From: Phenylobacterium sp.
GTDB lineage: Bacteria; Pseudomonadota; Alphaproteobacteria; Caulobacterales; Caulobacteraceae
Direction of reading: 5' to 3'
NCBI RefSeq assembly: GCF_013911965.1
Contig: NZ_JACESE010000009.1
Location: 69,085 to 133,084 of the forward strand
DNA length: 64,000 nucleotides
Shown: positions 1-64,000 of the stretch, piece after piece
Position numbering within the stretch: position 1 is the first letter of the stretch
How the letters are laid out: every line of letters begins with the position of its first letter
Notes under the pieces: generated by a model
Databases searched by the model: none
What the model was told of the DNA's origin: nothing
Seen by the model: only the letters and a program-made list of their open reading frames with translations
Translations under genes and position numbers: made by a program

Positions 1-42
1 CTGGTCCTGCGCGCCAAGCCGGAGGCGGCTGCGGCGCACTAG
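1..42 (+). CDS. 3' end of an upstream gene (partial, product unknown)
   Basis: Frame 1 reads LVLRAKPEAAAAH then TAG at 40-42, with GC-rich codons and a terminator-like hairpin downstream. Confidence 0.5.
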   Translation: MVLRAKPEAAAAH

Positions 43-71
43 CGCCCGTCCGGCGCGGCTGTCGCACGATC

Positions 72-100
72 AAGGCTCCGTCGGGTCCGGCGGAGCCTTT
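72..100 (+). terminator. Intrinsic terminator-like hairpin
   Basis: AAGGCTCCG (72-80) pairs with CGGAGCCTT (91-99), followed by T; lies 30 nt after the upstream stop. Confidence 0.6.
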
Positions 101-136
101 CGCATCGCATGGCGGCCTCCCATGAACGGCGATCAG

Positions 137-154
137 TTCAAACGCCTGTTCGAA
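137..154. promoter_or_regulatory. Palindromic operator (PsrA/TetR-like) upstream of pnt operon
   Basis: TTCAAACGCCTGTTCGAA is a near-palindrome resembling the PsrA-type CAAAC-N4-GTTTG motif, with one mismatch in the right half. Confidence 0.4.
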
Positions 155-231
155 AATCGCTGATCGGCTTCTGGACAAGGCGCCGACAACCTCCCTAAGG
201 TCCGCCGGCTTCATCACCGGGGGATCAGGGC

Positions 232-1365
232 ATGCCAGTCATCGCCGTCACGAAGGAACGTCAGGCCGGCGAGACGCGTGTCGCCGCCACGCCGGACACG
301 GTGAAGAAGCTGATCGCCGCCGGCTATTCGGTGGTGGTCGAGGCCGGCGCCGGCGCGCCCTCCTCCTATCCCGACGCCGACTACGCCGCCGCAGGCGCCG
401 AGATGGCGTCCGATCCGGCGGCCGCCATCGGCAAGGCGGACATCCTCTTCAAGGTCCGCGGGCCAGTGGCCGAGGAGATCGCCGCGCTGAAGGCCGACGC
501 CATCGTCGTCGGCATGCTCAATCCGCACCAGGACAAGGAAACCCTGCAGGCGCTGGCCGCCAAGGGGGTTCGCGCCTTCACCATGGAGTTCGTGCCGCGG
601 ATCACCCGGGCCCAGGTGATGGACGTGCTGTCCTCCCAGGCCAACCTCGCCGGTTATCGCGCGGTGATCGAGGCGGCCAACGCCTATGGCAAGGTCATGC
701 CGATGATGATGACCGCCGCCGGCACCGTGGCCGCGGCCAAGGTCTTCGTCATGGGCGCCGGCGTCGCCGGCCTGCAGGCCATCGCCACGGCGCGCCGTCT
801 GGGCGCCGTCGTCACCGCCACCGATGTCCGGCCCGCCGCCAAGGAGCAGGTGGAGAGCCTGGGCGCCAAGTTCGTCGCCGTCGAGGACGAGGAGTTCAAG
901 GCCGCCGAGACGGCCGCCGGCTACGCCAAGGAGATGAGCCCGGAGTATCAGGCCAAGCAGGCCGCGCTGGTCTCCGAGCACATCCGGAAGCAGGACATCG
1001 TCATCACCACGGCCCTGATCCCCGGCCGGCCGGCGCCCAGGCTGGTCAGCGCCGAACAGGCGGCCTCCATGCGCCCGGGCTCGGTGATCGTCGACCTGGC
1101 CGTGGAGCAGGGCGGCAACGTGGCCGGCTCCAAGCGCGGCGAGGTGGTCGAGACCGAAGGCGGCGTGAAGATCGTCGGCTACGCCAACCTGCCCGGCCGC
1201 ATCGCCGCCGACGCCTCGGCCCTCTACGCGCGCAACCTGTTCGCCTTCGCCGGCCTCTTCCTCGACAAGGAAGGCGCCTTCGCCCCGGACCTGGAGGACG
1301 AGATCCTCAAGGCCGCCCTGGTCACCCAGGGCGGCGCGGTGGTCCACCCCGCCCTGGCCGGCTGA
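232..1365 (+). CDS. pntAA: NAD(P) transhydrogenase subunit alpha, part 1 (domain I)
   Basis: [18 protein letters not shown], Rossmann [17 protein letters not shown] and DLAVEQGGN motifs. Confidence 0.97.
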
Positions 1366-1396
1366 GCCCACACGAGAAAGAGAGAGAGGACGACCC

Positions 1397-1714
1397 ATGG
1401 AAGCTGTCGATCCCACCGTCTTCCGCCTGGCGATCTTCGTGCTCGCCGTCTTCGTGGGCTACTACGTGGTCTGGAGCGTGACGCCGGCCCTGCACACGCC
1501 GCTCATGGCCGTCACCAACGCCATCTCCTCGGTGATCATCGTCGGCGCCCTGCTGGCCGCCGCGGCCCACAGCGCGGGCGGCGAGCTGACCTCCAGCGTG
1601 ATGATCTCCAAGGGGGCGGGCGCCCTGGCCGCGGCCCTGGCCGCGGTCAACATCTTCGGCGGCTTCCTGGTCACCCAGCGCATGCTCGCCATGTACAAGA
1701 AGAAGCAGAAGTAG
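1397..1714 (+). CDS. pntAB: NAD(P) transhydrogenase subunit alpha, part 2 (membrane)
   Basis: [17 protein letters not shown] and [13 protein letters not shown] motifs. Confidence 0.96.
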
Positions 1715-1735
1715 AGCGGGCTCGGGGCAAACACC

Positions 1736-3151
1736 ATGAACGCCAATCTCGCGGCCATCCTCTACCTCGTCTCCGGGGTCCTCTTCATCCTGGCCCTGCG
1801 CGGGCTTTCCAGCCCGGAGACCAGCCGGGCGGGCAACCGCAACGGCATGATCGGCATGGCCATCGCCGTCGGCACGGTGCTGGCCACCCTCTTCAGCCAG
1901 GGCGCGCTGGACGGCCTGACCCTGGCCCTCATCGTCGGCGGCGTGGCCCTCGGCGGCGGGGTCGGGGCGGTCATCGCGCGCAAGGTCGCCATGACCTCCA
2001 TGCCGCAGCTGGTGGCGGCCTTCCACAGCCTGGTGGGCCTGGCCGCCTGCCTCGTGGCCGTGGCCGCCATCTACACGCCCGAGGCCTATGGCATCGGCGT
2101 CGCCGGCGCGATCCACGGGGCGTCCCTGATCGAGCTGTCGCTGGGGCTGGCCATCGGCGCGGTGACCTTCACCGGCTCGGTCATCGCCTTCGCCAAGCTC
2201 AACGGCAACATGTCCGGCGCGCCGATCCTCCTGCCGGCCCGGCACCTGCTCAACATCGCCATCGCCGTCGCCATCGTGGCCCTCGTCGTGGTGCTGGTGA
2301 TGAGCGGCGGCTCGGCCATCTGGGCCTTCTGGGCGATCTTCGGCCTGTCCCTGCTGATCGGCGTGACCCTGATCATCCCCATCGGCGGGGCCGACATGCC
2401 CGTCGTCGTTTCGATGCTGAATTCCTATTCCGGCTGGGCGGCCGCCGCGCTGGGGTTCACGCTGGAGAACACGACCCTGATCATCACCGGGGCCCTGGTG
2501 GGCTCCTCGGGGGCCATCCTCTCCTACATCATGTGCAAGGGGATGAACCGCTCCTTCATCTCGGTGATCCTCGGCGGCTTCGGCGCCGACGACTCCGCGG
2601 CCGCCGCCGGCGGCAAGGTGGAGACCCGGCCGGTCAAGCAGGGTTCGGCCGACGATGCGGCCTTCATCATGAAGAACGCGTCGAAGGTCATCATCGTCCC
2701 CGGCTACGGCATGGCCGTCTCCCAGGCCCAACACGCCCTGCGGGAAATGGCCGACGTGCTGAAGGCCGAGGGCGTGGACGTGAAGTACGCCATCCACCCG
2801 GTCGCGGGCCGCATGCCCGGGCACATGAACGTCCTGCTGGCCGAGGCCCAGGTGCCCTATGACGAGGTCTTCGAACTGGAGGACATCAATTCGGAGTTCT
2901 CCACCGCCGACGTGGCCTTCGTCATCGGCGCCAACGACGTGACCAACCCTTCGGCCAAGACCGACCCGCAGTCGCCCATCTACGGCATGCCCATCCTCGA
3001 CGTGGAGAAGGCGCGCACGGTGCTCTTCGTGAAGCGCGGCATGAGCTCGGGCTATGCCGGCGTGGAGAACGAGCTCTTCTTCCGCGACAACACCATGATG
3101 CTGTTCGGCGACGCCAAGAAGATGGTCGAGGGCATCCTCAAGTCGCTCTGA
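1736..3151 (+). CDS. pntB: NAD(P) transhydrogenase subunit beta
   Basis: MPQLVAAFHS, GGADMPVVVSMLNSYSG, HPVAGRMPGHMNVLLAEA and GANDVTNP motifs. Confidence 0.97.
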   Translation: MNANLAAILYLVSGVLFILALRGLSSPETSRAGNRNGMIGMAIAVGTVLATLFSQGALDGLTLALIVGGVALGGGVGAVIARKVAMTSMPQLVAAFHSLVGLAACLVAVAAIYTPEAYGIGVAGAIHGASLIELSLGLAIGAVTFTGSVIAFAKLNGNMSGAPILLPARHLLNIAIAVAIVALVVVLVMSGGSAIWAFWAIFGLSLLIGVTLIIPIGGADMPVVVSMLNSYSGWAAAALGFTLENTTLIITGALVGSSGAILSYIMCKGMNRSFISVILGGFGADDSAAAAGGKVETRPVKQGSADDAAFIMKNASKVIIVPGYGMAVSQAQHALREMADVLKAEGVDVKYAIHPVAGRMPGHMNVLLAEAQVPYDEVFELEDINSEFSTADVAFVIGANDVTNPSAKTDPQSPIYGMPILDVEKARTVLFVKRGMSSGYAGVENELFFRDNTMMLFGDAKKMVEGILKSL

Positions 3152-3176
3152 GACCGCGCTCGCGTTCTTCTCCGTC

Positions 3177-3206
3177 AGGGGCCGCGTCCGCCAGGGCGCG
3201 GCCCTT
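3177..3206 (+). terminator. Terminator-like hairpin after pntB
   Basis: GGGCCGCG (3179-3186) pairs with CGCGGCCC (3197-3204), followed by TT. Confidence 0.5.
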
Positions 3207-3378
3207 CGTCATTGCGCCGCCCAAGCGGCGCCGTGGTGCGGCGAATTGACGGCGAAGCCCGCCATGCTCGCGTCGAGAAGACTCCTTAACCCCAGCCGGA
3301 CTAACGGATCGCCGACACACGGAGCTGCGCCGTCAGAAGACGTCGCCTCCGCCGCACAACAGACAGGGACGCCGCCCC

Positions 3379-4095
3379 TTGACCGACACGAGCCTGGCCG
3401 AGAACGGCCAAGCCCGCCGCCGCGCGCCGGGATTGATCCTTGGGGGGCTGATCGCTCTCGCCGCCCTGACCGCCGCCAACGCCGCCATCCCGCGCAAGGC
3501 GGCCGCGCCGCCGGCGCCGGCCGCAACGCCGGCGGCCGAAGAAGAGCCCGTCCTGATCGCCTTCCGCCACCCGCTGCCCGGGGAGACGGTCAATTCCCCC
3601 TTCGGCCTGCGCCGGCTGCCCTGGGAGGACGCCGGCCGCCTGCACGAGGGCGTCGACATCGCCGCCGATCCGGGCAAGCCCGTGCTCGCCGCCGCCGACG
3701 GGGTCGTCACCCGCGCGGGCTACGCCGCCGGCTACGGCCAGATGGTGGAGCTGACGCACGCCGAGGGTCTGGTCACCCGCTATGGCCATCTGGGGCGCAT
3801 CGACGCGGCCATCCGCCCGGGCGTCGCGCTGAAGGCCGGCGCGCCCCTGGCCCGGGTCGGCTCCTCCGGCGTCTCCAGCGGCCCGCATCTGCACTTCGAG
3901 ATCCGCGACGCCGACGACCGCCCGCTCAACCCGCTCTTCTTCCTGGGGCGCACCTTCGCCGAGGCCGACGACCTGCCGATCGAGCCTGCAGGCAAGGTCT
4001 CGCCGCGCGTGCGGCTGGCCTACGTCTCCAGCATCCCGGACTCCAAGCGGGAGATCATGATCCGCAAGGGACTTCTTTCGGAGGCGGGCGACTAG
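3379..4095 (+). CDS. M23 family metallopeptidase with N-terminal membrane anchor/signal
   Basis: HEGVDIAA (HxxxD), TRYGHL and GPHLHFEIR (HxH) motifs; hydrophobic N-terminus and Pro/Ala linker; TTG start is uncertain. Confidence 0.88.
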   Translation: MTDTSLAENGQARRRAPGLILGGLIALAALTAANAAIPRKAAAPPAPAATPAAEEEPVLIAFRHPLPGETVNSPFGLRRLPWEDAGRLHEGVDIAADPGKPVLAAADGVVTRAGYAAGYGQMVELTHAEGLVTRYGHLGRIDAAIRPGVALKAGAPLARVGSSGVSSGPHLHFEIRDADDRPLNPLFFLGRTFAEADDLPIEPAGKVSPRVRLAYVSSIPDSKREIMIRKGLLSEAGD

Positions 4096-4493
4096 GCCCT
4101 GACCCGGCCGAACGCCTTGTCGGCCAGGAAGGCCGCCGCCAGTGTGGCGACCACCGCGGCGACCACGAACCAGGCGGGATGCGGGATGGAGATCATCGTC
4201 CACACCGCGAAGGCGAAGAGCAGCGCCGCCGTGACCCGCCCGGCCAGGGCGCGGCGGCCGGCGACCAGGCAGGCGGTCGAGGCGCCCGCCAGAATGCCGA
4301 GGAACCAGGCGATCAGGACCATCGCCTTGGCCTGCCAGGGGATCACCATCATCACCTGACGCATGGCCTGGGGGTCGGTCAGGTTCATCCCCTCCGGCGG
4401 CGGGAACAGCATGTGTCCCACGCTCTCGACCGCGAAGATGACGAGAACGCCGACCAGCAGGCCGGCCACGACGCCGAGCGCCAGACGCAACAT
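4092..4493 (-). CDS. Small multi-pass membrane protein of unknown function
   Basis: About four hydrophobic segments with FPPPEG and IPHPAWF motifs; GGGAGG RBS before the ATG; stop codon overlaps the M23 stop. Confidence 0.75.
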   Translation of the reverse strand: MLRLALGVVAGLLVGVLVIFAVESVGHMLFPPPEGMNLTDPQAMRQVMMVIPWQAKAMVLIAWFLGILAGASTACLVAGRRALAGRVTAALLFAFAVWTMISIPHPAWFVVAAVVATLAAAFLADKAFGRVRA

Positions 4494-4543
4494 GATGCCT
4501 CCCTGGCCGGGGTGGGCCCGGCCCTAGCTTGCGGGAAGATAGC

Positions 4544-5815
4544 CTAAGCCGTGCGCGCGGCCACCGGTTCCCTGTCGATCAGGCCGCAGGCGGCCTGCAG
4601 GCGCGGCAGGACGAGGCTCGTGGCGCGCGCAAGCGCGGGGTCGACGCTGACCGCCAGAGGGTCGGCCGCCTTCGCCCAGACGGGCAGGGCGCCCCGTGCG
4701 GCTTGGGGGACCTCCTGCAAGGCTGTGCGGGCCGCCGGCGGCAGCCGCCGCGCCACGCCGGCCAGGCGACGCACGCACAGGCCCGGGGCCTGAGCCTCGA
4801 TCTCGAAGCGGCCGTCCCAGACCTCGGTCACGCCCGGCGCGAGAGGCCGGGACGCCAGACCGCCGCGCGCGGCCTCGCCCGCCTCGCGAAAGAACAGCAC
4901 CCGCTCGGCGTCGGCCGCGACTCTCGCCCCGGCGAGGGTGGCGGCCACGGGCCCCTCGCCCGACAGAGCCTCCGCCAGGCGTCGCCGCGCCGCCGGCGCC
5001 GGCGGCCGGCTCCCGCCGCCGGCGCACAAAGCGGCGACGCCCACGAACACGTCGGCCGCCGGATGCCGCCGCAGGGCGGCGCGCGGAAGGCTCAGAACGC
5101 CCGGCCAGGGCTCCCGGGTCTGACGGGCCAGACCGCTCGGGTCGGGGCGGGGCGCGGCGTCCGCCGACGGGACCGGTCGCTGCCGGCGCGCGCGGCTCCG
5201 CGCATAGGCGAGGTCGGCGTTGGCCGGATCCTCGATCCACGACCAGCCGCCCTCGACCAGCGCCTCCCGCAGCTCGCCCCGACGGAGGCCCAGCATGGGA
5301 CGCAGCAGAAAGACGTCCCGTCCCGCCGGCCAGACGGGGCTGGGCGCCCAGACCTTGGGATCGGGCGTGCTCGACCCGGCCGCCCGCATGGCCGCGGCTT
5401 CGGCCAGGTCGTCCGCCGTATGGCCCATCAGTACGACGCGGGCGCCCGCCGTTCGCGCGGCCTCGGCGATCAGGCGATGTCGGGCGGCGCGCGCGGCCGC
5501 CGGCAGCCCGCGGGGGGGCTTCGGGCCGCACCAGGCCCGGCGAACGAACCTGCGGTCCAGGCGGCGGGCGACGTCCGCGCAGCGTCGGGCCCAGTCGGCG
5601 GCGTCCGCCTGCAGGCCGTGATCGACATGCAGCACGAGCAGGTCGCGGCCGACGCCGCGCGCCCAGGCGTCGGCGGCGATCAGCAGGGCGAGCGAGTCGC
5701 CGCCGCCGGAGAAGGCGACGCAGACCGGCGCGGCGGAGGTCCGCGACAGGCGCCGGTCGAGGACGGCGCCGATCGCCGTCTGGAGGTCGGGGCGCAGGCC
5801 CTGGGTCAGCCGCAC
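4544..5815 (-). CDS. tilS: tRNA(Ile)-lysidine synthetase
   Basis: PP-loop SGGGDS, VDHGL, GHTADD, RPMLG and DPAN motifs; GTG start at 5815 overlaps the cpoB stop (the ORF-track start at 5986 is too long). Confidence 0.9.
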   Translation of the reverse strand: MRLTQGLRPDLQTAIGAVLDRRLSRTSAAPVCVAFSGGGDSLALLIAADAWARGVGRDLLVLHVDHGLQADAADWARRCADVARRLDRRFVRRAWCGPKPPRGLPAAARAARHRLIAEAARTAGARVVLMGHTADDLAEAAAMRAAGSSTPDPKVWAPSPVWPAGRDVFLLRPMLGLRRGELREALVEGGWSWIEDPANADLAYARSRARRQRPVPSADAAPRPDPSGLARQTREPWPGVLSLPRAALRRHPAADVFVGVAALCAGGGSRPPAPAARRRLAEALSGEGPVAATLAGARVAADAERVLFFREAGEAARGGLASRPLAPGVTEVWDGRFEIEAQAPGLCVRRLAGVARRLPPAARTALQEVPQAARGALPVWAKAADPLAVSVDPALARATSLVLPRLQAACGLIDREPVAARTA

Positions 5816-6669
5816 CGCGCTTCGGTGCGCGCGGCCGACGCGCGCGCCTTGATGGAGGGCGCGGCGTTGGGATAGCGGCGCGAGAGCTCGCCCAGCGCCT
5901 GGCAGGCGTCGGCGGCCTTGTCGAGGGCGATCAGCGACCGCGACAGCTCCAGCACGGCGTCGGGCGCCCAGGGCGTGGCCGGCCATCCGCGGATCGCGTT
6001 GATGAAGGCGCTGGCCGCCTCGCCATCGGCGCCGCGCACCACCAGGGTCTTGCCGAGCCAGTAGTTGGCCTCCGGCGCGAGGTTGGAGTCCCCGTGCCGG
6101 CTGACGAACCCTTCGAAGGCCGCCTCGGCGCCGTCGTAGTCGCCGCTCAGCATCAGGCCGCGTGCGCGGTCGAAGGCTTCCCTGGGGGGGGCGTTGACGG
6201 GGGCCGGCGTGGCGCCCAGGCCAGGGGGCGGCGTCGAGCCGCCCGTCCCGGTCACCTCCGGCGCGCCGGTATAGGCCTCGAGCGCGTTCAGCCGGTCGGT
6301 CAGCCCCTTCAGCTGGCTCTCCAGGGCGGCGTTCTTGTCCTTCAGCTGCCGCAGTTCGAAATTGGTGGTCTCGATCTGGCCGTTGAGCCGGGTCAGCACG
6401 GCCTCAAGGTCGGAGACGCGGCGGTTCAGCTCCTCCAGCCGGTAATCGGTTTCCGCCGGCTGGACGACCACCGGCCGGCCGGTGTCGCGGCCCTGGAAGA
6501 CGATGGCCCGCAACTCGCGCACCACCTTTTCCATCCGGTCCACGCGACGCGCGTCGCGGGCGTCGAGCGGGTCGTCCATCGGCGTCTGGGCGAGCGCGGC
6601 GCCGGAGACGCTCATCATCAGGACGAGGGCGGCGGAAAGGAGCGGGCGATTGGGCGTCATGATCTGCAT
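5806..6669 (-). CDS. cpoB: Tol-Pal system protein CpoB/YbgF
   Basis: Signal peptide, coiled coil, and TPR region with ANYWLG and DAVLEL; located directly downstream of pal. Confidence 0.92.
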   Translation of the reverse strand: MQIMTPNRPLLSAALVLMMSVSGAALAQTPMDDPLDARDARRVDRMEKVVRELRAIVFQGRDTGRPVVVQPAETDYRLEELNRRVSDLEAVLTRLNGQIETTNFELRQLKDKNAALESQLKGLTDRLNALEAYTGAPEVTGTGGSTPPPGLGATPAPVNAPPREAFDRARGLMLSGDYDGAEAAFEGFVSRHGDSNLAPEANYWLGKTLVVRGADGEAASAFINAIRGWPATPWAPDAVLELSRSLIALDKAADACQALGELSRRYPNAAPSIKARASAARTEARCG

Positions 6670-6808
6670 CTAGCGGGCGCGAGAGCCGAAATTGCGGCGG
6701 TGGACGAGGGCAGAATGGCGGGCGCGGCGCGGTCTGGCCAGGGGCCGGACAGCAAAGAGGGGACCCCGAAGGGTCCCCTCAGCTCTCCTCAGGCTACGGC
6801 GCGCGCGA

Positions 6809-7366
6809 TCAGCGGGCGCCGGAGATGATCGCCGTGTGGGCGTTCCGGTTGCGCTGGTAGGCGGCTTCCGAGGTGCCCGGATCGATCGGCCGCTCCTTGC
6901 CGTAGGACACGGTGGTGATGCGGCTGGCCGAGACGCCGCGCGAGACCAGGAAGTCGCGGACCGCGTTGGCGCGGCGGGCGCCCAGGGCGAGGTTGTATTC
7001 GCGCGTGCCGCGTTCGTCGGCGTTGCCTTCGATGCGGACCATGACCGACGGATAGCGGTTCAGCCAGGCGGCCTGGGCGGCCAGGACCGGTTCGGCGTCG
7101 GCGCGAACGGCGTAGGAGTCGAAGTCGAAATAGACCCGGTCCCCGACGTTGATGACGAAGTCCTGCATGGTGCCCGGAAGCGGGCCCTGGGAGACCGGCG
7201 GCGGCGGGGTGGTCGTGCCCGGCTGCGTCGCCGGCGGCGGCGTGGGTTGGGTGGGCGTGGCGGGCTCGGGTTTCGGGCGCGAGGCGCAGGCGGTCACCGA
7301 AGCGGCGGCGAGCGCGATGAGCGCAAACTTCGCAACGCGCGGGGTGGTGAGGCTGGAGGTCATCAC
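6809..7366 (-). CDS. pal: Peptidoglycan-associated lipoprotein Pal
   Basis: Lipobox VTAC; OmpA-like domain with IEGNADERGTREYNLALG and SYGKERP. Confidence 0.97.
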   Translation of the reverse strand: MMTSSLTTPRVAKFALIALAAASVTACASRPKPEPATPTQPTPPPATQPGTTTPPPPVSQGPLPGTMQDFVINVGDRVYFDFDSYAVRADAEPVLAAQAAWLNRYPSVMVRIEGNADERGTREYNLALGARRANAVRDFLVSRGVSASRITTVSYGKERPIDPGTSEAAYQRNRNAHTAIISGAR

Positions 7367-7497
7367 TCAGTCTTTTCCTTGGCTAGGTTTCCAACACGCG
7401 GCGCGCCAAGCGCCGAAATCACTGCAGGCTGAACCGATTTAACTGGCTAGTGCTATGGAAGCCAAGATCGGACAAGCCTTTCTCCTATATTCACTTG

Positions 7498-8796
7498 TCA
7501 GTTGAGCAACGGCGACCACGCCGGATCCGATCCGGACTGCGGATAGGGAGCCGGGCGGACGATGCGTCCCGTCACATCGACGGTCCACAAACGCGGAGGG
7601 CCGCCGGGCGTTTCACGGGAGAACATCAAAACTCTGCCATTGGGCGCCCAGGTGGGGCCTTCGTCCAGATAGGAGGAGGTGAGCAGGCGCTCGCCCGACC
7701 CGTCGGGACGCATGATGCCGATGTGGAATCGTCCGCCCTCCTGCTTGGTGAAGGCGATGTATTCCCCGGTCGGGCTCCAGACCGGCGTCATGTAGCGGCC
7801 CGAACCGAAGGAGATGCGCCGCACCCCCGACCCGTCGGCGTTCATCACATAGATCTGCGGGCTGCCGCCCCGGTCGGAGTTGAAGGTGATCTGCGCCCCG
7901 TCCGGCGAGAAGGAGGGCGAGGTGTCGATGGAGGGGTCGGCGGTCAGCCGGCTCGAGGAGCGGCTGCGCAGGTCCATGACGTGGATGTCGGTGTTGCCGC
8001 TGCGTTCGACCGAGAAGGCCACCTTGCCCCCGTCGTGGGAGAAGCGCGGGGCGAAGACCATGCCCGGGAAGTTGCCCAGCGTCTCCCGGCGGCCCGTCTC
8101 CAGGTTGAACAGGTAGATGGACGACCCCTCCGGCCGCAGGGCCATGTAGGTGATCTCCTGGCTGGTCGAGGAGAACCGGGGCGTCATGACGATATAGGAG
8201 CCATCGGTCAGGTAGCTCGGATTGGCGCCGTCCTGGTCCATGATCGCCAGGCGCTTGACCCGGTCGATCCGCCCGCCGCTCTCGGCCACGAAGACCACGC
8301 GGGTGTCGAAATAGCCCTTCTCGCCCGTCAACCGCTCATAGACGGCGTCGGAGATCTTGTGGGCCACGCGCCGCCAGTTCTCCGAGGTGGAGGTGAACTG
8401 CATGCCCAGGAGCTGCTGCTCGGCGAAGACGTCCCAGAGGCGGAAGTTGACCGTCAGCCGCCCGGTGGGATCGACGCTCACCTCGCCATTGACCAGGGCC
8501 TGGGCGTTGATCGTCTTCCAGTCGCCGAAGCGCGGCTGGTAGCGGATGTCGAGGTCGCGCTCAATGAAGGCGGCCTGGTCGATGGGGCGGAAAAGGCCCG
8601 ACCGCTCCAGGTTGCTGGTGATCACCTGGGCGATCTCGGCGCCGCGCTCGCCGCGGAAGCCGGGCACGGCGATGGGCAGGGGCTGGACGTCGCCGCGGTT
8701 GACGTCCACCTCGATCTGGGCGCGGGCCGGCAGGGCGAACGCGCCCACCGACAGGACGGCGGCCAGGACGGCCGCAAACAGGCTCTTCAATCGCAT
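7498..8796 (-). CDS. tolB: Tol-Pal beta-propeller protein TolB
   Basis: Signal peptide starting MRLKSLF (ATG 8796); [17 protein letters not shown] and PD40 repeats ([21 protein letters not shown]). Confidence 0.96.
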
Positions 8797-8810
8797 CGGC
8801 CTCGAACTCC

Positions 8811-9650
8811 TCAGTTGTCGGCGCACGCCTGGGCGGCGTTGAAGCTCACGACGATGGGGGCGCCGTAGAACTCGCGGGGCAGGGTGGTGAAGGGGGCTGC
8901 GCCATAGACGGCGCGGATGGCGCGTTCGGCGGCGGCGCGGACCACTGGATCGGAGGACCGCTCCTGGCCGCCGGCCTCGACGTCGCCGACCACGCGGCCG
9001 TCGCTGCTCAGGCGGAAGGTCACGCGGACGCGCACGTCGCGGGCGCCGTCGACCTCGCAATTGGGGTTCCAGCGCCGCTGCAGCTCCTCGGCCAGGCCGG
9101 ACATGGCTGCGCCGGAAACGCCGGAGCCGCTGGTGTTCCGGGCCTCCCGCGCCGTCTCCGGCCGGTTGCGGCCTTTCGAGGCCGAGGAACTCTGCGAGCC
9201 CTTCAGGCTGTCGGCCAGGGCGTCGAGGTCGAGGCCGCTCTCCTTCTTGGCCGGCGCGGGCTTGGCCGGCGGGCTCTTGGCGGGCTCGGCCTTCTTCGGC
9301 GGCGCCTTTTCCGGGGCGGGCTTGGGCGCGGGCGCCGGCCGGGGCGCCGGGGTCTTCGGCTGCGGCTGAGGCTGAGGCTGAGGCTCGGCGAGCTCCGGCT
9401 GAGCGGCGGCGGGCGCCTCCAGCGGGGCGTCGGGCTCCGGGCTTTCGGTCTGCGCCGGCTGCTCGAGGGGACCTTCCACGGCCGGCCGAGGATTGGCGGG
9501 AATGTTGCTCACGATGTTGACCGGAACGACGGCGCCGACCTTCAGTTCACGCGCCCAGGGCCACGGGATCAGGGCCGCTCCGATCACCGCCGCGTGGGCG
9601 ATGGCCGAAACGATCAGGGCCGTGGTGAGTGGGGACCGCTCGCGGCGCAT
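8811..9650 (-). CDS. tolA: TolA (TonB-like energy transducer)
   Basis: Single N-terminal TM with conserved His (SAIAHA), Pro/Ala/Lys-rich linker and TonB-C-like domain; sits between tolR and tolB. Confidence 0.85.
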
Positions 9651-9660
9651 GGCGGCGTCC

Positions 9661-10140
9661 CTAGCGCGCGGCCTGGTCGCCGCCCGAGGACGGGCCGCCC
9701 GTATCCGTCAGCAGGTTGATCGAGGTGAAGCCCGAGCTCGACAGGGCGGCCATGACCTGGGCCACCGTGGCGTAGGAGGCCCGACCGTCGGCGCGCACAT
9801 AGATGGGCCGTTCGGTCGCGCCGTCGGCCATGGCCACCAGGCGCGGCGCCAGGGCGGAGAAGGGTGTCTCCTCCTCCTGGATGAAGATGGTCCCGTCGGC
9901 GCGGACCGAGACGGTCAGCGGCTCGGACTGGTCGGGGATGGCGCTGGCCTCGGTCTTGGGCAGCTCCAGCGGCACGCCCACGGTCAGCAGGGGGGCGGAG
10001 ACCATGAAGACGATCAGCAGCACCAGCATCACGTCGACCAGCGGCGTGACGTTGATCTCCGACAGGGCGCCTCTGCGGCTGCCCCGGCGTCGGCGGCGGC
10101 CGCCGCCGGCGGAATAGGCGTCGTGGGCCGACAGCGCCAT
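9661..10140 (-). CDS. tolR: TolR
   Basis: [20 protein letters not shown] and VRADG motifs. Confidence 0.95.
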
Positions 10141-10143
10141 GGC

Positions 10144-10854
<711 letters not shown>

Positions 10855-11088
10855 TCGGTCTGGGCTCCGTTGGCGGCCGGGCGAGGGAGTCGCCCCAGGG
10901 TGCAGTGAAACGCGGCGGTGGCGAACTTAAGGCGCCCGACGATGACGATCACGCCCGCACCCCCGGCGGTAGAACAGGTTTTTCGTCCATCGGGCGCCCC
11001 GGCCCCGTCGCACAGGACGTCCGGGCGCCGAATCGCACAGCCGACGGCAAGATGAATCAGGCGACGTCCGGCGTCACCTATGCCGCTC

Positions 11089-11556
11089 TTATGCCGGCGT
11101 TTCCGGCTCGGCGAAGTAGGGCGCGAGCGCCTGGGCCATGCCTGGCGGCGGCTTGCGGGGCCGGCCGTCCATCCCGATGCAGGCGGCCTGCACCGCGGCC
11201 TGGGCGATCAGGTCGCCGCCGCGCAGGATGCGCTGGCCGATGAAGAGCCGCGGCCCCTTCACGCGGTCATAGACCGTGCGGACCTGCAGGGCGTCGTCGA
11301 TGCGCGCCGGACGCCGGAAGTCGATCTCCATCCGCACGATGGTGAAGGCGGCCGGATCCTCGCGGTCCAGCAGCTCGGCGTGCCGGACGCCGGCCACCCG
11401 CAGGAAGTCCGAGCGCCCGCGCTCGAAGAAGCGGACATAGCTGCCGTGATAGACGACGCCGGTGAAGTCGGTGTCCTCGTAATAGACCCGCACCGGCAGC
11501 ACGTGCTCGCGGCCCTCGATGAAGCCCGCCGAGGGTTCGCCCGGATTGTCGGCCAT
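11089..11556 (-). CDS. ybgC: Tol-Pal associated acyl-CoA thioesterase YbgC
   Basis: RVYYEDTDFTGVVYHGSY hotdog motif; upstream of tolQ. Confidence 0.92.
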   Translation of the reverse strand: MADNPGEPSAGFIEGREHVLPVRVYYEDTDFTGVVYHGSYVRFFERGRSDFLRVAGVRHAELLDREDPAAFTIVRMEIDFRRPARIDDALQVRTVYDRVKGPRLFIGQRILRGGDLIAQAAVQAACIGMDGRPRKPPPGMAQALAPYFAEPETPA

Positions 11557-11628
11557 GCCGCGCCTCCTCTGCTGCGTCCGTCTGGTCTGACCGCAGGTGA
11601 GGGCGGCGGGTCAAGCCGCAGGCGGCCT

Positions 11629-12656
<1,028 letters not shown>

Positions 12657-12660
<4 letters not shown>

Positions 12661-13277
12661 CGGCCGAGCTCCTGCAGCGCCGCCTTGATCAGGGCGGCGG
12701 GCTGCACGTCCTCATCCAGGCGGGCGGCGGCGGCCTCGACCACCCGGCGGGCCTGGGGCTCGGTGACGCCCAGGCCCATCAGGGCGGCGACGGCCTCGCC
12801 TGCGGCCGAAGGCGCCGGCGTCGGCGTCGGCGTTTCGCCGGCCGGTACGAAAGCGCTGACGGGCAGGTCGGTCAGCGCCTTGTCCTTCAGCTCGGTGACG
12901 ATGCGGACGGCGAGCTTGGGCCCCACGCCCTGGGCGCGGGCCACGGCGGCCTTGTCCTGCCGGCCGGCGGCGGCGGCCAGTTCGGCCGGCGAAAGCACGT
13001 CGAGGACGGCGAGCGCGGCCTTGGGGCCCACGCCCTGGATCTCCTTCAGGATCAGGAAGGTCCGCCGCTCGTCCCGCGTGGGGAAGCCGTAGAGGCGCAT
13101 GCCCGCCTGCTCGCTCCACTGTGTCTCGATGTGCAGGACCGTTTCCTCGCCCACGGGCGGCAGGCGCGAGAGGGTGCGCGATCCGCAGCGGACCACATAG
13201 CCGACGCCCATGACGTCGATCAGGGCGTCCTCCTCGCCGATCTCGGCGACGGTCCCGCGCAGGCGTCCGATCATCAC
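12657..13277 (-). CDS. ruvA: Holliday junction branch migration protein RuvA
   Basis: MIGRLRG, DVMGVGY and two HhH motifs (QGVGPK). Confidence 0.96.
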
Positions 13278-13780
13278 GCCACCCGCCTCGCCGACAGGTC
13301 GCGCGCGCTGCGGGCGTGCGCATGGGCGATGGCGACGGCGAGCGCGTCGGCGGCGTCAGCCGTCGCGCCCCCGGCGCCGGGCAGCAGGCGGGCGATCATG
13401 AAGGCCACCTGGTCCTTGTCGGCCGCGCCGGTGCCGACCACGGCCTTCTTGACAACGGTGGCGGCGTACTCGGCCACGGGCAGGCCGGCGCGCGCCGGCG
13501 CCACCATGGCCATGGCCCGGGCGTGGCCGAGCTTCAGGGCGCTGGCGGCGTTGTTGTTCATGAAGGTCTCCTCCACCGCGGCCTCGGCCGGGGCGTGGGC
13601 GGCGACCAGGGCGGTGATCTCCTCGAAGAGGGTCAGCAGCCGGTCGGCGAAGGGCAGCTTGTCCGAAGGCGCGATCACACCGTGCGCCACATGGCTGATG
13701 CGCGCGCCCTGCACGGCGATCACCCCCCAGCCGGTGCGGCGGAGGCCCGGGTCCAGTCCGAGGATTCGCAGGGCGGCCAT
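13274..13780 (-). CDS. ruvC: Holliday junction resolvase RuvC
   Basis: [27 protein letters not shown] and DAADALAVA motifs; ATG at 13780 with GAGA RBS. Confidence 0.96.
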
Positions 13781-13797
13781 GGCGTCTCTATAGGTCT

Positions 13798-13812
13798 GTT
13801 CGGGGATTGTTC
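13798..13812 (-). promoter_or_regulatory. LexA (SOS) box upstream of ruvCAB
   Basis: GTTC-GGGGATT-GTTC matches the alphaproteobacterial LexA direct repeat GTTC-N7-GTTC exactly, 18 nt before the ruvC ATG. Confidence 0.85.
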
Positions 13813-13839
13813 CTACCGCCCTATTGGCCGCGGACAGGG

Positions 13840-13854
13840 TTAGCCCCGCGTTAA
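13840..13854 (-). promoter_or_regulatory. CtrA-like site upstream of ruvC
   Basis: On the minus strand it reads TTAA-CGCGGGG-CTAA(C), one mismatch from TTAA-N7-TTAA; TTAA is rare in this GC-rich DNA. Confidence 0.5.
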
Positions 13855-13862
13855 GACGGCCT

Positions 13863-14360
13863 TCAGCCCTTCGGCAGGCCCGGGACCTTGGCCAGGTTCG
13901 GCCGGGGGATCGGGTTCTGGACATCGCCGCGCGACTTGGCGCGGTCGAGCCCGAGTTCGGCCCAGGCGGCGCAGAAGCTGGCGGGCTTTCGCGCGTCGGC
14001 GCGGTCGGTGCGGGCGAGGCTCAGGCCCCGGCCGGCCAGCGCCTTGGCGACCGCCTCCCAGGTCTCCGCCGCCGGCAGCGGCGCGCCTTCCGCATCCTTC
14101 CATCCGGCGGCGCGGCGGGCGCCGAGCTGGCGCACGCCCTCGATCAGCCGCGGCTCGGAGAGGTGCAGGGCGACGGCCTCGCCGGGCGGCAGGCCCTTCA
14201 CCGCCGACAGAAGCGACCGCGCCGCCAGATCCTCGGCGTCCACGTCGCGGAACCCGCCGGCCGCGCCGCTCAGCCCCTCGGCGCCGTGACGAAGCCAGGC
14301 GAATCCGCCGGCCCGGTAGACCGGCTGGTGCTCGGTCTCGATCCAGATCTTCACGCTCAT
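13863..14360 (-). CDS. RNase HI-like protein with degenerate active site
   Basis: Collinear by eye with E. coli RNase HI (GGFAWL ~ GGYGAI; GWKDAEGAPLPAAETWEAV ~ GWKTADKKPVKNVDLWQRL); catalytic carboxylates appear substituted. Confidence 0.7.
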   Translation of the reverse strand: MSVKIWIETEHQPVYRAGGFAWLRHGAEGLSGAAGGFRDVDAEDLAARSLLSAVKGLPPGEAVALHLSEPRLIEGVRQLGARRAAGWKDAEGAPLPAAETWEAVAKALAGRGLSLARTDRADARKPASFCAAWAELGLDRAKSRGDVQNPIPRPNLAKVPGLPKG

Positions 14361-14402
14361 GAGGGGGCGGTCCTTATCACTGCGGGCCGGCGCCTGTCGC
14401 CC

Positions 14403-15101
14403 TCAGTCCTTGCGGGGCGAGAGGTTGTATTCGATGACGCGCCCGTCCTCCCGCAGGCGCTGGGCCAGTCGCTCCACGGCGAGCCGGCCGCTGCCGTGCA
14501 GGGTGGCGCGGTACTCCACCCGGCCCGGCCCGCCGTCGCCGGCCCACAGGCGCTGGGAGACCGCGCCGGTGTGCAGGCCGAACTCGGCCATCAGTTCTCG
14601 GAAGGCGCTCTCGTCGACCGCCTCGGCCCGCCGGTAGCAGACGGCGACGTCCATGATGTTGAGCTGCGGCATGTGGCGGTCGGCCCAGCGCAGCACGCCC
14701 AGCACCACCACCGTCACCGCCGTCCCGCCGATCGCCAGGCCGTAGAAGCCGACGCCGTAGAGGGTGCCCAGCGCCGAGGTGATCCAGAGCGAGGCGGCCG
14801 TCGTCAGGCCATGGACGCTGAGCCCCTGGCGGAAGATCACGCCGCCGCAGAGGAAGCCGATGCCGGTCAGGATGCCGTGGGCCATACGGACGGGATCGAT
14901 GCGGATGATCTCGTCGGTGGCGTTCTCCATCCACTCCATCTGGTGGACGGCGGCCAGCATCAGCAGGGCCGAACTGAGACTGACCAGGATGTGGGTGCGA
15001 AAACCCGCCGGCCGGCCGCGATACTCCCGCTCGAAACCGATCAACCCGCCCGCCAGGACGGCGCCGATCACCGGCAGGATGAACTTGTCGAGCGCCTCCA
15101 T
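14403..15101 (-). CDS. MgtC/SapB family membrane protein
   Basis: IGFEREYRGRPAGFRTH, GILTGIGFLCGG and GLTTAASLW motifs; soluble C-terminal domain. Confidence 0.9.
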   Translation of the reverse strand: MEALDKFILPVIGAVLAGGLIGFEREYRGRPAGFRTHILVSLSSALLMLAAVHQMEWMENATDEIIRIDPVRMAHGILTGIGFLCGGVIFRQGLSVHGLTTAASLWITSALGTLYGVGFYGLAIGGTAVTVVVLGVLRWADRHMPQLNIMDVAVCYRRAEAVDESAFRELMAEFGLHTGAVSQRLWAGDGGPGRVEYRATLHGSGRLAVERLAQRLREDGRVIEYNLSPRKD

Positions 15102-15155
15102 TCCAGGAGAACGCAGAAGGCGCGGCCGAGCTTCCCCGGCCCGCGCCGAAAGCCG

Positions 15156-15902
15156 TCAGCCGGCGTACTTTTCCACGTCCTCGTCGGAGACGTCGTAGTT
15201 GCCGTAGACGTTCTGGACGTCGTCGTCCTCTTCCAGGGCGTCGATCAGCTTCATGAGCGTGCCGACCGGCTCGCCCTCGACGGGCGTGAGCGTCTTGGGC
15301 CGCCAGGCGATGGCGGTGGACTTGGGCTCGCCGAGCGCGGCCTCCAGCGCCTGGGCCACGTCGGACAGGTCCTCGAAGGCGGTGAAGATGGTGTGGGTCT
15401 CCTCGTCGGACTCCACGTCCTGGGCGCCGGCCTCGATGGCGGCCTCCATGACCTTGTCTTCCGAACCCACGGCGGCGGCGTAGACGATCTGGCCCACGCG
15501 ATCGAACATGAAGGAGACCGAGCCGGTCTCGCCCAGATTGCCGCCGTTCTTGGCGAAGATGGCCCGCACATTGGCCGCCGAGCGGTTGCGGTTGTCGGTC
15601 AGGGCCTCGACGATCACGCCCACGCCGCCGGGGCCGAAGCCTTCGTAGCGGACCTCGTCATAGGTCTCGGCGTCGGCGCCCGACGCCTTCTTGATCGCCC
15701 GGTCGATGTTGTCCTTGGGCATGGACTCGGCCTTGGCGTTGGCCACGGCCAGGCGCAGGCGGGCGTTCATCGTCGGGTCGGGCAGGCCCGACTTGGCCGC
15801 CACGGTGATCTCGCGCGAAAGCTTGGAGAACAGCTTCGACCGCATCGAGTCCTGGCGACCCTTGCGGTGCATGATGTTCTTGAATTTCGAATGTCCGGCC
15901 AT
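15156..15902 (-). CDS. yebC: YebC/PmpR family protein
   Basis: [26 protein letters not shown] and DDDVQNVY motifs. Confidence 0.97.
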
Positions 15903-15958
15903 GGGTCCTGGTTGGGTCTTGGGCTGGCTTTGAAGCTGGCGAAGAAACGGAAGCGCCG

Positions 15959-15987
15959 CTTCTAACGCCGCACAGGGCGCAAGGCAA
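15959..15987 (-). promoter_or_regulatory. Possible housekeeping-sigma promoter of yebC
   Basis: Minus strand reads TTGCCT-N17-TAGAAG, about 57 nt upstream of the ATG. Confidence 0.3.
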
Positions 15988-16014
15988 AGGCCCTGCGCCC
16001 CCGGCCGGCGCCGT

Positions 16015-16806
16015 CTAGCGCGGGCCCTGGCGCTTGCCCACCGGGTGCGACGACGACAGGCCGCCGTCCACGGCGATGGCCTGGCCGTTGACGTAGGAGG
16101 AGTCGTCGCTGGCCAGGAAGAGGGCGGTATAGGCGATCTCCTCCGGGACGCCGGCGCGCTTGAGCGGATTGAGCTGGCCGATCTTGTCCTCGCTGCCGCG
16201 CGAGCGGGCGAAGTCGAAGACCCCCTTGGTCATGCCGGTCTCGATCAGGCCCGGACAGATGGCGTTGACCCGGACGCCGGTGCCGTAGAGCTCGTTGGCC
16301 GCCGTGGTCGCCAGGTTGATGACGCCGGCCTTGGAGGCCGAATAGGAGGCCGGCCCGGCGCCCGACCGGATGCCGGCCACCGAGGCCGTGCAGATGATCG
16401 AGCCCTTGCCGGCCGGGATCATCACCTTGGTGGCGTGCTTGATGGCCAGGAACGGCCCGATCAGGTTGATGCGCAGCACCTCGGTCCAGATCTCAGGCGT
16501 CAGTTCGAAGAAGGGGGTCGGCCCGCCGGTGATCCCGGCGTTGGCGTAGACCGCGTCCAGCCCGCCGAATTCGTCCACCGCGCGCTGGATGTAGGACTGG
16601 ACGAAGGCCTCGTCGCCGGCGTCCCCGGTCATGGCCACGGCCTGGCCGCCATGGGCCTTGATGGAGGCGACGGTCTCCTCGACGGCGTCGGCGCGGTCGA
16701 CGCAGACGACGCGGGCGCCTTCCTTGGCGAACAGGGCGGCGCTGGCGCGGCCGATGCCGCTGGCTGCGCCGGTGACCACGGCCGAGCGGCCTTCGAGACG
16801 TCCCAT
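16015..16806 (-). CDS. Short-chain dehydrogenase/reductase
   Basis: [12 protein letters not shown] and YSASK motifs. Confidence 0.93.
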
Positions 16807-16842
16807 GAATCTCTCCTTCGGAATGCGGGTTCTGGAATGGCG

Positions 16843-17679
16843 TCAGCCGGCGCGCGCAGCGGCGTCGGCGATGGCGTCGATGAAGGTGTCGTAGAGGGCC
16901 TCCGGCAGGTCGTGGCCCATGCCCGGGATGATGCGAAGTTCCGCGCCGGGGATCGCCGCGGCGGTCGCTTGCCCGCCGGCCAGGGGCACCAGGGGGTCGG
17001 CCTCGCCATGGACGACGACGGTGGGGACCTTCAGCGTTTTCAGCTTTTCGGTGCGGTCGCCGCTGGCGCCGATGGCGCCGCGCTGGCGCTGCACGCCCTT
17101 GGGATTGAAGGCCCGGCGCATGTCCGAGAGCACGCGCTCGCGCAGGGGCGCGTCGGCCCAGGGGTAGGCCGGGCTGCCGATGACGCGCGCATTGCGCACG
17201 CCATGGGCCACGAAGGCCTCCTCGTCGGCCGCCGGGTCGGGCGCCGGCGTGTTCAGCACCGCTGCGGCCTCGGGCGTGGAGTCCAGCGTGCCGGGCGCGC
17301 CGGTGGCCGACATGATGGAGGTCAGCGAGAGCACCCGATCAGGATGCTCGATGGCGACGGTCTGGGCGATCATGCCGCCCATGGAGACGCCCACGATGTG
17401 AGCGCGGCCGACCTTCAGGTGGTCCAGCAGCCCGACGGCGTCGGCGGCCATGTCGGACAGGGTGTAGCGGTCGCCGGACTGGAACCAGGTCGAGAGGCCC
17501 ACGTCGCGATTGTCGAAGCGGATCGCCCGGAACCCCCGGGCGACCAGCTTCTCGCAGAAGGGCGCGGGCCATCGCGTCATCTGCGACCCCAGCCCGTTGA
17601 TGAGCAGGACGGCCGGCGCGTCGTCCGGGCCGAAGGTTTCGTACTCGATCTCGATTCCGTTGGCCTTGGCCCGGGGCAT
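16843..17679 (-). CDS. Alpha/beta hydrolase
   Basis: FDNRDVG, nucleophile elbow GVSMGG, HGEADPLV and GMGHD motifs. Confidence 0.92.
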   Translation of the reverse strand: MPRAKANGIEIEYETFGPDDAPAVLLINGLGSQMTRWPAPFCEKLVARGFRAIRFDNRDVGLSTWFQSGDRYTLSDMAADAVGLLDHLKVGRAHIVGVSMGGMIAQTVAIEHPDRVLSLTSIMSATGAPGTLDSTPEAAAVLNTPAPDPAADEEAFVAHGVRNARVIGSPAYPWADAPLRERVLSDMRRAFNPKGVQRQRGAIGASGDRTEKLKTLKVPTVVVHGEADPLVPLAGGQATAAAIPGAELRIIPGMGHDLPEALYDTFIDAIADAAARAG

Positions 17680-17717
17680 GGCGTCCTCCTCGCTTCGTCT
17701 TTTCGTTTCCGGCCCTC

Positions 17718-18683
17718 TTACGGGACCATCACCACCCGCCCGACGGCCTGACGGCTCTCGATGTAGGCGTGGGCCGCAGCGGCTTCCGACAGGGGGAATT
17801 CGCGGTCGATGACGACCTCCAGCTCGCCCCTGGCGGCGTCCTCGATCAGCTGCTGGATGTTGTCGTGCACGCGGTCCGTGCCGATCTCGGCGCCCAGGAA
17901 GACGCCCGAGAGCGAGCGGTTGCCGCCCATCATCGAGCCGACGTCGACCACCATGGGCTCGCGGCCCGCTGCGCCCACCATGGAGACACGGCCGCGATAG
18001 GCCAGCGCGTTGATCGAGCCCTGCAGGGTCGAGCCGCCGACGGAATCGACGACCACGTCGACGCCCTTGTTGTCGGTCAGGCGCTTGACCTCCTTCACCA
18101 CGTCGTCGCGGGTGTAGTTGATGCCGTGGTCGAGGCCGAGGCGCTTGAGCTTCTCCAGCCGCTCGTCGGAGGAGGCGGTGGCGAGGATCAGGCCCGCGCC
18201 GGCGCGCTTGGCCAGCTGGATGGCGGCGACGCCCACGCCCGAGGCGCCGGCCTGGACCAGCACGGTCTCGCCCTTCTTCATGCGGCCGAATTCGAACAGG
18301 CAGTCATGGGCCGTGCCGAAGGTGACCGGGATGGCGGCGGCCTTGCGCACGTCGAAGCCCTCGGGAATGGGCCAGCAGTTGCGCGCCGGGACCGAGCGCA
18401 GGGCGGCATGGCTGCCCCAGTTGTTCACCGTGGCGACCTTCTGGCCGACCTTCACATTGGTGACCTGCTCGCCGACCTCGATGATCTCGCCGGCGGCCTG
18501 GTAGCCGACCACATGCGGATTGGTCATCAGCGGGCCGCGCCAGCGGTTGAGGGTGTCGCCGCCCTCGATGGCGATGGCCTCGACGCGGATGATGACGCCC
18601 TTGGGGTGGCAGGTGGGGTCGGGAATCTCCTCGTACTTGAGGACCTCGGGACCGCCGTTCTCGTAATAGACAGCCGCCTTCAT
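17718..18683 (-). CDS. MDR family NADPH:quinone oxidoreductase-like protein
   Basis: GGPEVL, AGASGVG and GRVVMVP motifs with no catalytic Zn ligands; ATG at 18683. Confidence 0.88.
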   Translation of the reverse strand: MKAAVYYENGGPEVLKYEEIPDPTCHPKGVIIRVEAIAIEGGDTLNRWRGPLMTNPHVVGYQAAGEIIEVGEQVTNVKVGQKVATVNNWGSHAALRSVPARNCWPIPEGFDVRKAAAIPVTFGTAHDCLFEFGRMKKGETVLVQAGASGVGVAAIQLAKRAGAGLILATASSDERLEKLKRLGLDHGINYTRDDVVKEVKRLTDNKGVDVVVDSVGGSTLQGSINALAYRGRVSMVGAAGREPMVVDVGSMMGGNRSLSGVFLGAEIGTDRVHDNIQQLIEDAARGELEVVIDREFPLSEAAAAHAYIESRQAVGRVVMVP

Positions 18684-18702
18684 GCGCCTTCTCCCTAATG
18701 GC

Positions 18703-18720
18703 TTAAAACAATTGTTTGAG
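18703..18720. promoter_or_regulatory. Palindromic operator (PsrA/TetR-like)
   Basis: TTAAAACAATTGTTTGAG contains the perfect core palindrome AAACAATTGTTT, 20 nt upstream of the oxidoreductase ATG. Confidence 0.5.
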
Positions 18721-18881
18721 GCCTGAGACTTCCCACGCGGGAAGGGCCTTCGCAAGGCGCCCGGGCCCCGGCCGGCCGCACGGGCGGTCGGCATAGTCCG
18801 TTTGGATCATGCGGCAGGCCGCCGCAGGCGTCACGACTCTCCAGGCGATTCAATCTGTTGTCCGTCGAAGGCCGCACCCCC

Positions 18882-20045
18882 ATGCGCCACGAAACCGTCA
18901 GCGCCGCTGTGGGCGCCCTTCTCCTCAGTCTGGCGGCGGCCGGCCCTGCGTCGGCCCAGGCCGACCCCTTCGGCGCCCTTTACGCCCCGCCAGGGGGCGG
19001 CGCGCCGGCAAGGGACGCGTCGTCCGGACGGAGCGGCGCGACCTCGGTGAGCGGCGCGGTGGGCCGTTCCTACGCCAATTCCGAGACCGGTGGGGCGGTC
19101 AGCCTCGCCCAGCTCGACATGATGCCCGCCGATCTGCCGGCCCTGCCGGTGGCCCTCGACGGCGGGGCGACGCGATATCTGAAGAACCGGCCGAAGATCG
19201 CCGTGCCGGGCTACACCATCGGCTTCATCCAGGCCGCCAGCGCCAGCGCCTACGGCGCCGGCGCCGGCCTGGAGCGGAACGGCCGCGCGACCAAGGTCGC
19301 CACGCGCCTCGTGGGCCTGACCGACCAGATGGCGCAGGACCTGACGGACGAGGCCCATGCGGACCTCGTGCGCCAGCTTGAGGCCGCCGGTTTCGAGGTC
19401 CTCGACCTCGGCGCGCTGCAAGTGTCCGAGCGGATGCGCAACCTCCCCCGCTACGCGCAGCCGGTGGGCGGCCAGGGCGTCATCGACAGCCGGGCGACCA
19501 AGGCTTGGGTCGCCTACGGCCCCCGCGCCCTGCCGCCGATCAAGGGCTACGCCTTCGAGCAGGGCCTGGGCGCGGTGGCGGCGTCCGGCGCTCTGCTGAC
19601 CTTCGGCAAGGCGAGCCAGGAACTGGACGCCGTCATCGTCAATCCGCGGCTGATGATCGACTATGTCGATATGGAGAGCAGCGGGCGGCGCACCTTCAGC
19701 GGCTCGGCTTCGGTGGACGCCGACCTGCGCTTCGCCATCCATCCGCTGAGCCGCATCGACTTCGTCTGGGGCAACGACCACGGCGGCGCCATGCCCGGCT
19801 GGTTCACCACCAAGGGCGCCAGCTCCCCCCAGCCCTTCGGCATCCTGGCTCAGACCGCCGACCGCTCGGACTCGGTCGCCATGCACAACGCCCTGGTCAC
19901 CGTCGGCGTCAACTCGGTCTACCGCCAGAGCCTCGTCTTTGACGCCGAGGTTTCGCCCCGCCGCTACAGCGCGCTCGCCCGTGCGGCCTATCGCGGCTTC
20001 AACGCCGCCCTGGTCGCTGAAATCCGCAAGGCGCGCGGCGCATGA
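18882..20045 (+). CDS. Secreted/periplasmic protein of unknown function
   Basis: Sec-type signal peptide ending ASA-Q, Gly/Ser-rich linker and a folded alpha/beta region; typical codon usage. Confidence 0.8.
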   Translation: MRHETVSAAVGALLLSLAAAGPASAQADPFGALYAPPGGGAPARDASSGRSGATSVSGAVGRSYANSETGGAVSLAQLDMMPADLPALPVALDGGATRYLKNRPKIAVPGYTIGFIQAASASAYGAGAGLERNGRATKVATRLVGLTDQMAQDLTDEAHADLVRQLEAAGFEVLDLGALQVSERMRNLPRYAQPVGGQGVIDSRATKAWVAYGPRALPPIKGYAFEQGLGAVAASGALLTFGKASQELDAVIVNPRLMIDYVDMESSGRRTFSGSASVDADLRFAIHPLSRIDFVWGNDHGGAMPGWFTTKGASSPQPFGILAQTADRSDSVAMHNALVTVGVNSVYRQSLVFDAEVSPRRYSALARAAYRGFNAALVAEIRKARGA

Positions 20046-20092
20046 CCCGCGCCGCGCCTGTCCCCATCCACAAGCTGTTCGGAGATCAACCC

Positions 20093-20686
20093 ATGAAGCG
20101 CCTGCTTTGCGCCACCGCAGCCCTGCTGGCCGTCGCCGGCGGCGCCGTCGCCCAGACGGCGCCCGCCGCACCCGCCGCGCCCGCGACCCCGCCGGCCACG
20201 GACCCGGCCGGGGCTGTTCCGGCGCCGGCGCCCGCGCCCTCCGCGGCGCCTGAGCCGCTTGCCGCGCCCGCGGCGCCGGCCGCTCCGGCGATCGATCCCA
20301 ATATCTATCAGGTCCTGCGCCCGGGCGACCGGCAGATGAGCTGCGCCCAGCTCGGGGCCGAAGCCAACACGCTCAACGCCTTTCTCATGACCCAGCAGCA
20401 GGAGCAGGCCCGGCAGGCCCAGCGCGCCAAGCAGGGTCGGGGCGTGATGGGCGGTCTGGCTGGCGGCGTGCTCGGCGGCGCCGCGCGCTATGGCCTCGCC
20501 CGCGGCATGGTGGGCGGGGCCTTCAGCCCTTATGCGGCCCAGGCCATGGCGTCCGTGGCCGAGTCCTCGTCGCAGGCGGTGGGCCAGGCCATCGCCCAGG
20601 GCGGGGATGTCCCCGTCGCCACCGTCTCGCCAGAGCAGCAGCGGATGAACCACCTGCTGGTCATCTACCGCGAAAAGGGCTGTTAG
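20093..20686 (+). CDS. Secreted protein with Pro/Ala linker and Gly-zipper-like segment
   Basis: GGAGA RBS, signal peptide MKRLLCATAALLAVAGGAVA, two Cys (MSCA and terminal KGC) and GGLAGGVLGGAA. Confidence 0.8.
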   Translation: MKRLLCATAALLAVAGGAVAQTAPAAPAAPATPPATDPAGAVPAPAPAPSAAPEPLAAPAAPAAPAIDPNIYQVLRPGDRQMSCAQLGAEANTLNAFLMTQQQEQARQAQRAKQGRGVMGGLAGGVLGGAARYGLARGMVGGAFSPYAAQAMASVAESSSQAVGQAIAQGGDVPVATVSPEQQRMNHLLVIYREKGC

Positions 20687-20689
20687 GAG

Positions 20690-20785
20690 CGTCACATCCT
20701 CTGCTGTGACGTAGCCGGGCTTGGGGGAGTACCGGCCTCATCCTGACGGAGAGAGCGCAGTCCTTGGCTGCGCTCTCATTCGTTT
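20690..20785 (+). ncRNA. Candidate structured small RNA (three stem-loops)
   Basis: Three hairpins: CGTCACA/TGTGACG, GCCGG/CCGGC and GAGAGCGCAG/CTGCGCTCTC, followed by ATTCGTTT; strand uncertain. Confidence 0.4.
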
Positions 20786-20896
20786 GCGCCCTTGCGACGG
20801 CCCTTCGCCTAGCCTTCCCTTACGGCGCCCTTTCTAGAAGCGGGGGCATTCATCGCGGCCTCCCCGCCGCGCCCGCATTCATTCGAGGAATTGCCC

Positions 20897-21709
20897 GTGG
20901 ACGACGCTGCGTCCGTGCGCCTGCACGATTTCGACGAATCCCTGCCCCTCAGCCCCGCCGGCCCGCGCCTGTGGGACTCGCGCATCGACAAGCGCTACTG
21001 GAACATGATCGGCCCGTGGGGCGGCTGGACGGCGGCCCTGCTGCTGAAGGCGGTGCTGGCGGAGTCCGATCACGGCGGCACGCCCGTGGGCCTGACGGTC
21101 AACCTGATGGGCGGCCTGGACGAAAGCCCGCTGCAGCTCTCCACCCGCCCGGTCCGTCAGGGCAAGTCGGTGGAGTTCTGGACCTCGGAGCTTCTCCAGA
21201 ACAACGCGCCTGTGGCCATGGCCATGGTCACGCTCGGCCAGCGGCGCGAGACCTTCTCCACCCACGAGGCGAGCTTCCCCGAGGGCGTGAAGCCGCCCGA
21301 GGCGATCGAGAGCGTGCCGACGCGGCCGGGCTTCTTCACCGCCATGTTCGAGCAGCGCCCGGTCCAGGGCTCGGCGCCCCTGCAGGAGAACCCCGACAGC
21401 CTCACCCGCAACTGGGTGCGCGACCATCAGGCCCGGCCTCTGGACTATGTGCTGCTGGCCGGCCTCGCCGACGTCTTCGCCCCGCGCATCTTCTATCGCA
21501 GCGCCGAGCGGCGGCCGGCCTCGACGGTGAGCATGAGCGTCTACTTCCATGCGACGCCCGGGGAGCTGGAAGCCGTCGCCGGCGACTTCGTCCTGGCCGA
21601 GGCCAAGGCCCGGCGCTTCGAGAGCGGCTTCTTCGACCAGCACGGCGCGCTGTGGTCCCGCGACGGCGTCCTGCTGGCGACGACCGAACAGCTCTGCTGG
21701 TTCAAATAG
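20897..21709 (+). CDS. TesB-like double-hotdog acyl-CoA thioesterase
   Basis: GPWGG, LADVFAP, STVSMSVYFH and GFFDQ motifs; GAGGA RBS before the GTG at 20897. Confidence 0.85.
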   Translation: MDDAASVRLHDFDESLPLSPAGPRLWDSRIDKRYWNMIGPWGGWTAALLLKAVLAESDHGGTPVGLTVNLMGGLDESPLQLSTRPVRQGKSVEFWTSELLQNNAPVAMAMVTLGQRRETFSTHEASFPEGVKPPEAIESVPTRPGFFTAMFEQRPVQGSAPLQENPDSLTRNWVRDHQARPLDYVLLAGLADVFAPRIFYRSAERRPASTVSMSVYFHATPGELEAVAGDFVLAEAKARRFESGFFDQHGALWSRDGVLLATTEQLCWFK

Positions 21710-21724
21710 GGGCTGCCCCGTCTT

Positions 21725-21755
21725 CGTCATTCCCGGCACAAGGCCGGGAATGACG
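21725..21755. repeat. REP-like palindrome between convergent genes (likely bidirectional terminator)
   Basis: Perfect 13-bp stem CGTCATTCCCGGC-ACAAG-GCCGGGAATGACG, resembling alphaproteobacterial GTCAT...ATGAC palindromic repeats. Confidence 0.6.
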
Positions 21756-21766
21756 CGGAACAGAGA

Positions 21767-23143
21767 TCAGGCCTTCCGCACCAGGTCCACGAAGTCCGGC
21801 GCCAGGCGGCCCACCGCGTTACGGGTGTCGATGACCAGGGGGACGGCCTTGGTCAGCGCGGCATAGTCCACGGCGTCATGGTCGGTGGCGATGACCGCGC
21901 AGTCGTAGGCCGACAGCGCCGCCTCGTCCCAGGCGATGGAGGTCATGCCGGCGACTTCCGGATGCTCGCCATTGTCGTGAACCGCGGGGATGTGCGGGTC
22001 GTAATAGTCGACCTTCGCCCCCCGCTCGCGCAGCAGGCGGATGACGTGCAGCGAAGGGCTCTCGCGCATGTCGTCGACGTTCTTCTTGTAGGCCAGGCCC
22101 ACCACCAGGATGCGGGCGCCGTTGACCGCCTTGCCCAAGCGGCTCGACAGGGCCTCGGAAACGGCTTCGACCACGCGGCGCGGGAGGGCGGCGACCACGT
22201 CGCCGGCCAGTTCGATGAAGCGGGTGGCCTCGCCGTGGGCGCGCGCCTTCCAGGTCAGGTAGAAGGGGTCGATGGCGATGCAGTGACCGCCCAGGCCCGG
22301 CCCCGGATAGAAGGGCATATAGCCGAAGGGCTTGGTCTTGGCCGCGTCGACCACCTCCCAGATGTCGATGCCCATGCTCTCGAAGACGATCTTCAGCTCG
22401 TTGACGAGGGCGATATTGACCAGACGGAAGATGTTCTCGGTCAGCTTGACCGCCTCGGCCGTCTTCAGGTCGCTGACCGGCACCACCTGGGTGAGCGGCG
22501 AATAGACGGCGACGGCCATGCGCCGCTCGGCCTCGGTGTCGGCGCCGACCACCTTGGGGATCGACGTGGTCCCGAAGTCGATATTGCCGGGATCCTCGCG
22601 CTCGGGGCTGTAGGCGATGGCGAAGTCGACGCCCGACCTCAGGCCCGTCGCCTCTTCCAGGATCGGTCGGATCAGCTCCTCGCTGGTCCCGGGATAGGTG
22701 GTCGATTCCAGGACCACGAGCTGGCCGGGACGCAGGTGGCGCGCGATCGTCTTCGCGCAGTCGGCCACATAGGTCAGGTCCGGCTCGCGGTGCACGTTCA
22801 GCGGCGTCGGGACGCACATCAGGAGGGCGTCGGCGGCCGCGAGGCGCGCTTCGTCGGTCGTCGCCTCCAGGCGGCCGGTCCCGCCCATGGCGGCCACGCG
22901 GGCGTCGGAGATGTGCTTGATGTAGGACCGGCCGGCGTTCAGCGCCTCGATCTTGGCGGCGTCCGGATCATAGGCGAGGACGTGGAAACCCTTGCCGAGG
23001 AAGCCCTCGGCCAGCGGCAGGCCCACATAGCCCAGGCCCAGAATGCCGATCACCAGCTCGCGCGACTCGGCGCGGGCCTCGAAGGCTTCGGCCATGGCCT
23101 CCGGCGTCGGGCCCGTCCCGGGCGGGCGCGTCATGGAATTCAT
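21767..23143 (-). CDS. Nucleotide-sugar 6-dehydrogenase (WbpA/WecC family)
   Basis: GLGYVGLP, ESTTYPGT, catalytic GGHCIAIDP and GLAYKKNVDDMRESP motifs; ATGA overlap with the upstream aminotransferase. Confidence 0.93.
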   Translation of the reverse strand: MNSMTRPPGTGPTPEAMAEAFEARAESRELVIGILGLGYVGLPLAEGFLGKGFHVLAYDPDAAKIEALNAGRSYIKHISDARVAAMGGTGRLEATTDEARLAAADALLMCVPTPLNVHREPDLTYVADCAKTIARHLRPGQLVVLESTTYPGTSEELIRPILEEATGLRSGVDFAIAYSPEREDPGNIDFGTTSIPKVVGADTEAERRMAVAVYSPLTQVVPVSDLKTAEAVKLTENIFRLVNIALVNELKIVFESMGIDIWEVVDAAKTKPFGYMPFYPGPGLGGHCIAIDPFYLTWKARAHGEATRFIELAGDVVAALPRRVVEAVSEALSSRLGKAVNGARILVVGLAYKKNVDDMRESPSLHVIRLLRERGAKVDYYDPHIPAVHDNGEHPEVAGMTSIAWDEAALSAYDCAVIATDHDAVDYAALTKAVPLVIDTRNAVGRLAPDFVDLVRKA

Positions 23144-24306
23144 GCGTTACGGCCGGCGAAGGCCCGCACGGCGGCGATGATCTGATCCTGCACGTCCGGC
23201 TCCAGATAGGGGTGCATGGGCAGGCTGATGACGCGCTCGGCCTTGGCCTGCGTCACCGGCAGGCCGCCCGGGCCCACGGGATAGCCAGAATAGACGCCCT
23301 GCTTGTGGATGGGGATCGGATAATAGACGGCGGTGGGAATGTCGGCGGCCTTCAGGTGGGCGGCCAGGCCGTCGCGGTCGTCGCATTCGATCGTGTACTG
23401 CGCCCAGACCGAAACGCCGCCCTCGATGACCTTCGGGACCGTGACGACGTCGGAGAGCCCTTGCGCATAGCGGTCGGCGACGCGGTTCCGGGCGGCGATC
23501 TCGTCGGAGAAGATCGACAGCTTCTGCAGCAGGACGGCGGCCTGGATGGTGTCCATGCGGCTGTTCATGCCCACCCGCATGTTCAGGTACTTCGGATCGT
23601 GCTCGAAGGTGCGGCCCTCGAGATCCGACTTCACCGCCTGGCCGTGGACGCGGAGCGAGACCAGCAGGTCGTGCAGGCGCGCGTCCTTGCACAGCACCGC
23701 GCCGCCGTCGCCATAGGCGCCCAGCGGCTTGGCCGGGAAGAAGCTGGTGGTGGCCACGTCGGCCCAGAAGATCGGATGGCGCTCGTCCAGGGTGCAGCCG
23801 AAGCCCTGGGCGGAGTCGGCGATCAGCTTCAAGCCGTGCTTGCGGCAGACCTCGCTGATGGCCGGATAGTCGGCCGGCTGGCCGAACAGGTCGACGGCGA
23901 TCACCGCCTTGGGCCTAAGCTTGCCTTCGCGCTTCACCACCTCGATGGCCGCATCCAGGTGCTCGGCGTCCATGTTGTAGGTGTCGGGCAGGATGTCGAC
24001 GAAGACGGGCGAGGCGCCGACCAGCGGCATGGCCTCGGCGGTCGCGGCGAAGGTGAAGGAGGGGCAGAAGACGGCGTCGCCCGGCCCGATCTCCCAGGCC
24101 ATCAGCGGCAGGACCAGGGCCTCGGTGCCCGAGCCGCAGGACAGCACGTGCGGCGCCTGGCCGAACTCCGCCAGTGCGGCCTCCAGCTGCGCGATCTGCG
24201 GCCCCATGATGTAGGCGCCCGAACGCACCACCTCGAGGATGGCGGCCTCCAGCGGTTCGCCCAGTCGGCGGCGCTGGGCCTGCAGGTCGATGAAGGGGAT
24301 GGGCAT
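23140..24306 (-). CDS. DegT/DnrJ/StrS PLP aminotransferase (WbpE/GnnB-like)
   Basis: IPFIDLQAQ, SGTEAL, DSAQ, SFFPAKPLGAYGDGG (PLP Lys) and NSRMDTIQAA motifs. Confidence 0.93.
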   Translation of the reverse strand: MPIPFIDLQAQRRRLGEPLEAAILEVVRSGAYIMGPQIAQLEAALAEFGQAPHVLSCGSGTEALVLPLMAWEIGPGDAVFCPSFTFAATAEAMPLVGASPVFVDILPDTYNMDAEHLDAAIEVVKREGKLRPKAVIAVDLFGQPADYPAISEVCRKHGLKLIADSAQGFGCTLDERHPIFWADVATTSFFPAKPLGAYGDGGAVLCKDARLHDLLVSLRVHGQAVKSDLEGRTFEHDPKYLNMRVGMNSRMDTIQAAVLLQKLSIFSDEIAARNRVADRYAQGLSDVVTVPKVIEGGVSVWAQYTIECDDRDGLAAHLKAADIPTAVYYPIPIHKQGVYSGYPVGPGGLPVTQAKAERVISLPMHPYLEPDVQDQIIAAVRAFAGRNA

Positions 24307-24438
24307 GGCGCAAACTCGCTGCTCTGAAGGCCGCGGTACATGCCACGACGGCCGCAGTCACGCCAAACACGGATGTTTTCGCAAGGTTTCGCCGCGCCGG
24401 GGACGGCCCCGACGCGGCGTTTCCCTGCTCTCGAACAC

Positions 24439-26025
24439 TCAAATCTGGCGGGCGCGGCCTTCCCAGTAGGGCGCGCGCACCTTGTTGCGCTGGATCTTGC
24501 CGGCCTCGCTGCGCGGCAGGTCGTCGACGAAGTCGAGCCCCCGCGGCACCTTGAAGCCGGGCAGGGCCTGGCGGGCGAAGCCGAGGATCTCCTGGGCCAG
24601 GTCGTCGCTGGGCTCATAGCCGGGGTTCAGCAGGATCACGGCGCGAACCTCCTCGCCCCACTGGTCGTGCGGGATGCCGACGGTGGAGGAGTCGGCGACC
24701 GCCGGGTGCTTGATCAGCTCGTTGTCGATCTCCTGCGGGTAGATGTTCACCCCGCCCGAAATGATCGTCTCGGCGCTGCGGCCGGTGAGGAAGAGATAGT
24801 CGTCCTCATCGAAATAGCCGACGTCGCCCATGGTGAAGAAATCGCCGAGCCTGGAGGCCTGGGTCTTCTTCTCGTCCTTGTAGTACTGGAAGCCGCCGCC
24901 CGGGGGCAGCTGGTGGTAGATGGTGCCCGGAACGCCGTTGGGGCAGTCGTTGCCCTCTTCGTCGATGATCCGGACCTGCAGCAGGGCCGGACGCTTGCCG
25001 ACGCTGCCCGGCTTCTTCAGCCACTCCTCGGAGGAGATGGCGAAGCCCGCCCCGCCTTCCGAGCCGGCGTAGTATTCCGACAGCACCGGGCCGAACCAGT
25101 CGATCATGGCCATCTTCACCTCGGGCGGGCAGGGCGCCGCGCCGTGGACGATGTAGCGGACATGGTCGACGGGATACCTGGCCTTCACCTCGGCCGGCAG
25201 GTCCAGCAGGCGCTGGAACATGATCGGCACCAGGTGCAGGTGGGTGACCTTCCTCTCCGAAATCGTCCGCAGGACGAGCTCGGAGTCCCACTTGTCGATG
25301 AAGACGAGGGTCGAGCCGGTGCCCATGGCCGCGCGCACGTCGAAGGCGAGCGGAGCGGCGTGGTAGGCGGGGCCGGCGCAGAGCTGGATGGAGGTCGCGT
25401 CATAGCCGCGGCCGGCCAGGACGTTGGCCGGCGTGACCACGGGGTTGGGCCGGAAGACGCCCTTGGGACGGCCGGTGGTGCCCGAGGTGTACATCATCTG
25501 GTTGCCCAGGACCGGGTCGGCGATGTCGCCGCCGTCGAGGGGCGCGAGGGCGGCGTCGTAGTCCTGGAAGCCCTCGATCGGCCCGCCGACGGCCAGCTTC
25601 AGGACCAGGTTGTCGCACTGCTTGGCCGCGACCGCCACGGCGGCGACGCGGGCGTCGCCGACCAGCACCTTCGCCTCGCAGTCGTTGATGATGTAGGCGA
25701 TCTCATCGGCGGTCAGGTGCCAGTTGACGGGCGTGATGCGGACGCCCGTGCGCATGGTGGCGGAGAGGACTTCGACGAATTCGGCGCGATTGGAGCAGAC
25801 GAGCGCCAGGGAATCGCCCGGCTCAAGGCCGTGCTGACGGAAGAGGCGGGCGAGCTTGTTGGCGTTGGCGTTGACCTCGGCGAAGGTCTTCTCGCGGCCG
25901 GACGGATCGACGACCGCCACCTTGTCGGGCTGGACGTCGGCCCAGACGGCCATGGTCATGCCGGTCACGGCCGCCTCGTTCAGACGGTCTTCCAGACCCA
26001 CGCGCTCTTTCAAATCTTCCATCAA
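24439..26025 (-). CDS. AMP-forming acyl-CoA synthetase
   Basis: YTSGTTGRPKG, EYYAGSE, GDVGYFD, IISGGVNIYPQEI and EAGKIQR motifs. Confidence 0.94.
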   Translation of the reverse strand: MMEDLKERVGLEDRLNEAAVTGMTMAVWADVQPDKVAVVDPSGREKTFAEVNANANKLARLFRQHGLEPGDSLALVCSNRAEFVEVLSATMRTGVRITPVNWHLTADEIAYIINDCEAKVLVGDARVAAVAVAAKQCDNLVLKLAVGGPIEGFQDYDAALAPLDGGDIADPVLGNQMMYTSGTTGRPKGVFRPNPVVTPANVLAGRGYDATSIQLCAGPAYHAAPLAFDVRAAMGTGSTLVFIDKWDSELVLRTISERKVTHLHLVPIMFQRLLDLPAEVKARYPVDHVRYIVHGAAPCPPEVKMAMIDWFGPVLSEYYAGSEGGAGFAISSEEWLKKPGSVGKRPALLQVRIIDEEGNDCPNGVPGTIYHQLPPGGGFQYYKDEKKTQASRLGDFFTMGDVGYFDEDDYLFLTGRSAETIISGGVNIYPQEIDNELIKHPAVADSSTVGIPHDQWGEEVRAVILLNPGYEPSDDLAQEILGFARQALPGFKVPRGLDFVDDLPRSEAGKIQRNKVRAPYWEGRARQI

Positions 26026-26188
26026 ATTCCTCCCCGCGGCCGCTGGCCGGCGGACCCGGGGGCGGACGCGTTAGCATTATCGTTGGCGGCGGCCGTTTTT
26101 GTCGGAGGACGCAGACGCAATATGCCTGCGGCGCCCCCGGGCCATCCTTGCTCCTACAATGGCAGCGGAATTCCGCGACGACAACGCC

Positions 26189-26217
26189 GCCCGATCCGAA
26201 CGGCGGCCGGATCGGGC
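26189..26217. terminator. GC-rich hairpin downstream of the DUF2177-like gene
   Basis: 10-bp stem GCCCGATCCG/CGGATCGGGC with no strong U tract. Confidence 0.3.
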
Positions 26218-26254
26218 TGAGAATCTGACGGGTCTGCTGAAACCGAACTGCGAC

Positions 26255-26665
26255 TCAGAAGGCGCGTTCGCCCCAGCGCATGGCGAAATAGCCGGCGACT
26301 GCGGAGACGGCGGTGAGAAAGGTCCCCCAGGCGATGTCGGCCACGCTGATCTTGGTCGACCAGACCTTGAGCACCGCCTGGCTGGTCAGGTCGTAGGTGG
26401 CGTAGCAAAGGAAGCCCAGCACCGCGCCGGTGAACAGGGCGCGGGTCCATTCCCCCTCCCGGACGGCCGGCGTGACGGCCAGGATCATGACGCCGGCGAT
26501 GTAGATGACGTAGAAGGCGATCGCCGGCGCGAGGGCGAACTCCTCGGCCAGGACGGGATCAAGGGTCGGGCGGTAGAGCCGCGGGCCGACGGTGCTGAGC
26601 CAGACGGCGTCGACGATGGCGAAGGCGAGGCCCGTTCCCAGGTAGCCGATGACGTATTTGAGCAT
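26255..26665 (-). CDS. DUF2177-like membrane protein
   Basis: DAVWL, YATYDLT and DIAWG motifs with four TM segments; ATG at 26665 with GAGG RBS. Confidence 0.85.
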   Translation of the reverse strand: MLKYVIGYLGTGLAFAIVDAVWLSTVGPRLYRPTLDPVLAEEFALAPAIAFYVIYIAGVMILAVTPAVREGEWTRALFTGAVLGFLCYATYDLTSQAVLKVWSTKISVADIAWGTFLTAVSAVAGYFAMRWGERAF

Positions 26666-26679
26666 GGTCTTGAGGCTCC

Positions 26680-27708
26680 TCAGGCGACCGGTTTCAGGCG
26701 GTAATGGCTGACGCCCCACTCGTCCCCGCCGCGGTGGCCGAAGAGCCCGGCCGTGGCGAGGAAGAAGAGCCGCCAGCGCCGACGCCAGAGCGGTGCGGCG
26801 TCGCCGTAGACGTCGGCCAGAACGGCCCGGATGGCGGCGTCGTTGCGGTCGAAATTCTCCAGCCAGTCCAGCGCCGTGCGCTGGTAGTGTCGCCCCGACC
26901 AGCGCCAGTCGGCCTCCACCTCGAACAGGTCCGGGAACTGCCGCATCAGACCGTGGCTGGGCATCACCCCGCCGGAGAAGAAGTGGTGGGCGATCCAGTC
27001 GGCCTCGTCCTCGACGTCGAAGCGGTAGGGCGTGGCCGCGTGGGTGAAGACGTGGATGAAGGCGCGGCCGTCGGGCTCCAGCCAGCTCCGCGTGCGGTCC
27101 AGCAGGGCGCGCCAGTTGGCCATGTGCTCGAACATCTCCACCGAAACGACCCGGTCGAAGCGGCGCCGCGCGTCGAAGTCGTTCATGTCGGCGGTCACGA
27201 CGGTCAGGTTCGTCAGGCCCGCCGAGCGGGCGCGGGCGCGGATGAAGTCCCCCTGGCTGGCCGAATTCGAGACCGAGGTGATCTGCGCCTTGGGCAGGGC
27301 GCGCGCCATCCACAGGCTCAGCGAGCCCCATCCGCAGCCAAGCTCCAGGATCGTCTGGCCGTCGCGCAGATCGGCGTGGGCGGCGGTCTCGGACAGGGCG
27401 TTCTCCTCCGCCGCGGCCAGGGTGTCGACGCCCTCGCCATAGAGGCAGCTGGAGTACTTCAGCTGCGGCCCAAGGACCTTCTCGAAGAAGGCGGCCGGCA
27501 GTTCGTAGTGCTGCTCGTTGGCCGCCTGGACGTGCTCGGCGATGGGCCGGGCGGCCATCTCCCGCGCGAAGACGGCCTCTGCGTCCGGCGGAGCGGCGTT
27601 CAGCTGCCGCCGGGCGTTGGCCACCAGGAAGTCGATGGCCGCGCGCCGCATGGCGTCGGGCAGGGGCGCCCCTTCGAACGCCTGGATCGTCGAACTGATG
27701 AAGCTCAT
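26680..27708 (-). CDS. SAM-dependent methyltransferase, CFA-synthase/coclaurine-N-methyltransferase-like (short type)
   Basis: ANEQHYE, KYSSCLY, ILELGCGWG, SVEMFEHM and HFFSGGVMP motifs. Confidence 0.9.
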   Translation of the reverse strand: MSFISSTIQAFEGAPLPDAMRRAAIDFLVANARRQLNAAPPDAEAVFAREMAARPIAEHVQAANEQHYELPAAFFEKVLGPQLKYSSCLYGEGVDTLAAAEENALSETAAHADLRDGQTILELGCGWGSLSLWMARALPKAQITSVSNSASQGDFIRARARSAGLTNLTVVTADMNDFDARRRFDRVVSVEMFEHMANWRALLDRTRSWLEPDGRAFIHVFTHAATPYRFDVEDEADWIAHHFFSGGVMPSHGLMRQFPDLFEVEADWRWSGRHYQRTALDWLENFDRNDAAIRAVLADVYGDAAPLWRRRWRLFFLATAGLFGHRGGDEWGVSHYRLKPVA

Positions 27709-27763
27709 GGGCGCGGTCCCTCGCATGGCGGATCAACGGCCAAGCCGGTCGTTGCCTTCCCGG

Positions 27764-27789
27764 TACGCGGCGGCCGAGCCTTCGGATGC
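27764..27789 (-). promoter_or_regulatory. ECF (SigE/ChrR-type) promoter driving the methyltransferase-DUF2177 operon
   Basis: Minus strand reads GCATCC-N15-GCGTA, close to the SigE-ChrR consensus TGATCC-N15-GCGTA. Confidence 0.65.
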
Positions 27790-27802
27790 GAAGCCTGCGG
27801 CT

Positions 27803-27828
27803 GCATCCGGCCCCGCACTCGCCCCGTA
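27803..27828 (+). promoter_or_regulatory. ECF (SigE/ChrR-type) promoter driving the FAD oxidoreductase-DUF1365 operon
   Basis: Plus strand reads GCATCC-N15-CCGTA, with the same spacing as the divergent copy. Confidence 0.6.
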
Positions 27829-27888
27829 CAGCTTCACACCGCAGGCGCCGCTCCGGCGCCCGCCCGCAGAAGATCTTGAGGAGACTCC

Positions 27889-29235
27889 GTGCGCCCAGAC
27901 CGTTCAACCCGCCCCTTGCGGATCGCCGTCGTGGGCGGGGGCATCTCCGGCCTCTCCGCAGCCTGGCTGCTTTCGCAACGCCACGAGGTGGTCCTGTTCG
28001 AGGGCGACGGCCGGCTGGGGGGGCACGCCAACACCGTCCAGGCGCCGGACGGGGCGGGCGGCCAGACGCCCGTGGACACGGGCTTCATCGTCTATAACGA
28101 GGAAAACTACCCCAACTTCACGGCCCTGCTGGCGCATCTGCGCGTGCGGACGCTCGACGCCGACATGGCGCTCAGCGTCTCTCTGGACGACGGCGCGTTC
28201 GAGTACTCGTCGGGCTCGCTGTTCGCGCAGCGGCGGAACTTCTTCAGCGCGCGCTTCTGGCGCATGCTGCGCGACGTCACCCGCTTCTACCGCCATGGCC
28301 CCCGGGACATCGCCGCCCTCGAGGGGCCCCTGACCAGCCTGGACGACTATCTGAAGCAGAAGGGCTACTGCCAGGCCTTTCGCGACGACCACCTTCTGCC
28401 GCAGGCCGCCGCCATCTGGTCGACGCCGCTCTCGGCCATCCGGGACTATCCGGCCGCAGCCCTGATCCGCTTCTTCCAGAACCACGGCATGATGCGCATC
28501 TTCGGCCGCGGCCTCTGGCGGACGGTGGAGGGCGGCAGCCGCGCCTATGTGGAGAAGCTCGCCGAGGCGTTCTGGGGCGAGACGCGCACCGGCGCCCGCG
28601 TGGCCGGCGTTCGCCGCACGCCGCACGGCGCCGAGGTCCGGCTGGCCGGCGGCGAAGTGGAGCGGTTCGATCACGTGGTCATCGCCACCCATGGCGACCA
28701 GGCGCTGGCCCTGCTGGACGATCCCTCGCCCGAGGAGCGGCGAATCCTCTCGGCCTTCCGCTACACGCGCAACCTGGCGGTGCTGCATTCGGACCGCCGC
28801 CTGATGCCCAAGCGCCGCGCCGCCTGGACGAGCTGGAACCACATCGGAAAGCGCAGCGCGCCCGAGGAGGGCTGCGTCACCTACTGGATGAACCGCCTCC
28901 AGAGCCTGCCGGCGAAGCCGGAGCTGTTCGTCACGCTGAACCCGACACGCGACATCGCGCCCGAGGCGGTCGTCCGCACCGACGTCTACGACCATCCCCT
29001 GTTCGACGCCGGCGCCATCGCCGCCCAGGACGAGCTCTGGTCCCTGCAGGGGGTGCGCAGCACCTGGTTCTGCGGCTCCTATTTCGGGCACGGCTTCCAC
29101 GAGGACGGCCTGCAGTCGGGCCTGGCCGTCGCCGAGCAGCTCGGCGGCGTGCGGCGGCCCTGGAGGGTCGCCGACGAGTCGGGCCGCATCCGCCTGCCGA
29201 GGACGCAGGTCGATCCGGTGAGCGTCGCCGCGTGA
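27889..29235 (+). CDS. FAD/NAD-binding oxidoreductase (amine-oxidase-like; UfaD/Rv0449c-type)
   Basis: VVGGGISGL, GGHANT, VDTGFIVYN and GFHEDG motifs; GAGGAG RBS before the GTG. Confidence 0.92.
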   Translation: MRPDRSTRPLRIAVVGGGISGLSAAWLLSQRHEVVLFEGDGRLGGHANTVQAPDGAGGQTPVDTGFIVYNEENYPNFTALLAHLRVRTLDADMALSVSLDDGAFEYSSGSLFAQRRNFFSARFWRMLRDVTRFYRHGPRDIAALEGPLTSLDDYLKQKGYCQAFRDDHLLPQAAAIWSTPLSAIRDYPAAALIRFFQNHGMMRIFGRGLWRTVEGGSRAYVEKLAEAFWGETRTGARVAGVRRTPHGAEVRLAGGEVERFDHVVIATHGDQALALLDDPSPEERRILSAFRYTRNLAVLHSDRRLMPKRRAAWTSWNHIGKRSAPEEGCVTYWMNRLQSLPAKPELFVTLNPTRDIAPEAVVRTDVYDHPLFDAGAIAAQDELWSLQGVRSTWFCGSYFGHGFHEDGLQSGLAVAEQLGGVRRPWRVADESGRIRLPRTQVDPVSVAA

Positions 29236-30011
29236 GGAGCGGCCTCTATCCCGGCCTGGTGACGCACGCGCGGTTCAAGCCGCGGCGTCACGTGCTGCGC
29301 TACCGCATCTTTATGCTGCTCGCCGACCTGGACGAGGTCGAAACCCTGTCGCGCAGGCTCAGGGTCTTCGGCTTCGACCGGGCCGCGCCCTTGTCGCTGC
29401 AGACCCGAGACCACGGCGACGGCTCGCCCGCCCCGCTGAAGTCGCAGGTGGAGCGCCACCTGGCCGCCGCCGGCCTCGGCCATGGCGGGCCCATCCAGGT
29501 GCTCTGCATGCCCCGCGTGTTCGGCGGCGTCTTCAATCCCCTGACCGTCTACTTCTGCCACGGGCCGGACGGGCGGCTGAGCGCCATCCTCTACGAGGTC
29601 AACAACACCTTCGGCGAGCGGCACAGCTATCTGATCCCGGCGCCGGAGGCGGCCTGCGCGGACCTGGTGGAGCAGGGGGCGGACAAGGCCTTCTTCGTCT
29701 CGCCCTTCATGGACATGGACCTCCGCTACGCCTTCCGCATCCAGCCGCCGGGCGAGGCGGTTTCGGTGGGCGTCGAGGTGTCCGACGGCGAGGGGCCGGT
29801 GCTGTCGGCCGCCTTCGCAGGCCGGCGGCGGCCCCTGACCGACCGGGCCCTGGCGGGCGCCGTCCTCAGCCACCCCTGGATGATCCTCGGCGTCATGGCC
29901 GCCATCCACTGGGAAGCGCTGAAGATCTGGCTGAAGGGCGAGCGCCTGCGGCCCCGTCCGCCCCGGCCGAAAGCCCCTGTCACGGTGGCCTGGCCAAAGC
30001 CTGTGAGTTGA
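29232..30011 (+). CDS. DUF1365 family protein (UfaO/Rv0448c-type)
   Basis: HARFKP, FNPLTVYFC, YEVNNTFGERHSY and IHWEALKIW motifs; 4-nt overlap with the upstream gene. Confidence 0.9.
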   Translation: MRSGLYPGLVTHARFKPRRHVLRYRIFMLLADLDEVETLSRRLRVFGFDRAAPLSLQTRDHGDGSPAPLKSQVERHLAAAGLGHGGPIQVLCMPRVFGGVFNPLTVYFCHGPDGRLSAILYEVNNTFGERHSYLIPAPEAACADLVEQGADKAFFVSPFMDMDLRYAFRIQPPGEAVSVGVEVSDGEGPVLSAAFAGRRRPLTDRALAGAVLSHPWMILGVMAAIHWEALKIWLKGERLRPRPPRPKAPVTVAWPKPVS

Positions 30012-30165
30012 TCGCAGGCGACCGCGCTTGTCGGTCCTTCTCGGGCCCGCGCAAGGCACGAACCGTCACGTAGACGGACTATCTGACGCCGGCGTCAAAA
30101 GGGGGCTGGCGCGACCCCTGGTGGCGCCCCATGATGTCCGCCATACCAGAATTGGACATTTTCAG

Positions 30166-32034
30166 ATGAGTGTTTCACGCCCCTCCCTGCGGGGTGCGGC
30201 GGAGGATTCTGCGTCGATCGACATGTCGGCGGCGCCCAGGGTCCTGCGCCGGATCATCGGTCTCGCCTTGCGCTATCGCGGCCTTACGGCGCTGGCCATC
30301 GGATGCTCGATCGGCGCGGCCCTCTTCAGTCTGACCCTGCCCAAACTCTTCGGCCACGCGGTCGACCAGGCCCACCAACTGCTGACCGGCGGGGCGGCGA
30401 CCGCCGAGGCGGCGCAGGACGCGCTCCTCACCACCGCCCTGCTGGTGATCGGCGCGGCCAGCCTGAGGGGCCTGCTCACCGGCTATGGCGGCTATGTGGC
30501 CGAACAGGTGAGCCAGAAAGTGGCCTACGACCTGCGCCTGGCCTTCTTCCAGCAGCTGCAGCGGCTCTCCTTCGGGTTCCACGACAAGATCCATTCCGGC
30601 GACCTGATCACCCGCGGCATGCTGGATCTTGAGGGGACGCGCGCCTTCATCCAGGGCGGCATGATGCAGAGCCTGACGCTGGTCATGCTGCTGTCGGTCG
30701 CCTCCTTCATGATGTTCGCCACCAACCCCGTCATGGCGGTGATGGCGCTGGCCTTCGTGCCCATCGCCGGCTGGGCGCTGGCCCGCATGGGCGTCCTGCT
30801 CCGCGTCACCTGGCTGCGCGTGCAGCAGCTGATGTCGGTCCTGACGCTGACCATGGAGGAGAACCTCCAGGGCATCCGCGTGGTGCGCGCCTTCGCCGCC
30901 AAGGCCTTCGAGATGGGGAAGTTCGACAAGGCGGCGAACGACGCCCTGCAGTACTCCTTCAAGCGCATCACCCTGCGTTTCCGCGCGGTGACGGCCATGA
31001 CGCTGAGCTACTACGGCTCCATGGCCCTGCTGCTCTGGTATGGCGGCCACCAGGTGATCGACGGGGCCATGTCGGTGGGCCGGCTCACCGAATTCCTGAC
31101 CTATATGACCCTGCTGCAGGCGCCGATCCGGCAGATCGCCATGATCTTCGCCTCGGCCGCACGGGCGACCTCGTCCGGCGGCCGGGTGTTCGAGGTCCTG
31201 GACCTGGCGCCCGGCATCGCCGACGCGCCGGGCGCGCAGCCGCTGAAGGCCGGCGAGGGCGTCCTGCGCTTCGAGCATGTGGACTTCGCCTATGACGAGG
31301 GGCGGCCCGTCCTGCGCGACGTCAGCTTCGAGGTCCGGCCGGGCCAGACCCTGGGCGTCGTGGGCGCGCCGGGCAGCGGCAAGTCGACCATCGCCAACCT
31401 GATCCCCCGCTTCTACGACGTCACCGGCGGCAGGATCACCATCGACGGCCAGGACATCCGCGAGGTGACGCTCGCCTCCCTGCGCCAGTATGTGGGTCTG
31501 GTGCAGCAGGAAGCCTTCCTGTTCGACACCACCGTGACCAACAACGTCGCCTATGCCGATCCCTGGGCCGAGGAGGACCGCATCGTCGGGGCCGCCCGCA
31601 CGGCCCAGCTGCACGACTACATCGCGGGCCTGCCGACCGGCTATTCGACGCGGGTGGGCGAGCGGGGCGTGGCGCTCTCGGGCGGTCAGCGCCAGCGGAT
31701 GTCCATCGCCCGCGGCGTGGTGCCGGGGCCGGGCGTCATGATCTTCGACGACTCCACCGCCGCCATCGACGCGGTGACCGAGCGCAAGGTGCGCGAAGCC
31801 CTGGCCAGCGCCACCAGGACCAAGGCGACGATCATCATCGCCCACCGCCTGTCCTCCCTGATGCACGCCGACCAGATCGTGGTGCTGGACGAGGGGCGGG
31901 TGGTGGAGCGCGGCACGCACGCCGAACTGGTCGCGCGCGGCGGCGCCTATGCCGATCTCTACGCCTTGCAGACCAAGGCCGATCCCGGCCTGCCGGAGGA
32001 AGCGCCGGCCAGCCGCCAGGAGGAACGGGCGTGA
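30166..32034 (+). CDS. ABC exporter TMD-NBD half transporter 1 (degenerate Walker B)
   Basis: GAPGSGKS, LSGGQRQ, IFDDST and IAHRL motifs; start uncertain (30166 or 30223). Confidence 0.93.
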   Translation: MSVSRPSLRGAAEDSASIDMSAAPRVLRRIIGLALRYRGLTALAIGCSIGAALFSLTLPKLFGHAVDQAHQLLTGGAATAEAAQDALLTTALLVIGAASLRGLLTGYGGYVAEQVSQKVAYDLRLAFFQQLQRLSFGFHDKIHSGDLITRGMLDLEGTRAFIQGGMMQSLTLVMLLSVASFMMFATNPVMAVMALAFVPIAGWALARMGVLLRVTWLRVQQLMSVLTLTMEENLQGIRVVRAFAAKAFEMGKFDKAANDALQYSFKRITLRFRAVTAMTLSYYGSMALLLWYGGHQVIDGAMSVGRLTEFLTYMTLLQAPIRQIAMIFASAARATSSGGRVFEVLDLAPGIADAPGAQPLKAGEGVLRFEHVDFAYDEGRPVLRDVSFEVRPGQTLGVVGAPGSGKSTIANLIPRFYDVTGGRITIDGQDIREVTLASLRQYVGLVQQEAFLFDTTVTNNVAYADPWAEEDRIVGAARTAQLHDYIAGLPTGYSTRVGERGVALSGGQRQRMSIARGVVPGPGVMIFDDSTAAIDAVTERKVREALASATRTKATIIIAHRLSSLMHADQIVVLDEGRVVERGTHAELVARGGAYADLYALQTKADPGLPEEAPASRQEERA

Positions 32035-33914
32035 GCGACTTCGTCTTCGACCGCGGCTCCGACGACCCGGCCCAGGCGCCGCGCCGGCCGCGCGCCACCC
32101 TCGGCAGCGACGACGCCGAGGAGATCTTCGCCTCCATCGATCCGAAGATCCTCGGCCGCTTCCTGGACTATCTGAAGCCGCACAAGAGCTTCGCCATCGG
32201 CGCCCAGGTCGCCGTGCTGATCTCGGCCGCCACGGCGATCACCATTCCCTATCTGATCGGCCAGGCGGTCAACGCCTCGGTGGGCGGCGGCGACGGGGAC
32301 CGGCTGGACCTCATCATCATGGCCTTCGTCGCCGTGGTGATCCTGAACGCCGGAGCCTTCTTCCTGGAGCAGTGGATGAGCGCGCGGCTCGCCCAGCGGG
32401 TGATCTTCGACGTCCGCCGCTCCATGTTCGCCCACTTCCAGGACGTGTCCCTGTCCTTCATGGACAAGACCCATGTGGGCCGGATCATGGCGAGGCTGCA
32501 GGGCGACGTGAACGCCCTGCAGGAATTCCTGGAAAGCACCACCGGCGCCGTCGGCGACATCGCCCTGCTGATCGGCATCACGGTGGTGCTGCTGTCCATG
32601 GACCTGCAGCTTGGCCTGCTGACCCTGACGGTGATCCCCGCCCTGATCGTGGTGCGGGCCATCTGGCTGCCGTTCTCGAAGAAGACCTTCCGGGAGGCGC
32701 GCGACGCCTCCTCCACCGCCAACAGCGCTCTGGCCGAAAACATCAACGGCGTGCGCACCGTGCAGGAGAGCCGGCGGGAGGCGCTCAACTTCGAACTCTA
32801 CGAGGAGAAGGCGCGGGAGAACCTCAAGGCCCAGACCAATTCCGCGGCCATGACCCAGGTCATGGTTCCGACGGTCGACGTGCTGACCGGCTTCGCCATG
32901 GCCATCGTCATCGTGGTCGGCGGCAATGCGGTGCTCGGCGGCCGGCTGGACGTGGGCGTCATGGTCGCCTTCATCTTCTACGTGCAGCGCTTCTTCGATC
33001 CGGTCCGCATGCTGTCGATGCAGTACACGATCATGCAGCGCGCCATGGCGGCGGGCCATCGCATCTTCGAGGTGCTGGACGTGCCCGTGACCATCCAGGA
33101 CAAGCCGGACGCCGAACCTCTGGGCGATGTCGAGCCGACGGTGGAATTCCGCAATGTCACCTTCGGCTACGACCCGGCGCGGCCGGTGCTGCACGATGTC
33201 AGCTTCACCGTGAAACCCCGCGAGGTCGTCGCCCTGGTGGGGCCGACGGGCTCGGGCAAGACCAGCATCATCGCGCTCGCCCACCGCTTCTACGAGGTCG
33301 ACCAGGGCCAGGTCCTGGTCGGCGGCCGCGACGTGCGCGACGTGACGCTCGACTCCCTCGGCCGGAAGATCGGCATGGTGCTGCAGGAGCCCTTCCTGTT
33401 CACGGGCACGATCGAGGAGAACATCCGCTACAACACCGAAGGGGCCACCCGGGAAGACGTCGTCGCCGCGGCCAAGGCGGTTTCGGCCCACGACTTCATC
33501 ATGCGGCTGCCCGAGGGCTATGCGACGCCGCTCGGTCAGCGCGGACGCAACCTCTCGCTCGGCCAGAGGCAGCTGATCTCCTTCGCCCGCGCCCTGGTCG
33601 CCGACCCGCAGATCCTGATCCTCGACGAGGCGACGGCCAACATCGACTCCTTCACCGAACTGGCCATCCAGAAGGCGCTGAAGGTGCTGTTCGCCGGCCG
33701 CACCTGCATGGTGATCGCCCACCGCCTGGCCACCATCCGCGACGCCGACAAGATCATCGTCCTGCAACAGGGGCGCATCATCGAGCAGGGCTCGCACGAG
33801 GTGCTGATGCGGAACGGCGGCCTCTACGCCCGTCTCTACGCCTCCGCCCACGCCTCCTTCGACGACGCCCAGGTCGCCGAGACGGGCGATGCGGAGTTCG
33901 CCACCCGAACCTAG
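32031..33914 (+). CDS. ABC exporter TMD-NBD half transporter 2
   Basis: GPTGSGKT, LSLGQRQ, ILDEATA and IAHRL motifs; GTGA overlap with its partner gene. Confidence 0.94.
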   Translation: MSDFVFDRGSDDPAQAPRRPRATLGSDDAEEIFASIDPKILGRFLDYLKPHKSFAIGAQVAVLISAATAITIPYLIGQAVNASVGGGDGDRLDLIIMAFVAVVILNAGAFFLEQWMSARLAQRVIFDVRRSMFAHFQDVSLSFMDKTHVGRIMARLQGDVNALQEFLESTTGAVGDIALLIGITVVLLSMDLQLGLLTLTVIPALIVVRAIWLPFSKKTFREARDASSTANSALAENINGVRTVQESRREALNFELYEEKARENLKAQTNSAAMTQVMVPTVDVLTGFAMAIVIVVGGNAVLGGRLDVGVMVAFIFYVQRFFDPVRMLSMQYTIMQRAMAAGHRIFEVLDVPVTIQDKPDAEPLGDVEPTVEFRNVTFGYDPARPVLHDVSFTVKPREVVALVGPTGSGKTSIIALAHRFYEVDQGQVLVGGRDVRDVTLDSLGRKIGMVLQEPFLFTGTIEENIRYNTEGATREDVVAAAKAVSAHDFIMRLPEGYATPLGQRGRNLSLGQRQLISFARALVADPQILILDEATANIDSFTELAIQKALKVLFAGRTCMVIAHRLATIRDADKIIVLQQGRIIEQGSHEVLMRNGGLYARLYASAHASFDDAQVAETGDAEFATRT

Positions 33915-33918
33915 GCGC

Positions 33919-34395
33919 TCAGCGATTGAGCGGCGCGGCGCGGGCGACCGCCCCGGGGCCCGGCCGCGCTTCGACGTCGCGCGCGGCGACCGGCTCGCCG
34001 CACTCGGAGCAGACCTGCACGGCGTGGAAGTCGCAGCCGCAGCCCTTGTGCCGGCGCAGGATCGGCGGGCCCTCCTCTCCGGCGTAATGGCGGTCGCCCC
34101 ACTCCACGAGCGCCATGATCACCGGGTGCAGATCCAGCCCCTTGGCCGTCAGCCGATATTCGTGCCGCACCGGCCGTTCCTGATAGGGCCGGCGCTCCAG
34201 CACGCCCTCGGCCGCGAGCAGGTTCAGCCGCTCGGCCACGATGCTGCGGGAGATGCCGAGCCGCGCCTGAAAGGCCTCGAACCGCCGCACGCCGAGGAAA
34301 CAGTCGCGCAGGATCATCAGCGTCCAGCGGTCGCCGATCACGGCCAGGGTGCGCGCGACGGAGCAGGGTTCGCGGCTCAGTTCTTCCCACTTCAT
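33919..34395 (-). CDS. HxlR family winged-helix regulator
   Basis: CSVARTLAVIGDRWTLMILR, RFEAFQ and EYRLTAKG motifs; C-terminal CxxC-like HKGCG...CSECG. Confidence 0.9.
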   Translation of the reverse strand: MKWEELSREPCSVARTLAVIGDRWTLMILRDCFLGVRRFEAFQARLGISRSIVAERLNLLAAEGVLERRPYQERPVRHEYRLTAKGLDLHPVIMALVEWGDRHYAGEEGPPILRRHKGCGCDFHAVQVCSECGEPVAARDVEARPGPGAVARAAPLNR

Positions 34396-34426
34396 CGGCG
34401 GCCTCCGGTTGGCGGCGCATGATCCC

Positions 34427-34448
34427 ATTGACTCCGTCCGGATTCAAT
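34427..34448. promoter_or_regulatory. Inverted repeat operator in the HxlR/SDR divergon
   Basis: ATTGACTCC-GTCC-GGATTCAAT has one mismatch between the arms; each arm contains a GANTC. Confidence 0.5.
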
Positions 34449-34482
34449 ACGAACGTCAGTCCAGAAACCGAACGGAGTAGCC

Positions 34483-35229
34483 ATGTCGCAGCCGCAGGAT
34501 CGCGCCGGAGCCTGTCTCGTGGTCGGCGCCGGCGACGGGCTGGGCGGAGCGACGGCCCGCGCCTTCGCCGCCGAGGGCCTGACGGCCTGCGTCACGCGCC
34601 GCCCGCGGCGCCGCGACGCGCTGAACGCGCTGGCCCGCCAGATCGAAGAGGCTGGAGGGAAGGCCCGGGCCTACGGCGTGGACGCCCGGGAGGAGGGCGA
34701 GATGATCGCTCTCTTCGATGAGATCGAGGCCGATGTGGGTCCGCTGGAGGTGGTGGTCTTCAATATCGGGGCGAACGTGCGCTTTCCCATCCTGGAGACC
34801 ACCAGCCGGGTCTTCACCAAGGTGTGGGAGATGGCCTGTTTCGCAGGCTTCCTCACCGGACGGGAGGCGGCGCGGGTGATGCTGCCGCGCGGGCGGGGCA
34901 CGATCATCTTCACCGGCGCGACCGCCTCGGTCCGCGGGCGCGAGGGGTTCGCCGCCTTCGCTGCGGCCAAGCACGGCCTGCGCGCCGTCGCGCAGAGCCT
35001 GGCGCGGGAGGTGGGGCCGCAGGGCCTGCACGTGGCCCATGTGGTGATCGACGGAGCGGTCGACGGCGTGTTCAGCCGCGGGAACATTCCCGACGTGGAA
35101 GAGCGGGCGGCGCAGGATCGGATTCTGAACCCCGCCGACGTCGCCGCGGCCTATGTGGCGCTGCACCGCCAGCCACGAAGCGCCTGGACGCACGAGCTCG
35201 ATCTTCGTCCGTGGGCGGAGAAGTGGTGA
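34483..35229 (+). CDS. SDR family oxidoreductase
   Basis: VVGAGDGLG, FNIGAN, TGATAS, FAAAK and VVIDG motifs. Confidence 0.9.
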   Translation: MSQPQDRAGACLVVGAGDGLGGATARAFAAEGLTACVTRRPRRRDALNALARQIEEAGGKARAYGVDAREEGEMIALFDEIEADVGPLEVVVFNIGANVRFPILETTSRVFTKVWEMACFAGFLTGREAARVMLPRGRGTIIFTGATASVRGREGFAAFAAAKHGLRAVAQSLAREVGPQGLHVAHVVIDGAVDGVFSRGNIPDVEERAAQDRILNPADVAAAYVALHRQPRSAWTHELDLRPWAEKW

Positions 35230-35246
35230 GCGAAAGGAGGTCGGCC

Positions 35247-35849
35247 GTGGCCAAGACCCTGGAATTCCTCTTCGATTTCGGCAGTCCCAATGTCTATCTG
35301 GCCTGGAAGGCCTTGCCGCCGATCCTGCGGCGCACGGGCGCCTCGCTGCAGGTGACGCCCATCCTGCTGGGCGGGCTGTTCAAACTGACCGACAACCGCT
35401 CGCCGGTGGAGGCCTTCGCCGGGGTGAAGGGCAAGCTGGCCTATGAGAACCTGGAGACGCAGCGGTTCGTGGCGCGGCACGGCCTGTCCGCCTTCCGCAT
35501 GAATCCGCACTTCCCGGTGAACACCCTGCTGATCCAGCGCGGCCTCGTGGCGGCCGGGCGCGCGGGCGTGGCCGAGGCCTATCGGGAGGCCGTCCTCGCC
35601 GCCATGTGGGAGCAGGGGCTGAAGATGGACGACCCGGCGGTGGTCGCCCAGGTTCTGGACGCTGCGGGTCTGGATTCCCGCGTCCTTCTGGAGGCGACCC
35701 AGGACCCGGCGGTGAAGGCCGAGCTGATGGCCGCCACCGAGGCCGCCGCCGCCCGCGGGGCGTTCGGCGCGCCCACCTTCTTCGTCGGCGCGGAGATGTT
35801 CTTCGGCAAGGACCGGCTGGATCAGGTCGAGGCCGAGCTCGCCGCCTGA
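35247..35849 (+). CDS. 2-hydroxychromene-2-carboxylate isomerase / GST-kappa (DsbA-like) family
   Basis: FLFDFGSPNVY, PILLGG, GAFGAPTF and FFGKDRL motifs; GGAGG RBS before the GTG. Confidence 0.9.
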   Translation: MAKTLEFLFDFGSPNVYLAWKALPPILRRTGASLQVTPILLGGLFKLTDNRSPVEAFAGVKGKLAYENLETQRFVARHGLSAFRMNPHFPVNTLLIQRGLVAAGRAGVAEAYREAVLAAMWEQGLKMDDPAVVAQVLDAAGLDSRVLLEATQDPAVKAELMAATEAAAARGAFGAPTFFVGAEMFFGKDRLDQVEAELAA

Positions 35850-35852
35850 CGC

Positions 35853-36623
35853 TCAGGGGCGCCGGAACACGTGGACGTCGCCCACCTGGCCCAGGGCGAT
35901 GAGATCGCCGTCCGGCTCCAGGCCCGCGGAACGGGCGAAGGGCGCCGGATCGGCGGCGTAGTAGGTCAGGCGCTCGCGCGAGGACGCCTGCACCCGTCCC
36001 TGGGCGTCGCGGACCTGATAGTCGAGCACCTGGTCGAAACGGCCGATCTCCGGCCGCGCGCGCCGGTCGTGGACGAAGACCAGCAGTTCCTGACCCTGGT
36101 CGTTGAAGGGCGCGCGCAGCACGGGCCGATCGGGCGGCGGCGCCGGGGCCGCGGCCAGCCTGTCGGCCCGGGGGAGGTGGAAGGCGGCCCGGCCGCCGGG
36201 CGCCAGCCGCGCCGCCACGCCCCCGAAGACGTTCTTCCAGGCGGCGCCCGCCGGCAGGTGGGCGAGGCCGAAATAGGGGCAGACGATCGCATCGAACGGC
36301 CCTGGAACCGACAGGGCGGCCATGTCGCCCCGCACGAGGGTCACCCGCGCGGCGATCTCCGGCGGCGCCGCCTGGCGCCGCGCCTCGGCCTGGGCGAGCA
36401 TGAGGGGCGAGAGGTCGAGGCCGACCACCGTGAAGCCGCGCTCGGCCAGGGCCAGGCAGACGCGGCCCGTGCCGGCGCCGAGCTCCAGAACGCGGCCGCC
36501 CTCGGGCGCGAGGCGCGCATAGATGTCGACGTCCCCGGAGAGGTCCGGGTCGAGCGCCGTGGTCAGGTCGTAGAAGGGCGCCGACAGACCGCCGGGCGAA
36601 TAATAGGGTTTGACCTCGGCCAT
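35853..36623 (-). CDS. Class I SAM-dependent methyltransferase
   Basis: VLELGAGTGRV, GLDLS and GDMA motifs; GGAG RBS before the ATG at 36623. Confidence 0.88.
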   Translation of the reverse strand: MAEVKPYYSPGGLSAPFYDLTTALDPDLSGDVDIYARLAPEGGRVLELGAGTGRVCLALAERGFTVVGLDLSPLMLAQAEARRQAAPPEIAARVTLVRGDMAALSVPGPFDAIVCPYFGLAHLPAGAAWKNVFGGVAARLAPGGRAAFHLPRADRLAAAPAPPPDRPVLRAPFNDQGQELLVFVHDRRARPEIGRFDQVLDYQVRDAQGRVQASSRERLTYYAADPAPFARSAGLEPDGDLIALGQVGDVHVFRRP

Positions 36624-36755
36624 TTTCACTCCCTGGACGTGAAGGAGAGGCCGCGCCTGAGGGAAAGGCAAGGTCCGGCATTGCGCCCGCTCAAGGCGCA
36701 GCCCACATTCCCCCGCGAAACTGCGCCTTTCAGGTTCGAACTCGGAGCGCCCGCC

Positions 36756-37433
36756 TTGAAAAGTCTCGCCGCCCGTCTCGCCCGCGCCGCCGCGCTGGTC
36801 CTCCTGCCGCTGGCGCTCGCCGGCTGCGGGATCAACACCATTCCGACCAAGGACGAGCAGGCCAAGGCGGCCTGGGCCGAGGTGCAGAACCAGTATCAGC
36901 GCCGGTCCGACCTGATCCCCAACCTGGTGGCCACCGTTCAGGGTTACGCCGACCAGGAACAGGAGGTGCTGACCGCCGTCACCGAGGCCCGCGCCTCGGC
37001 GACCCAGGTGCAGGTGGACGCCTCCACCATCACCGATCCCGAGCAGTTCCAGCGCTTCGCCCAGGCCCAGGACCAGCTCACCGGCGTGCTGGGCCGCCTG
37101 ATGATGATCCAGGAGCGCTATCCCGAGCTGCGCTCGAATCAGAACTTCCTGGCCCTGCAGAGCCAGCTGGAAGGCACGGAGAACCGCATCGCCATCGCCC
37201 GGCGCGACTACAACGAGGCCGTCCGCGACTACAACACCGAGATCCGCACCTTCCCGGGGGCGATCTGGGCCAACACCGTGCACGGCTGGGCCGAGCCCAT
37301 GCAGACCTTCGAGGCCTCGCCCGCGGCCCAGACCGCGCCGACCGTGTCCTTCGACCAGCCCGCGGCGCCGGCCGCCCAGCCTGCGCCTGCACCGGCCGCT
37401 CAGCCCGCGCCTGAGCCCGCGCCGGCCCAATGA
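36756..37433 (+). CDS. lemA: LemA family lipoprotein
   Basis: Lipobox LAGC; YQRRSDLIPNLV, ERYPELRSNQNF and ENRIAIARRDYN motifs; TTG start after GGAG. Confidence 0.93.
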   Translation: MKSLAARLARAAALVLLPLALAGCGINTIPTKDEQAKAAWAEVQNQYQRRSDLIPNLVATVQGYADQEQEVLTAVTEARASATQVQVDASTITDPEQFQRFAQAQDQLTGVLGRLMMIQERYPELRSNQNFLALQSQLEGTENRIAIARRDYNEAVRDYNTEIRTFPGAIWANTVHGWAEPMQTFEASPAAQTAPTVSFDQPAAPAAQPAPAPAAQPAPEPAPAQ

Positions 37434-38239
37434 CGCTTCTGGCCCGCGCCGTCCGCGGGCTGGCGCTTTCGGTGGTTCTGGCCTTCGCCGGGGCCCCGGC
37501 GGCCCTGGCGGCGCCGACCTTTCCCGAGCTGACCGGCCGCGTCGTCGACGGGGCCGACATCCTCTCGCCCCAGGCCGAGACGCAGCTCACCGGCGAGCTC
37601 GCCGCCCTGGAGGCCCAGACCGGCCGCCAGCTGGTCGTGGTCACGCTTGCGGACCTGCAGGGCTATGAGATCGAGGACTATGGCTATCAGCTCGGCCGCG
37701 CCTGGGGCATCGGCCAGGCTGAAACCGACTCCGGCGCCCTCTTCATCGTCGCGCCCAACCAGCGGAAGGTGCGGATCGAGGTCGGCTACGGCCTGGAGCC
37801 GATCCTGACCGACGCCCTGTCGTCCACCATCCTGCAGCGCATCGTCCTGCCCGAATTCCGCGAGGGGCGGATGGAGGCGGGCGTCGTCGCCGGGACCGAG
37901 GCCATCATCCGCCAGCTCGGCCTGCCGGAGGAGGAGGCGCGCGCCCTCGCCGCCCAGGCCGCCGAGCGGCAGGCGAGTCACGACGACGGCGGCGTCGCCG
38001 TGCCGATCATCTTCGTCCTGTTCATCGTCTTCTGGATCATCGGCGGCTTCATGGGCGCTTTCGGCCGGGGCCGGCGCCGGCGGGGCGGCCTCTGGTGGCT
38101 CCTGCCGCTGCTGATCTCCAGCGGCGGCCATCGTCATCGCGGCGGAGGCGGCGGCTTCGGAGGCGGCTCCTTCGGCGGTGGAGGCTTCTCCGGCGGGGGC
38201 GGCTCCTTCGGCGGCGGCGGATCCTCGGGGAGCTGGTGA
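37430..38239 (+). CDS. TPM domain membrane protein with Gly-rich C-terminus (YgcG-like)
   Basis: VVDGADIL, RIEVGYGLE, LTDALS and a GGGSFGGGGSSGSW tail. Confidence 0.92.
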   Translation: MTLLARAVRGLALSVVLAFAGAPAALAAPTFPELTGRVVDGADILSPQAETQLTGELAALEAQTGRQLVVVTLADLQGYEIEDYGYQLGRAWGIGQAETDSGALFIVAPNQRKVRIEVGYGLEPILTDALSSTILQRIVLPEFREGRMEAGVVAGTEAIIRQLGLPEEEARALAAQAAERQASHDDGGVAVPIIFVLFIVFWIIGGFMGAFGRGRRRRGGLWWLLPLLISSGGHRHRGGGGGFGGGSFGGGGFSGGGGSFGGGGSSGSW

Positions 38240-38240
38240 G

Positions 38241-38936
38241 ATGTTGAACGACGAAGATCGCGCCAAGGTGAAGGCCGCCGTCCGCGCGGCCGAGCGGCGC
38301 ACCACCGGCGAGCTCTATTGCGTGATCGCCGAGGAATCCTCCGACTATCGCGAAACCCCCTTCATCTGGGCGGGCCTCGCCGCCCTGGCCGCGCCCGCCA
38401 TCCTGCTGCTGGCCGGGGTCGAGGTCTCCGTCCCTGACGCCTTCGTCCCCTGGACCGCGGCCCAGGCCGGGGCGGCGGCCGAACAGGCGGTGCGCGGCGC
38501 CCTGACCATGGCGCTGGTGCTCCAGGCGGGCCTGTTCGTCGCGGTGGCGGCGATCGGCTCGATCACGCCCTTCCGCCGCTTCATGACGCCGCGCAGCGTC
38601 AAGCAGGACCGCGCCCGACGCCGCGCCGAGGAGCTGTTCCTGGCCAAGAACCTGCACCAGACGCGGGAGCGGACCGGCGTGCTGGTCTTCGTCTCTCTGG
38701 CCGAGCACGCCGCCGAGATCCTGGCGGACGAGGGAATCTCGGCGGTCGTCGAGCAGGCCGAGTGGGACGCCGCCGTCGCCGCCCTGGTGGCCGAGGCCCG
38801 CGCCGGGCGGCCGGCCGATGGCCTCGCCAAGGCCGTCGAAATGGTGGGCGACATCCTCGCCCGCCGCTTCCCGGCCGACGCGACGGACAACCCCAACGAG
38901 CTGCCCGATTCCGTGGTGGAGCTGCCGGCGCTCTAA
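38241..38936 (+). CDS. TPM domain membrane protein (second lemA-operon partner)
   Basis: AERRTTGE, RTGVLVFVSLAEH, ILADEGI and NELPD motifs; two TM segments. Confidence 0.9.
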   Translation: MLNDEDRAKVKAAVRAAERRTTGELYCVIAEESSDYRETPFIWAGLAALAAPAILLLAGVEVSVPDAFVPWTAAQAGAAAEQAVRGALTMALVLQAGLFVAVAAIGSITPFRRFMTPRSVKQDRARRRAEELFLAKNLHQTRERTGVLVFVSLAEHAAEILADEGISAVVEQAEWDAAVAALVAEARAGRPADGLAKAVEMVGDILARRFPADATDNPNELPDSVVELPAL

Positions 38937-39005
38937 CGGCCGTTTACACCGCCGCTTCCGCGCCCGTACTCTTTCCGACGAGGAAACGACAACAGGGGAC
39001 GGGGC

Positions 39006-39467
39006 ATGGCCTACCAGCTCAACGTCAATGGCCGGGCCTATGAGGCCGACGTGGAGGCGGACACCCCGCTGCTCTGGGTGCTGCGCGATACGCTGGGCCT
39101 CGTGGGGACCAAGTATGGCTGCGGCATCGCCCAATGCGGCGCCTGCACCGTCCATGCGGACGGCGCGCCGATCCGCGCCTGCGTGACCCCGGTCGAGGCG
39201 GTCGGCGGGGTCCAGATCACCACCATCGAGGGCGCGGCGGCGCTGGAGCCGGGCGCCCGCGTCCAGCAGGCCTGGCGCGAGCTCGACGTGGCCCAGTGCG
39301 GCTACTGCCAGCCGGGCCAGATCATGTCGGCCACGGCGCTGCTCACGGCGAATCCGAAGCCCACCGACGCCGACATCGACGCGGCCATGGCCGGCAACCT
39401 CTGCCGCTGCGCCACCTATGTCCGCATCCGCGCCGCCATCAAGCGCGCCTCGGGCCAGGAGGTCTGA
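39006..39467 (+). CDS. 2Fe-2S subunit of a xanthine-oxidase-family molybdoenzyme (IorA-like)
   Basis: [24 protein letters not shown] and NLCRC motifs. Confidence 0.95.
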
Positions 39468-39470
39468 ACC

Positions 39471-41651
39471 ATGGGCCTCATTCCCACCTTCACCCCCTCG
39501 CGGCGTGCGATCCTGGCCGGCGGCGGCGCCGGCGGTCTCGTCCTGGCCTTCAGCCTGGCCGGCAGGAACGCTGCGGCCCAGGAGGCCGGCAAGCTCAACG
39601 CCTTCGTCCAGATCGCGCCGGACGGCTGGGTGACCATCGTCTCCAAGAACCCCGAGATCGGCCAGGGCATCAAGACCTCCCTGCCGATGCTGATCGCCGA
39701 GGAGCTGGACGTGGACTGGGCGCGCGTGCGCACGGTCCAGGCCGACAACGATCCGGAGGCCTATGGCCGCCAGTTCGCCGGCGGCAGCATGGCCACCCCC
39801 CTGCACTGGGACCAGCTGCGCCAGGTGGGCGCGGCCGGGCGCGCCATGCTGATTTCCGCCGCGGCCGCCGACTGGGGCGCGCCGGCGGACGAGCTCTCCA
39901 CCGAACCGGGCGTGGTGGTCCACGCCGCCTCCGGCCGCCGGGCCGACTACGGTTCGCTGGCCGCCAAGGCCGCGACCATGCCTGCGCCTGCGCTCGACAG
40001 CGTGCCGCTGAAGGACGCTTCCCAGTACCGCATCATCGGCAAGCCCACCCCGCAGGTGGACGTCGACGCCATCGTCACCGGCCAGCCCCTGTTCGGCATC
40101 GATATGCGTCTGCCGGGCATGCTCTATGCGACCTATGAGAAGGCCCCGGTCTTCGGCGCCAGGGTGGCCAGCGCCGACCTGGCGGCGGCCAAGGCGGTGA
40201 AGGGCGTGCGCGACGCCTTCGTGCTGGAGGGCGGCGAGGAGTTCGACGGCCTCGCCCCCGGGGTGGCGGTGGTCGCAGACTCCTGGTGGCAGGCGCGCAA
40301 GGGCCGCGAGGCCCTGAAGGTGAAGTGGGCCGACCATCCGACCGCGTCTCAGTCCAGCGCCGGCTACGCCGCCCGCGCCCAGGCGTTGGCGGGCGGCGCG
40401 CCCGGAAAGACGCTGCGCCAGGACGGCGACGTGGCCGCAGGTCTGGCCGCGTCCGCCAAGACGGTGGAGGCGGAGTACTTCTACCCCTTCCTCAGCCATG
40501 CGACGCTCGAGCCGCAGAACTGCACGGCCCACTTCCACGATGGCAAGATGGAGATCTGGGCGCCGACCCAGCTGCCCGAGCCCGGCCGTCAGATCGTGGC
40601 CAAGACGCTGGGCCTGAAGCCCGAGGACGTCATTGTCCACATGACGCGCATCGGCGGCGGCTTCGGCCGCCGGCTGATGAACGACTACATGGTCGAGGCC
40701 GCGGCCATCGCGCACCGCACCGGCGCGCCGGTGAAGCTCGTCTGGACGCGCGAAGACGACATGCGCCACGACTTCTACCGCCCGGCCGGCTTCCACTTCC
40801 TGCGGGGCGGGGTGAGCGCCGACGGCAAGATCGCCGCCTGGGCCGACCATTTTGTCACCTTCGGCCAGGGCGAGGAGACCGCCCGCAGCGCCGGCATGGC
40901 CCCGACCGAGTTCCCGGCGCGGTTCGTCGACAACTACCGGCTCGACGTCTCGATGATGCCGCTGGGCGTGCCCACGGGGCCGCTTCGGGCGCCGGGCAGC
41001 AACGCCATCGCCTTCGTGGTGCAGTCCTTCATCGACGAACTGGCCCATGCCGCCGGGGCCGACCCCGTGGCCTTCCGCCTGCAGCTCCTGGGCGACCGGG
41101 GCCTGGTGGGCGAGCCCGGCCGTGGCGGCTACGACGCCGGCCGCATGGCCGCCGTCCTGCGTCTGGTGGCGGAGAAGTCCGGCTGGGACCAGAAGCCGTC
41201 GGAGCCGCGCCGCGGCAAGGGCGTGGCCTTCCACTACAGCCATCTCGGCTATTTCGCCGAGGTCGCCGAGGTGGCGGTCGGCGCCGACGGAGCCGTGCGG
41301 GTGGAGAAGGTCTGGGTCGCCGCCGATGTGGGCCGCCAGATCATCAATCCGCTGGGCGCGCTCAACCAGATCGAGGGCTCGGTGATCGACGGGATTTCGG
41401 AAATGTCCGGCCAGATCACCATCGCGGGCGGCGCGGTCGAGCAGGGCAATTTCGACACCTTCCCCCTGTTGCGCATCGATGCGGCGCCGGTGATCGAGAC
41501 CCACTTCATCAAGAGCGACAATCCGCCCACGGGCCTGGGCGAACCCGCCCTGCCGCCGGTGGTCCCGGCCGTGGCCAACGCCATCTTCGCGGCCACCGGC
41601 AAGCGGATCCGCAAGCTGCCCCTCGACCCGACCCAGCTCGCCGCCAGCTGA
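39471..41651 (+). CDS. Molybdopterin-binding subunit (IorB/aldehyde oxidoreductase-like) with Tat-like signal
   Basis: SRRAIL twin-arginine, EIGQG, GGGFGRR, LRAPG and GLGEPALPP motifs. Confidence 0.93.
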   Translation: MGLIPTFTPSRRAILAGGGAGGLVLAFSLAGRNAAAQEAGKLNAFVQIAPDGWVTIVSKNPEIGQGIKTSLPMLIAEELDVDWARVRTVQADNDPEAYGRQFAGGSMATPLHWDQLRQVGAAGRAMLISAAAADWGAPADELSTEPGVVVHAASGRRADYGSLAAKAATMPAPALDSVPLKDASQYRIIGKPTPQVDVDAIVTGQPLFGIDMRLPGMLYATYEKAPVFGARVASADLAAAKAVKGVRDAFVLEGGEEFDGLAPGVAVVADSWWQARKGREALKVKWADHPTASQSSAGYAARAQALAGGAPGKTLRQDGDVAAGLAASAKTVEAEYFYPFLSHATLEPQNCTAHFHDGKMEIWAPTQLPEPGRQIVAKTLGLKPEDVIVHMTRIGGGFGRRLMNDYMVEAAAIAHRTGAPVKLVWTREDDMRHDFYRPAGFHFLRGGVSADGKIAAWADHFVTFGQGEETARSAGMAPTEFPARFVDNYRLDVSMMPLGVPTGPLRAPGSNAIAFVVQSFIDELAHAAGADPVAFRLQLLGDRGLVGEPGRGGYDAGRMAAVLRLVAEKSGWDQKPSEPRRGKGVAFHYSHLGYFAEVAEVAVGADGAVRVEKVWVAADVGRQIINPLGALNQIEGSVIDGISEMSGQITIAGGAVEQGNFDTFPLLRIDAAPVIETHFIKSDNPPTGLGEPALPPVVPAVANAIFAATGKRIRKLPLDPTQLAAS

Positions 41652-41665
41652 GCGGCGGCGAGACC

Positions 41666-44600
41666 ATGCGTCGCATCCTGATCGCCAACCGCGGCGAGAT
41701 CGCCATCCGCATCGCCCGGACGGCGGCGGAGATGGGGCTGGCCGCCGTCGCCGTCCATCCGGCCGATGACGCCCAGTCGCTGCACGTGCGCCGGGCCGAT
41801 GCGGCCGTGCTCCTGCCGGGGCAGGGGCCGGCCGCCTATCTCGACATCGCCGCCCTGGTTCAGGCCGCCAAGGACGCCGGCTGCGACGCCGTGCATCCGG
41901 GCTACGGCTTCGTGAGCGAAAACCCCGACTTCGCCCGCGCCTGCGCCGAGGCCGGCCTCACCTTCATCGGGCCTTCGCCGGAGACGCTGGCCCTCTTCGG
42001 CGACAAGGCCCGCGCCCGGGCTCTGGCCCGGCAGGCCGGCGCGCCTGTCCTGCCGGGCACGGACGGCGAAACCTCTCTGGACGAGGCGACCGCCTTCCTC
42101 GCCGCTCTGGGCGAGGGCGCCTGCGTCATGGTCAAGGCTCTGGCCGGCGGCGGCGGGCGCGGCATGCGTCCGGCCGCCTCGGCCGAGGACCTGGCGGCGG
42201 CCTTCGAACGCTGCGCCTCGGAGGCCCAGGCGGCCTTCGGCGATCCCCGTCTCTATGTGGAGCAGTTTCTGCCGCGCGCGCGCCATGTGGAGGTGCAGAT
42301 CGCCGGCGACGGGACCGAGATCGTCCACCTGTACGACCGCGAATGCAGCCTGCAGCGCGCCCGGCAGAAGGTGGTGGAGATCGCGCCCGCCGCCATGATC
42401 CCGCAGGCGGTCCGCGAGCGCCTCTTCGCCGCCGCCGTCGCGCTCGGCCGCGCCGCCGGCTATCGCGGGCTCGGCACCATCGAGTTCCTGGTCGAGGGCG
42501 AAACCGCCGTCTTCATCGAGGCCAACGCCCGGCTGCAGGTCGAGCACACGGTGACCGAGGAGGTCCTCGGCCTCGATCTCGTCCGCCTACAGATTGAGTT
42601 AGCGCAGGGGCGCGGCCTGGCCGAGCTTGGCCTGACGCAGGACAGGGTCCCGCCGCCGCGCGGCTGCGCCATCCAGGCGCGGGTGAACCTGGAGAGCCTG
42701 ACGCCCGACGGCCAGGTGCGGCCCTCGGGCGGGACGTTGTCGGCCTGTGATCCGCCCTCGGGACCCGGCGTGCGGGTCGACGGCTACGGCTATGCCGGCT
42801 ACCTCACCAATCCGCGCTACGACTCGCTGCTGGCCAAGGTGATCGTGCAGGCCGGCGATCTGCCGGCCGCCGCATCCAAGGCCTATCGCGCCCTGTCGGA
42901 GTTCCGCATCGCCGGCGCTGCGACCAATATCGGCGTCCTCCAGAGCCTGCTCGCCCACCCGGCGGTCCGCGACGGAGAGATCCATACGCGCTTTGTCGAG
43001 GAGCATCTCGGCGACCTCCTCGGCGGCGAGCATCCGCAGCTCTATTTCCAGGAGACGGGCGGTCCGCGCCGGGCCGGCGCCGCCGTGGATTCCAGCGATC
43101 CCCTCGCCGTCCTCGCCCACGGCAAGGTCGAGCCCGCGGCGTCGGCGGAACGGCCGGCGCCCGCCGACGGTCCCGCCGGTACGGAGGCCCTGCGTGCGCC
43201 CTTGCAGGGGACGGTGATCAGCCTCTCGGCCAGCGTCGGTCAGACGGTGCGCCGGGGCGAGGGGCTGCTCGTCATGGAAGCCATGAAGATGGAGCACGTG
43301 ATCGCCGCCGAGACGTCCGGCGTGGTGCGCGAGATCACGGTCGCCGAGGGCGAGACCGTCTTCGAGGGCCACCCGCTCGCCTTCATCGAGCCGGTCGAGG
43401 GGCTGGCGGGCGCGGGCGAGGCGGCCGAGGCCGTCGACCTCGACGCGGTCCGGCCCGACCTCGCCGAGGTGCTGGACCGGCAGGCCCGCACCCGCGACGC
43501 CGCAAGGCCAGAGGCGGTGGCGCGGCGGCGCAAGACCGGACAGCGCACGGCGCGGGAGAATATCGACGACCTGTGCGATCCCGGCTCCTTCACCGAGTAC
43601 GGATCCCTGGTGGTGGCGGCCCGCCGCCGCCGAAACACCATGGACGAACTGATCGCCCAGACGCCGGCCGACGGCCTCGTCATGGGCCTGGGCCAGGTGA
43701 ACGGCGAGCGCTTCGGCGAGGAGCGCGCCCGCTGCGCGGTGCTGTCCTACGACTACACCGTGCTGGCCGGCACCCAGGGCGCCCACAATCACGAGAAGCT
43801 CGACCGCATGGCCGAACTCGCCCTGCGCTGGAAGCTGCCGACGGTCTTCTTCACCGAGGGCGGCGGCGGGCGGCCCGGCGACACCGAGGGCGGCGGCTTC
43901 ATCCGCGGCTTCGAGTTCTGGGGCCGTCTGTCGGGCGCCGTGCCGCTGGTGGGCGTCGTCTCCGGCCGCTGCTTCGCCGGCAACGCCGCCATCCTCGGCT
44001 GCTGCGACGTGATCATCGCCACGAAGGACACGGCGCTCGGCATGGGCGGGCCGGCCATGGTGGAGGGCGGCGGCCTCGGCGTCTTCCGGCCCGAGGAGAT
44101 CGGTCCCCTCGACGTCATGCAGAGGAACGGCGTCATCGACGTGCTGGTGGAGGACGAGGCCGCCGCCGTCGCCGCAGCCAAACAGTACCTCTCCTACTTC
44201 CAGGGCCCGGTCGCCGACTGGACCTGCGCCGACCAGCGGCTCCTGCGTCGGGCTATCCCGGAGAACCGCCTGCGGGTCTATGACGTCCGGGCCCTGATCG
44301 AGACCCTGTGCGACGAGGGCTCGGTTCTGGAGCTTCGCCCCCGCTTTGGCCTCGCCATGGTCACCGCCTTCGGGCGGATCGAGGGCCGGCCGGTGGGGAT
44401 CATCGCCAACAATCCCCAGCACCTGGGCGGGGCCATCGATTCCGAGGCCTCCGACAAGGCCGCCCGCTTCATGCAGGTCTGCGAGGCCTTCGACATCCCC
44501 ATCGTCTCCCTGTCGGACACGCCGGGCAATATGGTGGGGCCGGAGGCGGAGAAGACCGGCCTCATCCGCCACTGCTCGCGCCTCTTCGTCATCGGCGCCA

Positions 44601-44992
44601 ACCTGACCGTGCCGATCTTCTCGGTCATCCTGCGCAAGAGCTACGGCCTGGGGGCCATCGCCATGACCGGCGGCTCCTATCAGGCGGCCATGTTCTGCGT
44701 CGCCTGGCCCACGGGCGAGTTCGGCGGCATGGGCCTGGAGGGCTCGGTCAAGCTCGGCTACCGCAACGAACTGGCCGCCATCGAGGACCCGGCCGCCCGC
44801 AAGGCGAGGTTCGACGAAATGGTCGCCGCCGCCTACGCCCGCGGCAAGGCCCTGGCCCGGGCCACAACCCCCGAACTCGACGACGTCATCGACCCCGCCG
44901 ACACCCGCCGCTGGATCGTCGCGGGGCTGAAGTCGCTGCCGCCGGTCCCGCCGAGGACGGGCAAGAAACTGCCGTGGATCGACGCTTGGTGA
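41666..44992 (+). CDS. Single-chain biotin-dependent acyl-CoA carboxylase (BC-BCCP-CT fusion)
   Basis: ILIANRGEIA, HPGYGF, RHVEVQ and RLQVEH (biotin carboxylase); EAMKM (biotinylation site); DYTVLAGTQG and DTPGNMVG (carboxyltransferase); ATG at 41666. Confidence 0.93.
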   Translation: MRRILIANRGEIAIRIARTAAEMGLAAVAVHPADDAQSLHVRRADAAVLLPGQGPAAYLDIAALVQAAKDAGCDAVHPGYGFVSENPDFARACAEAGLTFIGPSPETLALFGDKARARALARQAGAPVLPGTDGETSLDEATAFLAALGEGACVMVKALAGGGGRGMRPAASAEDLAAAFERCASEAQAAFGDPRLYVEQFLPRARHVEVQIAGDGTEIVHLYDRECSLQRARQKVVEIAPAAMIPQAVRERLFAAAVALGRAAGYRGLGTIEFLVEGETAVFIEANARLQVEHTVTEEVLGLDLVRLQIELAQGRGLAELGLTQDRVPPPRGCAIQARVNLESLTPDGQVRPSGGTLSACDPPSGPGVRVDGYGYAGYLTNPRYDSLLAKVIVQAGDLPAAASKAYRALSEFRIAGAATNIGVLQSLLAHPAVRDGEIHTRFVEEHLGDLLGGEHPQLYFQETGGPRRAGAAVDSSDPLAVLAHGKVEPAASAERPAPADGPAGTEALRAPLQGTVISLSASVGQTVRRGEGLLVMEAMKMEHVIAAETSGVVREITVAEGETVFEGHPLAFIEPVEGLAGAGEAAEAVDLDAVRPDLAEVLDRQARTRDAARPEAVARRRKTGQRTARENIDDLCDPGSFTEYGSLVVAARRRRNTMDELIAQTPADGLVMGLGQVNGERFGEERARCAVLSYDYTVLAGTQGAHNHEKLDRMAELALRWKLPTVFFTEGGGGRPGDTEGGGFIRGFEFWGRLSGAVPLVGVVSGRCFAGNAAILGCCDVIIATKDTALGMGGPAMVEGGGLGVFRPEEIGPLDVMQRNGVIDVLVEDEAAAVAAAKQYLSYFQGPVADWTCADQRLLRRAIPENRLRVYDVRALIETLCDEGSVLELRPRFGLAMVTAFGRIEGRPVGIIANNPQHLGGAIDSEASDKAARFMQVCEAFDIPIVSLSDTPGNMVGPEAEKTGLIRHCSRLFVIGANLTVPIFSVILRKSYGLGAIAMTGGSYQAAMFCVAWPTGEFGGMGLEGSVKLGYRNELAAIEDPAARKARFDEMVAAAYARGKALARATTPELDDVIDPADTRRWIVAGLKSLPPVPPRTGKKLPWIDAW

Positions 44993-45002
44993 AGCAGGCG
45001 TC

Positions 45003-45017
45003 GTTCTCTATACGTTC
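45003..45017 (+). promoter_or_regulatory. LexA (SOS) box upstream of orphan ORF
   Basis: GTTC-TCTATAC-GTTC matches GTTC-N7-GTTC exactly; TAGGCT -10-like element at 45028-45033. Confidence 0.7.
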
Positions 45018-45049
45018 TCGCCGCGCATAGGCTGCAGCGGACGGGCGAA

Positions 45050-45982
45050 ATGGGCGTGAGGCTGGACTGGCTGGCGGTGCGGGCGGGGAGGCGGAAGGCG
45101 CTTCTCGATCGTCTGGATCTCGAGTTGGCCGGCGAGGTGAGCCAGGAGGTCGGCGAGGGACTGGTGCTGGCCACGCTGCCCTCCGGGTGGCTCGTCCTGG
45201 TGGGCCCCCACGATGACCCCGCCATTCTCCCCAACATCGGGCCTGCGTCCGAAGCCTGCGGCGAGGGCTTGGGCGGCCAGGTCGTCGAATCGGTCGGTTA
45301 CAGCCGTCTGCAGCGCTACGAGGCCGGCCGAATGCTGTGGTCGCTGGCCTCGGGGGCGTCGACGGGCATTTCTGAACGTTCCGGTGCGCCGCCGCCGCTG
45401 CCCGAGGATTGCGCCACGCCGTTCGAGGCTGTGCTCGCCCTGTCGGAGAGTCTATGCGGCTATCGTCCTGGCGAGACGTCGGGGTTGGCTTGGCGACGCC
45501 TTGTCCGCCGCGGCGCTGCGCGGCCTGCCAATGGTGGCGGCGCGTTGCTCCAGAGGATGCGGATCGAGCTGATCCCCTTACTTGAGGACCTCGGCTGGAG
45601 CGCGCCGCCCGTGCCGAAGATGGCGGACGCTGGCGTTATCACCCGCGAGCTTGGCGACCATCGACAGACGATCTGGTTCGAGTACGCCAGCGGACGCGAG
45701 ACCTACATCCGCGTCCACTTTGAGAGCGCCGACGCGCAGGACGGCGACAGTCGCGGCGAACTGGGTTTTGTGGGCGCGCCGCGGAAGGAGCCTCTGCCGG
45801 TCTGGAAGCGCTTCACCTGGAAGCGGCTGGCCGAGCTCTCAAACTACCCGCCTGGGCCCGCCGACCCCATCACCGCGGCGCTCGACCGCGCCCGGGAGGA
45901 AATCCAGGTCGCCGACGCCTACCTGAGGACCGGCGCGCCCGACCGCCGCATCTACGTCACTCAACGCTGGCCGCAAGCCTGA
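45050..45982 (+). CDS. Hypothetical two-domain protein (orphan-like, atypical codon usage)
   Basis: The 310-codon ORF fills the gap between known genes; A/T-ending codons (TTA, CTT, TCT, GGT) are more frequent than in neighbouring genes. Confidence 0.75.
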   Translation: MGVRLDWLAVRAGRRKALLDRLDLELAGEVSQEVGEGLVLATLPSGWLVLVGPHDDPAILPNIGPASEACGEGLGGQVVESVGYSRLQRYEAGRMLWSLASGASTGISERSGAPPPLPEDCATPFEAVLALSESLCGYRPGETSGLAWRRLVRRGAARPANGGGALLQRMRIELIPLLEDLGWSAPPVPKMADAGVITRELGDHRQTIWFEYASGRETYIRVHFESADAQDGDSRGELGFVGAPRKEPLPVWKRFTWKRLAELSNYPPGPADPITAALDRAREEIQVADAYLRTGAPDRRIYVTQRWPQA

Positions 45983-46002
45983 TCAACGGCGGCTGTTGAG
46001 CA

Positions 46003-46410
46003 TCAGCGCTCGCCGGCCGGCTCCACCAGCCATTCCCTGACCTCGGGCGGGGCGGCTTCGGCCCAGACGAGCAGGGCGTCCAGGGCGGGGCAGAGGGTCT
46101 GGCCCCAGTCGGTGAGGTGGTATTCCACGCGGGGCGGGACCTCGTGGTGGACGATGCGGGCGACGACGCCGTCGGCCTCCAGCTGGCGCAGCTGCTGGAT
46201 CAACATCTTCTGCGAGACGCCCGGGATCGCCTTCTCCAGCTCGGAGAAGCGCCGCCGCTGTCCGCCGAACAGCTGGAACAGGATGACCAGCTTCCAGCGG
46301 CCCTCAAGGATGCGCAGGGCGTTCTGCACGCTCCGCGCCCCGCCCGCGGGCGTGTAGTCCGGGCGCTTACTTTTTTGTGGGTTCCCCACTTTTTCGTCGG
46401 TTCTTGTCAT
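46003..46410 (-). CDS. HxlR family winged-helix regulator
   Basis: LEGRWKLVIL, RFSELEKAIPGVSQKMLIQQLR and PPRVEYHLT motifs. Confidence 0.92.
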   Translation of the reverse strand: MTRTDEKVGNPQKSKRPDYTPAGGARSVQNALRILEGRWKLVILFQLFGGQRRRFSELEKAIPGVSQKMLIQQLRQLEADGVVARIVHHEVPPRVEYHLTDWGQTLCPALDALLVWAEAAPPEVREWLVEPAGER

Positions 46411-46481
46411 GCGGAAAGCCTGAACGCACCTCTGCCGGAGAACAAGGCCGCACGGCGGCCCGACCGGATGGAGATTGAACC

Positions 46482-46808
46482 ATGAATGCGCTTCCCGAAC
46501 CCGTCGCCCGCTATCCGAAGGCCAGCGCCGAACTGGACGCGCAGGGCGCGCTTTCGCCCTTCGCCCCCGATGCGGTGGTGGTCGACGAAGGCCGCACGCA
46601 CAAGGGGACGGCCGAGATCGCCGACTGGATCGCCCAGGCGGCCGTTGCGGTGAAGGCCCGTCCGGCCGTTCTCTCCGCCGACTTGGAGGACGGGGCGCAC
46701 CTCGTCCGCGCCTCGGTGTCGGGCGACTTTCCCGGCAGTCCGGTCGAGCTGACCTTCCGCTTCCACCTCTCGCCGGACGGCATCTCGCGCCTGGAGATCC
46801 GGCCGTGA
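46482..46808 (+). CDS. SnoaL/NTF2-like protein
   Basis: FAPDAVVVDEG, GDFPGSPV and ISRLEI motifs; GGAGA RBS. Confidence 0.85.
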   Translation: MNALPEPVARYPKASAELDAQGALSPFAPDAVVVDEGRTHKGTAEIADWIAQAAVAVKARPAVLSADLEDGAHLVRASVSGDFPGSPVELTFRFHLSPDGISRLEIRP

Positions 46809-47593
46809 GCGGCGCGCCGGGTCTGGAGTTCGAGGGGCGGCGGGTCGTGCTGACGGGCGGCGGCGCCGGCGCCGGTCACGCCGTCTTCCGCAGGCTTTCG
46901 GCCGCCGGCGCCCGCGTGGTGACAGCCGGGCGGTCGGATGCCGTGGAGGGGCTCCCGCCTGAGGCCTACGTGCAGGCGGACCTCACCACCGCGCCGGGTG
47001 TCGCAGCGTTTGTGGACGCCGCGCTCGACCGCCTCGGCGGCGTCGACGCCGTGATCCACGTGGTCGGCGGCTCCAAGGCCCCGGCCGGCGGTTTCGCCGC
47101 TCTGGACGACGCCGAGTGGGCGAGCGAGATCGACCTGAATCTGATGACGGCGGTGCGGCTCGACCGCGCCCTGGTTCCGCACCTGATCGCCCAGGGCCAT
47201 GGCGTCGTGGTTCATACCGGCTCGATTCAGAGCCGCATGCCGCTCTACGACGCCACGATCGCCTATGCCGCGGCCAAGGCGGCGCTGACCACCTACAGCA
47301 AGGCGCTCGCCAACGAGGTCGGGCCCAAGGGCGTGCGGGTCAATCTCGTCTCGCCCGGCGGCATCAACACCGACGGGACGAAGCGGCTGGTGCGGCGGCT
47401 GGCGGAGCAGTCAGGCCGCGGCGAGGCCGAGGCGATGAAGGACCTGCTGGCGGCGCTCGGCGGCGTCCCGCTCGGCCGCTTCGCCGAGCCGGGGGAGGTG
47501 GCCGAGCTGATCGCCTTCCTCGCTTCCGACCGGGCCGCCGCCATCCACGGGGCCGAGTTCGTCATCGACGGCGGGACCCTGCCGACGGTTTAG
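46805..47593 (+). CDS. SDR family oxidoreductase
   Basis: LTGGGAGAG, HVVGG, YAAAK, VSPG and VIDGG motifs; GTGA overlap with the SnoaL gene. Confidence 0.9.
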   Translation: MSGAPGLEFEGRRVVLTGGGAGAGHAVFRRLSAAGARVVTAGRSDAVEGLPPEAYVQADLTTAPGVAAFVDAALDRLGGVDAVIHVVGGSKAPAGGFAALDDAEWASEIDLNLMTAVRLDRALVPHLIAQGHGVVVHTGSIQSRMPLYDATIAYAAAKAALTTYSKALANEVGPKGVRVNLVSPGGINTDGTKRLVRRLAEQSGRGEAEAMKDLLAALGGVPLGRFAEPGEVAELIAFLASDRAAAIHGAEFVIDGGTLPTV

Positions 47594-47602
47594 GAGCTTC
47601 AG

Positions 47603-47647
47603 GACGCGCGTTCCGACAACCGATTCCCGCTTTTCGGAACGCGCGTC
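47603..47647. repeat. RIME/BRU-RS-like palindromic element between convergent genes
   Basis: Perfect 14-bp stem GACGCGCGTTCCGA/TCGGAACGCGCGTC; the minus strand TTCCGAAAAGCGGGAATCGGTTGTCGGAA resembles the rhizobial TTCCGAAAAGTGG-ACCGGTTTTCGG repeat core. Confidence 0.55.
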
Positions 47648-49022
47648 AGTGCGGCACGTACTGGCGCAGGACGTCTTCGATGATGCGTTCGAGCTGGTCG
47701 AGCGTGTTGCAGGTCTTGGCCAGGTGGCAGAAGGGCAGGTAGCGGGTCATGACGCTGTCGCCCTGGCTCCAGTAGCTCTCCGGCTCTGGATTGAGCCAGA
47801 TGACCGAGCGGGACCGCTCGTGAATGGTGCGCATGATGTCCAGGCGCGGGTCGGCGTAGTTGGAGCGCGCGTCGCCCAGGAAGATCACCGTGGTGTGGCG
47901 GTCCAGGCTGTCGAGATGGTTCGCGGCGAAGTCCTCCAGCGCCTTGCCGTAGTCGGTCTGCTGGAAGCCGATGCGCTTGAGCACCTCCAGGATCGCCTTG
48001 TCGACGCCGTGCTCGTCCAGGATCTGGTTGACCGGAATCATCCGTCCCGAGAAGGCGAAGGCGTCCAGGCGGTCGACCACCTCGTTCAGGCTGTAGAGGA
48101 AGGTCAGCAGGAACTGGGCCGCGGCGGCCACCGACTTGGAGACGTCGCAGATGGCGACGATCTTGGGCTTGTCGACGCGCTCGGTCTTCCAGACGACGTT
48201 GAACGGCACGCCGCCATAGGCCATCGACTGGCGCAGGGTGCGGCGGACGTCCAGGTGGCCCTTCCTGGCCCGGTTGCGGCGGCGGGAATAGCGGTCGGCC
48301 AGACGCTTGGCCATCTTGCGGACCACCGCCTGCATCATCTGCAGGTCGACCGGATCGATGCCGCCCTCGGCGTTCAGCGCCTTGCGGGCCAGGAGCTCTT
48401 CGCGCAGCTGGCGGCCGCTCTCGGCGGCGTAGAGATCGTGCTGGCGCTGGACATAGCGCTGGGCCTCGGCCGTCAGCGCCCGCTTGCCGGCCTCCAGCCG
48501 TTTGGCCAGGCCTTCGCCGCCGGGGTCTTCCAGCTTGCGCGCCTGGGCGATGATCTTCTCGATCTCGGTGATTCCCAGCTCGTCCAGCAGGCGCCGCGTC
48601 AGGCGGCTCTTCTGTGTGGACAGGCGGATTTCGGAGACCTGCGCCTCCTGGCCCGCCTTCTCGATGGCCTGGGCGAGGCCGTTGGCGTCGCCCTGCAGGA
48701 TCATCTGGGCGATCTGCGAGCCGGCGGCCTCCTCGGAGACGTCCTCCAGCTTGGCCTCAGGCTCGGAGTCCTGGCCCTGCTGCGGCGGCGGCTCGCCCAT
48801 GTCGAAGGCCGAGCGAGCGAAGAAGTTGTCGAAGGCGCGGTCGAACCGCGCCACCTCCTCTTCGCTCTTGGCGAGCGTCGCGCACAGCGCGTCCTTCAGC
48901 AGCTCGCGGTCGGCGTAGCCCACGCGCGCCACGGCTTCGTGGGCGTCGATGGCCTCGGCCGGGGAGACGCCGACATCCGCGGCCCGGAGCGCGCGGATGA
49001 AGTCTTCCATCTGATGTTGCAT
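47646..49022 (-). CDS. VWA domain protein (CoxE-like)
   Basis: GHLDVRRTLR, MIDAS motif DVSKS, TDYG and GDARSN. Confidence 0.9.
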   Translation of the reverse strand: MQHQMEDFIRALRAADVGVSPAEAIDAHEAVARVGYADRELLKDALCATLAKSEEEVARFDRAFDNFFARSAFDMGEPPPQQGQDSEPEAKLEDVSEEAAGSQIAQMILQGDANGLAQAIEKAGQEAQVSEIRLSTQKSRLTRRLLDELGITEIEKIIAQARKLEDPGGEGLAKRLEAGKRALTAEAQRYVQRQHDLYAAESGRQLREELLARKALNAEGGIDPVDLQMMQAVVRKMAKRLADRYSRRRNRARKGHLDVRRTLRQSMAYGGVPFNVVWKTERVDKPKIVAICDVSKSVAAAAQFLLTFLYSLNEVVDRLDAFAFSGRMIPVNQILDEHGVDKAILEVLKRIGFQQTDYGKALEDFAANHLDSLDRHTTVIFLGDARSNYADPRLDIMRTIHERSRSVIWLNPEPESYWSQGDSVMTRYLPFCHLAKTCNTLDQLERIIEDVLRQYVPH

Positions 49023-49040
49023 GGGCGTCGGCCCCTTACG

Positions 49041-50009
49041 TCAGGCGCTGGCCTCGGCGGTGCGCAGAAGCTCGCTCACCTGCGGCTCGACGGCCTGGAT
49101 GTCCTGCTCGAACTTCAGGATCACGTTCAGCGTGTCGCGCACCAGGGCCGGCTCCAGGCTGTCGGCGTGCATCAGGATCAGCGCCCGGGCCCAGTCCACC
49201 GTCTCGGAGATGGAGGGCGACTTGCGCAAATCCAGTTCGCGCAGGGCGTGGACGAAGCCGACCAGCTGGTGGTTCAGGCGCGCTTCGATGTCGGGCACAC
49301 GGCTGGCCACGATCTGGCGCTCCAGGCTCGCCTCCGGCAGCGGTATGTGCAGGTGCAGGCAGCGGCGTTTCAGGGCGTCGCCCAGGTCGCGGACATTGTT
49401 CGACGTCAGGAAGACGATGGGCGGCGTCTTGGCCTTGATCACGCCCAGCTCCGGCACCGAGGCCTGGTAGGCCGACAGCACTTCGAGCAGGAAGGCTTCG
49501 AAGGCCTCGTCCGACTTGTCGATCTCGTCGATCAGCAGGACGCAGCCGTCGTCCTCGCGCAGGGCCTTCATCAGCGGCCGGGGCTCGAGGAAGGGCTCGG
49601 AGAAGAACATGTCGCCCATGCCGTGCAGGCGCTCCATGGCCTCGTCCATGCCCTGGGCGTCGGCCAGTTCGGCGCCCATGCGGTCCTTGAGGATCTGGGT
49701 GTAGAGGAGCTGCTTGCCGTATTTCCACTCGTACAGCGCCTTGGACTCGTCGAGGCCCTCGTAGCACTGCATGCGGATCAGCGGCAGGTCGAGCAGCTTG
49801 GCGGTGGACAGCGCCAGCTCCGTCTTGCCGACGCCGGCGACGCCCTCGACCAGGATGGGCTTCTGCAGGTTCACGGCCATGTAGAGGGCCGTGGCGATGC
49901 GCCGGGAGGCGATATAGCCGACGCCGGCGAGGCCCTCGATCAGGGTCTGTACGGAGGCGAAGGCGTTCGCCGACGGCTCGCTGTTCGCCGCCTGAGCCAA
50001 AATCGTCAA
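49041..50009 (-). CDS. MoxR family AAA+ ATPase (CoxD-like)
   Basis: GVAGVGKT, CYEGLD, LIDEIDK, TSNN and ALKRRC motifs; TTG start uncertain. Confidence 0.92.
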   Translation of the reverse strand: MTILAQAANSEPSANAFASVQTLIEGLAGVGYIASRRIATALYMAVNLQKPILVEGVAGVGKTELALSTAKLLDLPLIRMQCYEGLDESKALYEWKYGKQLLYTQILKDRMGAELADAQGMDEAMERLHGMGDMFFSEPFLEPRPLMKALREDDGCVLLIDEIDKSDEAFEAFLLEVLSAYQASVPELGVIKAKTPPIVFLTSNNVRDLGDALKRRCLHLHIPLPEASLERQIVASRVPDIEARLNHQLVGFVHALRELDLRKSPSISETVDWARALILMHADSLEPALVRDTLNVILKFEQDIQAVEPQVSELLRTAEASA

Positions 50010-50122
50010 AGTCTCAAACTTTCAAAATGGGCGCGGCCGTCAAAGCGGCGCGCGGAAAGACGTTCAATTCCGCGATTGTGCCAACCGGCGCGCCCTCTGC
50101 GCAACCCCGCTCGCCAACCGGT

Positions 50123-51067
50123 TCAGGGCGCGTCGGTCAGGAAGTCGAGAATCGCCTTGCGGGATTCCGGCTCGTCCAGGGTTGGCGCATGGCCGGTCTC
50201 GGCCACCTCCAGCCGACGCATCTGCGGGGCGGCGGCCTGCATCCGGTCGGCCGTGGCGGATTTGAGCAGGTCCGAGGTCGCGCCGCGGATGAGCAGCAGC
50301 GGACGAGCCACCGAGAGCGCGGTGAAGAGCGGCCACAGATCGGCCGAGGGCTGCGACTGGCCGGGGGGCAGGGGGCTGAAGGCCTCGGCGATGGCCGGGT
50401 CGTAGTCGGGCATCAGCCGGCCGGGCGCCTCCTCCCGCCAGGTCCGGCGGGCGAAGGTGATCCATTCGGCGTCGCTCAGGCGGGGCAGGGCCTCGCCGTT
50501 GACGGCCCGGGCGCGCATGGCGGCCTCGGTCCAGGTCGCCGCCGGTTCCACCTTGCCCACATAGCCGGCGATCCGCGTCAGGCCTTCGGCGGCGATCTCG
50601 GCCCCGATGTCGTTCAGCACGGCGCCGGCGATCAGGTCCGGCCGCAGGGTCGACAGCGTCATGGTGATGATGCCGCCCATGGAGGTGCCGACGAAGATGG
50701 CGCGGGAGATGCCCGCCGCGCCCAGCAGGGCGGCCACGTCGCCGGCATAGACGGCCGGATTGTAGTTGCTGACGTTCGGGTCGCGCGCCGACTGGCCCCG
50801 GCCGCGCATGTCCAGCGCCAGGACCCGGCGGCCGGCGGCGGCGATCGCCGGCGCCAGACCCTCGAAATCCTTCGAATTGCGCGTCAGACCGTGCAGGCAG
50901 ACGACCGGCAGGCGGGCTTCCCCCTCGGCGCCGGCATAGTCGCGGGAAAACAGCGACAGCCCGTCGGGCGAGGTCCAGCGGCGTGCGACGCCCGCCGGCG
51001 CCGCCGGCGCCGCCGGCTGCGGCGCGGCCGCCGCGCCCCCGAACATGCGCTGGAAGATGTTCGCCAT
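50123..51067 (-). CDS. Alpha/beta hydrolase
   Basis: CLHGLTRN, DMRGRG, GTSMGG, NDIG and GHAP motifs; GGGGAG RBS before the ATG at 51067. Confidence 0.9.
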   Translation of the reverse strand: MANIFQRMFGGAAAAPQPAAPAAPAGVARRWTSPDGLSLFSRDYAGAEGEARLPVVCLHGLTRNSKDFEGLAPAIAAAGRRVLALDMRGRGQSARDPNVSNYNPAVYAGDVAALLGAAGISRAIFVGTSMGGIITMTLSTLRPDLIAGAVLNDIGAEIAAEGLTRIAGYVGKVEPAATWTEAAMRARAVNGEALPRLSDAEWITFARRTWREEAPGRLMPDYDPAIAEAFSPLPPGQSQPSADLWPLFTALSVARPLLLIRGATSDLLKSATADRMQAAAPQMRRLEVAETGHAPTLDEPESRKAILDFLTDAP

Positions 51068-51135
51068 GGCCGTCTCCCCGATCTGCCCCTCAGGGCGGCC
51101 ATCCTGACAGGTTTCCGGCCCCGGCGCGCGTGTCT

Positions 51136-52221
51136 TCAGCCCAGGCCGTAAGGCTTGTAGGGGCCGGCGATGAGCTGCTCGAAGATCCCCGTCCCCGTCT
51201 GCTCGGCGCCGTCCGGACGGGCCATGGTCACCTTCGACAGGGCCTGGATGTGGACGTTCTCGGGCGCGGCCATGTCGGCGGCGGCGAGATCGATGGCCTC
51301 GCGCTCGACGACCAACTCGCCCTTGTAGGCCCCGTGCCGCCAGGCCCCGGAATAGCCGATGCCGCGCATCAGGAAGGTGAGGATCGGCTCGAAGCGGATC
51401 CTCGCGACACCCTCGGGCAGGGGCAGTTCGAGCACGCCGCCCTTGGCGTGGCGGGTTCCGGGCGCAAGCTCGACCGCCGTCATTCGGGCGGCCTCGGTCA
51501 CATGGCCCTCGCCCTGGGCCGCGCCGTCGGGCAGCACGACGGCGCGCGTGTTCCAGGGCGTCCCCTGCGGGTCGGCGTTGACGTGGAAGAAGACGCTCTC
51601 GCGCTCGAAGTTCAGCGGCGTCCACTGCCAGAAGAAGCCCATGAGCGCGGGGTCGAGCGGGACTGGCGGCTGCGGGTCGGGCGCGCCGACGGGCCGCACG
51701 CCCCAGGAGCGGTCCCGCGTGCCGACGCTGCCGGCCGGCAGGTCGCGCCGGTCGCCGTCGACGGCGATCCAGCCTTCGCAGCGGACGTTCTGGGTCAGGC
51801 GCGTATAGTCCATGAAGGCCCGCGGCCCCATGCGCCGGATGAAGCGCGGCTCCTCGATGGGGAAGGCGCGACCGGTGAAGGTGATCTCGGCTTCGAGCCC
51901 CTCGCCGTTCACCTTCACCTTCAGCACCTGGAGCGGCTCGACCACCTCGATGGTGATGGGACCGACGGTCAGGTCCAGGCGCTCCGAATACAGGATCTTC
52001 GAGGCGTGCAGGCAGTGTTCGATCCCGTCGCGGATCACGGCGAAATGGGCGTCGGCCACGTTCAGGTGCGGATAGACGCCGAACGCCACGGCGAAATAGG
52101 TCGCGCCGTCGGGGCTGTAGCCGTTGAAGAAGTAGCGGTCGTAGAAGTTCCGGTCCGTCCCCGCATAGGCCACCGGCTCCGGCGTCTGATGGATGGGAAA
52201 GTCGTCGGCCTTGGTCAGCAT
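51136..52221 (-). CDS. Conserved hypothetical protein, probable AttH/CrtC/tocopherol-cyclase-like beta fold
   Basis: DDFPIHQ, NFYDRYFF and GTRDRSWGVRP motifs; GGAGG RBS; fold assignment is inference. Confidence 0.7.
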   Translation of the reverse strand: MLTKADDFPIHQTPEPVAYAGTDRNFYDRYFFNGYSPDGATYFAVAFGVYPHLNVADAHFAVIRDGIEHCLHASKILYSERLDLTVGPITIEVVEPLQVLKVKVNGEGLEAEITFTGRAFPIEEPRFIRRMGPRAFMDYTRLTQNVRCEGWIAVDGDRRDLPAGSVGTRDRSWGVRPVGAPDPQPPVPLDPALMGFFWQWTPLNFERESVFFHVNADPQGTPWNTRAVVLPDGAAQGEGHVTEAARMTAVELAPGTRHAKGGVLELPLPEGVARIRFEPILTFLMRGIGYSGAWRHGAYKGELVVEREAIDLAAADMAAPENVHIQALSKVTMARPDGAEQTGTGIFEQLIAGPYKPYGLG

Positions 52222-52410
52222 GGGCGTCCTCCGGATGGCTCATTAGTTCTAGGGCGCTCGATTGTCGGTATTGCGACGCCGCGCTCGGCCGCAGTATCAA
52301 GTGAACCAAGATAACAAGACAAGGGAGGCGGCGTCCGCTGCCGTCGCGTAAGGAAATGGCTGCCGCAGGGTCAGCATTCCGTCGCGTCAAGCGGGCCCGG
52401 GAAGAGGACC

Positions 52411-53685
52411 ATGACTGAGGACGCTGCGCGCATCCCAGATGAGCATGCGCAAACTCTGGTCGATCCCAAGGCGTATGCCGACGGACGCATCCATGAAACC
52501 TATGCCTGGTTGAGGGCGAACAACCCGTTCGGCCGCGCCTATCCGGAGGGGTTCGAGCCCTTCTGGGTGGCCACCAAGCATGCCGACATCCTGGAGATCA
52601 GCCGGCAGAACGCCCTCTTCCTGAACGGCGACAAGTCGCCGACCATCGTCAATGCGGAGACCGACAAGCGCATCCGCGAAATGACCGGCGGAAGCCCGCA
52701 CCTGCTGCGGACCCTCATCCACATGGATGAGCCCGACCACATGAAGTACCGCACCCTGACCCAGGCCTGGTTCATGCCCCAGAACCTGCGGAAGATGGAG
52801 GAGCGCATCCGCGGCGTGGCCAGGGCGTCGGTCGAGCAGATGGCTGCGACCGGCGGCAAGTGCGACTTCGTCCGCGAGGTGGCGCTGCACTACCCCCTGC
52901 GGGTGATCATGGAGATCATGGGCGTGCCGCCGGAAGACGAGCCGCGCATGCTGATGCTGACCCAGGAGCTGTTCGGCGCCGCCGACCCCGAACTGGCGCG
53001 CAAGGAAGAGCCCGATCCCGCCGGCAAGCTGACGCCCGGCGTCATCACCGACTTCTTCGAGTACTTCCGCAAGCTGTCGGCCGACCGCCGCGCCCATCCG
53101 GGCGACGATCTGGCCAGCGTCATCGCCAACAGCCAGATCGACGGCCAGCCGATCTCGGAGTTCGAGGCGATGAGCTACTACATCATCGTCGCCACGGCGG
53201 GGCACGACACCACCTCCTCCTCGACGGGCGGCGCCATCTGGGGGCTGGCGGAGAACCCCGGCGAACTGGCCAAGCTGAAGGCCGATCCCTCGCTCATCCC
53301 CGGCCTGGTGGACGAGTCCATCCGCTGGACGACGCCGGTGAAGACCTTCATGCGCACGGCCGCCGAGGCCACCGAGATGGGCGGGCGCCGGCTCGATAAG
53401 GGCGACTGGCTGATGCTCTGCTACGCCTCGGGCAACCGCGACGAGGAGGTCTTCGACGACCCGCAGGCCTTCCGCGTCGACCGCAAGCCGAACAGGCACC
53501 TGGCCTTCGGCTACGGCGCCCACCTGTGCCTGGGCCAGCACCTGGCCAAGATGGAGATGCGGATCCTCTGGGAGGAGCTGATCCCGCGCCTTCAGTCCCT
53601 GGAGCTGGCCGGCGAGCCGGCCATGTCCCAGGCGGTGTTCGTCAACGGGCCCAAGACCCTGCCCATCCGGTTCTCGATGGCCTGA
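52411..53685 (+). CDS. Cytochrome P450 (CYP108-like)
   Basis: I-helix TAGHDTT, ExxR motif ESIRW and heme motif FGYGAHLCLG. Confidence 0.95.
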   Translation: MTEDAARIPDEHAQTLVDPKAYADGRIHETYAWLRANNPFGRAYPEGFEPFWVATKHADILEISRQNALFLNGDKSPTIVNAETDKRIREMTGGSPHLLRTLIHMDEPDHMKYRTLTQAWFMPQNLRKMEERIRGVARASVEQMAATGGKCDFVREVALHYPLRVIMEIMGVPPEDEPRMLMLTQELFGAADPELARKEEPDPAGKLTPGVITDFFEYFRKLSADRRAHPGDDLASVIANSQIDGQPISEFEAMSYYIIVATAGHDTTSSSTGGAIWGLAENPGELAKLKADPSLIPGLVDESIRWTTPVKTFMRTAAEATEMGGRRLDKGDWLMLCYASGNRDEEVFDDPQAFRVDRKPNRHLAFGYGAHLCLGQHLAKMEMRILWEELIPRLQSLELAGEPAMSQAVFVNGPKTLPIRFSMA

Positions 53686-54716
53686 TGGACGAGGCCGAGC
53701 TCACCCCGCGGCTGGCGGCCTATATCGCCGGCCGCATGCCGGAGGCGCGCGACGTCGCCGTCTCCGACATGAACCGCATCACCGGCGGCGCCTCGCGCCA
53801 GACCTGGCGCTTCACCTGCGCCTGGACCGACGGCGAGGGCCGGCGGCGTTCCCGCGGCTTCATCCTGCGGCGAGATCCGGCCGACAGCCTGATCGACACC
53901 GAACGCCGCGTGGAGTTCGAAGCCTATCGCGCCTTTCGCGGTTCGGCCGTGCCGGTGCCCGAGATGCTGTGGCTGGAAGAGGGCGACGAGGCCCTCGGGA
54001 GCCCCTTCTTCGTGGCCGAGGAGATCGCCGGCTTCCAGGCGGGTACGGGCGCCCTGTTCGCCCCGCCCTATCTCGACACCCTGCCAGAGCTGGGCCGGCG
54101 GAAGTGGACCATCCTGGGGGAGATCGCCAAGGCCGACCCGGCCAGGATCGGCCTGGCCGACGTCCTGCCGGCGGTGGCGCCGGACGCCTGCTGGTCGCGC
54201 GAACTCGACCACTGGGAGGGCGTGCTCGATTCCGACGAGACCGAGCCCCTGCCCATCATCCGCGCCGCCATCCGGTGGTTGCGCGCCAACCCGCCGCCGC
54301 CGGCCCAGAAGGTCGGCGTGGTGCATGGCGACTACCGCACCGGGAACTTCCTGTACGACGCGGCCGGCGGCATCCACGGCATCCTCGACTGGGAAATGTG
54401 CCACCTCGGCGATCCGCTGGAGGATCTGGGCTGGAGCTTCAATCCCGTCTGGTCCTTCGGCCAGGGCAAGCCGGGCGGCCTCCTGCCGCGCGAGGCGGCG
54501 ATCGCCGCCTGGGAAGCCGCGTCCGGCCTGCGGGCCGAGCCCCAGGCGCTGAAGTGGTGGGAGCTGTTCGCCTGCGTGAAGGGCCAGGCCATCTGGGTCT
54601 CCAGCGCCAGGGCGTGGATGGACGGCGCCAACCGCGATCCGATCCTGGTCTATCCCGCCTGGGCCCTGATCAACGCCCAGGACCGGGCGGCGCTGAAAGT
54701 GATGGGACGTCTATGA
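53685..54716 (+). CDS. APH-like phosphotransferase (LvaA/ACAD10-11 kinase-like)
   Basis: GGASRQTW, ILRRDP, VVHGDYRTGN and ILDWE...GDPLEDL motifs; TGATG overlap with the P450 stop. Confidence 0.9.
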   Translation: MDEAELTPRLAAYIAGRMPEARDVAVSDMNRITGGASRQTWRFTCAWTDGEGRRRSRGFILRRDPADSLIDTERRVEFEAYRAFRGSAVPVPEMLWLEEGDEALGSPFFVAEEIAGFQAGTGALFAPPYLDTLPELGRRKWTILGEIAKADPARIGLADVLPAVAPDACWSRELDHWEGVLDSDETEPLPIIRAAIRWLRANPPPPAQKVGVVHGDYRTGNFLYDAAGGIHGILDWEMCHLGDPLEDLGWSFNPVWSFGQGKPGGLLPREAAIAAWEAASGLRAEPQALKWWELFACVKGQAIWVSSARAWMDGANRDPILVYPAWALINAQDRAALKVMGRL

Positions 54717-55159
54717 AACCCTCTGCTCCCCAGGTGCTGGCCGACCTGGCCGGCCTCTCTATGCGCAACGCCGCGCCCGATGTGGCGCCGGCCGCGCGCG
54801 CGGGCCAGCTGGGCCTGGCGGCCCTGCTGCTCGGGCTCGCCGCCGAGATGTGGGACGGCGCGGCGGACATTCTCGTGCGCGAGAACGCCGCCCTGCGCGC
54901 CCTGCTGGCCGACGGGGCGGCCCTGTCGGAGGACGGCGCCCGCCGCCGCTGGCTTTCGGAACTCTCCGCAGGCGGCGACGGCGGCCTGCGGATCTCCGAC
55001 CTGGAGGCCGCCAACGCCGAGCTGAAGGTGGCGCTCATCGCGCTCCACGCCGAAGTGGAGCGGCGGAGCGACGAGGCTGCTCGCGACCTGGAGGCGCGGG
55101 TCTGGGATGAGCTCGCAAGGTCGACGGAACGCCGGAAGCTCTCGGGCTCGCCCTGCTAA
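54713..55159 (+). CDS. Small helical protein coupled to the phosphotransferase (LvaB/DUF6285-like position)
   Basis: ATGA overlap with the kinase stop; Ala/Leu/Arg/Glu-rich helical sequence. Confidence 0.75.
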   Translation: MKPSAPQVLADLAGLSMRNAAPDVAPAARAGQLGLAALLLGLAAEMWDGAADILVRENAALRALLADGAALSEDGARRRWLSELSAGGDGGLRISDLEAANAELKVALIALHAEVERRSDEAARDLEARVWDELARSTERRKLSGSPC

Positions 55160-55256
55160 GCCGGTCGACAAGCGGCCCGCTCTCGTCTTTTCTGGCGCCC
55201 GCCCGGCCGTCAGCGCCGGGATTTATCAGATTCATTCATTGAGGGATGGAGACGTA

Positions 55257-55664
55257 ATGCCGCCTCGCATGTTGCCGGAGCCGACTCCGGAGACCCAGCA
55301 TTTCTGGGACGGGACCCGCAACGGGGAGCTGCTGCTCCAGCGTTGCAAGGAGACCGGTGAAGCCTATTTCCCCCCGCGCCCCTTCTGCCCCAAGACGGGC
55401 TCGCGCAATGTCGAGGTGTTCAAGGCCAGCGGCCGCGGCACGCTCCACTCCTACGTCATTAACCACCGCCCGCGCCCCGACATGGGGACCGAGCCCTACG
55501 CCATCGCCGTGGTGAAGCTCGAGGAAGGGCCGAAGATGATGACCAATATCGTCAACTGCCCCCAGACGCCCGAGGCGCTCGTCCTCGACATGCCGGTGGA
55601 GGTCGTCTTCGAGAAGATGAGCGACACCATCACGCTGCCGTTCTTCCAACCGGCGAAGGCCTAA
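55257..55664 (+). CDS. DUF35 (Zn-ribbon/OB-fold) acyl-CoA-binding protein
   Basis: FWDG, YFPPRPFCP, GTLHSY, KLEEGPKMMTNIV and LPFFQP motifs. Confidence 0.9.
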   Translation: MPPRMLPEPTPETQHFWDGTRNGELLLQRCKETGEAYFPPRPFCPKTGSRNVEVFKASGRGTLHSYVINHRPRPDMGTEPYAIAVVKLEEGPKMMTNIVNCPQTPEALVLDMPVEVVFEKMSDTITLPFFQPAKA

Positions 55665-55675
55665 GGGGCGACACC

Positions 55676-56818
55676 ATGAAGCAGAAGACTGTCGCGGTCG
55701 TCGGGGCCGCTGAAACCACCAAGATGGGCAAGATCCCGGACGTGTCCGTGATCGGCCTGCACGCCGACGCGGCGCTGAACGCCATGGCCGACGCCGGGCT
55801 GAAGCCCACGGACATCGACGGCGTGGCCTGCGCCGGCATCTCGCCGGTGGAGCTCGCCCAGTATCTGGGGATCACGCCGACCTATGCCGACGGCACCAGC
55901 GTCGGCGGCTGCTCCTTTATGCTGCACGTCCGCCATGCCGCGGCCGCCATCAACGAGGGCCTGTGCACCACGGTGCTGATCACCCACGGCGAATCCGGCC
56001 GGTCGCGGGTCGGCGTCGGCGGCTTCGGCCGCGCGGCCTCCAGCCTGATGGGCCAGTTCGAGATGCCCTACGGCGTCACCTCGCCGCCGACCATGTTCAC
56101 CATTCCCGTGCTTCGCTACATGAAGACCTACGGCGTGACCGAGCAGGACCTGGCCAATGTGGCGGTGATCCAGCGGGAGTGGGCGGCGAAGAACCCGCGC
56201 GCCTCCTATCGCGACCCGATCACGGTCGACGACGTGCTGAACTCGGACATGATCGCCTGGCCGTTCCGCAAGCTGATGTGCTGCCTGGTCACCGACGGCG
56301 GCGGCGCGCTGATCCTGACCAGCGCCGAGCGGGCCAAGGACTTCCCGCAGAAGCCTGTCTATGTGCTCGGCACGGGCGAGAGCGTCGAGACGCCGATGGT
56401 CAGCCAGATGGAGGACTTCACCACCTCCAAGGCCTTCCGCGTCTCGGGGAAGAAGGCCTTCGACGAGGCGGGCGTCAAGCACGCCGACGTGGACCACCTG
56501 ATGATCTACGACGCCTTCGCCCACCTGCCGCTCTATGGCCTCGAGGACCTGGGCTTCTGCAAGCCGGGCGAGGCCAAGGACTTCATCAACGAGCGCAACA
56601 CCGCCATCGGCGGCAAGCTGCCGCTGAACACGAATGGCGGGGGCCTGTCCTACATGCACTCGGGCATGTACGGCATGTACGCCCTGCAGGAGAGCGTGCG
56701 TCAGATGCGCGGCATAGCGCCGGCCCAGGTGGACGGCGCCAGGATCAGCGTCTGCCATGGGGTCGGCGGCATGTTCGCCGCCTCCGGCACCATCATCTTC
56801 TCGAACGAAGCGCCTTAG
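55676..56818 (+). CDS. SCP2/Ltp2-type thiolase-superfamily protein
   Basis: GGCSF, VTDGGGA, IYDAF, NTNGGGLSYMH and CHGVGG motifs. Confidence 0.9.
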   Translation: MKQKTVAVVGAAETTKMGKIPDVSVIGLHADAALNAMADAGLKPTDIDGVACAGISPVELAQYLGITPTYADGTSVGGCSFMLHVRHAAAAINEGLCTTVLITHGESGRSRVGVGGFGRAASSLMGQFEMPYGVTSPPTMFTIPVLRYMKTYGVTEQDLANVAVIQREWAAKNPRASYRDPITVDDVLNSDMIAWPFRKLMCCLVTDGGGALILTSAERAKDFPQKPVYVLGTGESVETPMVSQMEDFTTSKAFRVSGKKAFDEAGVKHADVDHLMIYDAFAHLPLYGLEDLGFCKPGEAKDFINERNTAIGGKLPLNTNGGGLSYMHSGMYGMYALQESVRQMRGIAPAQVDGARISVCHGVGGMFAASGTIIFSNEAP

Positions 56819-56837
56819 ACTTCAAAGTCTTACCGCA

Positions 56838-56870
56838 CTCCATGCTGCGCCTTTGCTGCGCAGCATGGAG
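56838..56870. terminator. Hairpin between the convergent thiolase and chemotaxis operons
   Basis: Perfect 13-bp stem CTCCATGCTGCGC/GCGCAGCATGGAG. Confidence 0.6.
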
Positions 56871-56888
56871 CCTGCGGCGGCCCGCGGC

Positions 56889-57377
56889 TCAGGCGGCGGG
56901 CTGTTCGCCTTCGGGCGCGTCGGGCTCGACGATCTGCAGCCGCTCGGTGAGCGCCCAGAGGCCGTCGACCATGGCGCTCAGCGCCTCGCGTCCGGATTCC
57001 TCAGTGTTCCAGATCAGCCGCATGCCGTCCACGTGGACCTTGATCGAGGCCCAGTCCTCGCGGTCCTGGGTCCGCAGCTTGTCGGCCAGCTCGCACAGGC
57101 TGTAGGCCGCACGGCACAGCAGCTTGTCGTCGAACAGGCCGGCGATATCGAGGACGCTGGTGGAAAGGTCGTAGACGGAGTCCATCGGCGCGGACTTGTC
57201 CTGGCACAGCCACTCCAGGGTCTCCAGCGTCTCGCCGATCGCCTCGTAGGACTTGCCCTGTTGCGCCGCGAGTTCGCGGGCGGCGCGCGTGTTGGCCATG
57301 CCGGCGGTCATGCCGCCCGGCTCGACCACGTGCTGGGCCAGGCGGTTCTTCACCTTGAAGACTTCGGCGTCGCTCAT
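56889..57377 (-). CDS. cheE: CheE-like protein (last gene of the Caulobacter-type che operon), helical bundle
   Basis: Position after the Cle-type receiver matches the C. crescentus order cheD-cheU-cheYIII-cheE; the symbol is from synteny. Confidence 0.6.
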   Translation of the reverse strand: MSDAEVFKVKNRLAQHVVEPGGMTAGMANTRAARELAAQQGKSYEAIGETLETLEWLCQDKSAPMDSVYDLSTSVLDIAGLFDDKLLCRAAYSLCELADKLRTQDREDWASIKVHVDGMRLIWNTEESGREALSAMVDGLWALTERLQIVEPDAPEGEQPAA

Positions 57378-57970
57378 AGGGCGGCCCTTTGCGGCTTAAG
57401 CAGCATATCGATCTCGTCCTGATCCATGTTGGGATCCTTGGCCGCGCCGATGTGGGCGGAGAGATCGTCCTTGCGTCGGCCCTTCACCCCGAGAGGAGGG
57501 CCCATGTTGCGGAAACGCCGGTCGGGTCCGACGTAGGAATCGCTGCGGACCATGGCCCGCTCGTCCTTCGCCACCCAGTAGATCCGCTGCAGCAGGACCT
57601 CCGGCGTGAAGGGCTTGGAAACGATGAAGTTGGCGCCGCAGTCGCGGCTGCTCTCGACGGTCGAACGCGCGGCGTGGCCGGTCAGCATGATGATCGGCAG
57701 GAAGTTGGCCTCGGCCGGCGCGTCGCGGCGGAGCCAGCGCACGAAGTCGTAGCCGTCCATGTCGGGCATGGCCGTGTCGCAGATGATCAGGTCGATCTCG
57801 CGGTGCGACAGGATCGACTGCGCCTCGGCGGCCGATCGGCACTTCACCTGCCTGTGCACGCCGAAGCCGCGGAAGATGGAGCTCAGAACCTCCAGCGCCT
57901 GCTCGTTGTCGTCGATGAGCAGGACCGTGGACCTTGCCAGGTTCATCCGGACGTCTGGGTGCAGGCTCAT
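57374..57970 (-). CDS. cleA: CheY-like c-di-GMP effector (Cle family; CheYIII/CleA orthologue)
   Basis: Receiver domain (LLIDDN, IICDTAMP, SKPF) plus C-terminal YVGPDRR...GRRKDD arginine-rich motif. Confidence 0.8.
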   Translation of the reverse strand: MSLHPDVRMNLARSTVLLIDDNEQALEVLSSIFRGFGVHRQVKCRSAAEAQSILSHREIDLIICDTAMPDMDGYDFVRWLRRDAPAEANFLPIIMLTGHAARSTVESSRDCGANFIVSKPFTPEVLLQRIYWVAKDERAMVRSDSYVGPDRRFRNMGPPLGVKGRRKDDLSAHIGAAKDPNMDQDEIDMLLKPQRAAL

Positions 57971-57979
57971 GGCGGCGCC

Positions 57980-58360
57980 CTAGAAGAGGTCGAGGTCGCC
58001 CGATTCCGCGTCCGGAGGAGGCGGGATCAGGGTGGCGTCGTGCAAGACCGCGCGGAGACGGGAGGCCAGGTCTCCCAGCGGCACCTGGGCCAGAAGGGCG
58101 TCGGTGTCCACGTTGCGCGCATGCGTCAGCTGGTCCGACAGGCCGCGCATGAAGCTGGTCAGGCTGTCGAGATGCTGGGTGAGGACATCCAGCGTCTGGG
58201 CTTCGCTGAGCGCCAGTTCGCGCACCTCGCCCTGGGCGTTGGTGGTCAGTCGGCTGACAAGTTCCTCCAGGCGCGCGCACAGGCCGCCGGCGTGCTCGGT
58301 CTCCGCGGCGAGGGCGGCGAGCACCGGGGGGGCGAGGGCGGCGACCTGGGCCATGCGCAT
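57980..58360 (-). CDS. cheU: CheU-like chemotaxis protein
   Basis: Position after cheD; contains QTLDVLTQ and a C-terminal GDLDLF; the symbol is from synteny. Confidence 0.65.
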   Translation of the reverse strand: MRMAQVAALAPPVLAALAAETEHAGGLCARLEELVSRLTTNAQGEVRELALSEAQTLDVLTQHLDSLTSFMRGLSDQLTHARNVDTDALLAQVPLGDLASRLRAVLHDATLIPPPPDAESGDLDLF

Positions 58361-58917
58361 CAGAAGAGCTCCACGGCGCCGTCGTCGACCGGGGCCGGAA
58401 CGGGCTTGGGGACTTCCTTCAGGCGGGTCAGTTCGCTGTTGTCGGTGACGGTCTTCTGCTGGGCCCGGCCGGTGGTGGGCCAGAACTGGATGCGCCGGGC
58501 GCCGACCCCGCCGAGGCTGGTGCCCACCACGGGGATGCCTTCGTCGCGCATGAAGCGCTCGGCGAAGGCGGCGTTGGCCGCGCCGACGTCGGACAGGCCG
58601 TTGAACATGCGCGCGCCGCCGAACAGCTTGCCCTGCAGCCGCTCGCGCCGCGCCCCCAGGCGCAGCAGGTCGTTGATCAGCAGTTCCATGGCGAAGGCGC
58701 CGTAGCGGCGGCCCTCATTGGCCCCCTCGGCCTTGCCCTCGGGCAGCAGGAAGTGGTTCATCCCGCCCGCGCCGCGGACCGGGTCCCAGAGGCACAGCGC
58801 CACGCAGCTGCCCAGGATGGTGGTCAGCACCACGTCCGGATCGTCCGTGACGTAGTGCTCACCCTGGACCACATGCACGCGGCGGCCCGGCCGCTGGGAG
58901 ATGTTCTCGACGATCAT
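58360..58917 (-). CDS. cheD: Chemoreceptor glutamine deamidase CheD
   Basis: VVQGE, TILGSCVA, GMNHFLLP and KLFGGA motifs. Confidence 0.94.
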   Translation of the reverse strand: MIVENISQRPGRRVHVVQGEHYVTDDPDVVLTTILGSCVALCLWDPVRGAGGMNHFLLPEGKAEGANEGRRYGAFAMELLINDLLRLGARRERLQGKLFGGARMFNGLSDVGAANAAFAERFMRDEGIPVVGTSLGGVGARRIQFWPTTGRAQQKTVTDNSELTRLKEVPKPVPAPVDDGAVELF

Positions 58918-59303
58918 CCGAGAGGTCCGAACACCGCTTCGATCTTCTCCTTCAGAGTCTGGGTCGTGAAGGGCTTGACCAGGTAGTTGTTGACGCCGAA
59001 CTGCACGGCCCGCTGCACCAGCTCGCGGTCGGCGCGGCCGGTCAGCATGATGACCGCCGTCTTGGAGATGGGGCCGTGGGCGCGGATCGCCCGCAGCAGG
59101 CCCAGGCCGTCCAGCTTGGGCATGTTGAAGTCGGTGATCACCAGATTGGCCGGCTGGGCGAGCAGGGCGCGCAGGGCGTCCTCGCCGTCGGCCACTTCGC
59201 GGGTCTGGGTGATGCCGAGCGTGTGCAGGCTGGTGCGGATCAGCGAGCGCATCGACTGCTGATCGTCCGCAATCAAGGTCTTGATGGATCCCGGGGCGGG
59301 CAT
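58914..59303 (-). CDS. cheY: Chemotaxis response regulator CheY (CheYII-type)
   Basis: IADDQ, ITDFNMPKLDG, MLTG and VKPF motifs. Confidence 0.93.
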   Translation of the reverse strand: MPAPGSIKTLIADDQQSMRSLIRTSLHTLGITQTREVADGEDALRALLAQPANLVITDFNMPKLDGLGLLRAIRAHGPISKTAVIMLTGRADRELVQRAVQFGVNNYLVKPFTTQTLKEKIEAVFGPLG

Positions 59304-60340
59304 CAGGCGCTCCTTTGCGGCTCGGCGGCCGCACAGACAGACAGGATCGCCGCGCTCATGCGAGCCAGCGGCGCTTGTTTTTCCACCGCGCCGATTTCGA
59401 AGGCGGCGCGGGGCATTCCGTAGACGACGCAACTGGCCTCGTCCTGGCCGAGCGTCCGGGCGCCGGCCTGGCGCATGGTCAGCAGGCCCTGGGCGCCGTC
59501 GCGGCCCATGCCGGTGAGGATGACCCCCACCGACGGGCGGTTGAGGCGGGCGACGGACTCGAAGAGCACGTCGACCGATGGGCGATGGCCATTGACCGGG
59601 CCGTCCTGGCGAAGGCGGCAGACCGGCGTCGTGCTGCCGGTCACCTCCAGGTGGGCCTCGCCGCCGGGCGCCAGATAGACGTGGCCGGGCGCCAGCCGCG
59701 CGCCGTCCCAGGCCTCGGCGACCTTGGCGCCGGAGACGCGATCGAGCCGCTCGGCGAAGCTCTTGGTGAAGGTCGCCGGCATGTGCTGGGTGATCACCGT
59801 CGGCGGGCAGGTGGAGGGGAAGGCCGACAGGATGGTCATCAGGGCCTCGACCCCGCCGGTGGACGAGCCGATCGCCAGGATGACGTCGTCGGCCTTGTAG
59901 GCGCGGGTTTCCTCCACCCGGGTCACGTGCCCGCTGAACGGCCGCACGCGCGCCCGGGCGGCGGCCTTCACCTTGTCGGCCAGGTCGGAGAAGGCCTCCG
60001 CGGCGGTGTGGCCGGCCGACGGCTTGCCGACGCAGTCGACGGCGCCGAGCTCCATGGCCGCCAGGGTCACCTCGGCGCCCTGCTGGGTCAGGGTCGAGAC
60101 CATGACCACCGGCATCGGCCGCAGCCGCATGATCTTCTCAAGGAAGTCGAGGCCGTTCATGTGCGGCATCTCGACGTCAAGGGTGATGACGTCGGGGTTG
60201 AGGCGCTTGATCGCGTCTCGCGCCTCGATGGGGTCATTGGCGAAGCCCAGGACCTCGATCTCGGGATCCTGGCGCAGGGTCGCGGCGATCAGGCTCCGCA
60301 TGGTCGCGGAGTCGTCGACGATGAGGACGCGAACGGTCAT
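59303..60340 (-). CDS. cheB: Chemotaxis methylesterase CheB
   Basis: Receiver domain plus [19 protein letters not shown] and LTGMGRDG motifs. Confidence 0.97.
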
Positions 60341-61227
60341 CGGACGGCCTTCAGGCGGTAGGTGGTGAGGCCAGCGGTCTCCAGGGTCGCGACGGCCGGA
60401 CCGGTCACCCGTTCGGAGTGGCCGATGTAGAGGGTCGCGCCCGGATTCATGGCCGGGACGAAGCGGCTCCAGATGCGCTCCTGCGTCGGCTCGTCGAAAT
60501 AGATGACGACGTTCCGGCAGAAGATGGCGTCGAAACGCCCGCGCATCGGCCAGTCGCCGATCAGGTTCAGCTCACGGAAGGAGACAAGTTCGCGCAGCTC
60601 CGGCGCGACCGACCAGACGCGGCCGTCGTGGGCCGCCGTCTTCTGGAACCAGCGGCGGCGCAGCTCCAGCGGGATCGGCGACACCGCGTCCTCGCGATAG
60701 GCGCCGGCGCGGCCTTCGGCGATCATGTTGGGGTCGATGTCGGTGGCCAGGATCTTCACGTCCAGGCTCGCCGCCTCGGGCAGCACCGACAGGACCGTGA
60801 TGGCCATGGAATAGGGCTCCTGGCCGTTGGAGCAGGCGGCCGACCAGAGGCGCACGCGTCCCCCGGCGCGCGCCCGCGCGGCCAGTTCGGGCATGACCTG
60901 GTCGCGCAGGTGGTCGAAGTGATGCGGCTCACGGAAGAAGCGCGTCACATTGGTGGTCAGCGCGGCCATCATGGCCTGCCGCTCGTCGAGGCTCCCGGCG
61001 TCCTCGACCAGGGCGCAGTACTCTCGGAAGCTCCGCAGCCCCAGGGTCCGCAGCCGCTTGGCCAGGCGCGAGTAGACGAGCGCCGCCTTGCCCTCGTGCA
61101 GAGCGATCCCCGCATGCGAATGCAGGATCTGGGCGATCTTGCGGAAGTCCTCGGCGGTCAGCAGGAATTCGCCGTCGACGAGGCCCTCGTCCTTCGCGCT
61201 GCGCCGGGGATCGGGGGACTGCGTCAT
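60337..61227 (-). CDS. cheR: Chemotaxis methyltransferase CheR
   Basis: [34 protein letters not shown] and IGHSE motifs. Confidence 0.97.
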
Positions 61228-61691
61228 GCGGCCTCGGCCTCGGTTTCCGGCAGGACGCGGTCGAGCGCGATCAGGCTGACCATCCGGCCGTCCAGGGCGA
61301 ACAGACCCTTCACGAAGGTCTTCACCTGGTCGCTGGCCACGTCCGGAGTCGGCTGAACGAGGTCGTCGCTCATGTTGATGATGTCGGACACCGCATCGAC
61401 CAGCAGGCCGATGGTGCGGTCGCCGATGTGGACCACCATGATGACGTGGCGGGCGGTCGGCTCGGACGTCTTCAGGCCCAGGCGCGCGCCCAGGTCGATG
61501 ATCGGCAGGACGGCGCCGCGCAGGTTGATCACGCCCTTCACGAAGGACGGGGTGCGGGGCAGGGGCGTGGCCGGGGCCCAGCCGCGGATTTCCCGCACCG
61601 ACATGATGTCGACGCAGAACTCCTGGTCCCCGATACGGAAGGCGATCAGTTCACGGCGCTGCGCGGCGCCTTGGGTCACGGTGTCATTCAT
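61224..61691 (-). CDS. cheW: Chemotaxis coupling protein CheW
   Basis: [22 protein letters not shown] and GLLVDAVSD motifs. Confidence 0.96.
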
Positions 61692-61693
61692 GC

Positions 61694-64000
61694 TCAACCC
61701 GCCATTCGCTTCTCAATCCGGGGCGCCGACTTGCGGCGCGAACTCGTCACCAGGGCATCGACGTCGAGGATGAGCGCCACGCGCCCGTCGCCGAGGATGG
61801 TGGCCGCGGCGACGCCCGGAATCTGCTGGTAGTTGGCCTCCAGGCTCTTGATCACCACCTGGCGCTGGCCCTGGATCGCCTCGACCAGCAGGGCCGCCTT
61901 GCCGCCGCCTTCGCTTTCGATCAGCACCGCCACGCCCGAGGAGGGCGGCAGCGGCGTGTCGCGGAAGCCCAGGGCCACGCCGACGTCGATCAGCGGCACG
62001 AAGGTCTCGCGGATGCGGATGACGGCGTCGCGGCCGCCGATCAGGTGCACGTCCTCGCTGCGCGGCGTCAGGCTCTCGACGATGTTGGAGAGCGGGGCCA
62101 CCAGCGTCTGTTCCGCGGCCGAGACCACCATGCCGTCGAGGACGGCCAGGGTCAGCGGCAGGCTCATGGTGAACTTCGACCCCTTGCCCGGCTCCGAGCT
62201 GATGGAGATCCGGCCGCCCAGGGCCTGGATGGAGCGCTTGACCACGTCCATCCCCACGCCGCGGCCGGAGATGTCGGACACCACGTCGGCGGTGGAGAAG
62301 CCCGGCAGGAAGATCAGGTTGTCGATCTCGTCGTCGGACAGCACCGCGTCCTCGGCGATCAGGCCCTTGGACATGGCGATGCCGCGCACCCGCTCGCGGT
62401 TGATGCCGCGGCCGTCGTCCTGGACCTCGATGACGATGCGGCCGCCGCGGTGCAGGGCGGCCAGGCGCACGACGCCTTCGCCCGGCTTGCCGTTGGCCTC
62501 GCGGTCTTCCGGCCGTTCCAGGCCGTGATCGATCGCGTTGCGCAGCATGTGGGTGATCGGGTCGGACAGACGCTCGATGACCGTCTTGTCGACCTCGGTG
62601 TTCTCGCCTTCCATCACCAGGCGGACCTTCTTGCCCACCATGTCGGCGACTTCGCGGACCAGGCGCGGCATGCGCTGGAAGACCGACTTCACCGGCTGGG
62701 CGCGGATGGCCATGACGCTGTCCTGGATCTCGCGCGTCAGGAGCTCCAGGTCCTCCAGGCCGAGCGCCACGTCGGAGGAGCGGGCGAGGCCGCTCTCGAA
62801 GACCCGCTGGGACAGCATGGCCTGCTGGATGACCAGTTCGCCCACGGCGTTGATCAGACGGTCGACCCGGTCGAGATCGACCCGGATGGTGGGCGCGGGC
62901 GCGGCGGAGCCGCCCGTGGGCGCCGCCGCCTGGGCCTTGGATTCGGCCTTGGTCTCCACTTTGGGCTCCGGTTTGGCGGCCGGGGTGGCCAGGGCGTGTT
63001 CGGTCGAGGCCTTTTCCGCCAGGGCGATCAGGCCCGCGACGTCCAGGCTGGCAGGCTCGGCGCTCGCCGGCGCCTCGGCCGCAGGGGCCGGCGTCTCGGC
63101 CGGGGCCTCAGCCTCGGCCGGCTCGGCGGCGGGCGCGTCGCTCTGAACCCGGGCCAGCAGGGCGTCGAGGTCGAGCGGCGCTGCGGCGGCGGCCTCCACG
63201 GCGTCGGCCGGGGCGTCGCTGTCCTCAGCCGCGATGTCGACGGGCGCCGCGGCTTCAGCTTCGGCCTCGGCCTCGGCGGCCTCGGCGGCCTCGCCCTCGC
63301 GGACGATGCTGAGGTCGCAGTCGTCCTCGACGAATTCAAAGACGTCGCGCACCTCGGCCTCGGTGGCGTCGCCCGTCAGGCGGATGGTCCAGCTCAGATA
63401 GGCCTGCTCGGCGCTCAGCTGGTCGAGCGGCGGCACGGCGCTCGCATCCAGGTTCACCTCCACGCCGCCGAGCCGCGCCAGTTCGCGCAGCACGAGGCCC
63501 GCCTCGTTGGCCTTGGCGTACATTTCCGTCTTGGGGCGGAAGGTCACCCGCCAGGCGGGGGCCGCGCCGGCTTCGGCGACCGAATCCGCAGCCGGGGCGG
63601 CGACTTCGGCCTCCGCCTCAGCCTCGGCTTCGGGGGCGGGCGCGAGGCTGGCGATCAGGTCGCTGACATCGGCCGGCGGCGCGTCGTCAGCCGGTTCGTC
63701 GAGGCTCAGCGTCACGGGAACGAAGCCGAAGTCCTCCTCGCCGGCGTCCTCTTCCTCGCCGTCGAAGCCCAGTTCGGCCGCGCGTTCGGCGCCCACCAGG
63801 CCCTGCAGATCGGAGATCATGCCGTGGGTGCGGGTCTCGTCCACCGAACCGTCGTTGCGGGCGGCCTGGACGTGGTCGGCCAGGACGTCGGACGCCCGCA
63901 GCAGAACCCGCGTCACGTCCTCGGTCAGCGACAGCCGACCCGACCGCAACTCGTCCAGGATCGTCTCGAACACGTGAGCGAAGCGGATCAGCTGCTCGAG
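61694..64000 (-). CDS. cheA: Chemotaxis histidine kinase CheA (5' end outside window)
   Basis: AHVFE (end of P1), P2, [41 protein letters not shown] and a C-terminal CheW-like domain. Confidence 0.97.

Follow-up and report, generated by a model that had tools for sequence, protein, structure and literature searches.

Several proteins that retain an RNase H fold have lost, or do not use, the chemistry that defines the enzyme. RNase HI of Escherichia coli carries a DEDD metal-binding tetrad (D10, E48, D70 and D134), and H124, which is situated in a flexible loop, serves in product release or as a general base. The phosphate-binding pocket of the enzyme is formed by T43, N45 and N100, contacts to the 2'-OH groups are made by N16, N44 and Q72, and the E. 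coli-type subfamily possesses a basic protrusion (K86–K99 in E. coli). Non-catalytic RNase H folds include the connection domain of HIV-1 RT and the RNase H-like domain of Prp8, and among bacteria the YpdQ-type homologue of Bacillus subtilis still has the catalytic carboxylates. This RNase HI homologue (NP_390082) is reported to be inactive as an RNase H and as a nuclease of any other kind, and has no basic protrusion (PMC1950709). CENP-B contains an RNase H-fold domain from which the metal-binding residues have been lost (PMC3985635). Outside this fold, fungal Dis3/RNase II-like pseudonucleases of the Ssd1 type are described as having lost the active site and having been retained as RNA-binding proteins (PMC8097288).

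The window analysed in this work is a stretch of 64 000 nt of Phenylobacterium sp. DNA, and the gene of interest encodes a protein of 165 aa (Table 1). In the order of transcription the genes around it are yebC, mgtC, the RNase HI-like gene, ruvC, ruvA, ruvB and a thioesterase-like ORF, all on the minus strand; the RNase HI-like gene starts 42 nt past the mgtC stop codon and ends 82 nt ahead of the ruvC ATG. ORF positions, strands and Pfam matches bear out the description given in an earlier note on this DNA, that the gene is co-oriented with, and inserted into, the yebC–ruvCAB block.

Table 1. Features of the RNase HI-like gene and its surroundings (window coordinates; residue counts in alignment columns refer to 66 family members)
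Feature	Coordinates	Strand	Basis or remark
Thioesterase-like ORF	11089-11556	-	Named from sequence and position; order repeated in related loci
ruvB	11629-12660	-	Named from own sequence; order repeated in related loci
ruvA	12657-13277	-	Named from own sequence; order repeated in related loci
ruvC, downstream neighbour	13274-13780	-	Pfam PF02075, E=2e-42
LexA-box-like GTTC-N7-GTTC between the RNase HI-like gene and ruvC	13798-13812	.	Exact match; bounds the unit, not part of it
Predicted RNase HI-like pseudoenzyme CDS, 165 aa	13863-14360	-	ATG start, stop codon inside the range; ORF, 40 close homologues and 66 genomic loci
Family-specific C-terminal motif I151-G161 (IPRPNLAKVPG)	13878-13910	-	Not in canonical RNase HI
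Codon A131, equivalent of catalytic D134, FCAAWAEL helix	13968-13970	-	hhalign and bridging sequences
Remnant of αC/basic protrusion R82-P96, ARRAAGWKDAEGAPLP	14073-14117	-	Aligned with E. coli W85-K99 (hhalign)
Codon S68, equivalent of catalytic D70	14157-14159	-	hhalign; column S23, D17, A16, G4, T3, others
Codon A46, equivalent of catalytic E48	14223-14225	-	hhalign; column A42, C10, G6, others; E in just 2
Codon E8, equivalent of catalytic D10	14337-14339	-	hhalign; column E35, Q13, L4, A4, R4, S3, C3
−10-like hexamer GATAAG, putative promoter	14373-14378	-	12 nt upstream of ATG; consensus match, no Shine-Dalgarno between
mgtC-family gene, upstream neighbour	14403-15101	-	Pfam PF02308, E=4e-36
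yebC	15156-15902	-	Pfam match

The single sequence is a marginal match to RNase HI. A scan of the window protein alone against Pfam and NCBIfam gave no match even at E≤1, and in a phmmer search of PDB sequences RNase HI ranked first, at an E value of merely ~0.04. PF00075 was touched by just four of 30 relatives, the best of them at E=0.013, which is under the Pfam gathering score. A homologue search recovered 40 sequences with 33–99 % identity to the window protein, and the family profile found E. coli RNase HI in the PDB at E=3.4e-7 (hmmsearch). When an alignment of the wider family was compared with one of canonical RNase HI using hhalign, the two matched over 143 columns with a probability of 99.8 and E=4.2e-30. 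An AlphaFold2 model built with the family alignment as input (pLDDT 95, pTM 0.89) contained β1–β5 and αA–αE in the canonical RNase H order; the top 50 Foldseek matches to this model in the PDB were all RNase HI (E ~2e-9, TM 0.72–0.80, rmsd ~2.2 Å, 15–17 % identity), and in a library of viral structures RNase H alone was matched. Since family profiles match where the single sequence is marginal, the case for homology is decisive, and the window protein is taken from profiles and predicted structure to share both fold and ancestry with RNase HI. The relationship that had first been proposed from an alignment by eye is therefore upheld by hhalign and Foldseek, the RNase H fold being recovered by profile and by structure comparison alike.

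For the active site, columns were counted in 66 family members extracted from genomes, which also form the set of loci considered below. The residues that hhalign placed opposite the DEDD tetrad were E8, A46, S68 and A131, and the four replacements listed in the earlier note (D10 to E, E48 to A, D70 to S and D134 to A) were thereby reproduced; a proper alignment did not restore the carboxylates. At none of the four positions was a carboxylate conserved among the 66 members. Two other registers were obtained for the last helix. Direct MAFFT alignment to the E. coli sequence set D134 opposite A134, and a larger alignment misplaced the helix wholly; both were rejected in favour of the hhalign register, which is bridged by sequences reading FVDALA in the canonical-like protein P0142, FVDAWA in several members of the wider family and FCAAWA in the window protein, where the first A of the pair is A131. 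The conclusion that D134 has been lost is unaffected by the choice of register because A131, A132 and A134 are all alanine and near-invariant. H124 corresponds to A121 in the window protein (hhalign), and the family MAFFT column holds A, S, T, G, D or Q and never H.

The loss extends to the family as a whole. A library-wide profile search yielded 126 representatives at E≤1e-10, and the ~65 full-length ones that were compared showed a mosaic of losses in which different proteins had kept different single residues, with D10, E48 and D70 together in one protein only (P0068). As far as residue patterns can tell, this mosaic is what is left by an ancestor freed from catalytic selection. Of the 31 columns that are invariant in the canonical RNase HI alignment, five are kept by the window protein (G20, G21, L59, W104 and A137). 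It is very likely, judging by these replacements, that the protein has no RNase H activity, and the designation as a pseudo-nuclease is supported by the combination of a predicted RNase HI fold with a missing catalytic tetrad.

The tetrad might have given way to a rearranged site, in which case the protein could be a nuclease or another hydrolase using, for example, E8, E10 or H11 in β1 together with E135 and D139 in the last helix. Position 135 is acidic in 65 of the 66 members and 63 of them have D139, the two residues lie one and two helical turns past the D134 equivalent on the same face of the helix, and E8 and H11 are conserved in the window subclade; the RNase H-like superfamily, moreover, contains examples of incomplete or rearranged active sites (PMC3985635). 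The wider comparison, however, does not favour such a site. Glutamate occupies position 8 in no more than 35 of the 66 members, residue 10 varies and residue 11 may be H, F, Y or W. In the wider family none of E8, E135 and D139 is conserved, and nowhere are three carboxylates conserved together. The canonical site itself differs freely from member to member, which is the pattern to be expected once selection for catalysis has ceased, and we regard a rearranged hydrolase as very unlikely.

The residues with which RNase HI holds its substrate have fared no better than the tetrad. According to hhalign the E. coli stretch R41-T42-T43-N44-N45-R46 is represented in the window protein by D39-V40-D41-A42-E43-D44, and S71, Q72, N16 and N100 are replaced by E69, P70, V14 and A97, respectively. 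Several of the replacing residues are acids (T43 to D41, N45 to E43, R46 to D44 and S71 to E69), so that the region of the phosphate pocket is acidic in the window protein. Among the 66 members the columns of N16, T43, N44, N45, Q72 and N100 are unconserved, save for a partial T or S at T43.

The similarity to the basic protrusion that the earlier note had pointed out holds only in part. In the window subclade the segment has its full length and retains G86-W87 and R82-R83, but K87, R88, K95, K96 and K99 have been lost, the net charge of the segment is ~+1 in the window protein compared with +6 in E. coli, and 49 of the 66 family members have a deletion here. Family members have a median pI of 9.5. 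Some nucleic-acid binding, including non-specific affinity, may remain, because the protrusion of the window subclade has the G-W pair and two arginines and the family is basic. Binding of RNA:DNA hybrids in the canonical mode is unlikely, however, because the protrusion is deleted in most members and the phosphate-pocket and 2'-OH-contacting residues are replaced, several of them by acids; the suggestion in the earlier note that the protein may still bind hybrids is thus weakened by the decay of the canonical determinants. By descent and fold the protein belongs to the RNase HI lineage, yet it is without the catalytic and substrate-binding features that define the enzyme, and the family ought not to be classed among RNase HI enzymes.

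Conservation within the family lies elsewhere. There are ~25 near-invariant positions, which comprise in the core W6, G18-G19-W20, G32, A34-G35-G36, R38 and W101, and on the last helix F129, A132, W133 and A134. The best-conserved feature is a C-terminal IP[KR]xNL motif, invariant in all 66 members, in which I151, P152, N155 and L156 are identical both in this set and across the wider family; K158 is present in 63 of the 66. This motif belongs to a C-terminal module, F147…I151-P152-x-x-N155-L156-x-K158, that is conserved along with W133 and F129 of the last helix. The extra C-terminal tail noticed earlier, IPRPNLAKVPGL, is present in the protein, and in the AlphaFold2 model it forms a short strand and a helix with high pLDDT. 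A β-clamp-binding motif, an SSB-type tail and a degron were each considered for the C-terminal motif and rejected: it fits none of the known consensus sequences for these, and the tail is folded in the model.

Reading frames were intact and of similar length in all 66 loci, and pairwise dN/dS in the window subclade had a median of 0.26 (range 0.05–0.57). This ratio, the intact frames and the invariant signature show that the gene is maintained, and the family is under purifying yet relaxed selection. Alternatively, the gene could be what is left of a duplicated, decaying rnhA, functionless and kept by chance in a variable interval. The gene evolves much faster than its neighbours, within-subclade identity being 56–85 % for the RNase HI-like protein compared with 84–98 % for RuvC and 88–97 % for YebC, its old active-site positions vary freely and dN/dS reaches 0.57 in some pairs, all of which a remnant would be expected to show. 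A remnant would not, however, be expected to keep its frame and length in 66 of 66 loci at a median dN/dS of 0.26, to hold ~25 positions near-invariant, including a motif that its ancestor did not have, to conserve a −10-like promoter element (see below), or to persist as a family across the Caulobacteraceae down to ~28 % identity. Chance survival of a functionless copy is therefore held to be highly improbable.

The position of the gene next to ruvC was compared across loci by searching the 66 loci with the genes that flank it in the window (tblastn) and by clustering neighbouring genes. The gene calls for neighbours were based on GC3, and some antisense ORFs were picked; the positions of ruv, yebC and mgtC come from tblastn and are unaffected by this. 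Of the 66 loci, 30 had a co-oriented ruvC no more than 5 kb downstream, and the other 36 had no ruvC within that distance. ruvC was adjacent (<130 nt) in 14 loci in addition to the window, and 0.4–3.4 kb away in 16. Outside the subclade of the window, direct adjacency was seen at a single locus, and genes for a PRK-like kinase and an M50 peptidase intervened between the RNase HI-like gene and ruvC in 13 loci.

Three recurrent contexts, plus assorted others, were distinguished among the 66 loci. The first, yebC-(mgtC)-gene-ruvCAB, was seen in the window and 16 further loci, 13 of which have the gene abutting ruvC, two a gap of 426 nt and one a gap of 2.2 kb. The second has the order yebC, mgtC, other genes, a reversed thioesterase gene, the RNase HI-like gene, the PRK-like kinase, the M50 peptidase and ruvCAB, with ruvC 1.8–3.4 kb away. 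The third, found in 13 loci, has no ruv genes and comprises an NT5C-like HAD gene, a cystathionine lyase and a CBS gene (both reversed), the RNase HI-like gene, a reversed M13 peptidase gene and dinB. Among wider-family members, one gene follows a dehydrogenase-like gene (L067) and another is convergent with mfd (L068). No neighbouring gene was common to all of the 66 loci and these two. The yebC…ruvC neighbourhood holds the RNase HI-like gene in 38 of the 66 loci, and the remaining 28 have neither ruv nor yebC within 5 kb; occurrence in 38 loci is more than a single accident would give, though vertical inheritance accounts for it. Conservation of the ruv linkage, which the earlier note had listed among the points to check, does not survive this comparison.

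Regulatory sequences separate the two genes further. A GAAC-N7-GAAC box stands 30–40 nt ahead of the ruvC ATG in 30 of 30 loci, whatever gene precedes ruvC. The Caulobacter LexA box has this consensus, and there ruvC, one of the late SOS genes, is driven from a promoter of its own (PMC12700426). Within the 150 nt upstream of the RNase HI-like gene, allowing up to one mismatch, no LexA box was found in the window subclade, and three chance-like matches were found among 65 loci. As the LexA operator precedes ruvC in all 30 loci and the pseudoenzyme gene upstream has no box, ruvC probably forms a separate unit.

The RNase HI-like gene has a candidate promoter of its own. The pattern G[CAG]TAN[ACG], ending 8–12 nt before the ATG, was present in 51 of the 66 family loci, in all contexts, compared with 27 of 524 other genes, and the strict GCTA form in 41 of the 66 compared with six of 524. 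The RpoD −10 consensus of Caulobacter is GCtANAWC (PMC8144410), with which the element of the family agrees. The spacer between the element and the ATG is rich in C and G, and no Shine-Dalgarno sequence fits into it. Because the −10-like element is 8–12 nt from the ATG and leaves no room for a Shine-Dalgarno sequence, this arrangement suggests a gene with its own promoter and a leaderless or near-leaderless mRNA; mRNAs of this class account for 9.6 % of the CDSs of C. crescentus (PMC4117421). A scan for consensus σ70 promoters between 11 and 16.2 kb found none, as expected for an alphaproteobacterium of 70 % GC. No minus-strand intrinsic terminator was found between mgtC, the RNase HI-like gene and ruvC, and read-through co-transcription into ruvC is possible because there is no terminator between the latter two. 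In public sequencing runs the locus was seen merely as low, flat contig coverage (metagenomes and small 'RNA?' runs of unrelated organisms).

These results bear on one explanation for the placement upstream of ruvC, namely that the protein is a non-cleaving binder of hybrids (R-loops), or an adaptor, that works with the RuvABC resolvasome in recombination or fork repair. Its RNase HI fold, the protrusion kept in the window subclade and its basic pI would suit such a role, as would the adjacency to ruvC in the window and 14 loci, the wider yebC…ruvC interval in 38 of 66, and the presence of repair genes within a few kb elsewhere (dinB in the third context, mfd and recG at L068). On the other side, there is no shared neighbour, 28 of the loci are without ruv or yebC, a conserved LexA operator stands between the gene and ruvC whilst none precedes the gene itself, mfd and dinB either converge on the gene or have unrelated genes in between, and the protein has lost the phosphate-pocket and 2'-OH contacts, partly to acids, along with, in 49 of 66 members, the protrusion. 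A partnership with RuvABC is thus unlikely, and the idea of an R-loop or recombination factor drawn from the ruv placement is not sustained. We consider it likely that the RNase HI-like gene is independent of ruvC function; the adjacency seems to be a matter of local accident rather than of shared function.

The family is narrowly distributed. Named members come from Phenylobacterium, Caulobacter sp. and unclassified Caulobacteraceae, the sole exception being one MAG labelled Gemmatimonadota, and the family reaches down to ~28 % identity across Phenylobacterium, Caulobacter and other Caulobacteraceae. In databases its members are named 'hypothetical protein', 'ribonuclease H' or 'ribonuclease HI', neither Pfam nor NCBIfam has a model for the family, and no description of it was found in a search of full-text literature; it is a small, undescribed and fast-evolving family confined to Caulobacter relatives. 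An origin in a defence system or a phage was considered and rejected. No PADLOC defence-system family was matched, PHROG matches were to generic RNase H and for less-diverged relatives only, and the GC content, 0.70–0.77 across the region, shows no compositional anomaly. No canonical rnhA was found within the window, and a search with P0142 returned only diverse RNase HI proteins from other phyla and no Caulobacterales RnhA. As RNase HI and HII were present in 38 of 38 alphaproteobacteria surveyed (PMC1950709), a canonical rnhA, which the word 'paralogue' in the earlier note presupposes, is expected by analogy in the same genome as the RNase HI-like gene.

The reading that we favour, and hold to be moderately probable, is that of a stand-alone pseudoenzyme derived from RNase HI that acts by non-catalytic binding, separately from ruvCAB. 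Such a protein would neither cleave RNA:DNA hybrids nor hold them in the canonical groove, and what selection maintains would be its ability to bind, without catalysis, either another protein or some non-canonical ligand. The binding surface would be made up of the last helix and the C-terminal module, with the RNase H core as a scaffold; that the protein acts through this module is put forward tentatively, and the module may instead be no more than a structural cap. The gene would have an RpoD-type promoter to itself and give rise to a leaderless or near-leaderless mRNA, in a unit apart from the LexA-controlled ruvCAB genes, and its adjacency to ruvC would reflect the variable yebC–ruvC interval, not a shared pathway. 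A more specific proposal is that the protein is an adaptor of the Caulobacteraceae in which IP[KR]xNL brings in or controls a partner where hybrids, stalled forks or Holliday junctions occur, making it a 'dead RNase H' sensor that works with RuvABC, DinB or Mfd; this is speculative and seems quite improbable.

A binding pseudoenzyme of this kind would offer a clean bacterial case of an RNase HI duplicate that has shed both catalysis and canonical binding, remains under selection and has gained a new conserved motif, and hence a tractable example of how a pseudoenzyme acquires a new function, in a fold of central importance for the biology of R-loops. The annotations 'ribonuclease H' and 'ribonuclease HI' carried by members are almost certainly wrong functionally. 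The locus also advises caution in deriving function from adjacency, given that a link to ruvC seen in one window dissolves across 66 genomes and is split by a LexA operator.

Set beside known systems, the family is a lineage-restricted one with a known fold and a known pseudoenzyme theme, and the ruvC adjacency that might have distinguished it does not hold up. It resembles bacterial RnhA (PF00075, E. coli) in fold, ancestry, length class and single-domain organization, and the window subclade also has the αC/protrusion segment with its G-W pair, and W104. It differs from RnhA in that the four carboxylates and H124 are replaced, five of 31 invariant positions are kept and the substrate contacts are lost, in the addition of a conserved C-terminal IP[KR]xNL module of ~14 residues, and in its restriction to the Caulobacteraceae, RnhA being near-universal. 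With the HIV-1 RT connection domain, the Prp8 domain and the CENP-B/Tigger domains it shares an RNase H-like fold that has outlasted the metal-binding residues and serves as a scaffold or binding module; those domains, however, are parts of large eukaryotic or viral proteins and belong to other branches of the superfamily, whereas the present family is free-standing, bacterial and derived from RnhA. The Ssd1 type is likewise a nuclease paralogue kept under selection after loss of its active site (PMC8097288), but it has another fold, belongs to another kingdom and has kept nucleic-acid binding, the canonical determinants of which are degraded in the present family. The nearest described case, likened to it by description, is B. 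subtilis NP_390082, a stand-alone and inactive bacterial RNase HI homologue that exists beside active RNases H (PMC1950709); from this YpdQ type the present family is set apart by the loss of the carboxylates and by a C-terminal motif of its own.

The yebC–ruvC interval, in which the RNase HI-like gene lies, acts as a variable region. Its gene content changed between related genomes and the genes found there were unrelated to one another; Pfam matches identified a thioesterase, a PRK-like kinase and an M50 peptidase, and aminotransferase-like and PEP-CTERM-like genes were named by eye. The −10-like GCTAnA element, by comparison of the window with the 66 genomic loci carrying members of the family (L001–L066), ended 8–12 nt 5′ of the RNase HI-like start codon and accompanied the gene across unrelated neighbourhoods. 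No Shine-Dalgarno sequence was present between this element and the start codon, a pattern suggesting that the RNase HI-like mRNA is leaderless.

Coordinates of features in the window and in one group-C locus
Feature	Position	Strand	Remark
MgtC-family membrane-protein gene	14403-15101	-	between yebC and RNase HI-like gene
−10-like GCTAnA element	within 14361-14385	-	reads GATAAG in window; same place in L001-L066
LexA-box consensus GTTC-N7-GTTC, exact	13798-13812		GTTCGGGGATTGTTC; 17 nt ahead of ruvC ATG
Second exact GTTC-N7-GTTC site	45003-45017		33 nt 5′ of ORF 45050-45982
ORF, 310 aa	45050-45982	+	downstream of second GTTC-N7-GTTC site
Third GTTC-N7-GTTC site	36294-36308		within ORFs
Example group-C locus feature	L046:1608-2279		

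In all 13 of the group-C loci, which contain no ruv gene, an NT5C-like HAD (deoxyribonucleotidase-like) gene was found upstream of the RNase HI-like gene (L017, L056, L063 and ten more), directly abutting it in three. In this clade, which is away from ruvC, dinB was located two genes downstream. Among the remaining recurrent neighbours, the one in the group-C context was alone in having a link to nucleotides or DNA.

Two relatives are intermediates between enzyme and pseudoenzyme. The metagenomic P0068 (170 aa) kept D10, E48 and D70 together with the family C-terminal motif (IPKPNL), and P0142 (179 aa) kept the full DEDD set and H124 and had the ‘FVDALA’ helix in common with the family, the C-terminal motif being absent. 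Both would be of use for dating the loss of activity.

Metagenomes of sea water, hot springs, groundwater, an oil facility and a lagoon contained sequence near-identical to window positions 10800–16200 (74–99 % of sampled words), as did small ‘RNA?’ runs from unrelated organisms. Coverage was low and flat. This pattern is characteristic of a Phenylobacterium that is either ubiquitous or a contaminant of reagents or water.

Three GTTC-N7-GTTC sites were observed in the window, compared with 1.3 expected. The third may be a chance occurrence. The ORF following the second, which gave no match in a Pfam scan, may represent an uncharacterised SOS-regulated gene. The LexA box upstream of ruvC was kept at the equivalent position in 30 of 30 related loci, a conservation implying that ruvCAB would be under SOS control in Phenylobacterium; such control of ruvCAB is on record in Caulobacter (PMC12700426).

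Follow-up and report, generated by a model that had tools for sequence, protein, structure and literature searches.

A four-gene Phenylobacterium locus pairing a CYP108-family cytochrome P450 with a putative kinase–lyase alcohol dehydratase

Locus organization

The window, a 64 000-nucleotide stretch of Phenylobacterium sp. DNA, carries a four-gene arrangement in which a lyase gene on the minus strand is divergent from a P450–kinase–small protein operon on the plus strand. The genes and features discussed here are the following.

50123–51058, minus strand: α/β-fold serine hydrolase (PF00561/PF12697; 3bwx)
51136–52221, minus strand: putative phospho-lyase, 361 aa, homologue of 25-phosphosteroid lyase (25-PSL), AttH/CrtC-like all-β fold (NF053593; 25-PSL match)
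52222–52410, no strand: divergent intergenic region of 189 nt between the lyase and P450 genes (from the sequence)
52411–53685, plus strand: CYP108-family P450, 424 aa (PF00067; P450terp 1cpt match; AGHDTT and FGYGAHLCLG motifs)
53685–54716, plus strand: APH-fold (protein-kinase-like) small-molecule kinase, 343 aa (PF01636; HGDYRTGN and LDWE motifs)
54713–55159, plus strand: all-helical small protein of an unannotated family, 148 aa (five helices in the AF2 model; kinase partner in 61/61 loci)
55257–56818, plus strand: DUF35 (ChsH2-type zinc ribbon plus OB) and SCP-x-type thiolase genes (PF12172/PF01796, PF22691)

The P450 open reading frame runs from an ATG at 52411 to a TGA at 53683–53685, the last A of which also opens the start codon of the kinase (ATG, 53685–53687), giving a TGATG junction. 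The kinase stop codon (TGA, 54714–54716) in turn shares a four-nucleotide overlap (ATGA) with the start codon of the small gene (ATG, 54713–54715). The sequence and the list of open reading frames thus confirm the chaining of the three genes noted in an earlier, sequence-only reading of this DNA. The intergenic region upstream of the P450 is presumed to be a regulatory region shared with the lyase gene; it contains one 8-nt inverted repeat (GACGCCGC/GCGGCGTC, within 52275–52335), and searches of positions 52222–52410 for a σ70 consensus, a terminator and an Rfam match found none. Genes for a ferredoxin, an FAD reductase or an acyl-CoA dehydrogenase (ACAD) were not called within ±10 kb of a 98%-identical locus (L034), in agreement with the earlier remark that the unit contains no such gene, and a crude regular-expression search for the ferredoxin cysteine motif found it in none of the window open reading frames of at least 60 aa.

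The serine hydrolase gene lies downstream of the lyase gene on the same strand, and its product is most similar in the PDB to 3bwx, a protein of unknown function (E = 1.5e-66). Of 22 Caulobacteraceae genome loci, 16 have it beside the lyase gene if L021 and L023 are included, in which the two are separated by a TetR gene; L035 has it there too. It is possibly an accessory gene, frequent but not universal. On the other side, the small gene is followed after 97 nt by the DUF35 gene, whose start is at 55257; the two are therefore not overlap-coupled. The DUF35/thiolase pair follows the small gene in 16/22 Caulobacteraceae loci and is 88–98% identical where the kinase is only 68–95% identical; the thiolase keeps Cys79 and the C-terminal His/Cys motifs. 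The pair is absent from L021, L022, L024 and L025, each of which has at least 3 kb of downstream sequence, and from all non-Caulobacteraceae loci examined. It is probably a separate unit outside the conserved module, and its absence from the more divergent loci, together with the 97-nt gap, speaks against the earlier proposal that it forms part of the pathway.

Lyase

The lyase scores well above the curated threshold of NCBIfam NF053593, the 'Rv3169 family' (E = 9e-114; 380 bits, cutoff 150). Residues 2–307 match 25-PSL (PDB 9fzn/9g2i/9g4c) with an E value of 1.8e-43 and about 35% identity, and an AF2 model of the protein (pLDDT 77) has the same fold as 9fzn, 9g2i and 9g4c (TM 0.81–0.83, E = 1e-25). 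The next structural tier consists of AttH (2ich), kievitone hydratase and the Diels–Alderases Fsa2, Phm7 and CghA. 25-PSL and the window lyase share the motifs DDxPxHQ, DRNFYDRY, RDRSWGxRPxG and WxHG without change, and Arg24, Arg29, Arg169, Arg171, Arg176, His11 and His296 belong to the many Arg, His and Asp columns that do not vary across the window lyase, L003, P0306 and 25-PSL. Sequence and modelled structure thus make it a clear homologue of the 25-phosphosteroid lyase of Sterolibacterium denitrificans. The label 'AttH-like' given earlier to this gene was right as to the AttH/CrtC-like fold, but understated a relationship to 25-PSL at E = 1.8e-43 and TM 0.83. Relatives with this fold are also labelled CrtC-like, and those such as kievitone hydratase and the CrtC-like proteins act on prenyl-type termini via tertiary carbocations.

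Kinase and small helical protein

The kinase matches the Pfam APH family PF01636 with an E value of 8e-33 (114.6 bits, cutoff 23.2). Its catalytic motifs are intact: HGDYRTGN, corresponding to the HxDxxxxN loop, and LDWE, which supplies the metal-binding aspartate, align with those of 9o56, 3dxp, 9fsg and ACAD11. The scores are 55–77 bits against kinases like those of ACAD10/11, 3dxp and 25-hydroxysteroid kinase (25-HSK) and about 20–24 bits against antibiotic kinases, which bears out the earlier grouping with small-molecule kinases of the ACAD10/11 type and not with antibiotic kinases. Matches to the NCBIfam families Mph, Vph, Cph and LxmK are weak (E = 1e-4 to 1e-2; LxmK 8e-5), at about 20 bits for resistance families whose curated cutoffs are 200–650 bits, and the match to 3ats (Rv3168) is also weak and split into two fragments (E = 3e-9). 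Identity is 23–27% to ACAD11 and 3dxp, which are 49% identical to each other, and about 25% to 9fsg, which is probably 25-HSK, as judged solely from the length of its chain and the PDB codes next to it. The alignment to 8v3v is gapped around Arg86 and Arg176, the CoA-contacting residues of ACAD11, and the chain numbering there is uncertain. Kinases from Myxococcota pairs and from lyase–kinase–small protein operons, at 44–58% identity, form a clade of their own with the window kinase. Because 9fsg (about 25% identity) and the clade of 4-hydroxyacyl-CoA kinases are at the same distance from it, the kinase, taken by itself, gives no indication of the substrate.

The small protein has no match in Pfam, NCBIfam or PDB sequences, and its AF2 model (five helices, pLDDT 88) has no Foldseek match (best E = 2.3). 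The family comprises 963 clusters at 50% identity, all of about 140–150 aa, and none of the best 150 of these clusters contains a fusion. The small gene lies directly after the kinase gene in 61 of 61 loci, with its start codon forming ATGA or GTGA with the kinase stop in 57 of them and the stop no more than 4 nt away in the other four. By this pattern of genomic association, the small protein appears to be an obligate partner of this kinase clade.

P450

The P450 (PF00067, E = 7e-23) matches P450terp (1cpt, E = 2.6e-140), CYP108D1 (3tkt, E = 1.8e-123) and P450tol (7v40, E = 3e-121) in the PDB, and after these CYP108 proteins is closest to the CYP125/142/124/153 clade. It is 48.8% identical to P450terp (CYP108A1) over 422 aa. 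P450 nomenclature places proteins of more than 40% identity in one family and those of less than 55% in different subfamilies; the window protein is thus a CYP108 of a different subfamily from CYP108A1. The acid–alcohol pair of the I helix (AGHDTT) and the heme-thiolate loop (FGYGAHLCLG; consensus FxxGxxxCxG) are present and aligned to 1cpt, so that the CYP108 assignment made from the sequence alone is upheld by the identity to P450terp and by both motifs. Class I redox partners linked as in the terp operon were found neither within ±10 kb of L034 nor, by ferredoxin motif, in the window; linked partners are an operon feature and are not needed for membership of the family.

Conservation of the module

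A kinase gene is adjacent to the lyase gene in at least 70 examined loci, which show three arrangements and involve two kinase subfamilies. Lyase, kinase and small protein genes are co-directional in 28 metagenome loci; all 23 operons that could be assessed contain the small gene, and their order is lyase–kinase–small protein. Of 21 Caulobacteraceae genomes, 20 have the divergent lyase–kinase arrangement with a P450, as do six metagenome contigs; in 16 loci, other lyase homologues adjoin a kinase of another type, EcKL. In nine Myxococcota-type loci the kinase and small protein genes are present, but the flanking sequence, up to 10 kb, contains no lyase gene. The spacing between P450 and kinase genes is −3 to +8 nt in 25/25 Caulobacteraceae-type loci, in which kinase identity falls to about 64–68%, and the module stays together in L021–L026, where the flanking synteny is lost. 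Because the junctions are kept in 61/61 and 25/25 related loci, the three-gene arrangement is more than a chance one.

The Caulobacteraceae loci L022 and L037 have no P450, which makes the P450 dispensable for the core. In L095, which belongs to an unrelated lineage, a CYP125-like P450 gene is tightly coupled to those of the lyase and kinase, and the small gene follows further downstream; this lineage has recruited its P450 independently. Both P450s fall within the terminal-methyl-hydroxylating clan CYP108/125/124/142/153. The earlier view of the P450–kinase linkage as the core does not hold, as this linkage is confined to one family; the distribution of the genes instead points to a conserved core of lyase, kinase and small protein to which the P450 is a Caulobacteraceae addition. 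Two kinds of MFS transporter recur beside the triad, and L021, L095 and M. tuberculosis each have a TetR regulator gene next to the module; these neighbours fit detoxification as well as catabolism.

Comparison with known systems

The closest precedent is the 25-HSK/25-PSL pair of S. denitrificans, which carries out the ATP-dependent dehydration of a tertiary alcohol and in which 25-HSK is a monomer that is active alone (PMC8449060, PMC11061730). The similarities comprise a homologous lyase (about 35% identity, E = 1.8e-43, TM 0.83), a kinase that shares both the APH fold and the broad subgroup, a presumed chemistry in which a hydroxyl is phosphorylated and the phosphate eliminated to give an alkene, and an association with hydroxylation of a neighbouring methyl group (by S26DH in Sterolibacterium and presumably by the P450 in Phenylobacterium). 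The window kinase, however, is about 25% identical to 9fsg and belongs to another clade, which is always accompanied by the 148-aa helical partner, and the kinase and lyase genes that are linked in Phenylobacterium are unlinked in Sterolibacterium. Phenylobacterium is an aerobe with an O2-dependent P450, whereas the Sterolibacterium hydroxylase is a molybdenum enzyme. No steroid catabolic genes were found in the window flanks.

LvaA/LvaB/LvaC of Pseudomonas putida and mammalian ACAD10/ACAD11, which act on 4-hydroxyacyl-CoAs, likewise rely on an APH-fold kinase from that broad subgroup and on phosphate as a leaving group, and LvaB (PP_2792, 12 kDa), which binds LvaA, is encoded beside its kinase; the likeness of LvaB to the 148-aa protein is one of arrangement alone. 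Elimination there is carried out by an ACAD, in contrast to the AttH-fold lyase of the window, where no CoA ligase is linked, and the window kinase lies outside the ACAD11/3dxp clade at 23–27% identity, a comparison made with these two proteins rather than with LvaA itself. The earlier description of an LvaAB-like pair holds for the arrangement, with its coupled small partner, but not for the kinase, which has its own clade.

In M. tuberculosis, the Rv3168–Rv3169 operon is repressed by the TetR protein Rv3167c, and the Rv3168 structure (3ats) is annotated as a putative aminoglycoside kinase. This operon also encodes an APH-fold kinase with a member of the lyase family (Rv3169 gives the NCBIfam family its name) and shares TetR control, TetR genes being found in L021 and L095 as well; it differs in its kinase-then-lyase order and has no known small partner or P450. 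The α-terpineol operon contains the 48.8% identical P450terp, whose I-helix and heme motifs match those of the window protein, and the known members of its family, such as P450terp, CYP108D1 and P450tol, hydroxylate methyl groups of terpenoid or aromatic substrates, α-terpineol itself being a tertiary alcohol. Unlike P450terp, the window P450, of a different subfamily, has no linked terpredoxin, reductase or dehydrogenase genes and is coupled to a kinase. Class III–V lanthipeptide synthetases also phosphorylate and then eliminate with an APH-like kinase (LxmK, matched weakly at E = 8e-5), but act on peptide Ser/Thr residues with lyases of unrelated fold, and the window locus has neither a precursor peptide nor a cyclase gene.

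Proposed function

From the gene structure and homologies observed, together with the conserved linkage and the translational coupling, we infer (with a probability of about 0.6) that the four-gene module joins a methyl-hydroxylating P450 to an ATP-dependent dehydratase of three components, the substrate of which would be a hydrophobic alcohol, probably a tertiary isoprenoid one. The kinase, in a putative stoichiometric complex with the 16-kDa helical protein, would use ATP to phosphorylate the hydroxyl of a hydrophobic alcohol, most likely a tertiary one at an isoprenoid-type terminus, and the lyase would expel the phosphate to leave a C=C bond, so that the net reaction would be an ATP-driven dehydration like that of 25-HSK/25-PSL. 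The suggestion made earlier that phosphorylation creates a leaving group is strongly supported because the linked gene encodes a 25-PSL homologue. The CYP108 P450 would hydroxylate a methyl group of the same molecule, with redox partners encoded elsewhere. It may act after dehydration, on the allylic methyl, as the Mo enzyme S26DH does in Sterolibacterium, although this order has a little less than an even chance; the order favoured previously, in which the P450 acts before dehydration and makes the alcohol, is rather doubtful. By analogy with the P450 relatives, their known methyl-group regiochemistry would fit a P450 acting after the kinase at least as well.

In an LvaAB- or ACAD10/11-like route, the P450 would hydroxylate an acyl chain, the resulting 4-hydroxyacyl-CoA would be phosphorylated, elimination would give an enoyl-CoA, and the DUF35/thiolase pair would finish the β-oxidation of a branched or cyclic lipid. 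The higher scores of the kinase against ACAD11/3dxp-type than against antibiotic kinases, the LvaB-like coupling of a small partner, and the SCP-x-type thiolase with intact catalytic residues and DUF35 protein encoded 97 nt downstream in 16/22 Caulobacteraceae loci are in its favour. Neither an ACAD nor an acyl-CoA ligase, however, occurs within ±10 kb of L034 or belongs to the genes that recur around some 50 related loci, a 25-PSL-family lyase being linked in place of an ACAD; the kinase is only 23–27% identical to ACAD11 and 3dxp, themselves 49% identical; and the DUF35/thiolase pair is missing from divergent Caulobacteraceae and other lineages and evolves much more slowly than the module. 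A route with 4-hydroxyacyl-CoA substrates and elimination by an ACAD thus finds no support in the examined loci, and we regard this route as improbable. Equally improbable is a biosynthetic role in which a double bond is put into an endogenous terpenoid or lipid, either by hydroxylation, phosphorylation and elimination or by dehydration of a cyclase-derived tertiary alcohol. Such a role would suit the genus-wide conservation, the syntenic chromosomal position beside housekeeping-like genes and the fold shared with the decalin-forming Fsa2, Phm7 and CghA, but none of the examined loci has a linked gene for a terpene synthase, a cyclase, a prenyltransferase or another biosynthetic enzyme, the TonB receptor, MFS and TetR genes nearby point to the uptake of external compounds, and the characterised CYP108 members and 25-HSK/25-PSL are catabolic.

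Modification of a xenobiotic or antibiotic, in which the kinase and its partner would inactivate or tag a hydroxylated toxin, the P450 and lyase would detoxify it further and an MFS protein would export it, is unlikely, if slightly less so. The APH fold is common to resistance kinases, the weak Mph, Vph, Cph and LxmK matches (E = 1e-4 to 1e-2) lie in that direction, and the two kinds of MFS transporter and the TetR genes of L021, L095 and M. tuberculosis would be in keeping with it. The resistance-kinase scores are nevertheless far under the curated cutoffs (about 20 versus 200–650 bits), the module is kept across Phenylobacterium species, unlike sporadic resistance genes, and the phosphate-eliminating lyase is a conserved partner; from this partnership it follows that phosphorylation is an intermediate step and not an end point. 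The least likely explanation is that the genes are neighbours with no shared pathway, the P450 being merely co-transcribed with an unrelated kinase pair. The P450 is indeed absent from L022, L037 and all non-Caulobacteraceae lineages but one, and Myxococcota carry the kinase pair alone, but the P450–kinase junction stays within −3 to +8 nt in 25/25 loci over substantial divergence, the four genes remain together where the flanks differ, and L095 shows that a P450 was recruited independently.

Implications

A broader version of the dehydratase reading, which we put forward tentatively and with less than even odds, is that lyase, kinase and obligate 16-kDa helical subunit constitute a system widespread among aerobic bacteria but overlooked until now, a dehydratase of three components that uses ATP and acts on tertiary (isoprenoid-type) alcohols. 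Different lineages would have independently added terminal-methyl P450s (CYP108, and the CYP125-like protein of L095) to give an O2-dependent counterpart of the C25/C26 cascade of Sterolibacterium, the small protein would represent a novel type of kinase subunit, and Rv3168–Rv3169 would be a related kinase–lyase dehydratase and not an aminoglycoside-resistance locus.

To our knowledge, dehydration of unreactive alcohols by phosphorylation and elimination has been demonstrated biochemically in few settings, namely anaerobic degradation of the cholesterol side chain, levulinate and 4-hydroxy-acid pathways and lanthipeptides. If the proposal is correct, the kinase/lyase chemistry of Sterolibacterium would be common among aerobic bacteria of soil and water, would involve an additional subunit that lacks annotation and would be connected to P450s that oxidize terpenoid methyl groups. 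Hundreds of proteins annotated as 'hypothetical protein' or 'aminoglycoside phosphotransferase', including those of the TetR-controlled Rv3168–Rv3169 operon, would gain a testable function. Tertiary terpene alcohols are not directly oxidizable, and the module would suggest a route for their degradation as well as possible enzymes for ATP-driven regioselective dehydration.

Gene arrangement and transcription

The window has a G+C content of 70% and is alphaproteobacterial in sequence, and the close matches of its proteins all carry the name Phenylobacterium. The module consists of a divergently transcribed lyase gene and a three-gene P450 operon.

51136-52221 (-): lyase, divergent from the P450 operon; NCBIfam 'Rv3169 family'
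52411-53685 (+): cytochrome P450; Pfam p450
53685-54716 (+): kinase; Pfam APH; its ATG shares the A of the P450 stop codon (TGATG)
54713-55159 (+): small protein of 148 codons; its ATG overlaps the kinase stop codon (ATGA)

The chain of P450, kinase and small protein through TGATG and ATGA overlaps, which had been proposed in the sequence-only reading, is borne out by the sequence and the open reading frames. Its remark that electron-transfer partners and an acyl-CoA dehydrogenase are missing also stands: no ferredoxin, flavoprotein reductase or acyl-CoA dehydrogenase is found among the called genes within 10 kb on either side of the locus in L034, a contig that is 98% identical, and none of the ORFs in the window showed a ferredoxin-type cysteine pattern in a motif scan. 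Between 51900 and 57200, scans for promoter and terminator consensus sequences gave no match, and the sole match of an Rfam search was a sub-threshold chance miRNA.

Two sequencing runs guessed to be RNA have flat depth across genes and spacers and are probably DNA carry-over. In an oil-facility metatranscriptome (X21), short unitigs of high depth (149, 49 and 230) cover the junction of P450 and kinase (53632-53787) and a stretch that runs from the end of the small gene across the spacer into the start of the DUF35 gene (55006-55375). This coverage is too thin to define an operon. The depth changes in a step at about 55169, perhaps where a separate DUF35/thiolase transcript begins. Between 71% and 99% of the 31-mers of 52411-55159 are shared with assemblies whose labels are marine, rock, hot-spring, lagoon, macroalgae, oil-facility and single-organism; either the organism carrying them has a cosmopolitan distribution or it often contaminates laboratories or reagents.

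Protein components

The lyase, encoded outside the span given in the sequence-only reading, has no Pfam match but scores 380 bits (cutoff 150) in the NCBIfam 'Rv3169 family'. It matches the solved 25-phosphosteroid lyase (25-PSL; PDB codes 9fzn, 9g2i and 9g4c; released January 2026) with an E value of 1.8e-43, and its AlphaFold model superimposes on 25-PSL with a predicted-structure TM score of 0.81-0.83. The next structural tier, with E values of about 1e-9, comprises AttH, kievitone hydratase and the Diels-Alderases Fsa2, Phm7 and CghA. The earlier label 'AttH-like' thus describes the fold correctly, although the specific relative is a lyase that eliminates phosphate. Enzymes related to it in fold act on prenyl-type termini via tertiary carbocations.

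The kinase retains the catalytic motifs HGDxxxxN and DWE. Among solved structures its best relatives are 9o56, 3dxp, 9fsg, Rv3168 (3ats) and ACAD11, and the scores of antibiotic kinases are much lower. Pairwise identity to each of these relatives is 23-27%, compared with 49% between 3dxp and ACAD11. The kinase thus belongs to the expected broad subgroup but not to the clade of 4-hydroxyacyl-CoA kinases; these pairwise scores do not discriminate between an acyl-CoA and a free-alcohol substrate.

The small protein matches no Pfam or NCBIfam family. Its predicted structure (pLDDT 88) has five helices, one of 46 residues; a PDB profile search returned chance matches only (E above 0.3) and a Foldseek search with the model found no structural analogue in the PDB (best E 2.3), so that the modelled fold offers no functional lead. 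The family comprises 963 representatives at 50% identity, all of about 140-150 residues, with no fusions among the top 150.

The P450 is 48.8% identical to P450terp (CYP108A1); CYP108D1 and P450tol come next among its relatives, followed by CYP125, CYP142, CYP124 and CYP153. Members of this clan hydroxylate methyl groups in terminal, allylic or benzylic position on terpenoids, sterol side chains, branched lipids and alkanes.

Conservation of the module

A genome scan with a nine-sequence small-protein alignment (A2; one genome per species) gave 29 loci, and 80 loci came from scanning metagenomes with a lyase alignment; both sets were compared by tblastn, a small-protein HMM and clustering of neighbours. 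The arrangement of a lyase on one strand facing P450, kinase and small protein on the other is present in 20 of 21 assessable Caulobacteraceae genomes, in six metagenome contigs and in the near-identical L034, and the P450-kinase junction in loci of this type is always between -3 and +8 nt. Six divergent loci (L021-L026) keep the four genes together with other flanking genes differing; their flanks include genes for a TonB receptor and a TetR regulator. The P450 is missing from L022 and L037. A homologue of the lyase (P0306) is also encoded by the cultured P. zucineum HLK1.

In 28 metagenome loci of other lineages, lyase, kinase and small protein follow one another on one strand, the small gene being present in all 23 of those long enough to show it. 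Its start takes the form ATGA or GTGA in 57 of 61 loci; in the remaining four, it is no more than 4 nt from the kinase stop. The lyase, the kinase and the small protein make up the conserved functional core, and the P450 is a lineage-specific addition to it. Two kinds of MFS transporter (MFS_1 and MFS_1_like/LacY-type) and a DUF423 membrane protein occur around these lyase-kinase-small operons in 9-12 of 25 loci (for example L081:4283-5898, L081:9089-10357 and equivalents).

One metagenomic locus of an unrelated lineage (L095:3893-8711) has a TetR gene on the opposite strand followed by a CYP125-like P450, lyase, kinase and small protein on one strand. The best PDB match of this P450 is a reconstructed CYP125 ancestor (E 7.5e-92); the P450/lyase junction is a 1 nt gap, lyase and kinase overlap by ATGA, and the small gene, unlike at other loci, lies ∼175 nt after the kinase ORF. 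In L095, a P450 from the same clan has been recruited to the triad independently.

The components also occur in other combinations. In 16 loci, lyase homologues adjoin a different, ecdysteroid-kinase-like enzyme of the protein-kinase-like type, and the small protein is absent from all 16; the lyase family seems to partner whichever small-molecule kinase fits. These homologues (L047:4898-7059, L051:6001-8164 and 14 more) are 57-62% identical to that of the window and their kinases match both Pfam EcKL and APH. Nine Myxococcota-type loci have the kinase and small protein only. In L001 (8216-10447) and L027-L033 the pair shows the same 4 nt overlap, and the flanking sequence, up to 10 kb, contains no lyase or P450 gene. 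Upstream of the pair in L001 and L002 lies a divergent glutaredoxin/GST-like gene.

Neighbouring genes

The sequence-only reading had included the DUF35/thiolase pair (55257-56818, +) in the pathway. The pair follows the small gene, here after a 97 nt gap, in 16 of 22 Caulobacteraceae loci and nowhere else, and is 88-98% identical where the kinase is 68-95%; we set it aside owing to this inconsistent linkage and very different evolutionary rate. Three further blocks lie nearby.

46003-47593: HxlR regulator (-), SnoaL_2 (NTF2-like) and SDR genes (+)
47646-50009 (-): MoxR-type AAA ATPase and VWA (CoxE-like) pair, beside hydrolase/lyase genes
57374-64000 (-): chemotaxis cluster (response regulators, CheD, CheB, CheR, CheW, CheA, STAS and MCP; from the L034 gene table)

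The first was rejected as a pathway part: it occurs only in this strain and L034, is absent from all other Phenylobacterium loci and looks like a recent insertion between conserved neighbours. The other two represent general synteny, conserved in the closest Phenylobacterium clade only, and the chemotaxis cluster is unrelated to the P450-kinase finding. Elsewhere in the window, a long ORF at 40286-44992 (+) encodes a fused acyl-CoA carboxylase, with biotin carboxylase, BCCP and carboxyltransferase in a single chain (domains at residues 461-1548), an architecture that is uncommon in bacteria; the product called in L034 has 1108 residues.

Proposed function and comparison with known systems

Judged from sequence, the most economical mechanism for the module would be an ATP-dependent dehydration. 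The kinase, in a putative complex with the small protein, would phosphorylate a hydrophobic substrate at a hydroxyl group; elimination of the phosphate by the lyase would leave an alkene. By analogy, the substrate is probably a tertiary, isoprenoid-type alcohol, since the fold relatives of the lyase use prenyl-type termini and tertiary carbocations and the Sterolibacterium kinase/lyase pair (25-HSK/25-PSL) acts on a tertiary alcohol. That the target is an external small molecule is suggested by the recurrent MFS transporters, a TonB receptor and TetR regulators.

In Sterolibacterium denitrificans, the APH-like 25-hydroxysteroid kinase phosphorylates the C25 tertiary alcohol of the cholesterol side chain; the lyase then removes the phosphate to give a Δ24 alkene, the allylic C26 methyl group of which is hydroxylated next (PMC8449060, PMC11061730). 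This is the closest known system, sharing the lyase family, kinase fold and logic with the window module. It differs in that the window kinase belongs to a distinct clade (about 25% identity) and its small subunit appears to be obligatory, while 25-HSK is active as a monomer; the genes are physically linked here but unlinked in Sterolibacterium, and an aerobic host with a P450 contrasts with molybdenum hydroxylases.

The place of the P450 is less clear-cut. Tentatively, it would act after dehydration, hydroxylating an allylic methyl group as the aerobic equivalent of S26DH, which fits the hydroxylation of methyl groups by its relatives. The sequence-only reading had the P450 make the alcohol on which the kinase then acts; we regard this order as only somewhat less likely. 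In part that reading is supported: its central idea of phosphate as a leaving group agrees with the linked lyase of the 25-PSL family, and the kinase subgroup and leaving-group strategy are common to LvaAB(C) and ACAD10/11; LvaB likewise offers a conceptual parallel for the small protein as kinase partner. However, the ACAD-type eliminating enzyme and CoA chemistry that define those systems are absent here. The description that fits the module best is a putative kinase/phospho-lyase dehydratase in a three-component variant coupled to a P450.

Such a module would extend a chemistry for which lyase structures have been available since January 2026 to many aerobic bacteria, and its small protein defines an unannotated family of putative subunits. 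It also provides a concrete functional hypothesis for M. tuberculosis, in which Rv3169, the name-giver of the lyase family, shares an operon, repressed by the TetR protein Rv3167c, with the APH-fold Rv3168: although Rv3168 is annotated as a putative aminoglycoside kinase, Rv3168-Rv3169 may act as a kinase-lyase dehydratase and not determine resistance.
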